Shown piece by piece: positions 1 to 64,000 of a stretch of 64,000 bases of DNA. This DNA comes from Guillardia theta CCMP2712 (lineage: Eukaryota > Protista > Cryptophyta), in contig NW_005434596.1 of assembly GCF_000315625.1 (NCBI RefSeq), forward strand, positions 273,009 through 337,008, in the 5' to 3' direction. Below the pieces are notes generated by a model. It saw nothing but the letters and a program-made list of their open reading frames with translations. It was not told the DNA's origin and made no database searches. Both the position numbers and the translations under genes were made by a program. Numbering within the stretch: position 1 is the stretch's first letter; each line of letters starts with the position of its first letter.

Positions 1-972
1 CTGCGAGTATGCAACTACGTCAACTTCTTCCTGTCCTACGTCGCGATCATGGATATGTTCTATTGCCCCGTAGAATACAAGAAGGTTGTCATTTACAGCT
101 ACTACAAGAACGATGCCATTCTCAACTTTGGTTTCATCGTGTTCACGGTCTTTATTCTGAAGCACTTTGTTCCGAATCTGTCGAGCATTGAGAACGAGAA
201 GAAGAGACTAGCCTACAGGAAGAAGTATCTCTTCAGAAGCCCTCCCGTCTCGATTCTGTGGTTCATCATCCTTTGCACGAGCTTGTGGGGAATGTACGCT
301 TACGACGAAGACAACGACGAGAACTTCCCCTACCGATGTGCTTGCATCTTGTTCTACTATCTGAGCATCGCGCAACTGCGACGCTCCGTGTTCTATGTGA
401 TGTACAGCAACAAGAATAGTGAGTACATGCAAGCCATCTGGAATACTAGCGGAGTATTCAAAACGTTGCGCAAAAGCACCTCACAATACTATGTGTGCCA
501 CGTGAGCGAATGCACGGCCAGTTTCTGTGCCAATGTCTTCGCCACCACTCTCGGGCCTCGGTACATGGTCGTCATCGACGATACCAACCCGATCAAGGTC
601 ATCTATTGCATCTACTGGAAGAATGGCACCACCATGAGAACGAATCTCTTTGGCACTTACAAAGATCAGGTCAAGGTAAAAACCCGCATCCTGCCCATCA
701 GTGGACTGCGGGCGGTTGAAGTTGAGCTATTCGATGCCGATCCAAAGAACCAGACTTTCTACCTCCCTCGCAGAGGCCAACATGAAACTCCAAACGGCAT
801 CTGCAAGGCATTGATCGTTAAGCTTGGATCCCCCGACGCCAGTTTCACCATCTCCAAGTTGAAGACTGGAAAGAGCATGCAGGAGCTGAACGTGAATGTT
901 ATGTTCAGTGCCTACTTCATGTTTGATGATAATCCATATTGGAAGCAAGTGATCCAGTTCAACACTCTCTAA
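1..972 (+). CDS. Intronless hypothetical membrane protein, 5'-truncated by the window edge (possibly virus-derived)
   Basis: Frame 1 is open from base 1 (LRVCNYVNFFLSYVAIMDMF...) to TAA 970-972. It has several hydrophobic segments (AILNFGFIVFTVFIL, SILWFIILCTSLWGM) and C/G-ending codons. No family recognised. Confidence 0.6.
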   Translation: MRVCNYVNFFLSYVAIMDMFYCPVEYKKVVIYSYYKNDAILNFGFIVFTVFILKHFVPNLSSIENEKKRLAYRKKYLFRSPPVSILWFIILCTSLWGMYAYDEDNDENFPYRCACILFYYLSIAQLRRSVFYVMYSNKNSEYMQAIWNTSGVFKTLRKSTSQYYVCHVSECTASFCANVFATTLGPRYMVVIDDTNPIKVIYCIYWKNGTTMRTNLFGTYKDQVKVKTRILPISGLRAVEVELFDADPKNQTFYLPRRGQHETPNGICKALIVKLGSPDASFTISKLKTGKSMQELNVNVMFSAYFMFDDNPYWKQVIQFNTL

Positions 973-1101
973 AAGCCGCACCGAGCGGATCAAGGTAGAA
1001 GCTATGAAGGGGCCTGTAATTGGGATTCTCTGAGCTGTAATAAACGTCCAAATCTTATACCTGTCTCCCTGCACGATATATAGCGCACCGCAATTACGCA
1101 C

Positions 1102-1491
1102 TTGCATGCAGAGATGTCCATGAAATTGTACCTAGGTGATAAGCTTGACTTGGTCAAGGCAGATGATAAGATCGTGGTGGAGAACGTGGGGAGTGTGATC
1201 CTGAGCCTCGGGAAGGAATACGCCTTCCACGGCTTCGACATCAAGAAGAACGAAAGCGGCTACGTCCTCTCCGCCATGCCCTCCCCGCATTCCAACATAT
1301 CGCTGCTTGACCTGCAGATGATCAAGGACTGCAACCCGGTCAGGGTGCAGGACGTGTTTGTGAGCCTGTCGGAGGCGGGGCTGAGGGTGAGCGTGAATAT
1401 CCTGAGTTCCAACGTCCCCGTCATCCTCACGGAGACCGACGTTATCAGGGTGAAGAAGAGGAGGATATGGAATTTATTTCATAAACCCTGA
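1102..1491 (+). CDS. Small intronless hypothetical protein (~125-129 aa)
   Basis: Clean ORF with protein-like composition and strong GC3 bias. The start is probably ATG 1105, 1114 or 1120. Confidence 0.55.
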   Translation: MHAEMSMKLYLGDKLDLVKADDKIVVENVGSVILSLGKEYAFHGFDIKKNESGYVLSAMPSPHSNISLLDLQMIKDCNPVRVQDVFVSLSEAGLRVSVNILSSNVPVILTETDVIRVKKRRIWNLFHKP

Positions 1492-1495
1492 TACC

Positions 1496-1729
1496 TCACT
1501 GATGGAAGATCTCCTTGTGTGTGATGAACTTGGGAGGGTTTTTGCTCCTGAACCTCTCTATCACCTCTGCAACCTCCCACTTTGAGTTTCTCCAGGGGCA
1601 GGGGCAAAGGTGGTCCACCGGGCATCTCCTCTTCTGCAGCGGGCAGTAGATGCATCGCTTCGAGCGGGGGAAGAGGTTCGGATAGACCCTGCCCATCACC
1701 TTGCTCACCTCCTTGCTAAGCCTTTCCAT
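1496..1729 (-). CDS. Small Cys/His-rich basic protein (77 aa), possibly zinc-binding
   Basis: MERLSKEV...CIYC..C..HLCPC. It converges on the 1102-1491 ORF with a 4-bp gap, and the upstream region is AT-rich. Confidence 0.45.
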   Translation of the reverse strand: MERLSKEVSKVMGRVYPNLFPRSKRCIYCPLQKRRCPVDHLCPCPWRNSKWEVAEVIERFRSKNPPKFITHKEIFHQ

Positions 1730-1871
1730 TCACGTTTATTCATTACTGACTGTCCACGTACTGATTTTTAACTTAACTTTGAGTAAAAGATTCGCAGTAT
1801 GAGAGGGTGTCCAATAGCACGAGTCTAAATAGCATGTTTAAATATTGAAATTAAACCGTATATTTTTATAA

Positions 1872-2330
1872 TGGGCCGGAATGACTGGGCTCGGAGTCCG
1901 ACTCAGTGGCCCGACGGGCCCGCTGTGACAGTGTCCAACCGTCTGAACTGCGGCTGCCGTGCATTCAGTTATCATCGGACGGCCGCACAAACAATCCGGA
2001 TATTTTAACTGGTAGAACGTCGGGCAGAGCGACGGCCGGGCGCCGCCGGGGCCCGAGGGAGCCTCGGCCCGGAGCTAGTCACTGAGTACTGATGGAGCCC
2101 CAAAGGTTAAGCTAACCGGGAGATCGGCCTCATCGAGCTCGACCCGCCCCCCACCCCCTCCCCCCCCGGGCCCGGGTGATCGGACCCAGTATCACTGAGT
2201 AGTAGTGCCGCACTGAGTGACGTACCCCGGGCGAGGGTTTCAACGGCCAGCTCAGTAGGAACTCACAGTTGGGTGATGGAACGTGAAGTCCGATGCGGTT
2301 CCATGCGGTCAGCACGTACTAGGCTACGCC
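1872..2330. promoter_or_regulatory. GC/CpG-rich palindromic island in a divergent intergenic region
   Basis: Dense GGGCCC/CCGGG palindromes and repeated ACTGAGT/ACTCAGT. Similar islands occur at ~50065-50900 and ~58770-58890. Confidence 0.35.
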
Positions 2331-2499
2331 ATGATGAGCCAGAGATGAGAGGACGACAGCTGATAGTACAGCATGCTACGGCATGCCGCCATGATGATCT
2401 AAGTCTGGCTCAGTGAAGCCGCTGCTCAGCCGCTGCTGCTGCTGCTGCTGCTGTGAAGGAAGTTACCAAGGGAGGGGCTGGTGAACAGCAGCAAGGAAG

Positions 2500-5153
2500 A
2501 TGAGATGCTTTCCTACCACCGAGTGGAAGCACAACCCATTAAGCGCCCGCGAGCATGGTGCCCATGCCAGTGTGGAGGAAGACTGGCTCCTGACAGAGCA
2601 GCTGCAAGGGAAGAGGAAGACATACGCGTCGTCCTATGACGCCTCCTTCATCTTCGAACAACTTTGGAAGAAGAGGTTTTACGATCACAAGGGAAGGAAG
2701 ATCCTACCGAGGAGCTGTCCGGAAGTGAGGATTCCTGATACTGTGATCTTTAGAGGAGGATTTCCTGTGCAGTGGTACTTCCATTCCAAAGTGGACGGGA
2801 GGTTATTGAGGAAAAGGGTGGAGTCGATCACGGCACCGAGCATCCTTGAGGTGTTTCTTGATGGGGGGCAGGAGGAGAGCAGTATAGTTGCGCAGTTTAT
2901 AGGGATGCACAAGAAGAACAACAAGGTCATCAACAACATCGTTTACTTCGACAGCAAGAGCTTGCAGAAATTCCTGTTGGGGGAGAGCTATGCGATCGAC
3001 GGCTTCTTGCAGAGGTTTGTGGATGTTGAGCAGGAGATGTTCGACTTCCCCCATCACAACGTGACGATCTATAGCACCTGGTCTCAGTATGCCTGCAAGG
3101 CAGAGCACAGAGTGAGCAAGGTGAGGATGGACTCTGGCAAGCACCGCATGACAGAGAAGTTGGACATCAGTCCCACCAAGGTTGACGTCGAGCCCATTTC
3201 CAGCAGCACACGGTTACACAAGAAGATCGCGCGGCTGTGCCATGTCATCGCCGACCACATCCGAGCAACTTCGAACGACAGCACTGAGGTCACCAACATG
3301 ACTTGCTACTTCAAGATCGGAGCTCGCAAGAGGCTCTGGCTCCTTTGGGTCAGTTCCATCGCGGTCGGCGCCAAGTTCCAGGACGCGTTCGGGTACATAC
3401 AGTCCCTCAAGACTTTCACAGGAAGACACTCGCCCGAGCTCGTGTGCTCTGAGTTCGTTGGCGCGATCGACTACCGCGCCATTCACGAGAGCAAGCCGGA
3501 GGCGATATCCTCCTGCGCGCTGTGCAACGTGACGCAGGAGGAGAACAACGACTGTGCCTCGTACGCGATCTCATACCAGATGCTGTCCAAGTACGTCCAG
3601 AGGCAGCGGGAGAAGTGGATGGAGGAGAACCAGGAGCTGAGCATCAGCTCTCAGGTGGAGGAGGAATGGGGTCATGGAGACGCTCTGCTTGCCAACGTGA
3701 GGGTGCGAGCGAAGACGATCTTCACTTGCCTCAACGTCCTCTCGTCCAAGAGCATGGAGGAGTCCCAGCTCTGGTGGGGCCTCTTCGACCTCGGGTTTGA
3801 GCAGGCCGAGGTGGAGATGCTCTTCCAGCAGGTCGCTGAGCTGAGAAGGGAGAGAGGAGACAGACCGCCCCTCGGCAGCCATGGCGATACTGGAGGAGAG
3901 GGCAGGAGCAGCGCTGCTCTCGTGTCCTTGGACGAATTCGAGCATGCGCTGTCCAAGCTCGTCTTCTCGCTACCCAAGGAGCGAGGGCTCGTCCTAACCC
4001 GCAGCGCAGATAAGAGGCTGGAGATCGATGGGATGGACGACACTGCCCAGAGCGTCGGCTCGTCGGAGGACGGGAGCAAGGTCGGGGCCCACAGGAAGGA
4101 TGCTTCAAGGGCGGAGGCCAGGAAGCAGGACCAGCGCGCCCTCGTGCGGAACCTGCCGAACCTGGCGATGCGGCTGAGGGGTCGCATCAGTTTCAGCGAC
4201 CTGCGGAAGATCCTCTACTCGAGCTCGCTCGACAGCGACGCCGGCGCCAAGAAGATCTGGGTGTGCAGGAGCTGCGCCATGGCGTTCAACAAGGACGCGC
4301 GGGAGATGTTCGAGTGGAGCGAGGCTGTGCATGGGGAGAGGCTGCGAGTGCAGGCCAAGAGAAAGTTCAAGATGCTACAGCAGCTCGACGAGCTGACGGA
4401 CGCCCGTCTGCCGCACAGCTACCCCCTCCGAGAGCTCCCTGCCCTCTGCACCCCCCGCATGTACGAGGCTCTGCACTCGCACGCTTCCAGGGCGAGCAGG
4501 CCGGCGATCCCGCGAGGCGATACGGGAAGGAGCCTGTGGAGACAGAGGACTAGCGAGTCAAGGTAAGAGGAGGGAGCGGGGGTAGAGGTCTGATACCGCA
4601 TGCTCCCCAGCAAAACCGATCAATCCAGAGGACTGCCAGCCATCGGGTTGTCGGCTCAGGATGTGAATCGCATGAAGACTTCGGAGCTGGTGGGTTGAGG
4701 AGGAGGGGGAGGGAGGAGGAGGAGGGGGAGGGAAGGAGAGGGAGGGAGAAGGAGGAGGGGAGGAAGGGGGAGGAAGGAAGGGAGGAGAGGAGGGAGGAGA
4801 GGAGGAGGAGGGGAAGGAGAGGGAGGGAGAAGGAGGAGGGGGAGGAAGAAGGAGGAGAGGGAGGGGGAGAGGGAAGGGGGAAGGAGGAGAAGTGCAGGTC
4901 AGAAGAGAGGGAGCACGAGGGTGGACGAAGGAAGGGGGAGAAGAGGAGGAAAGAGATGGAGTGGGTGAGACGACGGAAGTCAGAGGAGGAAGAGGAGGTC
5001 GGGAAAGGGGCAGGGGAGGGGTGGGATGCTAACAAGGGTGTACAGGAAGACATCATGAACAAGCTCGGGTTGACCCCTCGTCGGCCGCAGCCGCTTGAGA
5101 GGAAACCGACGCTGAAACAGTCGAGAAGTATGAAACTTTTTCTTGATGCATGA
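2500..5153 (+). CDS. Hypothetical protein with a large first exon (688 aa ORF)
   Basis: Long ORF 2500-4566 with a donor at ~4563 (AG|GTAAGA). Probable last exon ~5045-5153 (EDIMNKLG...LFLDA*). Contains CALC and CRSC pairs and an EF-hand-like VSLDEF segment. Confidence 0.7.
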
Positions 5154-5187
5154 AGAAAAATTCTTGCGCCCCAGCAGTCCACCCACC

Positions 5188-6348
5188 TCACTTTCCCAGC
5201 TGAAGTTTGTGGGCCACCACACAGCTGGTGCTGAGCACGAAATCAGATGCGAGCAGAAGCTCTCGAGTTCCACCTGCAGTACTTGAACCCCAGCCTCTCG
5301 AAGGGCGCGCTGCTGGCCTTGACCTTGCACATCCTGCTGGGGAGTGAGCGAGTGGGAAGAGGATGAGGAGGCAGAGGAGGTCACAAAACGAGGACAAGGA
5401 CAAGGACAAGGACAAAGACGAGGACGAGGACAAGGACCAGGACGAGGACAAGGGCGAGGACAAGGACAAGGACAAGGACGAGGACGAGGACAAGGACGAG
5501 GACAAGGACAAGGACAAGGAGCGGGAGATCTTACTCGCACTCGAACTCGGGATGCTTGCTCGTCACGCCCAGCCGACGTTCAGCTGCAAGCGCTCGCAGC
5601 TCACGGTCACTGAGTTTGACCTGAGACTGGAAGGAGAGTGAGGGGGAGGAAAGAGGTGAGGGGGACGAGGGAGAACACCTCTTGTACAGCACGATTCTTC
5701 TCTTCCTCCTCCTTCTTCTGCTTCGCCTGCTCCTTCTTTCTGCGCTGCTAGAGAGTGAAAGGAATAAAGGTGACAGCGGATGGAAAACCTCCTGCTCTTT
5801 CTTCCGCTGCTTCTCCTTCTCCTTCTTCTCTGCAGCTGCAAGACGGTAACGGCCATGTACAGAGGAAAGGAAGAGGAGGGCAGGGGAGGCAGGGGAGGGA
5901 GGGGAGAAGGAGAACAACCTTTCTGTTTCTGCTGCTCCTCCATCTCGATCGTGAGCATGCTCGGAATCTGAAAGAGGAAGTGATCAGAGGAGATAAAAGT
6001 CAGAGCGGAAAGAATTCTGGAAGGAAAGGCAGTGAAGTTACTCAAGTGAGGAGACACGACAAAGAAAAGTCATCTCACAAGTGCAAACAGTGACTTTCTG
6101 CGGGTGAGGAGGAAAATCACAAGACGATGAGGAGGAGAAAAGGAGCATAGCGTATGAGAAACGTGCCATGTCGCCGAGCTAACCTGCGACTTTGAGTAAT
6201 CCCACTTGTCGGGTTCAGAGGCCCAGAATCTGACAAGGACAAAAACTATCAGAGCTCAGATCTTTCACTCTTCTCTTCCCTTGAGTTCCTCCTCCTGCTT
6301 CTGCTCCTGCTCCTGTTTCTGCTCCTCCTCCTGCTCTCGCTCCTGCTT

Positions 6349-6383
<35 letters not shown>

Positions 6384-7196
6384 TCTTCTCCTCCTCCTCG
6401 TCCTGCTTCTCCTCCTTCTCGTCCTCTGTTCAAGCTCTTGCCTCACCTGCGGAAGGCATCCCGCTCCTCCTTGCCCTTGCAGAGCTCGTAGGGGACCTGA
6501 GAAGAACCATCTGAGTCAGACAAGATGAGGTGAAGAGAAAAGAAGAGGGGAGGAGGGGAGGGGGAGAGGAAACGCGAGTTGGGCAGGATAGAGGAGGCAA
6601 AGGTAGAGTGGAGCAGAGGAGGGGAGGGAAGGGCAGGACAAGGAGGGGAGGGGAGAAAAGGGGATGTAGAGGGCAGAAGGGGAGAGGAGAGAAGGAGATG
6701 CAGAGGGCAGCAGGAGAGGGGAGAGGGCAGGCTAGCTTCAACCTTGCCGGATCCGTCTCGTTGGGTTGGATCGGCGCCGAGAGAGAGCAAGAAAGAGACC
6801 TGGTGCAACTTGTCAGGGCTGAACCAGACTTGACAGGTTTGACCATGCGAGCATGGCCGGCGAGGGAAGCACAATGGAGGGGAGAACGACGGTTAACAGG
6901 CTCAATGACGTTGATAGCGCTCTCATCTGCGTTCCTTAGGTCAACGGGCCACAAGGTTGACTCTTTGAAGATGAATTTTCAAAACCAAGGAGGAGATTTT
7001 GTGGGGAGTGAGGAATTTTGCCGTGGAGGTTTGAATCTTGCCAGAGGCGGAGCTTCTTACCTTGATGGACTAAAGCTCTGATCGCAGGTTCGTCCCTCTG
7101 ACCCGCGAATTCATAAAGATTGCCAGCCACCACCACCACCACAACCACTTCCTCCTCCGCCTCCACCTCCACCACCTCCATCTCCTCCTCCTCCTC

Positions 7197-7227
<31 letters not shown>

Positions 7228-9710
7228 TCCACCACCACCACCACCACCATCATCATCATCTCCACCACCACCACCACCACCACCATCATTATCACATCGT
7301 CATCACCACCACCTCCTCCTCCTCCACCGCCCTCAGTCTGCATGCATCTCCATCAAACACCCCACACCTTGGAGACGAGAGAGAAGATAGCAGGTTCATT
7401 CAGTCTTTCCTCCTCCACAGACCTTGTCCCAGTCAGCCTTCAACCACCTCCACCTTCACCGCCAACTTGCACCTCGTGGCAACAGCAGCCGCTGGAGCAG
7501 GAGGAGCTTTCTTCACTCTCACCTTGCGCACCATCACCTGCCTTCGAACCTCCGACACCTCCTGCAGGCTCTGCCACCAAGTCGTCACGCCAGGCTTGAA
7601 GGAGCAAGACCATGATGATGCAGACCATGATGATGTGGTGGACTCGATCGACTTCTTTGAGGACGGGGCGTCTTGTAGGAAACGGAACTGACGTCTCACT
7701 CAGCAACCGCAAACAAGAAGGTGTTGGGACCATGACGGATCCTTGGGTCGTCCTTCCTGACCACCTGACAACCGAAGATGGAGTTCCTGTTGACGATGCC
7801 GGGAGCAAAGACGAAGATCAACAAGCAATCGTCCAAGTCTGCGGATAGAGTCAGGGAAGTCATGGGAGGAAGCGATGGAGAAAGGTACCCTGTTTCCACG
7901 ATGACAGCAAGTCAGAGATGTCTTTTTCGAGCATCTGCTCGTTGTATCTCCTCAAGCTGATATCAAACCATTTCATCGTCACTCTCATCATCATCACAAG
8001 TGGGTGGAAAGGAAACCTTGACCCTGCTGACTTGGGCACGCTCGATCCCCCCATTGCGTCTCTTGTAGCCTGATAACGACAAGTGAGAAAGCAGGAGAGG
8101 AGAGGACAACAAAGACGAGATGAGACAGAGAGCAAGCAGAAGCATTCTTCCCCTCTTTGTCTTCTTGTCTTTACCTGCCTTGTTCCAGCTTTGGCACGGA
8201 TGACATATCTATCGATGTATTGATGAGCAACAACATGGACAAAGTTACTTTGATGTAAGAGACCTTTGAAATGTCTTGTGGCGCAAACATTCGTCTCCTT
8301 TGTAGATCTGACCATCAGGTTAGTCAAACAGCTCAAGTCTCCTTGCAGCACCCTACACAGGCTGCAAAATGTCCTCCACTGGCGAACAAGTATGCAATCT
8401 TTTCAAAGCTCTAAGTTATGACATTGCGGAGGCAAACAAAACGACCTTTCGCTTTCGGAGCTCAATCAGCAGTTCCCCAATATTCACATCCTGGCAAGTG
8501 GCACATCAAGAGAGGAAGGAAGGTGACAACATCAGGCTTGCCTCCTGATCTTCTCCTCCCTTGTTGACTGGGAGCAAGACACGAAAGATGCCAAGTTTCT
8601 GGTTCCCATACTCCTTGGCAAGGTTTTGGGGAAGGTCAACAGGTACGATGTTGGATCTTCATCAGTGGATGTCAGCATCCTCACCATGAGAACAATCTCA
8701 CAACTTCTCCCATCTTCGTTCTGCCTCCTCGTCCTCTTCCCAGTCATCCTGCGAAATCCCCATCTCTCGCTATCAAAACCATCAGCATGGCGGTCTACCC
8801 CCTAGGCGCAGACCTGAGCCTGCAGAAGCTCTCGCAGCTCCTCCTCCTGCCAACGAAGCTGACTCATCATGCTGACACCACACGGGTGCCTCCTCCTCTC
8901 CTCACATCGTCCTCCGAGTACTCGCTCTCTGATCCGGAGCTGCTCTCTGCGTCCTGCCCATGGCTAGTCAAGAAACAACCGCCCGCCTCGTGCATCGCGA
9001 CCTGAAGCTCGTCCGACAGCTTTTTGAACTCTTCTTCATCCACAGCATCAAGGCCGCGGGTGATCCGAATCAGGTTGAAGCGATGCCAGCCGCTCTTATA
9101 GTGATCTGCAAGCTCTTCTCTGCCATGAATCGTTCACTATGTGTGCTTGCGCTTTGTTTTGATCTGACTTGCAACCTTTTCACTCTCCTGTTCCTTCCAG
9201 TCCCTCACTACTTCTACCCCCACCCCACTCTTCTCCCTATTCTTCCCTCTCCCCTCCCCTGTTCTCCCTATCCCGCCCCCCCCTCATTTCCCTTGCTGTC
9301 GCATCTGGAGCCTTACCTCGTGGCAAACACTACACCAGGAGCTGTCCTGGAGGTTATGCCGGCGCTGGTCTCGTCGTCCCCATCATCTGCTCACACGATC
9401 AGATCCCCAGCGAGGCAACAGGAGCACAGGCTCCTACTAGCTTCTGCATCTGTTACACCTTCCCTCCTCCACTTCTCCTCTCCCTCTGCTTCGCAAACCA
9501 CCCTCACAATCCACAAACTGTACAGAAATCGCAGACCCACACACCTTTCTTGGCTCCAGTTTGAGCAGATCCATGGCTGTCGTGCGCTCCGATCTCTCCC
9601 ATTCCCTCCCTCCCTTCCTCTCTCATCTCTTCCTCCTGCCATGGCTTCTCATCGCGCCGGCGTATCAGCGCCGCATCCTCCTCCCGCATCGCCAGGAACG
9701 AGCGCATGGC
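5188..9710 (-). CDS. ANKZF1: ANKZF1/Vms1 tRNA-cleaving ribosome quality-control factor (multi-exon)
   Basis: Spliced motifs in order: ELADHYKSGWHRFNL (zinc-finger remnant); RYVIRAKAGTRQ and PKSAGSSLRRYNEQML (VLRF1 domain with catalytic Gln); SPLHCASLAGH..LLSLGADP (ankyrin); DAFRRFWASEPDKWDYSKSQIPSMLT; RELRALAAERR (VIM); C-terminal CARC...YCSTSCVVAH. The 5' end is approximate. Confidence 0.9.
5390..5521. repeat. Hexamer microsatellite (GGACAA/GGACGA)n in an ANKZF1 intron
   Basis: Tandem hexamers are directly visible. A similar tract lies at ~42483-42612. Confidence 0.85.
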
Positions 9711-10172
9711 AGGATCCCTACAAAAAGTGTGGTGCACTGGGGGTGGAAACGGTAACTAAATACTTTACTCAACAATCTTTACTCAACAACCTGGCTCTAG
9801 ATTTGGCAGGACCTCATGTAAATATCTTAGAAGCCCACTTAGAGAATCAGCCACCTTGACCAGGGTACCCAAAGGGAAGTTTCAGAACTCGCATCCAAAA
9901 AATAGGATGCATTTATACTTTGTATTTGATCAAATCAAGTTTAGGAGGATCATTTCAAAAATAAACTCAAAACTAGCCTGAAAGGTGAAGGGAGCTTTGA
10001 CAGGTTTGATCTTTGCGATATGATACCGAACACAGGGCGCAGAGTAGAAGAGGAGGAGCAGTAGGAAGAGGAGGAGGAGGAGGAGGAGGAGGAGGAGAAG
10101 GAGGAGGAGGAGGAGGAGGAGAAGGTGAAGCAGGGAGATCAACAAGTGACTGAGCTATCGCAACCATTTGAG

Positions 10173-13341
<3,169 letters not shown>

Positions 13342-13627
13342 GGTGGAATGGAGGAGGAGGAGCGGGTTTCACAGGAGGAGCTGGCAGAGGGAGGAGGAGG
13401 AGGAAGAGGAGGAGGAGGAGGAGAAGGTAATGGGAATGTAGCCTTGTGAAATGTTGTGCAAGGATGAGTTGGAACAATCCAATTGTTGCTCCTCATCCCC
13501 GCCCCTCTCCATCTCCTCTCACCCGCTTCATCCCCATCCCCATCCCACAACGAGACTTCACTATCACAAGTGTTCACTCATTCATAAATTCATCCTCCTC
13601 CTCCTCCGTTCCTTGTTCTTCTTCTCT

Positions 13628-15061
13628 TCACCCCTCCTCCTTCTGCGACAGCAGATGCAGCAGCTCCAGGTCAGGAGGAGCCATCCTCCTCGCGAACAGG
13701 AGGAACTCTTTCCTCTTTCTCTCCCCAGCTCCGCTCACCGCCTCTGACAGATCCACCACCTGCCCAGAGTAGCAGCATCCTCGCCTTGTCACCGTCATGC
13801 TCGCTGTGCTGTAAACCTGCATGCGACTACGGAACGACTGCAAGAGGTACACGCTCACCCTCTTCATCCTCACCTCAGTCACCCTCACTCCTTCCTCCTC
13901 CCATCCCCCGTGCGCCACGTACCCCATCCAGGTCCCCGCATGCGAGGGGTGAGGGTACGGCGTCCCATCTAGCTTGATCCTGAACGCCTCCTCCCACTCA
14001 GTCTGCAGCTCCCCCACGCGGGGAGGAAGTCTCATCCTCAAGTGCGCGAACGCGCAGGGGATCTGCTCATGGTTGAAGTCGAGAACTAAGTGCAGCTGCA
14101 GCATCTTCATCATCGCTCTGCCCTCGCTCCCTCCCTCCTCCTTGACGTACAGCTGGATACCCTCCCTCACACCCTCCTGCGCCAGGAGCCTGGCGAGTGC
14201 CGCGTCCATGAGCGCCGATCCGGTCCCGAAGCAGCGGATGAAGCTTTCCTCAACCTCCCAGGGGAAGCAGGAGGAGGAAAGCTCGTCCATCTCAAAGATC
14301 CCGCTCAGCCGCATCATCGTCTGCTTATCCCACTGCGAGCTCACCGGCTCCTCCCCCTCCTGCGCAGGATGGCGGCGGAAGAAGAGGAACGCGAACCCTC
14401 CGGCCTCGTTTCCCTCCACGTCCAGGTACTCGGCGTTCATCCCGCTGCTCGACGTCAATAGGAAGCGCAGACAAGCTTGCGCCCCTCCCTCCATTCTGAG
14501 CTGCCGCTCGAACTCCGCCATGACATGCGCATCACCAGGGAGGATGAAAGTCTGCAGGTACTGCCCGATGGGGCTCGGGAGGGAGGGGAGGCAGAGCTGT
14601 CGCTGCAGCTTGCTGCTCATCGCGACGATCTGCATGTCTCGCATGCTCACGACTGCCATGGGGCAGGAGGAGCAGGACAGCAGCCCCTCTTTCATCTCCA
14701 CCTCGCCCAACTCGTCTCCCTGCTTCAGCGGCTCCCTGCTGCTGTCGTAGCCCGATGGCAGGGTCGGGCTGCAGAGGATGCTCTTCATGTGCACCTGCAG
14801 GTCCTCTAGAAGCTGCAGCACAGTCCTCCTCGACCCTAGCTTCCCTCCGTCTGGCCTCTGCCGCACTGGTACCAGGGCATCGAGCCTTTGGTGCAGCTCC
14901 TTCGTTCGCATCCTCTGGTACTGCTTGTTCAGCCTCTTCTGTATGTTGTCCTCCTTCTTCACCACCACGCTCTCCGTCCCCTGCTCTCGCTGCTTCGCAT
15001 GCTCCTCCTCCCCTCGGGGACAGGCAGTCTCCTGCGGGGAGTCGGGACCTCGATGGCTCAT
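13628..15061 (-). CDS. bHLH-like transcription factor with a PAS-like domain
   Basis: KRLNKQYQRMRTKELHQRLDALVP...RRTVLQLLEDLQVHMK fits a basic-helix-loop-helix pattern. CPMAVVSMRDMQIVAMS...IGQYLQTFILPGD fits a PAS-fold start. Likely start ATG 15061; possible small intron near 13815-13857. Confidence 0.6.
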   Translation of the reverse strand: MSHRGPDSPQETACPRGEEEHAKQREQGTESVVVKKEDNIQKRLNKQYQRMRTKELHQRLDALVPVRQRPDGGKLGSRRTVLQLLEDLQVHMKSILCSPTLPSGYDSSREPLKQGDELGEVEMKEGLLSCSSCPMAVVSMRDMQIVAMSSKLQRQLCLPSLPSPIGQYLQTFILPGDAHVMAEFERQLRMEGGAQACLRFLLTSSSGMNAEYLDVEGNEAGGFAFLFFRRHPAQEGEEPVSSQWDKQTMMRLSGIFEMDELSSSCFPWEVEESFIRCFGTGSALMDAALARLLAQEGVREGIQLYVKEEGGSEGRAMMKMLQLHLVLDFNHEQIPCAFAHLRMRLPPRVGELQTEWEEAFRIKLDGTPYPHPSHAGTWMGYVAHGGWEEEGVRVTEVRMKRVSVYLLQSFRSRMQVYSTASMTVTRRGCCYSGQVVDLSEAVSGAGERKRKEFLLFARRMAPPDLELLHLLSQKEEG

Positions 15062-15625
15062 CGAGCCTCTTCCTCCTAACTCGTCATGGTCAACTTGACG
15101 AAACTCTGAAGGCTGGGGTAGGAGGCTGCCGACTTGATCCTTGAACAGACAAGAAGGATGGCCGGACTTCACCCCCCATGTCTCGCAGCTCCGCCTCGAG
15201 GATCTGGGAACTTGGTCAGCAACCTCCGTCAAGACGTACACCATCACATGGCAGACAGCTACTTGGAACATGGGCCGATGACCTAACCTACGTGCCCTTG
15301 ACAACACTTGCAAACAAGATCGACAGCGAGTGAATTTCGCGTTGGCCTCCTGCTGTAAATTCCTCCAGACAATCTTTCATGCACGCGACATTTACAGCCC
15401 CGTCATCGTCTGTGAGCGATTCCTTGCCCATTTTGCAGAATCATGTTGTACGCTATCTCTCATTCCTATTGGTTAAGATTTGTGTTGCTCCAAAATGACA
15501 ATTCCATCCATCCTTGCGCTGCTCTTCTCTTTCCTCCCTATGATCATTGCTCCCTCCCACAATGCCACATAGCTCTCCTATTCTTCTTCAATCCATCCAA
15601 TCCACCATATGTTTCCCCTTCCAAA

Positions 15626-15672
<47 letters not shown>

Positions 15673-16418
15673 ATCCTGATCCTGCTCCTGCTCCTGCCCT
15701 CGATGCTACTGCTCCTCCTGCTCCTGCAGTTGCGCTATGCCATAGCCACACACTCCAAGTACCAGCATTTGCAGGACCTGGCGTCTGTGTACAAGACAGT
15801 CAAAAACTAAAAGATTATAGAATTTGTTACTACCGAGACGGTCGGTCGATACATTTCGATACCTCAATGATTCATCCTACAAGTATATTTGAGTTAAAAC
15901 TCAAACCCCCGTTTCGCCATCTTCCCTTGGAACACTCATGTCCTCCTGCATACACAGGGGATTCGAAACCCCCACCTCACCAAATTGTACCCCTACCCCC
16001 TCAATAAACAGAACAATCGATCGTACCCCACCTTTCCTGAATAAAAACTGTGTCTGGAACCCAGCGTTCCCCTATGTAGTGTTCCCCTATCTACAAGTAC
16101 CCTTGAAAAAGATACCCCTACCCCCAAGAAGTCGGAACTCCGAGCCCATTACGACCCTGACCCCCATTTTACGAGTGGTCAGCCAATACGTACCTGTCTG
16201 AAAATGTTTTTGAAAGCACGTACCAAGTTGCGAAACCAGAACTTATCGATTACTCCTCCTTCTGAAAATCTTGAGATGTTCTAAGTATGCAGCGTTTCAG
16301 AAACTCATTATTTGAAAAGGAAGGGTTTCGAATAATACTTTAGAACGTATTATTCGTTACGAGAACCGTTACTTTGGTACTGTAATGTTCCAGGAGGTGA
16401 AAACCACGACCATGGGCG

Positions 16419-17885
16419 ATGGAGAGCAAGTGGAGGGGAGGCAGCTGAAGGAGGAAGGCCAAAGACGAGGGATCAGCTGAAGGAGGAAGGCCAAAGATCG
16501 GAGGCGAATGACCCGACCAAAGAGCTGATGGAGGATCTTGAGGAGCCTGCTGCCAGGAGACAGCGAATGGCACGCGACGCGGAAAATGAGAGAGACCGAG
16601 CGCTTCTACAACATCGAGACTGAAGCATCCCAGCTTGGGCTGGTCAAGCTCTCCCTCATAGAGAGCAAGAGACAAGCCTTCATCGCGAGAGCTAGGCTCA
16701 GGTCCTTCGCTGCCCCCTCGATCACTCGCCTTATCTGCTTCGACAGGCTGCTGTACACCTGCTCTGGGCTGATTTCCGGCAGCACATCGCATGTCTCCGG
16801 GTCTATCTATCCCGCAAAGTCTCACTTCTCGCTGTAGCACCAGACGTTGATGATCATGATCGGACTGCCAGCGTCTTGACGGCCTCATAGTCGTCGATGT
16901 AGCAGCTCATCGTGTCTTCCATGGTGGTGATCAGCAACTCGTCTTCGTCTCCGCATGTCATACTTAATGGTTGCTCTCCCACAGGATCTGCTTCCTCCTT
17001 AGCAGGTCGGACGGCAAGACAATGCGGGTGTGGGATGTAGAGACGGAGGCGTGTCAGCTTGTCCTCAGAGGACACGAGGGATACTATGTGGCAGAAGACG
17101 GGAGGGCGCCGCGTCTACCTCTGACGGCGTTTGTCAAGTATGGACTCGATCTCAGGACGGCGGCTGTTTGCTTCCTCGACATGTGCTCAGTTCGTTTGAG
17201 AGATCCTTGCAGTGTGCTGGTTCTCGGATCGATCAGACAGACCTGCCGGAGAATGTCTGGCGGCTGCTGGAGATGGGAGGAGCGGTTGCAAGCCGACCCG
17301 GAGAATGTCTGGCGGCTGCTGGAGATGGGAGGAGCCGTTGCAAGCCGACCCGGAGAATGTCTGGCGGCTGCTGGAGATGGGAGGAGCCGTTGCAAGCCGA
17401 CCCGGAGAATGTCTGGCGGCTGCTGGAGATGGGAGGAGCCGTTGCAAGCCGACCCGTCTCACGGCCTGCGAAGCAGAAGAACAGCTGCTCTTGCCAGTAA
17501 GGACTGGGTGTGCAGGCACATAGGAGGGAGGGGGGCATGTTCATCAGCAGTGCCCCAGCCGGTCTGAGATTACTTGCAGTTTCTCAGTTTGTTTCTTGCA
17601 TGAGGCAGCGAGTGAGTGTAGTGGTGATATCATACCCAAGGTGAGGCCAGGGACAAGAGTCCCGGGGTGAAGTGAAGATACACAAGGAAGCATAGGAAGA
17701 GACCGAGATGCAGACAGATCTGATCTGCACTTGAAGCGAAGTAGACACGAGGACGTAGGTTGACAGTGTGCCATGTTCCCAAAGGCCTTGGAGCGTTGAG
17801 TGCCATGGCACTTTGATGGCGGTTGAGGGGACATCAAAGAGAGTGGGTCCGGCGGTAACGGTCTTTTAAAGTATTCACATGAGAT
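16419..17885 (+). pseudogene. Degenerate WD40-repeat gene fragment interrupted by a minisatellite
   Basis: SRSDGKTMRVWDVETEACQLVLRGHEG is a WD40 signature. Surrounding frames are broken by stops and no coherent splicing was found. Confidence 0.4.
17246..17455. repeat. Minisatellite, 4 x 52 bp
   Basis: Unit CCGGAGAATGTCTGGCGGCTGCTGGAGATGGGAGGAGCCGTTGCAAGCCGAC starts at 17246, 17298, 17350 and 17402. Confidence 0.95.
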
Positions 17886-18062
17886 AGTCGATCTCCTACT
17901 GGTCCGACTCGTTCATATGTACATCCCTGACCACACCCGTCAGCCTTCTCCTCCTTCACCCCTCGCAACAGTAATCCCGCCTCTCACAGTCAGGGGCTAC
18001 AGCTTTGCTCGCGCATCGACCTCTCAGCTCACATCAAGGAAGGGCATCAGCTACACTTGCAC

Positions 18063-21000
18063 TTACTCGGCAGGTTGTCGAGCAGCCGAGCCGAAGTCGG
18101 GGTTCTTCCTTCGCTCCTCCTCGAGTCTCTGCAGCAGCTGTCAGCCTCGTCCTCCGGTCCTCCTCGCTCCTACCTGCATCACGACTGCCTGCATGTGCTC
18201 GAGGTTGTGAACTTCAAACTTCTCCTTGCATCCCCCCGCTGCCTCTCGCTTACTCGGGTACTGCAACATCGTTAGACTGCAAGCCTCCAGACCCAGCCCC
18301 AGGAGCTCAAGCGAGGCATCAGCAGGACATCACGGGTGAAGACGAGGGAGGGCGCGAGGAGGAGGAAGAGGAGGGGACTAGCACAGGCCTTACGTTCTCT
18401 CCCAGCGCGAGCTCAAGTCTGGAGGACTTGAGGTTGAGTAGGTTGAAGGCAGGGGCCAGCTCGATGCAGTTGCTGCTCACAGAACTCAGAAGGGAGGGCA
18501 CAAGACAAGCAACCGACCTGAAGAGAGCTTGCCGACAGAACACGTACAGACCCAGACGAGCTCGCGACAGAGCCACAATCAGCCTCCTCACGTCTCGCAA
18601 GTGTCCGACAGTCTTGGTGCGCACCAGAGACAGCAGGATGTAGTCGTTCTGCTGCCCCTGGTACTTGTCCACCGTCGAAATCTTTGGCGGCATCCCCACC
18701 CCAGGGATGGACGAGCAGCGGAAGCGAGCCACGTCCTGCAGGAGGGCAACTTGCCCGTTGTACGTCGACAGGATGGTGATCTTGTCGGCCGGGTAGCCGA
18801 TGATGCGCATGTACATGTAGACAGCGATGATGTACTCGGCTTCGGCGAGGTTCTGATAGAAGAAGGCAGTCGGCTCGCTCTCTCCCACTCCCCCAAGATC
18901 CTCCACGTTCACCAGCTGGAACTGATGAGCAAAACCAGCGTTGGCCAGCCGGAACATCTCCCGCCCTGTCACGTGCTCCATGTCCCCGAGCGACCGATAT
19001 CGCCAGTTGTACAGCTTGGCTATCTCTGGCCTGGCTCGGCCCTGAGCATTGAGCTCGATGTAGGGGATCCCCAGGCGGACGAAGCGAGAAAACAAGCTTT
19101 GGTCCATCCTCGAGTACTTCTGGAAGGCAATGTTCTTGATCACCGGAGGAAGCTGGTTGTGGTCGCCGATGAGCACGACGCGCTTGAGCCGGCACTTGTT
19201 GCCCCTTCTCGGCTCCTGCAGCAGCATGGGGATGAACGTTTCGATCTCCAGGATCTGTGCAGACTCCTCCATCACCAGCGAGTCGAACTCGAAGCCCGAC
19301 TCGATAAAGTCGTGCCGTTTCAGCGCCGCGTGCGTGCATGTCATGGCGATGATCTTGGCCTGTGTGGTCACAAGGTACTTGGCTCGCTCCTGGTAAGTTC
19401 GGAGGATCTCAAACGCTCGGCATTCCTCCAAGAAAGTGAACATGTACTGCACAAGCAACGTCAGCATCACTGTCAGACCCTCCAGCGCCTTACCTTGAGG
19501 TGTTGGAAGCAACCTTGAGCCGCCCTCATCGCATCCTTGCTATCCATGCTCGAGTTGAAGACTGACTCCGGCGCGTCGTTGAAAAACTCGTGGAAAGGAA
19601 ACTGTTCGATGATCTTCGTCGCGTCGTTGCAGTCCTTGACGCGATCCTCAAACTCCTCCCACCTTGCAACGATGTTGAACAGGAAGAAGTGCTGTGCCGT
19701 CTCGCACGAGTACTCCACGTCTGCTGTGATCCCTATGCTCCGAGCCAGCCGCCCCACCTCCTCCAGCAGCTCCAGCCGCTTCCCCAGCATGTACTGGACG
19801 CGTCCCCACTTGGAGAAGTCTTCCTCAGTCTCGAGCGTCTCGGCCTCGTGACCCAGGCGCAGGAGATGTCGCTCGTCGATGTCGAGAGCAGCGATCTTCT
19901 CGAAGATGTCGTTGAGCGCCTGGTTCGAGTGAGTCACCAGCAAGATCCTCTGGTGAGGGAAGTTGTGGTAGATGTTGGAGATGATCTGTACGGCGGTGTC
20001 TGTCTTGCCGGTACCCGGGGGGCCGACGACCTGTGCGAAGCCTTCGTTGGTCCCAGCAAGAATTGCATCCACCTGAGCGGGAGTGAAGCGGATGGAGTTG
20101 GTCTTTCTCTTCAGCTCAGGGTAAGGACCTGGCTCGGGAGGAAGGTAAGACTGGCAGACCATGGCAGCATCGCCCTCGCTGCTGGCTGGAAACTGAACGC
20201 GGAAAGGAGGAGCTACCAACCCCTTGGCGTTAGGCTTGAACTCGATTTTCTTCCCAGGAAAGCTCTCCGTCACATGCTTCTCGTCCAGGAACGTGTCGTT
20301 GAAGTCCACAGTCTGCAATGGGCTCAAGGCCGTGTAATGAGACTCTTGCGGATCTCCATAGCCGAGCAGAACATCGTGAAGCCACTCGGGAACCACGATG
20401 TTGGTATTCATGAGATCTCTGATACACTCCAAGATCGCCTTGAAGTTGTTCTCCTGCGCCTTGCGCTTCATGATCACATTGAACGTCTCGTACACAGGAT
20501 CTCCCCCGTGTTGTGCCTTGTAAGCAGCATCGATCGCGTACTGAGCCGAGTTCAGTCTCACTCGCACCTTCCTCTCTTGTCCCTGAGGCAAGCCTCTCGA
20601 CTGCGGGTCGAGGTTGTTGAAGATTTTCCCATCAGAGTCCAGCATGCCGACCACCTCGCACCCCCTGATGTACTCGATACAGAAGTCTTCCTTGCACTTC
20701 CCTTCCGTATGAGGAGGATGCTCGCCTGCCTTATACCTGGCCTTGATCGTGAGCAGAAACAGCACGTCGTGCTCTCTGAAAGTCTCCCACTCTCGTCTGA
20801 GCGTGTGGTCACGCATTCCTTGCAGCGAATAGGTCGCTTCGCCCACGACCCGCGCAGGCTTCGTTTCACCGAGGTTGGGCTTGGAGACCTCTATGACTGA
20901 GAAGGAAGTGAGAGGAAGGGACGACCGAGACCATCCCTGGAACACCGTTCTCCCGTCATCTATCCTTGGCCTCAGACGCAAAGCAACGTCTTCCACATCC

Positions 21001-23518
21001 TGGCGTATCTCGTAGGTGCTTTCAAGACGGAAGAGGTTGAAGTTGCGAAGCAGGTAGTCATGAAACGTCAAGTACTGCAGGTTCAGCTTGGGTAACGCAA
21101 GGACCTGCTCTCCAGTGAAGTTGATAGACGGCACTACGTGCTCATCCCACAACAGGTTTTCAGTTGGATAAAGGGGAAGTGCATTGATAGCATCCAGCTG
21201 CGAAATCCGACGCTCATGGTATGCAACAGCAATCTCCAACATAGTTCTGTGATCCAACCAAGTCAGCCCGGCCGATTCATCTTCGAACGGTATCAATCTG
21301 ATCTTGCGCAACAGCTGTGATAGCTGAGTCTTGTTCAGCCTCGACAAATACACCCTTAGACTGTCCTTGTTTTCAACGGCTCCAATGTTAGCAAGTGCAA
21401 ATTCCTTCATAATGTCAGGGAACAAGGAGTAGGCATGCCTTTGCACGAGTTGGATACGACCATAATGCCTCGCAAGCATCTCATCACGGCTCAAGGGCAT
21501 ACCAGTGTGCTCATTGATTTCAAAGTCCAAATAGAAGCTCAAAAGATCAAGAAGTTGATTGAAGAGTCGGCCATCTGGGCGCTTAGCGAGGTTTGCAAGG
21601 CGACATCGAATGACGAAATGGTGATCAGAGAGCAGCGCCAAGAAGAATCGGCGGGTTGGCAGTTGAGCAATCAGATCAATCAAGAATTCCAACACCCTTT
21701 CCAAGTATCGCCTCAGTTCGAATTCAAACTTGCCATCTGCCGGGATTGTGGACAGTTGTTGAAAGAAGACCTCGAGTAACTTTGGAAGGAAGTGATCTTT
21801 CAACTTTTCCAAGCCTTCTTTCTGCACTTTCTTTTGTAATGTCCTACAGGATCAAGCGATGTCACTGTAACCTTCAACCAAAGAATATCAAAAGTTACCT
21901 CCATTTCTTCTCAAGGTGAGGAGCTTTTCTAAGTTCTAGCTCCAACCTTGACTTGCTCAAATGTAGCCAAAGAGGCAATGAAACTTGAAGCAAGCATGAG
22001 TTCCTGACCATTGTGTTCTCCAAGCTCTGGAAGCTGTGAATCAGAAATACTACGATGAGGCTCCTTTCTCTATGCGAAAGCTCCTTCTTGCCATGCAGAA
22101 TGGTCACGCTCTTGAAAAATTCTGAGAAAACCTGCTCACGCTCCTGAAACGGCTCCCAAGACATGACCTATGGAGGAGTTAGAAAGCAACTAGAGCTGCA
22201 AACGTAGGCTTCACCTGTTCGCGAAACTTCTCGTTCACCATGCAAACCAAAGAGAGAATGTGAGCGTCTGTAGCTTTCGATGGGTCATAGTTGGGCCATA
22301 GGTACTTCTCGAGGTATTGGCTGTATTCCAAGATCATCACTTTGTTCAACGCAAAGTTCGATGGCAGAAGTTCTTCTTTGTACAACTTAGTCACGAGTGC
22401 TGGATCCCAAGGCTTCGTCTTAGACCCTTTCCAATGCTCCTCAGCAATTGCCATCAACTTATCACTTTCCAGCTTTCGCTTCGTCGGAATGGCGTTGCTA
22501 TCATCCCTGACTTTCTTCTTCTTCTTTTTATCACAAGCTCCAGAATCTGCCTTCCTCTTTGTTCCCGAGGTCTGCTCAGCCTGTTCCTCCTAAAGCTCTT
22601 CGTCAACTGCGACGGTTTTCGCAATATTACAAATACCTCAGCTTCCTCCTGCTCATCATCATCTTCTTCTTCCTAAAATCAAAGCATTGAATCAATAAAG
22701 GGGATCAAAATAGATATCTAGCACCATTTCTTCGTCTTCATCGACATCTTTGGCATCATTGGTTTCGGCACCAGCAGCTTCTAACTGACCCTGTTCTTTT
22801 CCACCATCATGTGATTCTTTTGTTTCCTTTGGTTTTGCTGGCTCGCTGCTGGCCACTGCAGGTACCTCCTTGCTCTGAGCTGCTTGTGGAACTTTGGTGC
22901 CTGCTGACAAGCGAGTATCAAGGGATCAAGGATCATACATAGTAATCTTCGTATGGATGAGAGGTGCGTGTCCTCGAATGATGAAACAGGAAATCTCACC
23001 TGCCGGGCTTTTCTGAGGAGTGCTAGCAGGTTTCTCGGGAGCAGACGCAGGGCTAGGGGTGGGTTCTTGTTGTTTCTTGGGGGACTCTTGTGGTGCGGCC
23101 GTCTTGCTCTTGGCTGGGGACTTCGCCGCTTCAGGTTTTGACGTCTCAGCCGGAGTAGCAGCAGGCTGCTGTTCCTTGGACACTGCAGGTTCTGGTGCCT
23201 GCGCTGCTGGAGCAGGAGCCTTCTCGGCTGGAGTAGCTTCCTTGGCAGGAGACTGCTCTGGTTGGCTGGTTTCAGACGCCGCCGGAGCGCTCGTCTGCTG
23301 GCTCTGCAGGTGAGTCTTCAGACGATCACTTAAAACAGCCTTGACGCCTGAAGTCGGGAGGTTGCGAGCCTTCAACTCGGCTTTCAGCTGGTCCACCTAG
23401 GATGGGAAGCAATCAGTGACGAACCATGTTGGTAAGGTTATGAGCAGGTGAAGTCAGATGAGAACAAATGAATCACCTTCAACTTATCGACATCAGCGAC
23501 AGAGAGGTCCCCTGCCAT
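18063..23518 (-). CDS. AQR: Intron-binding spliceosomal RNA helicase Aquarius with an N-terminal SAP domain
   Basis: [58 protein letters not shown] (Walker A), [40 protein letters not shown]. Upstream exons encode [28 protein letters not shown] (SAP) and splice in frame through short introns. Confidence 0.95.
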
Positions 23519-24478
23519 TTGTGAAGACCTCTCAGCTTTCTCTGCAAAAGTGCACCGACTGTCCGCACTTGCCAGGTCCAAGGCAACCCTGCCCCACACA
23601 TCATTATTAGTCCGGAGTCCATAAATCAGTGAAATAGCTTGTTCAGTTTGACATGGCCTTAGTTTGACATGGCCTCAGTTCAACAACGCACGAGCTCATC
23701 AGGAAGAGAGAGAGGGCATGTGGAAGGATAAAAATCAAACATGGAGTGAGGCTGGGCATGTGTATGGCGGGATCTGGGAGCAGGCCTTCCTCCTGTGGTC
23801 CACAGAGCTGGGAAATAGCATTGCTCCTCATGGATGAAGCGAGCTGGGATGAGGAGGGATAAACATACGATAACACGATTGAGAGAACTAGCTGTTGAGT
23901 GCAAGAAGATGAGAAGTCATGTGTGCAGGTCCCACAAAGTTTCCACCAACCCGGTGAGGAATAATTCGAAACGAAAGCAGGCGCAAAAACTGGAAGAGGA
24001 GGAGGAGCAGGAGAGTACGGAGGAGGCAGGGCAGAGAGAGCATGAGGATCAAGTATATTGAGAGGAGGAGAGGAGGAAGAGCCGATAGCCAGCGACAGAC
24101 GATGAGGAGGAGGCACATAAGCCAGAGGATCCTGCCGGCATGCAGGGAGCGGCGGCGCGTGGAAACCCAAGGGGGTGGTTTAATTCGTTCGGTGGGTACT
24201 GCTCATTGATGTGGGTGGGGGGTGATTCAATAGTGCTGATTACCCCACAAAATATTGGAAATTTTACGGGTACTTAGTCATTCAAGGTGGTAGAGATCCA
24301 GAATCTTCTTAGTTAATCGGGTGGGGTCATGAGATGACCGGTGATGTACGAAGGGCTCTCTCATTCGGAGTAGGGGTACATCCTCCCTGCTTCCGGATTA
24401 CGAAGGGGGTGGGTGGTTTGCGGTGATGGGTGCTGATTGGAGGCCCGCCTCAGAGCAAGGACGATGACAGGAGTTGCC

Positions 24479-26166
24479 ATGGCGAAATTTTGTTTCAAGC
24501 TCCTCCTCCTCCTCCTCCTCCTCCTCCTCTCCCTGCCCCCTTCGAACTCCTTCTCCTTCCTGCCTTCTGCTTCTCCACTGATCTCCTTGCCTATCCACTC
24601 GCCTCTGCTCCCATTCTCTTCGTGTCCATGTCCTTGCCCTGGATCCGCCACATTGCTGAAAGCCGTATCCTCCTACTCGAGCCATCGAGGGAAGCGGAAC
24701 CATACCTATGAGGAGACAGGACGAGCTGGAGAAGACTTGAACCATCTCAAATATCTCTCCAAGGTCCAGCTCAGCGGAAGGAGGAGCGAAGAATTTTTTA
24801 CCGACCCTCTCGGAAGGTAGGGTGTTGTTCTCCATGTCTCCTCTCCTCCTCTCCCAGTGCATGGCTGCCGCTCTTGCTCTTGTCAGTCTTTCAGTGAGCG
24901 ATGCTGCTACAGGTCAGTGGTCAACACCCCTCTCATCCGAGCGTCAACCGTCACCTTCCCGAGCATGGCCGCGCTCCGAGCTCGCCCGCAAGGGATCCAA
25001 ACTGTCTATGGAGGGCTCTTCTACGGGCGATATGGCACGTTGACGCACAGAGCAGCAGAAGAAGCGCATGCAGTGCTGGAAGAAGGTCACAAGTCATGCG
25101 CCGTCAGCTCAGGGAGAGCAGCCATGGTCTGTGTCTTGATGGGGCTGCTGAGGAAAGGAGATGTAGTGCTGTACTCGTCTGATATCACCCCTGCTCTCAA
25201 GAGTTTCTTGTGCGTCGAGATGAAGAGGTTGGGAGTGACGAGCGTCTCGTTCCAAGCTTCCTCCTCCCGAGACGCCCTGCTAAGTCAGCATGGGCCGGAC
25301 CTCGATCGCGCTCGCATGGTGTTGGTTGAGACTTTTTCGCCCTCCTCCCCAGCACTCGCAGACGTCCCCATGCTGGCAGAGCTCTGCCGCCAACGTCAGT
25401 CGCTCCTGGTGGTGGACAACACGTGGGCCTTTGGCTGGGCTCTGCAGCCGCTGAAGGAGGGGGCGGACGTCTCTGTCGCGTCTCTCGGCCCCCTGGCTGG
25501 CGATCAGGAGTGGGACCTTGGGATGGTGACCAGCAGGAGGGAGCTCTGGCCAAGGATAGTGAGCTCTTGCAAGCGCCTCGGCCTCGTTGCCTCCCCTGAG
25601 CAGACGTACCAGACGCTGCGGGGGCTGCGGACGCTTCCGCTGCGCATGCGGCAGCAGGATCAGACGACGAGAGCAGTGGTGGAGTGGATGATGGGGGTGG
25701 AGCAGGTGAGTCGGGTGTTTCATCCCATGCTGGAGGGAGGAGCGGCAGAGAAGGGATTCACAGGCTTCCCACCGATCCTTAGCTTCTGCCTCTCCAGCGA
25801 GAACTCGGAGGAAGAACAGGTCGAGGCTCTGGTGGAGAGTCTCAAGAGGTTCAGGCTGGGATGGGACGGCAGCGTCGGAGGAGAGCTCTCTTTGGTATGG
25901 CCTGTTGGCCTCGTGTCGGACTGGAGGAGGGAGCAGAACTTCAGGAGGCCGGATGAGTCCGGTGATGGTACGTGGGATGTGGTGGGCAGCAGCTGAAGCC
26001 TAGAACAGGTGAACGGGGAAGGATTCTCTTGTACATCGGGCTGGAGGAAGCAGGCGATCTGATAGGTGAGCATCTGACTTGAGTTGCTGGGAGTGCTGAC
26101 GGGACAGCAGAGGATTTGAGGAGAGCCTTTGAATGTTTGCAAGAGATACAGGATGGTAGGACATGA
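24479..26166 (+). CDS. Cystathionine beta-lyase (MetC)-like Cys/Met metabolism fold protein with a bipartite plastid-type leader; lacks the PLP lysine
   Basis: Signal MAKFCFKL10SLPPSNS|F followed by a Ser/Pro-rich transit segment; VNTPLIRAST, YGRYG, SSGRAA, VVDNTWA, LRGLRTLPLRM, YIGLEE..DLI.DL..AF. Confidence 0.8.
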
Positions 26167-26308
26167 CGTGACGGGGGACGAACTAGGACCTTTGCCAGAA
26201 GGCGAGCTGACAAGCATCTGTAAACTAGTTGTACAATAACAACATCTGCTGTGGTACCATGTGTTTTAAAGTCATGAGCGCGATGAGAAAAGGTCTCATC
26301 GTTGTGTT

Positions 26309-27435
26309 TCAAGACGACGGTCTGCCTTGCCCTCGGCTCATGGCTGGCCCGCGCACGATTGCTGGTTCTAGCCGTCCCACCAGCGCTCTGGCTCGTAGGT
26401 TCCCAGCCTCCGCAGCTCTTGTCAACCAGGTCTCGTACCTGACAAGCAGCAGGTCACGTGTCAGTCACGAGAGATTGCATCACGCACTTGGCCGCGTCTT
26501 CTTTCACTCCCCTCCCCGAGCTGTAACATAGCGCCACGTTCATCATCCCGTCCGCGTCGCCCTGCTCCGCTGCTCGTTCGAACCACAGGAACGCCTCCTC
26601 GTCGCTCCTGGGGACCCCGATGCCGTACTGGTACGCGATCCCCAGGTTCACATTGGCCTTGACGTCAGCATCAGCTGCGATCATGTTGAGCTCGACGGCC
26701 TTGGTCAGGTTCTTCTCCACCCCCACGCCATCCTGGTAGCAGCGAGCGAGCTGAGCGATGGCCCTCACGTTGACATCGGCTGCTTCCTCGTACAGCCTGA
26801 ACGCTTCTGCTTCCGACCGCATGACCCCCTTTCCGAACTCATAGCAAGATCCCAGCGCGATGAGCGCGCTCGACCACCCCCCGTCCGCACTCCTCTCGTA
26901 GCACTCAAACGCTTTCTCCCCGTCGCACTCGGTCCCCCTTCCCAGCTCGTAGCACATCCCTAGGAGGAACCAGCCTTCTACTGACCCTCCCTGTGCAGCA
27001 GCTGTCAACCACCGAACCGCCTCTTCCTCCCGCTGCTCCACCCCATCGCCGTGCAGAAAGCTTCTCCCCAGCTCTAGCAGAGCTCCTACGTCTCCCTGAT
27101 CAGCTGCCTGCCGCAGGAGGGCCTCGACACTGGAGCAAGGGTCCTTGGTGAAGGAAGCAGCGAGGGAGGGCGAGAGCTTCAATCGCTTCAGCACCAGCGC
27201 CATCTCCACCTTCGCTCCTGCATGCTCCTTGGCACTGGCCCTCTCAAACCAGGACAACGCACTGAGCTTCCTCCACCTCCCGTGTACCCACGATGGGAAC
27301 GCGAGACGTTCAGCAGCCTTGAGCTTGCTTGTCTTGTCCTTAGCGCCGAGTGAACCCGGGGGGCAGGCGAGGAGGCTCTCGGAGGAGCTCTCTAGGAAAG
27401 ACTTAACGCTGCTGCCGCAGAGGGTCACCATAAGG

Positions 27436-27470
<35 letters not shown>

Positions 27471-30400
27471 GTGGAGGAGGCAACAGGGCCCTCACCTGAC
27501 GACGTTGGTCCTGTGCATCTTGTGATTGAAGGCACGGGAGTACTTGACAAAGTCCGCGAGGAGCTCCTGGGTGAGGTCATGCTCGGTCCTCGGCACCCAG
27601 GAGGGAGGGAGGGGGTCTCGTCCTTCGAAGTACTTCCCCAGCAGGTATTGAGCTGCTACCATTGAATCGTGCTTTGCGGCTTCCAGGTACAGCTCAGCTG
27701 CTGCGACACTGTACTCCAACCTGGTTGCCGCGGCATCCTCCAGCTGTTCTCTCAGCTCGAAGACTCGCTCAGAGTACTTCTGTCGGAACGACGACATGCG
27801 TCTCCTCGCTTCCTTCCTGCCCTTGCTGGAGTGCGAGAGCTTCACTTCGGACTTGCCGAGGGCTTCAGTCTCCTGGTGCAGTCGCTCCTGAGCAACCAGC
27901 AAGCTCCTCTCTGCGCTCTCCTCACTTCGCTTCAGCCTGTCCATGGATTGTTTGATGTTGCTCGCCATCTCCATCTTCTTCTTCGCACTCTCAGCCTGCA
28001 TCCTGGCCTTGAGCTCGTCAGCCTCTGCTCGCAGCCGATCCATGCTCGCGACCGCGTTGTCGATCTTCCACCTGCCAGCGTCACAGCAGCGTCAGCGTCA
28101 GGCCCCACACGACCGAGTCATACTTCTGGAACTTGAGGGCCTTTCGCGCCGCGTGCACCTCTTGTTTGAGTTTGACCACCCGTGACCTTGACATCCGCAT
28201 TGACCGACTCATCTCGATCGGGGAAGTTGCCTTCTGCATCACTCCGGTACGCACATACCTTAGGAGCTGCGAGGTCTCGAGCTCCTCCTTCAGCTGGAAG
28301 CTCGTCTCATCATGCTCCTCTTGGATGTCTTCCTCGCTCTCTTGAGAGCTCATGATAGACTCCATGCTCTCTGTCTCATACACGTTTGCAAACATGTTTC
28401 GCACCCCCACCCCCACTTTCCGCAGCACAGCAGTGAGATATACCAAGAACAACTCGTAAGACATCGCCTTCATCTCCATCTCTCCACGAACTCGCTGAAT
28501 CTTCTTCACCAGCGCTGCGGCGCTCTCTTTTGATATCAGGCTAGGGATGATTGCTGCATATTCCTGCAGCACTTTGTAGAAGAGACTGGAAAGAGCGAGG
28601 AGTGAGCGAGAGCCGGCAGGATCTTGACTCACCTGAAGTTCATACTCATTAACGACTTGCCTCCATAGCCCAGCTCGATCTTTTCCAGCTTGACAATCTT
28701 CTCGAAGAGAGTGCGGTCCTTGCACAGTGAGCGAATCCTCCTGCTTCTCAGCTCCTCCAGCTTGTCCTCGTCTGTTGTAGCAACCTTCATGTAGTAGTTG
28801 GCCAGCTCCTGAAGGCACGAGGGTCATTCGATCGCAACTACACCTCCTTGAGATAATACCAACTGAGCCTCTGGTAGCCCCTGGGCCGCAGCTCGCTTCC
28901 AATAGGCAGCAGCTTTCTCTGCGTCCAGGGCAACTCCCTCTCCTCTCGCACACAGGACCCCGAGGTTGTACTCGGCGACAGCATACCCTTGTTCCGCGCT
29001 TCTCTCCAGCATCTCGACCGCAAGCGCCATGTTCTTCTTCACGTTCATTCCGCTCAGCAGGGCGATGGCGTACGACAGCTGCGCCTGTCTGTGCCCGTTC
29101 TCAGCTGCTGCCTTGAACCATCGGATCGACTCCTCGGGGTCGTAGAACCTGGAGGAGCGCTGCGAGTGAATGGCTCCGAGCCGGAACTGAGCGATGGCGC
29201 TGCCCCTTTCAGCCGCAAACGACAAGTAGGAGAAGGCTTCCTGCATGTCCCCCTCGACGCCTCTTCCTTCCAGGAAACAGATCCCCAGGCTCACATGCGC
29301 TTCCAGGCTCCCGTCCCTGATCGCCTCCAGGAAGTAACTCACCGCTAGCGCCTCGTCCCTGCCCACGACCTCCCCCTCTGATAGAGCAGCCCCAGGAAGT
29401 GCTTGGCCTTGGCGCTCCCCCGCGCAGCAGCTTCTTGGCACCACCTGAGCGACAGGTGCGAGAGCTTAGGCAGGTACCTGCCTTGGACGTACCACATGCC
29501 CAGGTTGAGCTGAGCCTCCAACAAGCGCATGTCTTGGGCGGCAACATGAGTGATGGGGGCTGGAATGTTCCTGAAGTCGTCAGCCAATGAAGGCGTGAGG
29601 TGAAACTGATCTTTGAGGTAGTTGCTGTGCAAGCATCATCATCGTAGAATCGAGGTGCAGTGAGTTTTTGTCTCACCTTGGGAACTTGTCCATGTTCTCG
29701 TCAAGGAGCTGCGACAGGGCCAACCAGGCTTGTTTGTATCCCAACGACTTTGCCACGGGGCTGAAGTAGAAGGGGAGAGGACCGCATTCCATCACAACAA
29801 CAACAACATCCTTCCTGTCCAGGAGCTGCGGATGTTTCAAGTTGATGCCACCGCAGGTGCGATAGATCCGAATCGCCTCATGTCGATTCTGAGCGAAGTT
29901 GACCCCGTGCCACAGGGCGTCTGCCACTTGCAACGAGGCCACCTCAGACTGCTCGTGCATGCTCTTCTCTAGCTCCTGCACGCTCTCTCCAACAGCCTTG
30001 AGGAAGTCCTCACAGCACATACGCAGGCAGATGGAGAGATGGTTGGGACCTGGAGGGAGGTCCAGAGGGCACGTTGCATCTTCGTCGAAAGAAACAATGA
30101 TCGAAGATCGCGCAGGCATGTTGTGCACAAACACTCTCCCACCGTAGAGCAACTTCGCCGATTTATCCCCAGCTTGATCTCTCGATGAGTACAAATAAGG
30201 TTCCACGTAGAAGGAGCCGCTGTCGAATCTCGACTCATTGGTGACCTTGCACTTCAAGAATGGCCCAACAGGATGCAGCACATGCAACAGCCTCGGCGAG
30301 CAGTGGAGCTCGACATCTGTCACCCGCATGATCGCTCGCTCGGAGGGCTGGGCCACCAGAACCGCATGCATCGCCTTCTCCTTGGGTGTTCCTCTCCTCC

Positions 30401-31936
30401 CGACATCGACCTCAGGCGCTTGCAAGGATGTGACGGATCCTCCTCCTACAGTGCGCAAGGCGTCATAAGGATCCCTGGATATGCTCAAGTGCTGACTCTG
30501 AACCTGCCGCTGAGACCCTCTGCTCATCATGACCCCCCTGGATCCCAGTCCTTCTCTCGTCTTGCTCCTGTGGGTCGACAGGTTGTCTCTGGCCTCGACG
30601 CTTTCAAGCAGACGAGACGCAACAACCGACACTTCATCTGGAAGAGTCCTTGGCTTCCGGCATTGCTTGCATACAATGTCGCCCTTGGAAACGTTTCTCG
30701 AGTACTTGTTCTCGTTCCAGCAGCCGCAGTTGGGGCAGAGATACTGAGTGAAGACTGTCGAGCCCTCGGCACTACTGTCATGCCCCCTAGCAGCCAGCAG
30801 GTAGTACTTGAGAGCGTCATTGGCATCCTTTTTCATCCCGATTCCCATGTGGTTCAATCGTCCCAGCTCATAGGCAGATTCGTATATCCCGTTCAAAGCC
30901 GCTCGTTGGTGCCAGGACGCGGCTTCTGAGTAGTTTGGAAACTTCATCTTGGAATGTGAGGGGACCAGCCATGATACAACAGAAGGCATGTGATGAAAGA
31001 CTTTGGCTTGCTTTGTTCTCATCGCAGTCGATTGACTGCATGCCCACGTTATGACCGAAGGCAATAAATGCCAACGTAATCTCCTATCAACCTCGACAGG
31101 GTCAACAGGCTTGATTCCTTGCGAGTACATCACAGCAACTTTATGCTGCGACAAGGCATGTTCTTGTCTGGCTGCTTTCAGGTACCATCCCATGGCTTTT
31201 GCCATCAGCAGACCCCCCTCGCCGACATCCTCCGCTGCCTCACCTGCTTCATCTCTGGCATCTTGTGCCTTGACGTGCGCTGCTGACTCGGTTTCAAACC
31301 TCCATCCCAGACGAAACTGAGCCTCTCTGTGGCCCAACAGTGCTGCCTGTATCATCCACTTCCATGCTGATTCGGTTTCCCTACGAGACTTGTACCTAGT
31401 CAGAGCAAGTACCTGACGGGCAACAGTCAGCGCGCGCAAGACATGCTGCAACGCTACCCCTAGCTGGTAAGATGCTTCAGCATGGCCTGAAGAGATGGTT
31501 GAGACTTATCCTTCAGCAGTTGTAGCATCACCTTCGTTCGCAGCTTTCTTGAGCCATGCAGCAGCCTTCTTTGCGTCTTGCTGGGGCGACCCCTGTCCTC
31601 TGAGCCACATGTTGCCGAGCTCGAAGCACGACTCTCTCTGCGCATGATAGCAGGGTGAGGGAACGTCAGAAACCGACGGGCAGCATACATGTCCTGAAGA
31701 AGCAGACTTTGAGAACCAGAGAAAGGCGGACTTGAGGTTCTTTTCTTGACCAAGGCCATGGAGGTAGCACTTGGCCAGCACCTGACACTGCAAGTCAAGG
31801 CTGGCGAAGGACAGGAAGCAGCAAAGGTAGGTTTTCTTCCTACGTATTGGGCCTCAACGTCCCCTTTCTTGGCTTGAAACCAGGCGCTGCTGGGATTGAT
31901 TGTCATCCATGCTTGCTCTGCTTTCTCTGACGACAT
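26309..31936 (-). CDS. Large Sel1-like repeat protein with an internal zinc ribbon, an Ig/CARDB-like segment and a coiled coil
   Basis: Many SLR units (AQFRLG..Y..G.GV..D...A..W...AA.QG) across ORFs 26454-27470, 28824-29444, 29673-31451 and 31460-31936; CPNC-x18-CKQC; coiled-coil exon 27492-28043. Assumed to be one gene; the 5' end is uncertain. Confidence 0.8.
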
Positions 31937-34202
31937 GACTCCAACCTTCTCTGGCAGGAGACGGACGAATCGGCAACGTGCTAGAGCTGGATCACCCCAT
32001 CTCTCCTCAGTCTGCCTTGGATCAGGCCGTGTCGCCTCCTGGAGGCTGGGATGATCAGGTAGCTAACGTAGTCTAACTGGTTCGAGTCCTCAAGCCTCTC
32101 ATGATGTCAACGTCGTCGAGCTCTCATGTCCAGTGCTTCACAGCTCTCGTCATCGACCACGGCTGAGAGCAAACAGTTGTGTCATGCATGTGACCAGCAT
32201 GCTGGTGTGGTGGACTCAACTGCCCGGCGTTGAAACAACCCGCTTTTCAACCCGCTCGGCTGCCCCCCCCCCCCACTGGCTCGGAATCACTTTAGGGCCG
32301 GGGATGAGGGGTGAATTCAACCGGATGATGGTGAAACGAACAGCAGGCATGGAGGAGGTCAGGGAGGGAGGATAACGCTTGTTGCTGCAAGGCTTACGAG
32401 CTTCGCGTACCCTGTGCTCGTCAACCTCATTCCAGATTCCTCTGATGAGGTACAAAGAGACGAATGCCAGCATCGAGACATTCAGAAGCGATCAAGCACG
32501 CTCATGCCCCTGCATAGCATCTGGGTACTGTGATCTTTCATTCAACCCTTTATTCGTAGCCAGCAAGTCAGTCTGCTGTATGTACTTCTTTGAGATTCAA
32601 TGGCTCGTCCTATACGTGTACTGGGGTCACTACTCGTTGCAAGGAAATCAATCAGTTTAGCAAAGTGTAGATCGATCACTCATCGGATTACGTGCTTATG
32701 CTTGCGAGCGTTTCAAGAGATATCTTATTATCAGTCGCAGCTTCTCAAGTTGGCCTATGCAAGTTTGCTTTTCCTTGTAAAAAGCATCTCTGCGTCTCTA
32801 CTCGGCTCGCTAAGTCATTATTTTTCTTGCACAATGCCCTATCGGCCATGTTTCGCAGCCTAGCAATCGAATTTCAACCATGGCAAACCATTCCCACGAG
32901 TTTCCTATAAGACACTTTCTCCTATTTATTTTGCATTTCGTTCAATGGTTGCCTTGTACTCCAAACTTGTTTCGTCCAGGCCTTAATTTTCTCCCCGTAG
33001 CTGCTACGCCTGAATTATGATACTTCTCGGCGCGATCACTCACTTCTTGAGTTCTCATCGTTGTGTCCATCATCCCGTTCACCGTCTACCTTCCCATCTC
33101 ATGCTGCTGCATGCCGCTTCATCGCATGCATCTACCATGCTGGTCCTTGATACATAGCCTCATTGATCGGAGATCGCGAGGGTTCCGGGACATACGACCC
33201 TCCAGTGGACGTAGACTCAATCTGTACGATCTTTACTTCATACAGATAAAACAAGTGAAACATTTTGTACCAAACAAAGAAATTTTAATAACTCTAAAAC
33301 TTCAGCAAAACTTTTTTGTCCGTACATATAAGTATAATAGCGCAAGAACATCAGTACAACTCTACTACCGCTAAGGTCACCATTTCAGAGCTTTTCTCCT
33401 CCACCCCTACTTCTTGCTGCACCCCTATGACCCTCTTATACTACCCCCCACCAAATGGTTTTGACCGTAGATTTAGCCCAGGCTCACCAAATCGATTCCC
33501 TGCATTATTCCTCCCCTATGAAATTTCGAGTTTGACTACCCCTGCTACCCCAAGGTCAATTCTCTCTACTGCGCCTGACAACTTCTATTCATCACCCCAC
33601 CTCTTTGAAATTTCAATGACCCCCCCTCACTACGATGACCCCCCTGTTCGTATAAAAACAACCTCTAGAGAACACCTCCACTGTTGCTTATGGCAGTAAC
33701 CCCACCCCCAATTCTAAAGTAGTTGACACCCCACCCTCAAAATGATAAGTCATTTTTGTGAACATGCGAAAAAAAAAACATAATTCCTTGTACCCCTACC
33801 CCCTCGGAAGAAGCATTACTCCCCGACAATTCCATTCGGCCCCCACACCCTCTAAAATTTTGTACCCTACCCTGCCTTCAGATGTCCTCAGAACACCACC
33901 CCCATCCCTTGGACCCCCCTTGTTGTCTGCTGATACCCCCTGAAGCCCTGCTCCCACCCCCAATATCCGCACCATTGGTGTCATCAATACCAGTACTTTT
34001 GCCTACCGGGGGTGTGTACTACCCTTTCTCCCCCAGGATAACCCCATATTTCCCCTTCTACCACCCCCTGTTGCTACTGCACCCCAGACCCTCAAAGCGC
34101 CATGGCTGCGCTAAGTTGAGGAAGGAGGAATCTTGGGTGCTCGTTCCTTGCGCTTCCTCCTCATCCCCGTCCCCCTTGCTTTCTACGTTCTAATCAAACT
34201 TC

Positions 34203-37200
34203 ATGTCGGGTGTCCACCTGTCCGCGGAGGTGCTGCAACGCATCTCTGACAAGAGGAAGGAAAAGGGCAATCCGACCCTGACCATTGAACAAGTGTCAAG
34301 GCATAATTCGAAACATGATTGTCTTATTGTGGTCAATGAGATGGTCTTTGATGTTTCTTCCTTTCTCCATAAACATCCAGGTGGAATGTCAATCATCCTC
34401 AATCAGGGGGGGAAGGACGTCTCACACATTTTCTTCCGCAATCACAGCAAGCATGCCCACTCTTTCCTGCCAGACTTGTTTTGTGCGGATTTGATTACCA
34501 GCAAGAAGCAAGATCTTGATAGGATCACACAGATCGTGAAAGTTAAGGAGATTGCTGCACAAATCGAGTCGCCACGAAAGGATTCCCCGCGAGAAACCAG
34601 TGCGTCCTTGGTCTATGACGTTGAGCTTTCGTCTCCCCATGGTTTCGTGCGCGAACGGGTGACGAAGTTTGATTCTCCCAGGAAGTCGGAGCTCGACGAA
34701 TCTCCTCGATCACAGAGAGACTCAGACTTGGCTTCGGATGACGACAGCACTCATGGAGCTCTCAACTCCCAGTTCTCGGTCCCACCAGTCATCATTGAAG
34801 AGACGGAAGCAGAGGTGGCAGGCATGGAGGAGAGTCCGCACAATGCCCTCGATGGGCACATGCTGGAGGAGATTTTATTTGACGTACATTCCGGCCGCTC
34901 TTCTCCCACGAATAGGAACCCTAGCAAGAAGATGAATGGCAGCAATGGTAAGTTGGAGAGTGCGTGTCCGTTCATGGCTATCGCCATGGCACACGAAGCG
35001 AAACAGCTTGAAAATGGACATGGGAATGGAGAAAGTGAAATCACCCTTTCGAACAGTTTCAAATCAGCTAATGGAGATGGTGGAATTTTGGCTCACATGT
35101 CGGGTTCGTTTGGCTCCAGTAAGAAGTTGCCGATCAACATGTTGAAACCCCTTCACTCCCTGTCCTCCTTCTCGCAAAGACACGGCCAAAGTAAAGATGT
35201 GGCGATGGAATCACCTCGCTCTGTGAGATCGAAAGAGGACTTGTCTTCATCTAAGGGTGGCACCTCTCACGGGAGGAACAGCAGCAGCTTCAATCATTCT
35301 CGCAAGTCGCGTGGAACGAATATCAACAAAGCTGGAGGTGTCTATCGAGGACGAGTGCGTCGAAAGCAGCACCATACACGTAAGAGTCAGGTGCCAGCTG
35401 TTGACATGGAAGAGTGGGGAAATCATTCTTATTTCATCGTTACTTCATGGAACAAGATGCTGCAAAAAGCATCATATGCTGATCTTGGACTTGCAATCTA
35501 TGATTCTGTCAAGGACAACGAGACATTAGAGCCGCTTTTTCGCTTCACAAACAAATCCGTACAGGGAACTAAATTTGTAGACATGCTTTCCAGCATCGTT
35601 GAGAACATCACGTCACCAGCTGATATTTATGTGAAGATTGCAGAACTTGCTCCAATGCATCACAGGAAGGGAGTGAAAGGATCCCATATGCCTCTCATGA
35701 AAGAAATCATCCTCGGAGTCTTCAAGCATACATTAGGCGAAGATTTTTCTGCCGAGGAAACCAAAGCGTGGATATGGATGTGGTCCTACTTGTCACGTGC
35801 GCTCGAGCATTCCTTGGTCGATGTAGGCTCAACCCTCGGCGTCGTTCGGGAGTCATGGGAAATTATTCTGGAGAAATACGATCCTGCACATCTAGGGGAA
35901 ATGGTTTACGATCATTTGTTCAAGCTCGCACCAAATGTTACCTCCTTGTTCACCAAGTCGAGAGAATACATGGCAATCAAGATGGGAGACATGTTGTGCA
36001 TGTTAGTATCTTTTGCGGACGATCCAGATAATATGAAGCAGCAAGTTTCCTGGCTTGGATTGCGGCATGTCAACTACAAAGTCAGGCCACATCACATACC
36101 ATTAATGGGACCTGTCTTCATGACCGTGCTCGCAGAGGCATCGGGCGAGTACTGGACGGAAGAAATGGAGAAATGCTGGGGAATCGTATTCAATATGGTT
36201 TGTGAGAACATGTCAGAAGCCATTCAGGATGGCGAGGATTATGCGCTCTCTTTAGAACACACAACGCAATTCATGCAGGAAAGAGTTGATCGATCGGAAC
36301 TATCCAAAGTCATGAGAACTGAACTCCTTGTTCACTGCCCGTCGCTATTTGAGAAACTTGAGGGCGATGCAGCTTCTAACGAACGGCGCAACAGCCTGTT
36401 GGAAAGGACTAAAGCATTGCGAACTGCAAGTACCACGAGCAGTATAGACAGAACTCCCAGTACTCAAAGAGATAATCAAGTTGATCATGGGGTATAGATT
36501 ACTGTTCAGTGCTTGGAAGCTAGTCACTGATGAGTTTTGTGCAGGTCTCTCATCTTATCTCATCCAGCGCAACTCGCAGAAGAGACTCAGTGCTTGATGA
36601 TGCGCACAACTCATCGTCTCAGAGTAGGAAGTCAGTGAAATCGAAATGCAGAAAGCTCACTTCAGTGGCAGGAGGCAGACAAACACGTTTGAAGTCTACC
36701 TTTACTCCAGTTGCGAGCTGTGAATCAGACGTTGAAGCTCAGGTTAGATGTTTTCTTCATGCCTTCTTCGGTTGAAACATGTATATCCCAGGAGGAGTTC
36801 GCGATCTCCATTTACGACTTTACTGTGGAGGTTGCTCAGCTGGTTTGGGAACCTGAGAAACAGCTTGAGCAGATCTTCGTTTATGCGCCAACCTTCTATG
36901 CATGGTCTGCAAGATAGCTCTCATTTTAATTCTGATGAGCATGCCAGTGGAATGAGGAGCGAGCATTTGAAGGCTATCGCTCAGTCCTTGGAGAGCGGAG
37001 TTGCTAGTGTGATCGGAGAGGAGTGAGTTGAATCTGATCATGGTGTTGAGAAGGCTGATGTTTTTTTCTGCAGTTGGGGTGAACACATGAGCGACTCTCT
37101 CAGATGGGTTTGGAAGATGATCAGTGATGTGAGGAGCTGAGACCTGTTTTGACGCGACCTGATCCCCTTGCAGTCACTCTCAAGTGAGCTCGACGGTTTG

Positions 37201-40200
37201 CGCGAAAAGAGAAGTGAGATCGTCTTGCATCAGTGGCAACACATGAAAGATAACGTCGATGTCGAGGTGAGAGCGAAAGATGATTCTTCTCATTCCCCCC
37301 GTACTGAACTTCTTGCTCACAGTATCTTGGAGAAGTCTTCTGGAAGCACCTTAACAACATCGTACAGTCGTGCTAAAATATTCGCTTGTCGCTGACTTGA
37401 GATGTTTGCAGTCACCGGAGCAGACGCATCTCTTCAGAAGATCTTTGCGCATGTGAACCTTTGCATCTATCTGGTCTTTTATATTTGACCTATGAGGTCT
37501 AGGTGGGGGAGTCTCCTGTTTCATATCATGGACATGCTCGTGGTCAGCATAACCGAGCCTGCTGTAATGTCCACCTGTATGGATACAACGTGTTGAGAGA
37601 TGCGGCAGGACTTTTTCGATCAACTCTTTGAGTTGACCTTGAGACATGTGCGGTACGGAGTTCGATCGGAGTACCTGAATCCCTTCGGACAAGCTCTCAT
37701 CTTCACCTTGCAAGATGTGATGCGAGAGATGGGTTGTTGGCCATGGTGTGATAGAGTGAACAGATCATGGAGACTGAATTTGATGAAAAATCAGAGAAGG
37801 CATGGAAAGAGGTGATTCGGCTGATAATGCGTTCATCAGAAAGTCATCGTAATGCATCGAGTCAGGTGTGGAAAAAAGCGGCAAACAGCATGGCAAGGGG
37901 CCTGAACATGGGAGGGAATGCGATCACGCATGCATTGGTGGAAGGAAATGCAGATGCGCTCCAAGAGGCAATCAGCTCTGCTCCTCGGAGCAAGAGAGAC
38001 GAGTGGTTATGTCAGGTTGATAGCGACATGAGGAGAATCGTTGCGAACATGATCGGTTGGCTGTCAGATTGATATCAACGGAGCAGTGATCTCTCCACTC
38101 TACTGGGCCTTACACGACGGGAAATACTCCATCGTCGAATTCATCTTATGGTAGAGATTCAATGTCTCGCATGAACGGCTCTGACTGACTGCAATATTCA
38201 GCGACTTGTTAACCATCCGTGCAGACATTCACGGCTACTACTACGGCAGAGAGGTGATAATGAAGTTGAGTGATGCGGCATCCTGCATGCTGACACCTGC
38301 ATGACAGAATCTGTTCAGCTACCATGAGAACCTGGTAGAGGAACTTGGCCGTGAGTGCCCGCACTTGATGTGCACACTACTTGATGGCCTTCTGTGGCAT
38401 TCGAAAGAGAAACTTCCCGGCAGAATGGTTCCTTTGCCATCAGTATCAGAAGGGTCAAGGTTTGACGTTGCCGTCGCAGGTCCGCGTGAACTACTACATC
38501 CGTGATATCTACGGGGACCCCGACCTACAGAAAGATCCCTGGAGCTCACCCTTGGCACACCTGATCAACTTCGGTGCGGCGAGCGAACGTTGCTGCCCGA
38601 GTTCCATCTGACATACTGTATGTACAAGGTGGGAATGACGTGTTCAAGCACCCTGTTGTCCACAAGACTCTCGATTTGAAATGGAGCAAGTTCGGGCTGA
38701 AAGTCTTCTGCCTGAAAGAATGTGTCTACTTTGCCATGATCGTCTTCTTCATGATCGGATACGTGAGGGATGAAACCCTCTGCGATCCTCAGAGTGAAGT
38801 AAGTCGACGCCTGCTCCTCTTGCGGGACTGACCCGCTCTCCAGACCATGAGGCTGGTCCTGACAGTTTTTGCGAGCTTGACTCTCTTCGCTCAAGTAGAG
38901 CATCGTGCTATTATTTCTGTCAACTGACTGTCACTGCAAGGTCTACGTGGCATTTTCCCATATGAGGAAAAATCTGATGCTTCCCTTCTCGTTCGGGCCC
39001 TTCACGTTTATCCTCCCGAGGTCAGAAGAGTCTCATCGTGGGATGAGAGCATCTGACTGGCCTGCAAAGGACTTTTGCATCCTCGTGGAACCTGCTGCGA
39101 GTGGTGTCTTGCTCGTTGATTCTGGTTTCCTTCGCCGGGCAGGTGATGACTGGAGAGGAAATGAGACGGACAAAGGCGCCATGAATGGAGGGGGTCAAGC
39201 TAGGAGCAAATATGATGGAAAGTGGGGGGAGGAGGGTTTAAGCCAGCAGTGAGAGATTGAGTGGGAAGGAAATTGAGAGGAGGGGAGGACTTGGTTGACT
39301 TGAACAAGAATGATAGAAATCTGCCGTGATTGGTTATGTTGAAGCCTGACTGAAACTGCAGCATGAATGCAATTCCTGCGACAGCGCCGTCATGAACTGT
39401 ACAGATGTCACAAACACTACAGGAGGTTAATCGCGATTCTGCTCACCTGCCTGCCATGTTTTGACTGGTCAACAGCTCGAGAATTCTTCGTGTCTTCGTC
39501 ATGGTCTCTGCTTGCTAAGGCGAAAGGAGACGCGACGACCTCTTCAACCATCTCTTCAGCCAACGTTAACGACAACAGAACATCGCTCGCTATCGCTGCT
39601 GTTTTGCTATGGGCACAGATGTTCCAGGTCTCATCTCCCAATCTGCGGTGGGGACGAATTTTTGACTCTGTCTCTCTCTCCTCCTACAGCTCAGCATTCT
39701 TTCGACCCCAATGGCAGCGTTCATCTACACCATCGGCATCATGTTTCACGACCTGTCGCATTCGCTCTTCATGATCGTTATCCTCATCTTCGGTATGCTC
39801 CTCCTTTTCAACCCCCGCTTTCCTACACGCCTCCTCGTCTCCCTATCTCTCCAACGTTACCGTCCTCGTTCTATCTCCCTCCTCTCCCTCCTCTCTGCTG
39901 TCATCTATCTCCCCTCATCTACCTCCATCGCCCTCCCCTTGGTATTGCCTCGCAATCCTTCGGCTGCCACCCTCGTCCACCGGCTCCCTCTGTCTTGTTC
40001 CTCTCACCGTCTTGTTTCAGGATTTGGCTCTGCTCTTACTCTCATCGACGATCCTCCTTTCGATGAAGGATGGGACCAATCAGTTGTAGTCCTCCTGCAA
40101 GAGGTCGTCCTCTTCCTACCCTCCCCCTCCTCTCGTTCCTCCTCGCTCCCTCCCTCGCCCTGCTCCCTCTCCCTGCTCCCTCTTCCTCCTTGTGAACACC

Positions 40201-41376
40201 CTCTCCTGCCCAAGACCGCCCGCCCCCTCCCCCTCCCCCTCCCCCTCCCTTCCCGCCCTTCCTTCTGGCTCCCTCCTCCTCCTTCCTCTCCTCGTCGCGC
40301 TCTCTCTCTCTCTCTGCTTCCTCCATTCTTCGTGTTTTTACTGCAGCTGAGCAAGACAAACAGGTTCTGGGAGTGGCTCAGCCTTTGTATCCTGATATCT
40401 CAGCTCTAACCCGAGCCCTCCTCCTCATCTACGTAACGTAAGATCCTCCTCCTCCTCCTTGTCAAGAGCCTCCGTCCCCATCAATCAGTCCCTTGCTCTT
40501 CCCTCTCCTTCTCTCTCCTCCTTCTCTTCCTCCTCAGCTGACAGGCGGGGTAGGTGCGTGAACATCGGGCTGTTGAACATCCTCATCGCCCAGCTGACGA
40601 TCACCTACGACAAGCTCACCGCCGACAAGGAAGCCTTCGCCATGAAGCACAGGTGAATCAGGATGAGGGGAGGAGGAGAGAATTGAAACAGGCTGGGAGA
40701 AAGAATTGGAGAAATGGAAAGAAAGCTGAGGAGGAGGCAAGGGAGAGGAGAGGGGGGGAGTTGAGTACTGAAGTGAAGAATTTGAGAAGAGAAAAGGATG
40801 GGTGGGTGACGTTGAATGGCAGAGCAAGCATGTGCCTGGACATTGAGTGCTTCATCCCCTTGTCCTGGAAACGGTAGCTTCTCCTCTCCATCCCTCCTAC
40901 CCCTCCCCCTCCTCCTCCTCCTCCTCCTCCTCCTCCTCCTCCTCCCTCGATTATCTACGACTTACTCTTCCCTTCACAGGAAAATCTTCTGTGACCTTGG
41001 CTTTCATCTTCCTCTTAACTTCACAGCGAGCGACGTCGGTCCTGCAGGAGGAATTCAGGTCACTACCGTCCTCTGCCTCCCCGCTCGCTTGTTCACATCC
41101 TCTCACCTCCTTCTCTCCGCTTGCCTGCTCAACCACACGCCCTCCTCCCCTGCCGCCCCTCCCCCCTCCTCCCGCCTCCCGCCTCCCGCCTCCCGCCTCC
41201 CTCCTCTCTCCCTCCTCTCTCCTCCCTCCCTCCTCCCTCCTCCTTTACTCACTCACTTCTGATTATTTGGCGTGCAGGAGATCGAGAAGGACACCTGCGA
41301 GCGCTACGTCCCGGATCGCATCATGCGCTTCACAGGCGATGCGTCGCCGGAGGATCCCTGGCCGGAGGTCCAGTAG
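34203..41376 (+). CDS. Cytochrome b5 - 4x globin - ankyrin-like - TRP-like cation channel fusion protein
   Basis: Cyt b5 (VFDVSSFLHKHPGG...FFRNHS); globins with SW/F8-His motifs (LAPMH, LGLRH, LTLRH) plus one degenerate copy; ankyrin-like GNAITHAL and SPLYWAL; pre-S1 FKHPVVHKTLDLKW; TM exons; S6 NIGLLNILIAQL; TRP-helix-like KHRASMCLDIE; stop TAG 41374-41376. First intron 36492-36544 is phase 0 and keeps the frame. Confidence 0.85.
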
Positions 41377-41633
41377 AAGGAGGAGGCACGAAAGTTCAAA
41401 CTCATGTGTATAAATTGTGTTGTACTTCTAGGAATCCCTCACCCTCCCTCTTCCCTTTCCCCTCTTCCCTTCTCCCTCTCCCATGCTCTTTTTTCGCTGC
41501 TCCTGCCACCCAACAATTCCTTCCTTCCTCCTCCTCCTCCTCCTCCTCCTCCTCCTCCTCCTCCTCGTCAACCACCACCAGCATCATTCGGCTTGCTAGA
41601 AGAGGGTGTAAGAGTACTCCATTTATTGCATGC

Positions 41634-41733
41634 NNNNNNNNNNNNNNNNNNNNNNNNNNNNNNNNNNNNNNNNNNNNNNNNNNNNNNNNNNNNNNNNNNN
41701 NNNNNNNNNNNNNNNNNNNNNNNNNNNNNNNNN
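41634..41733. other. Assembly gap (100 N)
   Basis: Run of N. Confidence 1.
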
Positions 41734-41838
41734 TCCTTCCTCCTTCCTCCCTCCTCCTCCTCCTCCTCCTCCTTCCTACCTCCTTCCTCCCTCCTCCCTC
41801 CTCCTCATCCTTCCTCCTCCTTGACTCTCCTCCATCAC

Positions 41839-44813
41839 CTGAGAGCTCCCGCAGTGTCAATGAGATTCTTCTCCCTTTCACGTCCTCTCTCCTGTACCGC
41901 GTTGTCAGCCTCCTCTCCTCCTCCTCCTCCTCCTCCTCCTCCCTCCTGCTCCCTCCTGCTCCCTCCTGCTCCCTCCTGCTCCCTCCTCTCCCCTCCTCTC
42001 CCCTCACCGGATCGAATGCATCCACCATCTCCTCGCCGGGCCCTGCATGACGAGCATCGACCTCCGAGGCAGCCGCACCCTCACCTCATGCTCCCCCCTG
42101 CCATGCGTGAGGAGAAAGGATGAAGAATCCCATCACCACTCAGTAGGTAAAGGCAATGAGGGAGAGGGAAGAAGAGGAGGAGAAAGAGGAGTGAAACGAC
42201 GGCAGCACTGACGGCAGCAGCAACAGGAGGAAGAGGAGGAGGAGGAGGAGGAGGAGGAGGAGGAGGAGCAGCAGCAGCAGCAGCAGCACCTAATGAAGCT
42301 CATGTGGCAGTCGGAGAGCAGGCTGCAGATGACGATTCTCTCCCCCCACACCCTGACCGTCGTCAGCTCGTTTCCAACGACCCTCAGCTACCAGGAGTCA
42401 TCGATGTGCGGCGCTATGCATGACCCTCGGAGCGGCTGCAGCTAAGTGGTGAGTAGAGTGCTGCAAAAAAGCAGAGGAGGAGGACGAGGACGAGGACGAG
42501 GAGGACAAGGAGGACAAGGAGGACAAGGACGACGACAAGGACAAGGACAAGGACAAGGACAAGGACAAGGAGGAGAAGGAGGACGAGGACGAGGAGGACG
42601 AGGAGGACGAGGCAAGGCGACGTCACCTCATACTCCAACAGCCCGAGCTCAACCGCTTCGAAGTCAGAAAGGAGCGAGGAGGAGGAAGAGCACTGCAGGA
42701 AATCATCAAGAGAGGAGAAAGGGAGGTCGCCGGGAAAGTGATCACAAGACTGAAAGGAAAGGAGGGAGGAGGGAGGAGGGCAGAAAGAAGAGGGAGGAGG
42801 CAAGGAGAGGAGCAAGAAGGTAGAGGGAGTGGGGGAGTGGGGAAGAGAGGGAGGGGGGAAAGGGAGAGAGGACAGGAAAGGGCACAAAGGACGGACGGAA
42901 CAAGGTAGCAGACCAGCTGAAGAAACTCCTGGGACCAGGACGGGAAAATTGTACCCGAGGGGTCGATCTTTACTTCCTGTAAGTCAGAGGAGTGAAGAGA
43001 GAGGAGAGGAGAGGGTGAGAAGTGGAAAAAGGAGAGGAGAGAGGAGAGAGGACGTGGTGAGAAAGAAGAAGGGAGAGAAGAGAAGATGTTGGGAGAGGAA
43101 AGTCAGAATTTAAGGCAGCAGTAGTGCTGGCAGTTAACAAAGTGGGAAGGGAAATTTCCTTCACCTCCTTTTTAAAATTCACTTTGGGTCCGAACTCCTG
43201 CAAACAGATTCTCAAGGGAATTTCTCTTACAAGGCTCAACAACCTGCTTCCTCCTCCCCGACTGCGATAAGATCCACAGTCTATCATCCTGCATGGAAGA
43301 TTCAGGTGTGCAAAACTGTATGTACTCCTCTCCCCTCCCCTCCGACTCTCCCTTCCTCCTCGCGCCTCCCCTCGCGCCCTGCTCCTCCCCCCCTCCTTTC
43401 CTGAATCCTGTCCTGTCCTATCCCCTCCCTTCCACTGTCTTCTCTGCTCTCCCCTCCTCTCCCCTCCTCTCCCCTCCTCTCCCCTCCTCTACCCACTCTT
43501 TTCCTCTCACTCTGCTCCATCCCCCTCTTCTTCCTTGATCTTCTCCCCTCCTCTCCCCTCCTCTGCTTACCCTGTCCATTTCCCTGACCCAGCACCCTTC
43601 CACCTCCTCTGTGATAAACTCTTCCACCACCGTTACTCCCTGAAAGCTGCATCCCATCTGCCACAAGACTTTCAAACGTCTCCCTCCTTTCCTCCAGCCC
43701 TCTCCTCGACGTCCACCCAGTTCGCTTCTTCAAGACCAAAGTCGTCACCATCCTCAGGAGAGCTCATTTTCATTCTCACCTACAACCACGCTCCTCCTGC
43801 TCTCCTTCACCCCCTCCAAACCTTCATCCGCGTCACCGTCACTATACGCATCTCCTCTGTCCATACAGAAAGTCCCCCGGCACGTCCCAGTCTCTTGCGT
43901 GTACCAGCTCACATGACCTAGCGTATGATTGTTCCGCCCGTTCAAAACTCTCTGCCCATCAGCACAGTGACGTGCTCGTCAACTCCAGCACAATCCCACC
44001 TGCCGTACGCACGAATGACCCGCCAGCTCCCACGGTAGAACGCACACGTTGCAGCCGTTGCAGAACTGCAACTGGCGGAAATTTTCCATCCCGCCGGCCC
44101 ACTGGGACTTTGAATGAGGAGGACAAGCGTCTGCGGGTAGAAAAACCTTTTTGGTGATCGTCGAGATCTCGCTGGACCCTCCGTCCACCTGCTCTAGGTC
44201 AGCTCCTCCTGCTCCCCTTCTACTTCGCCCTCCTGTCACGTCTCCTTCTCCTTCTCCTCCTCCTCCTCCTGCTCCTTCTGCTCCTGCTCCTTCTCCTGCT
44301 CCTTCTCCTTCTCCTTCCATCTCCCCCACCCTCTCCCTTTCAATCCTCATCCTGCTCCGTTTTCTCCAATCCGCTCTCTGCTTCCTTTCTTTACCCGACC
44401 CCCCAACCCACCCCTTTCTCCCTCCCTCCCTCCTCCTGCTCCCCTCCTGATCTTCCTCTTGCTGCTTCTCCTCCTCTCACTTCTCTCCCTCTTGTCTTCC
44501 TCTCTCCATCTTCCTCACCTTTCTCCCCCAGTGGAGCTCACAGGACAAGCATGTTCGGAGTCCAGTGCACGCACAGACTTTAGTGAAGCCTCCTGCTCGC
44601 GCCGGCCTGACGCAGCCTTGCAAGAGATTGACTCAGCAGAAATGCGGGGGGAGGGGAGGAGGAGGCAGAGGACAGGATGGTAGAGAACAGCAGGAGGAGC
44701 AGACCATGTGCAAGTCCTCCCGTCGGGCTCTGCTTGCAGCCAGCCATGGAAAGCAGGCAATGGAGGACGAGAACTTGCAGGAGCATGCGGAAGGAAATAG
44801 CTCGGAGACTCAT
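41839..44813 (-). CDS. ALKBH4: AlkB-family 2OG-Fe(II) dioxygenase ALKBH4 (3' end probably in or near the gap)
   Basis: CACTGLRTCLSCE (N-terminal Cys cluster), SQSGRRKQ-EFGPKVNFKK, RGSCIAPHIDDSW-VWGERIV (HxD), LPRRSMLVMQGPARRWWMHSI (second His), RRISLTLREL. Confidence 0.9.
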
Positions 44814-45559
44814 ACGTCTTTGATCATGTTGACGTCACCGCTGATCAAGGACGTCATAACAACAGCGCCGGCCTCACATCTCCTCTCTTTCCATCCCATC
44901 CGAGTGCGTCAGATCTGCAATACGACCTTCTCCTCCTCCTCTCCGTCTGGTCTACTTCCAACCAGCTCTACTTGACCTCCTCCTCGCTCCTTCCCACCGC
45001 TCTGTCATGCCCTGCCCTGCAATGCCCTGCAATGCCATGCCATGATCTCCTCTGCTCTGCTCTCCTCTCCGTCGCTTCGCTCTTCTCGCCTCTCCTCCCT
45101 CCCTTCTCCGCCCCATCTGCCAGACTCTTCTTGCCTAGATCTGCAGTCTTATCTCAACTCAAGAAGAGGGTGGATACCCCCACCCCTTTAATAGTTGAAA
45201 TCAATATTGTACTTGACTCTGATAACCCCTAATTAAAATACCCCCACCCCCCTGATTTGCTGATGATATGCGCCCCATGATGACTGGTTGCGAAAATGCG
45301 TATGACACAATTGGGGGGCGCGACGGCGAGGAGAAGCCATGGAGAGACAAGGAGGGATGGGGGAGGGGGGGAGAGGTCAGGAGGAGGAGCAGGAGGAGCA
45401 GGGAAGGCAACGGATGATATACAGCATGTGCAACAATGTTACATTCCCTACACTCACCACAGACAACAAAAACAAGTCATTTCACCGTCAACAACAACAT
45501 CTCCGCACCCTCCCTCGTTCCTACTGCCACTGACGTCCGCACCCCTGCGCAGACAAGCA

Positions 45560-46673
45560 ATGAACGTATCCTCCATGGAACCAGGGAGCAGGAGCGACCT
45601 GCTGCAGCGCATTTCCACATTCTTCCAATCCTTCTCCTCCTGTGCCGTCGAGCTTTCGAGCGTTAACAGGTCCACTTGCGCGCAAGCGTGCCGCGGTCAG
45701 CTGCGAGTATACGAAGACGGAGGAAAGGTGCATCACAAGTGTCTGTTGCTCATGCTGCTGCTTCCCTGCCCCTCCTTCGCTGCCCCTCCTTCGCTGCCCC
45801 TCCTTCGCTCCTCCTCATGCTTCGCCGCAGGTTTACGCTGTCAAGGAGAGCGATGACCTAAAGTGCACTCTCAAGGGGCAGAAGCCCCTGGCCCTCCTTC
45901 ACCGTGAGTTTGCTCCATCCTCTGACGCACTTGCTCACACTAATCTCTCCTTTTCTCCTCCTCTCCCCTGCTTCTCCTCCTTTCAGGGCTCGACTCCTCC
46001 TCCAAGGTCGGTTGCTGCTGCTTGAAGCTGTGCATTGAGGATACGTTTTCATGCAGCACCTGGTCGAAATCTGCCATGCCCGCACCCTGCAGGAGGGAGA
46101 GAAGTCGAACAGAGCGTCGGGCCCAACGCTTGTGTACATGCCGGAGAATCAAGAACGGGCGCAGGTTCCCTCCCCTCCCCTCTCGTCCTCCGCCTCTCCT
46201 CCTGCCCACTAGGCTCCTGCCATGCTCTCTCCTTCCCGTTGCTGAACCCTCCTTGCCCCTGCAGGCAGCAGCGACGGCGCTGAGGCTCATCGGAGCATGG
46301 AAGGAGGGAGAGGAGGGTGTCCAGGGAGGGAGGAAGAACCAGTTCTTCACGCGATCCACATCCATACGCCGAACAGCAGCAACGACGGAGATGTCGGAGA
46401 ACCATGGGCATATCATGCTGGGGGCGCTTCTCGGGTAGGAGGACAGCACTCAGTCCGTGATGCTGACGTGCAGCCAGGTATCCTGTCGAGGACCTGTTCG
46501 AGATGTACAAGTTTGTAGCGTGCAGCGAGTCGGACGAGCGACGCTGCAAGAGGTTTTTCCTTCGAGACTTCGTTGTGCGTCTTCCGTCGACCCGCTCCCT
46601 GCTGCTGCTCGCTGACTGGACCGTGCAGGAGGTGTCGAGGTTCCTCGTCGAGCAGCATCGCGTTCAACTCTGA
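45560..46673 (+). CDS. Hypothetical protein (multi-exon) with a HIMLGALLGYPVEDL motif
   Basis: Spliceable exons MNVSSMEPGSRSDLLQRISTFF..., HLVEICHART..., GHIMLGALLG|YPVEDLFEMYKF. Confidence 0.5.
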
Positions 46674-47000
46674 ACGTCAAAGTTCGGTTGACCTGCCCGT
46701 TATGTCAAGTAGGTGTGAGAGGACACACGGCTGAATAAGGTGTGCGAGAAGAGAGGAGAAGAAGTTTGAAAATGAATGAAGAGGAGCAAGAGGAGGTCAT
46801 GGTGGTGGATGGATGCAGGCAGTGAGGAGCAGAAGGACGGGTCGAGAGGAGTTGAAGGAGGAGGGAAGCGAGAAGGGAGGGAGGGAGGGAGGGAGAAAGA
46901 GAGAGAGAGGGAAGGAAGGAGGGGGAGGTGAAGGAGGGAGAGAGGAAAAGAGGAAGGGGGAGAGGGAGGGTGAGGGAGGGAGAAAGGGAAGGGGTCGAAC

Positions 47001-49759
47001 TCACTGTTGCTGGCACTCTTCCGGTAGCCAGTTCGCATACTCGGCCCTCCTAACGACAAACTCTGGGAGCCCGTGACACGTCGGGTTGTGGAAGAGCAAC
47101 CCGAAGCGAACTTCTCCCTTCCCTGAATGGCGGGAGAGTGAGAGGAGAGGCGATGAGAGAAGCAGGGGGGAGAGGAGAGGAGCGGTGGGGAGAAACGGAG
47201 CAAGCACCATGGGCATAGAAGTAGTCAGTCCCATTGGCTATGGCCTGCGCTAACGGTAAGACGGAGGTGAAAAAACTGAATGAAGGGAGGCGGAATGATG
47301 ATATGAAGGGAGAGAAGCTGGGGAAGAGGGGGGGTAGGGGTCACCTGCGTTATCGCTTCCTTGTCTAGCATGTCCTGCCGGTTAAATTCCTTTGCTTGCT
47401 GTGAGATAGCGAGAAAGACGAAGGAGCACGAGCACGAGCACGAGCACAAGCACAAGCACAAGCACAAGCACGAGCAGGCAGGGAGGCACCTGATGCGCGT
47501 AGGCCCTGATCTTCTCCATGATCCTCTCAGGGTCTGCAAAGAAGGACATGTGCCACCTGCTTCGCAGTTGAGAGGAGGAGGATAGAGGAAGGGAACAGGG
47601 GGAGGGGGGAAGAAGGGAGGGAAGGCGAGGGTGACGGGAGGCAGGGAGGCAGGGAGGAGGCAGGAGCAGAGCAGTGTCACCCGGCATCGTCGAGACGGAG
47701 GAAGGAGGGGCGCGTCCTGGACATGCGGAGGGTCTGAGGAGAGTTCCTTGTGATCCAGTCGTAGGTGGAGGCCTAAGGGGAAGGTGAGAGACAAGGGAAA
47801 CGGACGGACAGCCGGCAGGGAAAAACGAGGGGAAGAGGACGAGGACGGGGACAAGGAAAGGGGGGGGACGGGGAAAGTTAAGGGGAGGAGGAGGAGCACC
47901 TGTGGATGGAACCACATGGCCTCAAACTGCCAAGTGAACTTGAAGTTGTAGAATCTCGTGAAAAAATGAATCTGCGGCAGAATGAGTCACCAAGAGAAGC
48001 AAACGTCCTCTTGTGCCGTCGCCATTCCCATCCCCCTTCCCATTCTCCTCCTTTCTTCTCCTCTTTTTCCCTTTCTTCTCCTCTCTTCTCCTCTTTTTCC
48101 CTCTCTTGTCCTCTCTTGTCCTCTCTCCTCCTCTCTGCTCCTCTCCCCTCTCCTCTCCCCTCTCCCCTCCCCTCTCCCCTCTCTCTCCTCTCCTCTCTCC
48201 TCTCTCCTCTCTCCTCCTCTTCAGCGCCTCACCGGCCCACTCTGGTCCCATCCCTCACACTCTTTGAGGATACGGATCTGCGATCACTGCCTCACTCGTC
48301 GGATAGTGCAAGAGGATGCGATCACAGCGTGCGGCGTGGGGATTTCATCAACGTCACTGACGATGACGAGGTCTTGTGGAGATGCTGATGCTGAGGAGAA
48401 CCGAAAGAAGGAATATCAACCAGGACGCAGCACATTCCAATGGACAAGGAGGAGGGGAATCGGGAGGAGAGGGGGAAGGGAGGAGGAGGAAGAGGAGGAA
48501 GAGGGGGAGTAAGGAGCAGCAGATGGGAAGAGGAAGCGGGGGAGATATGACAGGTCGAAGTAGAATAGAGAGAATGAAGATTAGACACAATCAACTTTGT
48601 GATCGTGAGATCATCGGAGTATCGAACAAGAACAATCTTACACCATGACATGTATACATAGTGGAGCATTCAACACGTGTCAGGTGCTCCTGTTCTCACC
48701 GAGCCCTCTTGTGATCGCGTTCCTTTGAAAATGCTCCAACAACCACGAATCTTCACTATCTGGCAGGTCATTAACTACAACCTGACATAGAAAGCCACAA
48801 CGTCAATGGTGCAGAAAACTGTTTGACACAAAAATCACATGGACTATCTGGGAAGAAAACTCATCGAAGATGTGTTTCTGTTCGTCAAAGAACAATCTCT
48901 TTGGCCTATTCTTGACATCTTCAGCGTGTCTTGATCATTGGAAGCGCAATCTTCACTTGTTCGAGTGAGTTCGTGTCGCTTCGACCAGAACAAACTTGTG
49001 CACAACGTCTCGCAGCGTATTGAGCCGAACCTACAGAAGGGGTGATCCCGAAAAACATCTCCTCCCTCCTCCCCCTCCCTCCTCCCTCCTCCCTCCTCCC
49101 TCCAGACTCCTCTCCATCTCATCCCTCCTCCTTATTCTCTCCTCCGTCCTCCCTCCGTTCTATCGCTTCCCTCCTCCGTCCTCCCCTTCCCTCCTACCAC
49201 CTTGAGAATCTCGACCTCATTGAAGAACGTGAACGCCTGTACAAGTCATTCTCACCGTCAGCACGAAAAACCCGTTCATTGCCTCCTCTCACATCCCACA
49301 CTCGGACCGCAGCATCCCGCTCTTCCAGCCCCAGCACCTGTCAAGCGGATCGGGACGATGGTGATTCACAGGAGCGCAAAATCCTCCACCTTACACGTGT
49401 CGTCCTCCGCCACCTGCATGCCAGTCAGTGCGGGAGGAGAGAAGTGCAGCCTCTGCGCTCACATGGTGCATTGGAAACCTTCCGTTCCAGTCAGAAGACT
49501 GTATCTCCTCTTCCGTCCCTTCCGTCAACAGCACCTGACTCCATCCTTACTGGCAGACTCCCTCCCTTTTGAGAGACCTCACCGTGTGACTGTCAAGGAG
49601 AACATCGACCCCGTAGAAGATGGGGGAGCTGCACTGCTGCCCCTGCGCTGCTGTCTTGCAGGCCTCTTCTGAGACGCCTCCTCCCACCAGGAGCAGGAGG
49701 AGAAAGAGAGGGAGGATACTCGGCGCTGACCATCGGCCAGTCATACCGCTCGCCATCAT
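47001..49759 (-). CDS. Glycosyltransferase family 17 (MGAT3/GnT-III-like)
   Basis: Signal/anchor PSILPLFLLLLLV; VWD|AFTFFNEVEILK|VRLNTLRDVVHKFVLVEATRTHS; WLLEHFQRNAI; DLVIVSDVDEIP (DxD); GWHMSFF..IMEKIRAYAHQEFN. Confidence 0.88.
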
Positions 49760-50516
49760 CTCATGACAGTGACTCTAAGTACAAGGGCAGGAAGATTGCT
49801 CTAACTCAACTTAGATAGCAGCCTATCAGGCATGTATCCTGTGTATGTTCATTTCAATGTAAGGAAAGAAAACACACAAACAAGTGAAATGTGGAACGGT
49901 TGAGAAACGAGTAGACGATCACAGATATCAACAAGTTGTTGAGTGTTTGATACATGTTGTGAACATACTGATGTTTACCTCTCCTTGACGTGTCACAAAC
50001 ACGTTCCAATGCTTCATTGTTGTTCAATCCGCCATTTTTCCGTCTTGAAGAAACTGCTAGTACTAGCTAGGCCGGGAGCTGCCGTGACCCCGGGCCTCCG
50101 TCCCGGAGTCGGCGCCGGGGCGGCCGGGGCAGCCTGCCGGGCCGGCGGGCCCTGATGATGCCAGTGGGAGGCTCACTGCCTTTTCTCGAAGTTCTCCGAC
50201 GGCCGTCACTTGAACCTGTGCGACCGTGTCAGGGGCAAGCCTCACCGTACAGTCTATCTCTCATGTGCTCCTCAATCATCGAGTATGGTTTTGTGTGCAT
50301 TAAAAGGCTCGGTCTTGAGCAAAAACTGTCTCGTTACAACTCAGAAGGTTGGTATGACTCAGACGGTGTCGGCAGTGCGTGACTCGCCTTCAGACTGAGA
50401 AGTTCGTCACAGCGGCTCAGGCCTGAGTCTCATTAGCCGGGCCCTTCGGCGGCCACAGCGGCTCGGACCGGCGTCGCTGGCCGGGCATCATGGCACAGTT
50501 GCCGGGCGCGGGGCCA

Positions 50517-50550
50517 TTAGGGGTTAGGGGTTAGGGGTTAGGGTTTAGGG
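50517..50550 (+). repeat. Interstitial telomere-like repeat (TTAGGGG)3 TTAGGG TTTAGGG
   Basis: Directly visible. Confidence 0.8.
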
Positions 50551-50977
50551 TCCGGGAGTTGCCACCGCAGGTCTCCGTGGCAGTCTTTTTTCAGGCTTCT
50601 CGCCGTGTGGCGCCGTTGCGACAGTGTCAGGGTGTCAAGCCTTCTCGACTCTCCGGGGCCGCGGCTCCCCGAGCCTGATTCAACTGATCAGTTTTGAACT
50701 TAACTTGAGTGCGACTTTGCCGGAGGCTGAGTAACCGTGAGACCGGGCCTGTGTGCCAGTCACTCCGACCCGGCCGCCCATGACGTCCGACGGTGCCAGA
50801 CAGTGGGCCCGGTGGCCGGCCGGGCCGGCCGGCGGGGGCCCCGGGCCCGAGGGTCACGTTGGGAGGGGAGCGGTCGTGTCTTTGGCCCGCTCCCGTCACG
50901 TCGCAAAAGGGTCCTGTCACGCTGCAGTTAAACCCCAGTGACTCCTTTGACCACATCTTTACTACGGTCAAAAAGGT

Positions 50978-51047
50978 CACGTGGGGTGACACACTACGGT
51001 GGGCTATCTCACGTGATGGAGAATTTTGATCACGTGATGATCACGTG
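50978..51047. promoter_or_regulatory. Cluster of four CACGTG E-boxes upstream of the FN3 gene
   Basis: CACGTG at 50978, 51010, 51031 and 51042; two are full TCACGTGA palindromes. Confidence 0.5.
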
Positions 51048-51372
51048 TTCCTCGACCTGCCCTCTTGGATTTCAGGTTGCACAACCTTATTACCCTACCC
51101 ACCTTTGAACTGTACCCTACCCCTATATAAACCATGGAATATCCGTGCAGTGTACGGGTACAAAAGGGGGTTAAATAAAAAGTGTGTGGTAGGGTACTCA
51201 ATTCTGTTCCCTGCCACTGTTCCTCCTCAGATAGCAGCGGAAAAGAGGCAAAAAATCGCGATCGCGAATGCTGGCGCTAGGGACATCGGAGGCAAGTCAT
51301 CTGAAAGCAGAGCAGCTGCCCTTCCAGAATTCCCAGCGGAACAAGTTCCTGCTGTACACAATCGATCGCATC

Positions 51373-52959
51373 ATGAAGCGAAACTCGAGCGGAGACGTGC
51401 GAGGGTTCAAGCGCAGGAAGCTTGCACATCGCAAGGTATCTGGTCTTGAGATCTTCCCTGATGTGAGATGTATCTTGCCTGCTGTTCCCGTGCAGCCAAA
51501 GTGTATAAAACGATCTCATGACGCACTCCTAATCGCCTGGAGAGGGTCACAGAAACATGTTCCAGGCACATGCTACCACATTGAAGTAAGGAGACATTTA
51601 GAAAGCACATGGCGAACAGCATCTGAGGCATACCCCGGGGAAAGAATCTGGATCTCTCACTTGCAGTCACATACGGTCTATCTGGTCAGGATACGGGCAA
51701 GATGCGGGCCGCACTACAGCAAGTGGAGTGATGAAGCAATGTTCGAAACACTCGCGCAGAATCATCTTCGAAGCATCGAGAACGTTGATGTGCACGCGAC
51801 AAACAACTCGGTCAGTCTCTTCTGGAAGAATGAATGCAGAAGCATCACGAGCTATGATGTTCATGAGCTCAGACATGGAGCATGGACGACCGTGCTAGAC
51901 GCTCAAGAACAATTCAAGATGCAAGCCGAGTTCCAGCGACGAGCACCAGGCGCTGTGGAGGAGGCGGTATGGTTTGTAAGAAGGAATCTGCTGCCGGGGA
52001 GAGAGTACGCATTTCGGATTATAGCAAAGGAGAAAGAGAATCATTACAGCAGCAAACCCATACACGTCAAGACGGAATCACCAGTGTTGAGCCCTCCCGG
52101 CCCCTGTGACAAGGAGCAGCATCCTACGTGCTCATGCGACAAGTTCTCACAGACCGATGCAGACTGTCATTGCAGTTCTACTGCCTCACCTTGTACGGAC
52201 GTGAACTTCGAGATTCCAACTGTTTCACCCTGTTCACATGTCTCTGCCCCCATGGTAAGTTCCTTGGTGGAATCGTCGATCCCAGTCGGAACATCTGACG
52301 TATTTTTAGATGCCGTTGGCTCTTAACTGCTCAGAAGCGTCACCAGACAGCATCACCATCGAGTGGGATGGCCTCATGTGCCCTGCTACGACCGAGTACG
52401 TCGTACAGACCATGCAGCTCGGAAACTTCTGTCTCCATCCGAGTTGGGGTGAACATCGCAGTCAATCATCAACTTTGACGCTTGAAAGCCTTCGATCATC
52501 CACATTCTACCTTGTTAGAGTCGCTCCAGTCTGTGTGATATGCAACAACTTCATCAGTGAGGTATCATCTGAGCCTGTTGCGCTGCCGGCACTGACGCAC
52601 AAGTTTGAACGACAGTGGAGCAAAGTTCTTGTTCTCCCCACGAAGCCGATGGATAATGCGAGAGTGGAGCTGCAAGGAAAACTTCAAAGAATCCTTGACT
52701 GCAAGAGAACATCCCAGATGATCATCAGCCGGCTGATGAAGAGCCACCTGACCTTAGACGAGGTGAAGAAGATGCCAAGGCGTGTCTTGGAACAACACTT
52801 GAGGGAGCTTCAGGTACGAAGTCGATGTTGAGATTGCCTCTGCCATGCACCACCATACTTGTAAACCCTGGTCTGAAGGCGCTACAGGTCAAAGAGGGGG
52901 GGATTTTCGCTGTAACGTATGCCCTACACGGGAAGACGCTTCCATGTCTCACAAACTGA
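51373..52959 (+). CDS. Fibronectin type III domain protein (3 FN3) with a basic N-terminus and a helical SAM-like C-terminus
   Basis: LLIAW...YHIE...LQSHTVYLVRIRAR..YSKWS; VSLFW...LLPGREYAFRIIA; ITIEW...LRSSTFYLVRVA. N-terminal KRRKLAHRK; no signal peptide or TM segment. Confidence 0.75.
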
Positions 52960-53264
52960 AACCCGACAGTTACAAGTCATCTGAACCGTGTGTTCATAAG
53001 TGCCGGTGTAATGAATAAAAGAACATGATAGACACGTACGTAACCCTCTCGGAGCGGACACTCCTTCTCTTCTGTCTCTCAACTCGAAGTCGCATCGTCA
53101 TGGACCCCAAGGAATGTGAATGAAGCGTGTTTGTGTTCCCCGATGTGCTCAGAATGGAAGGTTCTTGCCGGTCTTGATTGCCCATTGCAGCCACCCTAGT
53201 AATGGCGCGATCAGTAGCATCCTGGTAACACCCGTTAGCATCAGAGGACGAGAAGGAGTGACTG

Positions 53265-53765
53265 TTACAGCAGGAAGACGTTGATGTTCTCATCCTGTTG
53301 CAAAGGTTTCGGTTTGTTGAACGATTCTTCGATGCTCTTGAAGTTGATTTCAGCATCTTCGCTCGTGCTCTTTCCTTTGAGCTGCTCTTCTGTGATCACA
53401 TACCCTCCTTTTTGGTCAAGGAAGTCCAGGATATCTTCAAAAAATCTGCCAATCGATCGCCCCCTTGCCAGCAAGAAGAAGACAGCAGTCAGTCCAGGCA
53501 CAAAGAACCACGGGAAGTCAAGCGCCAGGTCGACCAGTGAAGCCCCTCCTCCTTCCTCCGACAACATTGAGAGCGAACAGCTTGCTCTCGTGGGACGGGT
53601 TGCAGAGGTCGATCCGGCAGGACTCGTAGTAAGCGGATGGGGACGAAGCTGCTGCTGAGGGGAGGAGACGATCATGGAGGTGTGAGTACGCAGGAGGAGA
53701 GTGGGGGGAGCAAATGCCATGCCTGCCAGCCCCGGCCCTGCATACCTTCGGGGGCTGCTGAGCAT
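53265..53765 (-). CDS. Small single-TM hypothetical protein, possibly plastid-targeted
   Basis: AFAPP followed by a Ser/Thr/Arg-rich transit-like stretch, then TM FPWFFVPGLTAVFFLLA. Termini are uncertain. Confidence 0.45.
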   Translation of the reverse strand: MLSSPRRYAGPGLAGMAFAPPTLLLRTHTSMIVSSPQQQLRPHPLTTSPAGSTSATRPTRASCSLSMLSEEGGGASLVDLALDFPWFFVPGLTAVFFLLARGRSIGRFFEDILDFLDQKGGYVITEEQLKGKSTSEDAEINFKSIEESFNKPKPLQQDENINVFLL

Positions 53766-53974
53766 CGGGGGACTTATTACATATTTTATAAGGAAAATAC
53801 CATTTTAGACAGTTAGAAAAGACACTAAATATAGTACTCAATGCTTGAGTCAATAAATATTGTTCGTATGAAAGTAAAACTTGATTTTTATTTTGTGGTA
53901 CTGGAACTCACCAAGGAAGGGTGGTTGAGCAAAACTAAAACTCCGAGCTATACAAAAACCAGCGACTCTTCGCA

Positions 53975-56839
53975 ATGGCGCCGCTCGGTGGAGCGGTAGG
54001 GAGGAGGATGGCGGTGCTGGCGGGAACATCCAGCGTCCTCCTCCTATGCCTCCTCGTCTACACATCTTCCCCATCCTCTTCCCCCTCCTCCTCCTTGCTT
54101 CAAGGAAGCCTCCCCGGCTCAAGTGGATGGCTGCAGAGCCAGTGGGCGAACGGAGGTTGGCAAAGATGGCAGCACCCGGAAGATGCGGAAGGAGCTGGGA
54201 GAATGATCTACCAGCGAGCGATGGGCAATCTTGATTCTCCATCGCAGCAGCCTTTCATCAAGAACTTCTCTCCAGAGGACCATGTCAAGGTGAAAGCGAA
54301 CCAATGGCTCATCCGACCTGGTGACAGGGAGGCTTTTGCAAAGGAGGCGAAGGAGGTGCTGGGGGTCTACGATCCAGATGTCAAAGGAAAGATCATCTCC
54401 TGGGATGACTTGTCGAGGTTTCCATCCGCTCCTGGGTACATGCCGGAGAGTGCCGAGGGGCGAGAGAGGATCCAAGAGTTCCAGGCCGATCCCAAGGTGG
54501 CGGAGGAACTCGAGCGGTACAAGAACATGTTTGGGGAGGAGGCATCGCGAGCTCGGCAGTTGCCGGCCCCGGTCGATCAGACGGGAGGATACTCTCCTGC
54601 TGTTGACAAGATCATCCACGATTACTTCGAGCGAATGAGGAAGCAGCGAGAGGTGAAGAGAGGAGCCGAGGCCGTGGAGGACGGGATCGGCGAGGTAGAT
54701 GCCCTGAGTGGTGGTCTTGAGGATGCAACTGATCCAGAGATCTTGCAGGACGGTGAGCCGTACATCAAGATCAAGTTCAACAGGAAGATCAGAGACCTTC
54801 CCGCTGCTGAGACGCAATCTTCCGACGACGCTGAACCCTCCAACGACGACACTGCTGTGGACTCTTTCTCAGAGGCAGAAGACACGAGGGAAGCTCGGAT
54901 CGAGAGAGTTGCACGAGAGGAGGAGAGAATGAAGGAGGCAAGGGCAGCTGAAAGGCGCCGGAGAGAGGTTCACGAGGCTTGTCACGTTTGCCGTTGATTT
55001 AACTCCTTGCGGCAGAGTCAAGAGATCATTCAAGGCGCCATCGCCCCTATCCAGGACGAGATGCAGGAAGTGAAGCGGATGATGGAGGAACAGCAGAAGA
55101 ACATCGACAACCTCTCCAAGGTGAGAAACATCGACGGCTCAACAATGTGAGTTGACAATTCTTCTTCTTCCTCCCAGGACGTCCATGAACGCAGCGATGA
55201 AGCTCCTCGAGTGGACCCTTCCAGCTCCAGCAGCATGATCATGTCCAACACCGGGATCTCCTTCTCCATCCCTGGAAAGATCAAGATGGATCGCCTTGAG
55301 CTGCCAGGAGGGCGATATGACTTCGCCATCGGCGGACCCGCAGTGAGCAAGTCAGCCGAGGAAGAGGACAAGGCACCCGTGGTGTCGTCGAACCCTGTTC
55401 CTGATAGTGATGAGAGGGCTCAAGTGAAGCAGGATGACGCTGGCGTGTTGAACTCCAGAGAAGATCTCGATGCTGGCATCGACCAGGATGCTGTCAGGAA
55501 CGCTGCAAGGGACCTTGCGAACAGCCGGATCCAGAGTTTCGACAAATCGAAGCAGGAGGCAACCGAAGACGATGTCTTGGACACGGTGAGCATGATGGAC
55601 AACGCCATCGACAGGGAAGCTGTAAAGGCTGCGGCGGACGAGCTCCGAGATCAAGTTATTCAGGATCATCAACCCACTGCCAAGGCGGAGGACGATGTCC
55701 TAGACTCTACGACAGGCATGGACAATGGAGTAGACGTGAAGGCTGTGCGGAAAGCGGCTGAACAGCTGCAGTCCAGGAAGATCGGCATGACCAGCAACAG
55801 CGACGACGACGTGCTGGACTCGATGAGTATGATGGACAACGCGATCGACCGTAAGGCCGTTCAGAACGCGGCGAAGGCTCTGCAGGATCGTGTGATCAGC
55901 TCTGCCTCCCCTCCAGCTGACGATGTTCTGGACTCCGTCACGGGTATGGACAACGGGGTGGACGGAAAGGCTGTCCGGCAAGCGGCAGATGAGCTGCAGG
56001 CAAGGCTGGCAGGAGGGAAGGTGGTCCAGGCCAAGACAGCTGGTTCAACGAGGAAGGACGCGAAGCTCAAGGGCAAGGGAGCAAGGACGCAGATGCTGAG
56101 CGAGGAGATGCTGCTTCCCATCAACATGAGAGGAGGATACGCCGGGAAATACCTGGACCCTGTGGGAGGAACGGCTCACAGGAAGGAGCTGAGGACTCGT
56201 GCTAGCCTCGAGGAGACTGAGGCCGACAGGAACCACACGGAGCATCTGAACGGTCTCATGGACCAGCAGGAGGAGCAGCCTGCCCACGAGTACCAGCCTT
56301 CCGTAGTTGGGGGCCTTGGAGGTGCAGGGAGCACGCAGGAGGCGTGGTACGCCTCTTGGTGGAAAAACCCCAACTCCGAGGACCTGGTCAACAGCGTCGA
56401 CGAGGACCTTGGGCTGACTGAAGACCAGGGGAAGCAGAAGCTGGTGGAGAACGGGCTGAACGTGGATGGATGGGAGCCTGGCAGGTCGCAGGAGCAGGTG
56501 AGAGAGGACGAGCTGCATCACCATGAAGTACCAGCCGGGTTTTGGTCAGCCGACATGCAGGAGAATCAGGACTACGACGAGGACAACGAGGACGACAAGC
56601 AGGCAGGGGAGGGAGAGGAGGAGGGAGTTGGCGAAGGACATCAGGGAGCGGAGCATGCGGAGGGAGAGGAGTCGCAAGATGAGGAGCAGCAGGAGGAGAA
56701 AGAGGAAGAACCTCTCTGGAAAGACCCGATGCCCAAGAGTGTCCTCTGTCAGGGAAGGAATGCAACTTGGTGCCAAGAATCCGAAGCTGGAGGGCAAGGT
56801 GGGGAAGAGCAGGGGCAGGAACAAGAGCAGGGGCAATAG
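53975..56839 (+). CDS. Secretory/type II membrane acidic repeat protein (two short introns)
   Basis: N-terminal anchor VLAGTSSVLLLCLLVY; ORFs 53975-54997 and 55211-56839 are joined through a short exon (~55015-55120); internal DDVLD..MDN..D..AV..AA..L repeats. Confidence 0.7.
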
Positions 56840-57070
56840 ATGGATGAATCTGTATACAAAACTCGAAAACTATCATTTGAAACTTGTCTGCACTCCATTT
56901 CAGATCATAAGGTCTGCGCGCATTTTCCTCTCCTATTTCTATGCCCAATCTCCTCCTCCTCCCACCCAAATTATCCCTCAATTCAACTTTCCTCCCCTGC
57001 CTCTTTCCCTGTTTGCTCTCTTCACTATCCAGTCGCCTTCAACTCCGTCAGTAGATTTCGTCGCCTGCGC

Positions 57071-58690
57071 TCATGCTCTATCGAGCGACAGGTTCATGAA
57101 TTTCCTCTTTGAGAAGCAGACCCAAAACTTGTTCGGCCTTCCTCCATGAGCAAAGACAACCTGCAAGCTCACCGCCTCAGCTTCGTCCTCCTTCCACTTC
57201 CTCCTCCTCACTGTGTGCCTCCTCCCCAAACATCCTCCTCTCCTCCTCCCCGCATCCCCCCCTCCCTCTTCCTTTACCCCACCCGCCGTTTCCTCATCCT
57301 TCTCCCATCCTTCTCCCGACTTTGTTCCTCCTCACCTCTGTCAGTCTCTTCCCTGTCTCCTCCCTGCACCCTCGTCAGCCTTGACATGTGCAAGTCGCCC
57401 ATCAGGACCTGAGCTGCTTGAAGTACGCCTTGAACATCTCCGCCTCATCGTTGGTGTTTGCCTGTATCAGAGTCACACACGCGCTGCGCTCCTCTCATCC
57501 CCTTCCTTGGTGAAGAATCCGTTGAAAGGAAACCCGCTCTGTCCGGGAAGAGGGAAGCTCTCCCATGCGTATGCCTTCGGCACCCGTCAGTCTCTCTTGG
57601 TGCATCAGGGATCAATGCTGTCTGCACGAGAGGAGAGGAAGAAGAAAGGTGATCAAGACTGCAGATGGAGGTTGTAGAGAGGGACTTGATGGAGCAGTGG
57701 GAAGAGAGGGATGAAGAGAAGGGGGGGGAGAGGAGGAGCTGATCAAGAACCTGCAAGACTTTCTCCGCGTCCTTCTGAGATTCGCATCTCTCGATCCTTG
57801 CGAGGCAGGAAGATATGTACCTGCGAAAGCTGCTTCAGCCTCTCCTCCTCCTCCTCCTCCTCCTCCTCTGCATCATCATCTGTAGCAGACTCCTTTCCTC
57901 CTGGCAACTCCTCTCCGCCCTCCGAACAACCACCAACACGTCCATCCCCTCCTCCTCAGCTCACAAGGTGAGGTAGACCAGGATACGATCCGCTCCACCC
58001 TGCCATCACATTCAGTTGCTGGAAGCCATGGAGCCTCTTCGCAACCTGAATCTCATAGTTGCGAAAGAAGACGTTTGCCCGGTAATATGTGATGGCCTCG
58101 TCTACTATGTCCATCGCATCTTCGGTCAAGTCCATTACCTTACGATACTTCTGTCAGCACAAGTTCGAGCATCAGGCTGATCTTACGATCGTCTTGTTCA
58201 CGGGGCCCTTGCAAGTTGTTCGGAAGGGCAGCAAACTTGCTCCTGGTGAAAATGACCATCAAAGATGTCTTGTTTTGACTCGCTGAGAGACTGAATATAT
58301 ACACGGGGGGAGAGAGGGGGGGGAGAGGGGGGAGGGAGGGAGGGAGGGAGGGAGGGAGAGAGGGAGGGAGGGAGAGAGGGAGAGAGACAGAGACAGAGAC
58401 AGAGTGAGATGGAGAGACAGAGGTAGAAAGAAAGGAAAAGGGAATAGAGTTTATAGAGGTGTGAAAGTGGTGGGAGGAGAGGGGAGTAGGAAGAGGAAAG
58501 GGAGGGAGAGTGGTGTATTCACCGCAAGAGCTTCCGACTTTCACATCATTGTAAGCAGAATGTTTTGCCTGAGCAAGAAGCATCAACGAGTCTTGCATGC
58601 GTTTCCAACCCTTCAAGTCTCCTCCCTCACTTCCATCTTTCCCCTCCTCTTCTTTCTCCCTCTCCTCCCATGATCCCTCGCTATCACCAT
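57071..58690 (-). CDS. ARPC3: Arp2/3 complex subunit 3 (p21-Arc)
   Basis: M|[79 protein letters not shown]. Confidence 0.92.
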
Positions 58691-59298
58691 GGCTGATGTG
58701 TCGGCAGCCGTTATCGTGAATAACGGATATAACGTCAAGAATAACGGTTGTGTTCAGTCGCCGTTTGACCGTCCGATCGGATCCGATCACCCGGTGACCC
58801 GGTGGCGGGCCGGGCCCGCGGGCCGGTAACCGGTCTGACTCCCGGCCCCGCCGCCGATTCCGACCGGCGTGCAATAGTTCACTCAGTAGTCCAATCAATG
58901 CAATGCGGACGCATTTTACTGTCAAAATCTGAATCCTACAGCCTCTATTAAGCCAGCAGCATGCACCGATTTCAGACACACGCACCTGTTGTTGTAAAAG
59001 TCTGCAATCACAAGGTTGTCAACTGCATCAACCTTGCAATCCGTCGGTCTGAAGAACTTGAAGAGGAATTCAATTGAGAACTGACTCCTCCTCCTCCTCC
59101 TCCTCCTCCTCCTCCTCCTCCTCCTCCACCACCACCACCACCACCACCACCACCTGATCAGACTGTCACTCCTCCTGATTCTGCTCTCACTGATCCTTTC
59201 TCCTCGTCCTCGTCCTCTTCTTCATCCTCTTACTGATCCTCCCTCCTCTTCCTCGTCTTACTGACCTGACCTTCCCCTCTGCCAGCAGAGCCTGCACA

Positions 59299-60629
59299 TC
59301 AAGAGTCAACTAATCTCGCGCAACTTTCAAACTCGTGTCTGCCTATCTTCTTGACGAAATGCCCCTGTTTGGTGAAGACCTTGATGTCATGCGCACCTTC
59401 TACGAAACAACTTTGAGTCAGCCATTCTTCCCTGATTCTTGACGCGGTATACCATCACATATGTAGAGGAGACCGTCGTTGCCCAGTGTGATTGACAGTG
59501 GGCAAACAAGCTTGTTTTCTCCGACATGCGCGCCTTCGTATTCGCTAGCTTCGAAGAACATCTCAGAATGTCTTCTACATTCACTGATGGCTAGCACACT
59601 TGATCCGTCGAACTCGTTGATCAGCTCTCCGTCGACATCGAAGACAAAGACGCTGACACATCAATCAGTCCAACCTTTTTTCTTACAAGGCAAATGCTAC
59701 CTGCTAAGTCCTGCATCGGCCACATAGACGAATCCGATCTCGTCAACACAAACAGCACAGGGGTTGCACATCTCTTGTGGCGACTGGATGTCCCTGACAA
59801 ACCTCCCACCTCGATCCATCACCACCACACGCTTGTTCCCGGCTGAGAACAGGAGGGTCTCAACGCTCCTGTGAGCAGCAGCAGGTCTTACCGTCTGCAA
59901 CATAAATGAACCCACCGTCCGCCAAGTCGATCCCTTTCGGGAAGGACAGCATTGGCCTTCCATCTTCATGCCAAACGTTCGATGTCAGTCACGATGAGCT
60001 ATGAATCATCAGGCTGGAACCTTCACTGACGCCAAGTTCCCGAACGAGACTGCCGTCGCTCCTGAGCAGCAATATCCTGGAGCATGTAGCCTTCAGCACA
60101 ACTTTCACGCCATGGGAGGTCGCAACCTGTGGTTGAAGCCATCGACAACGTATATGTTCTCCTCGTCATCAAGAACCAGCCCCTGTATGCACTTGACAGT
60201 CGACGGGGACTGGTCCTTCAGAGAGTCTTTCAGGCGTATCTTCGAGATTAGAGTCCCGTCTTGTCCTCGATACACTCTGATGGTCTCAGATGATGCATCT
60301 ACTGAGGAATTAGCCTATGTGCTCACCTACACCCCCAGCAGCACCCCATCACCTGATGAGAAGATGTTTCCCAGCTTGTCCAGAGCGACGTGGCAGGGGG
60401 TCTGGAATCTTCCCTGCAAACCATGGAGAGGCTCTCAGAACAGCGCGAGTCACACAACAACGGGTCTCAAGGCAACGTCACCGCATAGCTCGTGGCAACG
60501 AGGAAAATCTCGTCTACCTGTATTCACGTCAACGTTTACGTCAGCTCCTGCGGCTCGAAATGACCGCCTGCAACTCTGAGCACCTTCATCTTCCGCACGA
60601 CCCCAGGACGCATCCTCCTCCCCATCATC
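59299..60629 (-). CDS. NHL-repeat beta-propeller protein
   Basis: FQTPCHVALDKLGNIF, GLVLDDEENIYVVDGFNHR, PKGIDLADGGFIYVAD, NPCAVCVDEIGFVYVADAG, CPLSITLGNDGLLYICD. The 5' end is approximate. Confidence 0.75.
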
Positions 60630-61466
60630 AGTGCCGCTTGCAGTGTGGTGACCGTCGACTCAAATCTTTCATTGCCCGCTTGCAGGCCTTGACGTGCTAG
60701 TCATTGTTTCTTCCGAGTTCGTTAGAGACGCCGTTTCAACGGTTACAATGGAAATGAGGGGGATGATTTTCAAATGCGAGGGGACGAGGGTTCATTTTCC
60801 GCCAGAGAAGGGACAAGGGAGATGACGAAATCAAGCGGAGCGAGAGGAGGGGAGGGGAGGAGGAAGGGGAGGGGGGAGGAGAGGAGACGAGGAAGGGAGG
60901 GGAGGGGAGGGAGGATAGGATAGGACAGGAGAGCAGCCAAGAGAATGGTATGGTAGGGAGGGGAAGGGAAAGGAAAGGAGGTAAGGACAGGAATGGGGAG
61001 GGGAGGGGAGGGGGGGGGGGGGCAGGGGGCAGGGGAAGGGAAAGGAAGGCAAAGAAGAGAAGATGAAGGGAGGATGTAAAGAGGAGAAGATGGAGTAGAC
61101 CAGAGGGAAGGCAGAAGGAAACAAGGAGACTACAAATCACACAGTCAGTCAGGGAGATGAAGCAACGAGCAAGAACTATTAAGGAAAGGGTAGCAGAAGG
61201 GTAAAGTAAAGAGTGAGCATGATAATTCCGTGTCTTTTGCAAGCCTTCTTTGAGCTTCTTCATCGATATTATCAGTCTGCTAATTGGTTTCCAGGTATCC
61301 CCTATGCTTGCTTGGACATTATCTCCCCCGTGAAAGTTGTTCGCAATGATAAGCGGAGAGTCGTCTTGCTGAGAACAGAGTCTTTCGTGAACAAGGGACA
61401 GAAGCAGGGAGGAGGAGGAGGAGGCAGAAGAAGAGGAGTGATCGTACATTGTTGTTCTGGAGACGG

Positions 61467-62233
61467 ATGGTTCTTCAGGGAGTAGCAGCGTTCGGGCACA
61501 TCGCTCCCCCCGTTGTCGTGTACGCTAAACAACCGGAGCAGCACCGAGGAAGCAGAGCCCTCATGTGCTTCCCTACCGAGTACACCGAGTACGTGTTCTG
61601 CGTCAACGCCGCGGGCCACAAGTGGGACGTCGCCAAGCGCTTCCGGGACTTCGTCAACTTCGAGAGGAGGCTCATCGCCACGTTCTCGGAGGCAGACCTG
61701 GAGGGGCGGGAGCCGCTGCCGGAGAAGAACTTCTTCCTGTCCAACAGCCCCTCGTTCGTGGAGCACAGGAGGTGGCGGCTCGAGATGTACATCAACAGCC
61801 TCGCGCATTGCCCTGTGGTTGCGCACAGCGACGCGTTCAAGGAGTTTCTGGAGTACGACGAGGAGAAGATCGTCAGCTCTGCGGGAGACGATGCGTTTGC
61901 TGGGCTGACAGGTTGGGGATGATGAGGGAGGGAGGGAGGAAGAGCCCGAGGTGACTTGGGGTGACAGCCTACGACCGGGAGCAGGAGAGGATCAAGATGG
62001 AACGGCTGGCGGCCCTGGCCAAGATGTGAAGAAGTTTGTGAAGCATGTCTGAGAGCCTGACGAGATGCCTCAGGCCGTTGAGATCTTCTGTGCAAGCTGA
62101 GAACTCGACCTCCTCCGTCTCCACTCCTCATGTGAGCCTCTTGCTCCTCCTCCTCATCCTGCTCCTCCTCCACTTCCTCCCCATTCCCCTCCTTTTCGCT
62201 CCTACTCATTCCTTCTCGCTCGTTCCTTTTCGT

Positions 62234-62264
<31 letters not shown>

Positions 62265-62415
62265 GCCTCCTTCTCGTCCTCGTCCTCGTCCTCGTGCCTC
62301 CTCCTCGTTCTTCCTCCGTCGCCGCCTCTACTCCTGGTAGCTGACGTGGGAGCTTGCATGCAGGGCTTCTCTACCAGCGATCAGTGGGCGTGGGCAGGAG
62401 ACGCTCTCTCACTAG
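61467..62415 (+). CDS. PX (phox homology) domain protein
   Basis: YTEYVFCV...WDVAKRFRDFVNFERRL...PLPEKNFF..SPSFVEHRRWRLEMYINSL....VAHSDAFKEFL. The 3' exons are uncertain. Confidence 0.8.
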
Positions 62416-62536
62416 AACGACAGGAGTGAAACGGGAGGCTGATGATGGAGGAATCAGAATTCACTTGAAACCTTCAGCAGAAAGTTTCAATTTTTCAAGT
62501 CGGATTCTGGAAGCTAATGAAGATAACGCTCAAAAT

Positions 62537-64000
62537 TCACGTCGTCTTGGCCTTCTTCTTGGCTCTGTCTTCCTCCAGCGCTTTCCTGATCATCCGAGAA
62601 TGAGCAGACGGACAAGAAACAAGAGAGCGAGGAGGGAGAGGAAGGAAGAGACAGCGAGGTAGAGAGCGGGGAGGGAGAGGGAGGAAGAGACAGCGAGGTA
62701 GAGAGCGGGGAGGGAGAGGGAGGAAGAGACAGCGAGGTAGAGAGCGGGGAGGGAGAGGAAGGAAGAGACAGCGAGGTAGAGAGCGGGGAGGGAGAGGGAG
62801 GAAGAGACAGCGAGGTAGAGAGGGGGAGAGGTATGGAGGGAGGGAGAGAAAGGGAGAGAGAGAGAAAGGGAAGGAGGGAGGGAGAGAGGGAAGGGGGAGA
62901 GGTGAGATGCAAAGGGCAAAGGGAATCGAGTGGGAGGGAGGGAAGAGAGCGATGTGGGGGACGGGGCAAGCAGACAAGAGAAAGAGAGGAGGAGATGAAA
63001 TGGGGTAGAGGAGGGAGACGCGAGCAGGGGGGATGGCTTGAGTGAGAAAGGCAGGAGGAGGAGTCGGCGTTTTTGGCGTAGGGAAGGGGGCGCGGGAAGG
63101 GAGGAGAAGGAGGGGAAGGGAGGAGGAGGAGGGGAAGGGAGGAGGAGGAGAGTGTGGTACTTTGGATCGACAGGACAAGGGGTCACTCCATCGCCCTGAG
63201 AGAATTTCAGCAAATCAGCGAATTCGGTAGGAGCGACAGGACAACCTGAATGTCTTCGAGGGAGAGCAGGACAGTGCCGACCTGAGATGTTCAGTGTCAG
63301 TGACAGACTTAGTGAGAGGATGTAGTTTCAAGATGTAGTTTCAAGATGTAGTTTCAAGATGTAGTTTCAAGATGTAGTTTCAAGAAGTAGTTTCAAGATG
63401 CAGTTTCAGGACGTAGTTTCAAGATGTAGTTTCAAGATTCAAGATGTCAAAATCGAGATTTGGTGGTGTCAAGATGTAAGATGCAAAGAGCAGGATTTCT
63501 CGCGCACCTGACTCTCAATGCTCTGTGGGACTGCCATCTTGGCCAGAAACTCCTTGGCTGCGTTGACTGCCATGAGAAACGATGTGAGCAAAGGGATACA
63601 ACGAAGACGAGATTGAGATCATGACGAAGACATCCAAAAGATATTGAGATCATCATTAAGACAAAAACGAGATTGAAATCATACACAGAGCTCTCAAGAG
63701 ACAAGTGCAAGGTTTCAAACAGACCAGCCATGTCGGTAGAAAGGTTGACATGAGTGTCATGAGTGTACTGTCTAATCCATGATGGTAACTTGGACTTCTT
63801 GTCGTTGCGCGCGTATCTCTGCAGGAAAACGATCAAGAAGAGGAGGACAACAGTGACGGTGGGAAAGGAGAGGAGGGAGAAGAAGAGGGAAGGGGTAGGT
63901 GAAGGAGATGGGAGGGAGAGGGAAGGAGAGGAGGGGGGAAGGGACGGGGGAAAGGAAGAAGGGGGGGACAGGGGAAGGAAGGGGGGAAAGAGGGAGAACA
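62537..64000 (-). CDS. ERCC2: 3' part of the TFIIH helicase XPD/Rad3; the gene continues beyond the window
   Basis: RYARNDKKSKLPSWIRQY...NLSTDM|AVNAAKEFLAKMAVP...VGTVLLS matches the XPD C-terminus. Related Fe-S helicases are not fully excluded. Confidence 0.75.
62632..62821. repeat. Minisatellite, ~5 x 39 bp, intronic
   Basis: GAAGAGACAGCGAGGTAGAGAGCGGGGAGGGAGAGG.AG recurs at 62645, 62684, 62723, 62762 and 62801. Confidence 0.9.
63319..63436. repeat. Minisatellite, ~9 x 13 bp (GATGTAGTTTCAA), intronic
   Basis: Directly visible tandem units with a few substitutions. Confidence 0.92.

What the first reader, a model, noticed from the sequence alone, without database searches (positions are those of the whole stretch)
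34203..41376. Candidate heme-gated ion channel: cytochrome b5 + four globins + ankyrin-like repeats + TRP-like 6TM channel in one gene
Seen: the ORF track shows only the 764-aa first exon, but short GT-AG introns (first at 36492-36544, phase 0) carry the frame on. It continues through a fourth globin, two ankyrin-like repeats (GNAITHALVEGN, ISPLYWALHDGK), a pre-S1 motif (FKHPVVHKTLDLKW), hydrophobic TM exons, a pore-like DDPPFDEGWDQSVVVLLQEVLG, S6 NIGLLNILIAQL (40561-40596) and FAMKHRASMCLDIE, ending at TAG 41376. Established: LLNxLIA in S6 and the following helix (TRPV-type WKxQRAxxILDxE) are TRP-superfamily hallmarks. Characterised globin-coupled sensors mostly signal through enzymes or chemotaxis receptors, and cyt b5 reduces globins. 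Inference: a channel that senses O2, NO or redox state directly, with its own electron-shuttle domain, possibly driving aerotaxis or Ca2+ signalling in a flagellate alga. I know of no characterised channel with this architecture.
Basis: partly seen in the sequence, partly recalled or inferred. Interest (0 to 1): 0.95.

Follow-up and report, generated by a model that had tools for sequence, protein, structure and literature searches.

The report
Globin-and-cytochrome-b5-carrying TRPV-like ion channel gene
One 30-exon gene of the cryptophyte alga Guillardia theta joins a cytochrome b5, three haem-type globins and one degenerate globin to a TRPV-like cation channel. It looks like a built-in oxygen, nitric oxide or redox sensor wired to an ion pore, belongs to a large algal family, and I found no paper describing it.

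Summary
Window 34203-41376 (+) is one gene of 30 exons and 29 GT-AG introns encoding 1582 aa. A 4886-nt Guillardia theta transcriptome contig (L001) carries the uninterrupted ORF and maps colinearly onto window 34120-41430.

- **Architecture:** cytochrome b5, globins G1 and G2, a degenerate globin G3 (proximal His replaced by Phe), globin G4, then a TRPV-like subunit.
- **TRPV-like subunit:** 2-3 ankyrin-like repeats, linker domain, pre-S1, S1-S6, TRP helix and a C-terminal strand.
- **Sequence evidence:** a 73-sequence family profile hits TRPV3 at E 1.3e-20.
- **Fold evidence:** the AlphaFold model (pLDDT 90, pTM 0.85) matches only TRPV1-6 among the top structural matches listed (VIA Z 19.7).
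- **Family:** 79 of 90 cluster representatives carry a globin in front of the channel. The proximal His of the channel-adjacent globin is kept in 78 of 80. Named members come from cryptophytes, dinoflagellates and Klebsormidium.
- **Cytochrome b5:** it sits at the N-terminus in close relatives and at the C-terminus in distant ones.

Haem binding and gating by O2, NO or redox state are inferred, not shown. No paper on a globin-TRP fusion was found. The scan has already found paralogues of this gene on other DNA of the same genome, with the same reading.

The parts
34120..41430 (+). Transcribed region, as far as the cDNA contig L001 reaches: 30 exons, 29 GT-AG introns
   Evidence: blastn of L001 on the window gives 30 colinear blocks with exon bodies 100% identical. 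Intron boundaries are unique GT-AG solutions.
34203..41376 (+). CDS of the 1582-aa protein P0012: ATG at 34203, TAG at 41374-41376
   Evidence: Exact mapping of P0012. An in-frame stop lies 12 nt upstream of the ATG.
34281..34490 (+). Cytochrome b5 domain (aa 27-96) with HPGG (aa 58-61) and the second His in RNHS (aa 79-82)
   Evidence: Pfam PF00173, E 5.5e-18, 65 bits against a cut-off of 23.7. Motif positions.
34500..35402 (+). Ser/Pro/Arg-rich linker (aa 100-400) with no detectable domain, probably disordered
   Evidence: No Pfam family at E<=5. Composition read from the sequence.
35415..35837 (+). Globin G1 (aa ~405-545), F helix APMHHRKGV
   Evidence: Pfam Globin E 7.7e-9 on the excised piece. 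Coordinates.
35838..36272 (+). Globin G2 (aa ~546-690), proximal His in LGLRHVNYKV (H622)
   Evidence: Pfam Globin E 1.2e-11. PDB phmmer hits 3wfw at E 1.6e-12, with the His aligned to RRHVKYGV.
36792..37206 (+). Degenerate globin G3 (aa ~814-905, exons 4-7). It aligns only to helices E-H of G1, and F8 is Phe (APTFYACGM)
   Evidence: No Pfam hit. BLASTP of aa 780-1035 against aa 400-700 gives E 3e-19, with G1's 'APMHHRKGV' opposite 'APTFYACGM'.
37207..37901 (+). Globin G4 (aa ~906-1036, exons 7-13), proximal His H985 in LTLRHVRYGV and CD1 F946. Its H helix runs straight into the channel's first ankyrin-like helix
   Evidence: Pfam Globin E 3.4e-7. H985 is kept in 78/80 and F946 in 72/80 family members. 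AF2 model of aa 900-1582: pLDDT 90.3, pTM 0.84.
37902..38226 (+). Ankyrin-like repeats (aa ~1037-1110), including GNAITHALVEGN and ISPLYWALHDGK
   Evidence: Ank_2 reaches only E 0.14. Model residues 1-120 align to TRPV3 residues ~246-365.
38227..38693 (+). TRPV-type linker domain with beta hairpin, plus the pre-S1 helix (aa 1111-1212; W1209)
   Evidence: AF2 strands 123-130 and 134-139. The profile alignment to TRPV3 starts at pre-S1...LHMKW. W1209 is kept in 71/73.
38694..39701 (+). S1-S4 bundle (aa 1213-1391), with a Cys- and N-glycosylation-motif-rich, low-confidence S3-S4 loop (aa 1315-1370)
   Evidence: Hydropathy, AF2 helices and the TRPV alignment.
39702..40620 (+). S4-S5 linker, S5, pore helix and filter (WDQSVVVLLQEVLGVAQP), and S6 with LLNILIAQL (aa 1392-1496)
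40627..40853 (+). TRP helix (aa 1499-1517, KEAFAMKHRASMCLDIECF), aligned to TRPV3 IWRLQRARTILEFEK. The TRP-box Trp is Ala here
   Evidence: HMM alignment. Column counts A 66/73 and R 69/73.
41026..41373 (+). Conserved C-terminal tail (aa 1540-1582), with the strand GGIQ and the ...RFxG..SPxxPWPE motif
   Evidence: Nearly invariant columns in A1. AF2 strand 524-529. VIA alignments reach TRPV3 residue ~749.

Best explanation
**Shown.** This is a single Guillardia theta nuclear gene. Its 1582-aa product is a TRPV-like channel subunit of the TRP superfamily. The subunit holds 2-3 ankyrin-like repeats, a linker domain, a pre-S1 helix, S1-S6 with a pore helix, a TRP helix and a C-terminal strand. 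Its N-terminal extension carries a cytochrome b5 domain, three globins that keep the proximal His, and one degenerate globin. The extension is taken to be cytosolic by analogy with TRPV topology.

**Inferred mechanism.**
- The channel assembles as a tetramer.
- The haem of the channel-adjacent globin G4 binds O2, NO or CO, or changes redox state.
- G4's H helix is continuous with the first ankyrin-like helix, so that change is passed through the ankyrin/linker/TRP-helix coupling used by TRPV channels to the S6 gate. This opens or closes a cation pore.
- G1 and G2 add further haem sites, for cooperativity, a wider range or local chemistry.
- Cytochrome b5 shuttles electrons from an external reductase to keep the globin haems ferrous, or to report the cell's redox state.
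- The output would be a membrane-potential or Ca2+ signal that follows intracellular gas or redox state in a photosynthetic flagellate.
For: **One gene.**
- Exact 30-exon mapping of P0012 with unique GT-AG introns.
- The cDNA contig L001 is colinear with the window.
- Nine runs from five studies hold 0.54-0.58 of the locus's 31-mers. A fully spliced, exon-only message would give 0.540.

**Channel identity.**
- The family profile A1 hits TRPV3 at E 1.3e-20, from pre-S1 to the TRP helix. The 60 best PDB hits listed are all TRPV1/2/3/6 or their invertebrate relatives (OSM-9-like, Inactive).
- AF2 model: pLDDT 90.1, pTM 0.85.
- The top 50 Foldseek matches are all TRPV (E 7e-12, more than 500 aligned columns).
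- VIA gives Z 19.7 over 373 residues (rmsd 4.3 A) to TRPV3. The transmembrane part alone aligns to TRPV1 with rmsd 3.0 A over 263 residues at 20% identity.
- The S6 N-L-I-A residues, pre-S1 Trp and S1 Phe are conserved.
- The S4-S6 tetramer test gave score 0.32 against a best control of 0.00, with S4 packed on the neighbour's S5. This is only at the mark and may reflect memory of solved TRPV tetramers.

**Sensor link.**
- 79 of 90 N-terminal regions of family representatives carry Pfam Globin.
- F8 His is kept in 78/80 and CD1 Phe in 72/80 of the channel-adjacent globins. The globin-to-channel junction has a fixed length.
- The globin-plus-channel model keeps pTM 0.84.
- Cytochrome b5 is N-terminal in 7 of 90. 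It is C-terminal in 7 of 10 long tails scanned, and also in P0085 and P0086. Both ends are cytosolic in TRPV topology.
Against: - No experiment shows haem binding, conductance or gating.
- The TRP-box Trp, which couples the TRP helix to the S4-S5 linker in TRPV channels, is Ala in 66 of 73 members. The S4-S5 linker Gly appears to be Ser or Ala. The coupling path may therefore differ.
- The filter of the cryptophyte clade (LGVAQP) has no obvious acidic residue at the TRPV position, so ion selectivity is open.
- Some family members have no globin (for example P0081). The channel may therefore work without one, or those sequences may be truncated.
- The globins are of the flavohaemoglobin/single-domain type, which is mostly enzymatic, not of the sensor-globin lineage (PMC4101818).
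- Read-level evidence for isoforms was not obtained.
Confidence: 0.55

Rival explanations
1. The TRPV-like channel is gated by some other stimulus, such as temperature, voltage, lipid, Ca2+ or mechanical force. The cytochrome b5 and globin chain is a tethered enzyme or buffer, for example NO dioxygenase, nitrite reductase, peroxidase or O2 store, placed at the membrane. It does not gate the pore, or at most modulates it.
For: The closest solved globins are haemoglobin-like flavoprotein-type and neuroglobin-type domains. PMC4101818 relates the G. theta globins to flavohaemoglobin-type and single-domain globins, for which enzymatic roles are thought most likely in microbes. A cytochrome b5 partner is what a redox enzyme needs. 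Some family members lack a globin.
Against: A mere tether would not need a fixed-length, conserved junction in which the globin H helix runs into the first ankyrin-like helix. It would also not predict a confident rigid model of globin plus channel (pTM 0.84). The globin is kept next to the channel in 79 of 90 representatives across distant lineages.
Confidence: 0.25
2. The globin domains no longer bind haem. They serve as a purely structural or oligomerising cytosolic domain, an extension of the ankyrin skirt, as in non-haem globins such as RsbR or phycobiliproteins.
For: G3 has clearly lost the proximal His and half of the fold, so degeneration does happen in this protein. Haem binding was not measured.
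Against: F8 His is kept in 78/80 and CD1 Phe in 72/80 of the channel-adjacent globin. G1, G2 and G4 pass Pfam's Globin cut-off. The recurrent fusion with cytochrome b5, another haem protein, makes little sense without haem chemistry.
Confidence: 0.08
3. The fusion is an artefact. Two neighbouring genes, a cytochrome b5-globin gene and a TRP channel gene, were joined by a chimeric transcriptome assembly or by read-through. The usual products are separate.
For: Some relatives in databases stop after the globins: P0001 at 1060 aa and P0002 at 973 aa.
Against: - The frame stays open across all 29 canonical introns, with no room for a separate start. G4's last helix and the first ankyrin-like helix share exon 13.
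- The same architecture is found in independent transcriptomes and genomes: Hanusia phi (P0002) and its 82%-identical relative P0009 (MMETSP ORF flagged complete, 1470 aa), Chroomonas, Symbiodinium natans, Noctiluca, Polykrikos and Klebsormidium.
- P0002 itself continues past the globins into the ankyrin-like region up to window position 38469, so it is a truncated contig.
Confidence: 0.02

Closest known systems
Animal TRPV channels (TRPV1-6; Drosophila Nanchung/Inactive; OSM-9)
   Same: They share homology by sequence profile (E 1.3e-20) and the fold of the whole subunit. That covers the last ankyrin repeats, the linker with its beta hairpin, pre-S1, S1-S6, pore helix, TRP helix and C-terminal strand. 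The S6 motif LLNxLIA and the pre-S1 Trp are shared too.
   Different: - Only about 2-3 ankyrin-like repeats are present instead of six.
- The N-terminus carries cytochrome b5 and globins.
- The TRP-box Trp is Ala, and the S4-S5 linker Gly appears to be Ser or Ala (approximate alignment).
- The filter sequence is different.
- There is a long Cys-rich S3-S4 loop.
- Identity is about 15-20%. The lineages are algal (cryptophytes, dinoflagellates, a charophyte), not animal.
Globin-coupled sensors (HemAT, globin-coupled diguanylate cyclases and kinases; Leishmania globin-coupled adenylate cyclase). Named from my own knowledge; the group is also mentioned in PMC8717448 and PMC6027212, listed
   Same: The logic is the same: an N-terminal haem globin is fused to a C-terminal signalling output, so that gas binding is turned directly into a signal.
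   Different: Here the output is an ion channel, not an enzyme or chemoreceptor. There are several globins in tandem plus a cytochrome b5. The globins resemble flavohaemoglobin-type, single-domain and neuroglobin-type 3/3 globins rather than the sensor-globin lineage (PMC4101818).
The two 'chimeric' G. theta haemoglobins of Smith, Vinogradov and Hoogewijs 2014 (EKX33177.1, 1060 aa, = P0001; EKX39126.1, 1497 aa, = P0011; PMC4101818)
   Same: They are paralogues of this gene with the same cytochrome b5 plus three-globin front end. P0011 also aligns over the channel half.
   Different: The paper describes only the cytochrome b5 and globin domains and says nothing of a channel. The NCBI model P0011 lacks the S6 and TRP-helix exons. 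The window's own gene is not among the nine proteins listed.
Algal TRP channels already studied (Chlamydomonas crTRP1, PDB 6PW4; Coccomyxa csTRP, placed sister to TRPV/TRPVL/TRPA1 in PMC9242649)
   Same: They are unicellular-alga members of the TRP superfamily with an incomplete TRP fingerprint. PMC9242649 reports 7-9 of 12 residues for them; at least 8 of the 10 I could map are kept here.
   Different: Those channels have no haem domains. No direct comparison was made here.

Membership tests
TRP superfamily, TRPV-like | Significant sequence-profile similarity to solved TRPV channels over pre-S1, S1-S6 and the TRP helix | tested here: met
   hmmsearch of the A1 profile against PDB gives TRPV3 at E 1.3e-20 (profile positions 167-474 against TRPV3 425-715). 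TRPV1, TRPV2, TRPV6 and Inactive follow.
TRP superfamily, TRPV-like | Six transmembrane helices with a re-entrant pore helix between S5 and S6, and the overall subunit fold | tested here: met
   Hydropathy. AF2 pLDDT 90.1, pTM 0.85. The top 50 Foldseek matches are all TRPV. VIA Z 19.7 (373 aligned, rmsd 4.3 A) to TRPV3; TM part rmsd 3.0 A over 263 residues to TRPV1.
TRP superfamily, TRPV-like | [quoted passage not shown] | tested here: inconclusive
   - Kept: pre-S1 W1209 (71/73), S1 F1217 (64/73), S1 Y1224 (F/Y 50/73), S5 F1423 (66/73), S6 N1482, L1484, I1485, A1486.
- Not kept: the TRP-helix Trp is Ala (66/73), and the S4-S5 Gly appears to be Ser or Ala.
- Two aromatic positions were not mapped.
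TRP superfamily, TRPV-like | TRP box with the conserved Trp after S6 | tested here: not met
   A TRP helix is present and aligns to TRPV3 IWRLQRARTILEFEK. The Trp position is A1503, and Ala in 66/73 members.
TRP superfamily, TRPV-like | N-terminal ankyrin repeat domain of six repeats (TRPV subfamily) | tested here: not met
   Pfam Ank_2 reaches only E 0.14, 13 bits against a cut-off of 27.3. Structural alignment starts at about TRPV3 residue 246, so roughly the last 2-3 repeats are present. Globin G4 stands upstream in place of the other repeats.
TRP superfamily, TRPV-like | Homotetramer with domain-swapped S1-S4 / S5-S6 | tested here: inconclusive
   Complex prediction on S4-S6 x 4: score 0.32, best of 3 controls 0.00, runs agree in at least 93% of contacts, partner pLDDT about 61. 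In calibration the mark was reached by 21 of 30 solved one-chain pairs and 0 of 23 single chains. The job is unlike the calibration and a pass may come from memory of solved TRPV tetramers.
TRP superfamily, TRPV-like | Cation conductance | not testable with these tools
   Needs electrophysiology. The filter sequence LGVAQP gives no clear prediction.
Globin (3/3 myoglobin fold, haem-binding) | Pfam Globin above the gathering score, domain by domain | tested here: met
   G1 scores 36.5 bits, G2 45.6 bits and G4 31.2 bits against a cut-off of 22. G3 gives no hit.
Globin (3/3 myoglobin fold, haem-binding) | Proximal His F8 and Phe CD1 | tested here: met
   G1 has the His pair H486/H487 in the F helix (APMHHRKGV); the repeat alignment puts the first one at F8. 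G2 has H622 and G4 has H985. G4's His is kept in 78/80 and CD1 F946 in 72/80. G3 fails, with Phe at F8.
Globin (3/3 myoglobin fold, haem-binding) | Actual haem binding and ligand chemistry | not testable with these tools
   Needs spectroscopy of recombinant domains.
Cytochrome b5 | Pfam Cyt-b5 above the cut-off, with both axial His motifs (HPGG and a second His) | tested here: met
   PF00173 at 65.2 bits against a cut-off of 23.7. HPGG at aa 58-61 and RNHS at aa 79-82.
Globin-coupled sensors (sensor-globin lineage) | Globin of the sensor (S) lineage fused to a transmitter domain | tested here: inconclusive
   The fusion to an output domain is met. However, the nearest solved globins are haemoglobin-like flavoprotein and neuroglobin types, and PMC4101818 places G. 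theta globins with flavohaemoglobin-related 3/3 globins. It works like a globin-coupled sensor but is probably not of that lineage.

The most novel reading that the evidence does not exclude
This gene belongs to a large, undescribed family of ion channels gated directly by a gas or by redox state. These would be the first globin-coupled sensors whose output is an ion pore. They occur in cryptophytes, dinoflagellates (including the coral symbiont genus Symbiodinium) and a charophyte alga. They would turn intracellular O2, NO or redox state into membrane potential or Ca2+ signals within milliseconds. They could also serve as a genetically encoded gas-gated channel tool.
Probability: 0.45. Interest if true: 0.9.

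Novelty: new variant of a known kind. Interest (0 to 1): 0.8.

Why it matters
- **A new coupling.** Known haem-based gas sensors signal through enzymes, transcription factors or chemoreceptors. Known O2- or redox-sensitive channels sense through cysteines, hydroxylases or loosely bound haem. A channel with covalently attached globins and its own cytochrome b5 would be a one-protein path from gas or redox state to electrical or Ca2+ signalling.
- **Directly testable.** The idea can be tested by expressing the protein and recording currents under different gases.
- **Globins in algae.** It gives a concrete candidate function for the puzzling abundance of globins in photosynthetic protists, a puzzle raised in PMC4101818.
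- **TRPV-like channels outside animals.** It shows that TRPV-like subunits exist well outside animals.
- **Scale.** The family is large: 582 cluster representatives at E<=1e-3. It includes ecologically important dinoflagellates.

Tried and rejected
- **Read laying.** Those places lie inside intron 29. My own sandbox scripts read the whole window file: local translation, and local tblastn with proteins as queries. From then on I masked those places with N.
- **Pfam on single downstream ORF pieces.** This gave nothing useful, because the exons are too short.
- **Pfam on P0012 itself.** Ion_trans was seen only below its cut-off (E 0.022 and 0.002). The channel became clear only with the family profile and the fold.
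- **Exon-1 homologue search.** The length window of the search for homologous proteins hid the full-length protein. It was recovered by searching with a longer relative and a region.
- **Two-gene or chimeric-assembly reading.** Rejected; see the rival explanations.
- **Polycystin/PKD-type or voltage-gated-type channel.** Relatives hit PKD_channel and Ion_trans. I rejected this as the closest family because the PDB profile and fold searches rank only TRPV-type channels (TRPV1-6 and their invertebrate relatives) among the matches listed.
- **Paper searches.** Eight searches for a globin-TRP or globin-channel fusion found nothing relevant. The library lacks most subscription journals, so this is not proof of absence.

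Full report
**1. What is in the sequence**

The window is eukaryotic DNA from contig C78 of an 87-Mb, 669-contig assembly. The proteins it encodes carry the source name Guillardia theta. The ORF at 34203-36497 (764 aa) is real. It carries Pfam Cyt-b5 (aa 27-96, E 5.5e-18) and Globin (E 1.9e-20).

A search with this exon found only 42-58% identical cryptophyte paralogues of 708-1060 aa. One of them, the Hanusia phi transcript protein P0002, aligned on past the globins to window position 38469. Searching with P0002's C-terminal region brought up full-length proteins of 1256-1582 aa.

**2. One gene**

P0012 is 1582 aa (UniRef100_A0A7S4PAX6, MMETSP Transcript_46897, G. theta). It maps onto the window residue for residue in 30 segments. 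For each of the 29 gaps there is exactly one GT-AG intron that reproduces the protein.

- The stop codon is TAG at 41374-41376.
- Twenty-one introns (1-20 and 22) are 43-56 nt and intron 23 is 62 nt. The seven others (21, 24-29), all in the membrane part, are 106-260 nt and CT-rich.

The transcriptome contig that carries P0012 is L001 (JGI 3300017164, 4886 nt, ORF 84-4832). It aligns to window 34120-41430 in 30 colinear blocks with identical exon bodies. An in-frame stop lies 12 nt before the ATG.

Nine runs from five studies hold 0.54-0.58 of the sampled 31-mers of 34203-41400. The share expected if a run holds all exons and no introns is 0.540.

**3. The haem half**

Pfam on excised pieces recognises G1 (E 7.7e-9), G2 (E 1.2e-11) and G4 (E 3.4e-7), but not aa 805-950.

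- **Internal repeat.** Residues 822-1034 align to residues 460-671 (E 3e-19). This shows an internal duplication of a two-globin unit.
- **G3.** In that alignment G3 covers only helices E-H of G1. It has APTFYACGM where G1 has APMHHRKGV, so the proximal His is Phe.
- **Proximal His.** G1 keeps a His pair at H486/H487; the repeat alignment puts the first one at F8. G2 keeps H622 and G4 keeps H985.
- **Closest solved globins.** G2 matches haemoglobin-like flavoprotein domains best (3wfw, E 1.6e-12), with the His aligned. Neuroglobin and bacterial haemoglobins follow.
- **Cytochrome b5.** It has HPGG and a second His in RNHS.
- **Linkers.** Two long Ser/Arg/Pro-rich stretches (aa 100-400 and 700-812) have no domain.

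**4. The channel half**

P0012's own sequence reaches Ion_trans only below the Pfam cut-off. Its relative P0014 passes Ion_trans (33.5 bits) and PKD_channel (31.9 bits).

An exhaustive HMMER search with aa 1026-1582 found 582 cluster representatives at E<=1e-3 and 142 at E<=1e-30. From these I built a 73-sequence alignment, A1.

- **Sequence.** The A1 profile hits TRPV3 at E 1.3e-20, from the pre-S1 helix through S6 and the TRP helix. TRPV1, TRPV2, TRPV6 and Drosophila Inactive follow. The 60 best hits listed are all TRPV1/2/3/6 or their invertebrate relatives (OSM-9-like, Inactive).
- **Model.** AlphaFold2 with A1 gives pLDDT 90.1 and pTM 0.85. Only the S3-S4 loop is uncertain.
- **Fold, Foldseek.** The first 50 matches are all TRPV1, 3, 4 or 6, at E down to 7e-12 and with more than 500 aligned columns.
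- **Fold, VIA-align.** Z is 19.7 (373 residues, rmsd 4.3 A) and 19.4 (427 residues; model 1-539 against TRPV3 246-749). For the membrane part alone, rmsd is 3.0 A over 263 residues at 20% identity to TRPV1.

The match therefore covers the last ankyrin repeats, the linker with its beta hairpin, pre-S1, S1-S6, the TRP helix and the C-terminal strand.

By sequence the ankyrin repeats are only a hint (Ank_2 E 0.14).

I mapped the TRP fingerprint of PMC9242649 through the TRPV3 alignment.
- **Kept:** the pre-S1 Trp, the S1 Phe and Tyr, the S5 Phe, and the S6 N-L-I-A.
- **Not kept:** the TRP-box Trp is Ala (66/73), and the S4-S5 Gly appears to be Ser or Ala.

A four-copy S4-S6 prediction scored 0.32 against 0.00 for the best of 3 controls. 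The three runs agree in at least 93% of their contacts and the partner's pLDDT is about 61. S4 packs on the neighbour's S5. The mark was reached in calibration by 21 of 30 solved one-chain pairs and 0 of 23 single chains. The score is only at the mark, the job is unlike the calibration, and a pass may come from memory of solved TRPV tetramers.

**5. The family**

- **Globins.** Of 90 representatives with at least 100 residues before the channel module, 79 carry Pfam Globin and 7 carry an N-terminal Cyt-b5.
- **Haem pocket.** In an 80-sequence alignment of the last globin plus the channel, the F8 His is kept in 78 and the CD1 Phe in 72. The globin H helix joins the first ankyrin-like helix without length variation.
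- **Rigid junction.** The model of aa 900-1582 keeps pLDDT 90.3 and pTM 0.84.
- **Cytochrome b5 at the other end.** Seven of ten long C-terminal tails scanned carry Cyt-b5, and so do P0085 and P0086. Cytochrome b5 is thus attached at either cytosolic end in different branches.
- **Taxa.** Named members come from Guillardia, Hanusia, Chroomonas, Polykrikos, Yihiella, Noctiluca, Symbiodinium natans and the charophyte Klebsormidium nitens (GAQ91211.1, annotated 'cytochrome b5 isoform').
- **Paralogues.** The G. theta genome itself holds at least seven further loci with the module.

**6. How it most likely works**

Shown: the architecture, the single message, TRPV-type homology and fold, and conservation of the haem-binding residues next to the channel.

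Inferred: tetramer formation; that the N-terminal extension is cytosolic; haem binding; transmission of ligand or redox changes from G4 through the ankyrin/linker/TRP-helix path to the S6 gate; cytochrome b5 as the electron shuttle that keeps the haems ferrous; and a cation or Ca2+ signal as output.

I put this sensor-gated reading at about 0.55. A tethered-enzyme reading gets about 0.25, non-haem structural globins about 0.08 and an artefactual fusion about 0.02. The rest is left open.

**7. Comparison with what is known**

PMC4101818 described two 'chimeric' G. theta haemoglobins with a cytochrome b5 N-terminus, of 1060 and 1497 aa (P0001 and P0011). It did not mention a channel. The NCBI model of P0011 lacks the S6 and TRP-helix exons. 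The window's gene is not in that paper's list.

Eight full-text searches found no paper on a globin-TRP or globin-channel fusion. The searchable library is incomplete. Public databases carry these proteins only under automatic names.

The scan's own notes already hold paralogues of this gene on other DNA of the same genome, with the same reading, and a note on the lost proximal His in this very stretch. I used them only as leads and tested the claims here.

**8. Verdict**

The structural reading is supported and the function is inferred. I class the gene as a new variant of known kinds: a TRPV-like channel with a new sensor domain, or equally a globin-coupled sensor with a new output.

Noticed in passing
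window 41634-41733: A run of 100 N (an assembly gap) lies about 200 nt after the end of the transcript contig (41430). The low-complexity CT-rich and Ser/Pro-like ORFs around it are probably not coding.
   Followed up: no
P0011 (GUITHDRAFT_143733, paralogue elsewhere in the genome), alignment A1: The NCBI gene model of this paralogue lacks the S6 and TRP-helix exons: there is a gap in A1 between '...LLLVYVS' and 'RIFDDI'. This probably helped hide the channel from earlier annotation and from the 2014 globin survey.
   Followed up: partly
G000 loci C78:205520-208443(-), C78:218089-221103(+), C178:53782-56866(-), C178:78312-81681(-), C189:58479-60881(-), C192:75503-78434(+), C29:252784-255318(-): At least seven further loci in the same genome encode the TRPV-like module exon by exon. 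Two of them lie 52-68 kb before the window's start on the same contig.
   Followed up: partly
P0053 (Klebsormidium nitens GAQ91211.1), P0085, P0086, P0088 (Symbiodinium natans 'vhb'), P0096, P0105, P0111, P0127, P0129: Distant family members carry the cytochrome b5 domain after the channel instead of before the globins. The Klebsormidium protein is annotated only as 'cytochrome b5 isoform'.
   Followed up: partly
P0025 (Polykrikos kofoidii, 1661 aa), P0028 (2206 aa), P0100 (1755 aa): These proteins match the channel module in 4-5 stretches, and P0025 has two Ion_trans and two Globin hits. They may hold two globin-channel units in one polypeptide, or they may be chimeric assemblies.
   Followed up: no
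window 39143-39361, 39793-40020, 40104-40363, 40438-40553, 40653-40822, 40874-40979, 41059-41277: The seven introns in the membrane part of the gene are 106-260 nt and very CT-rich, with long Pro/Ser/Leu-like pseudo-ORFs.
   Followed up: no
window 1-33000 and 42000-64000: There are several other long ORFs, for example 2500-4566 (+) of 688 aa, 19473-21827 (-) of 784 aa and 29673-31451 (-) of 592 aa. They belong to neighbouring genes and were not examined.
   Followed up: no
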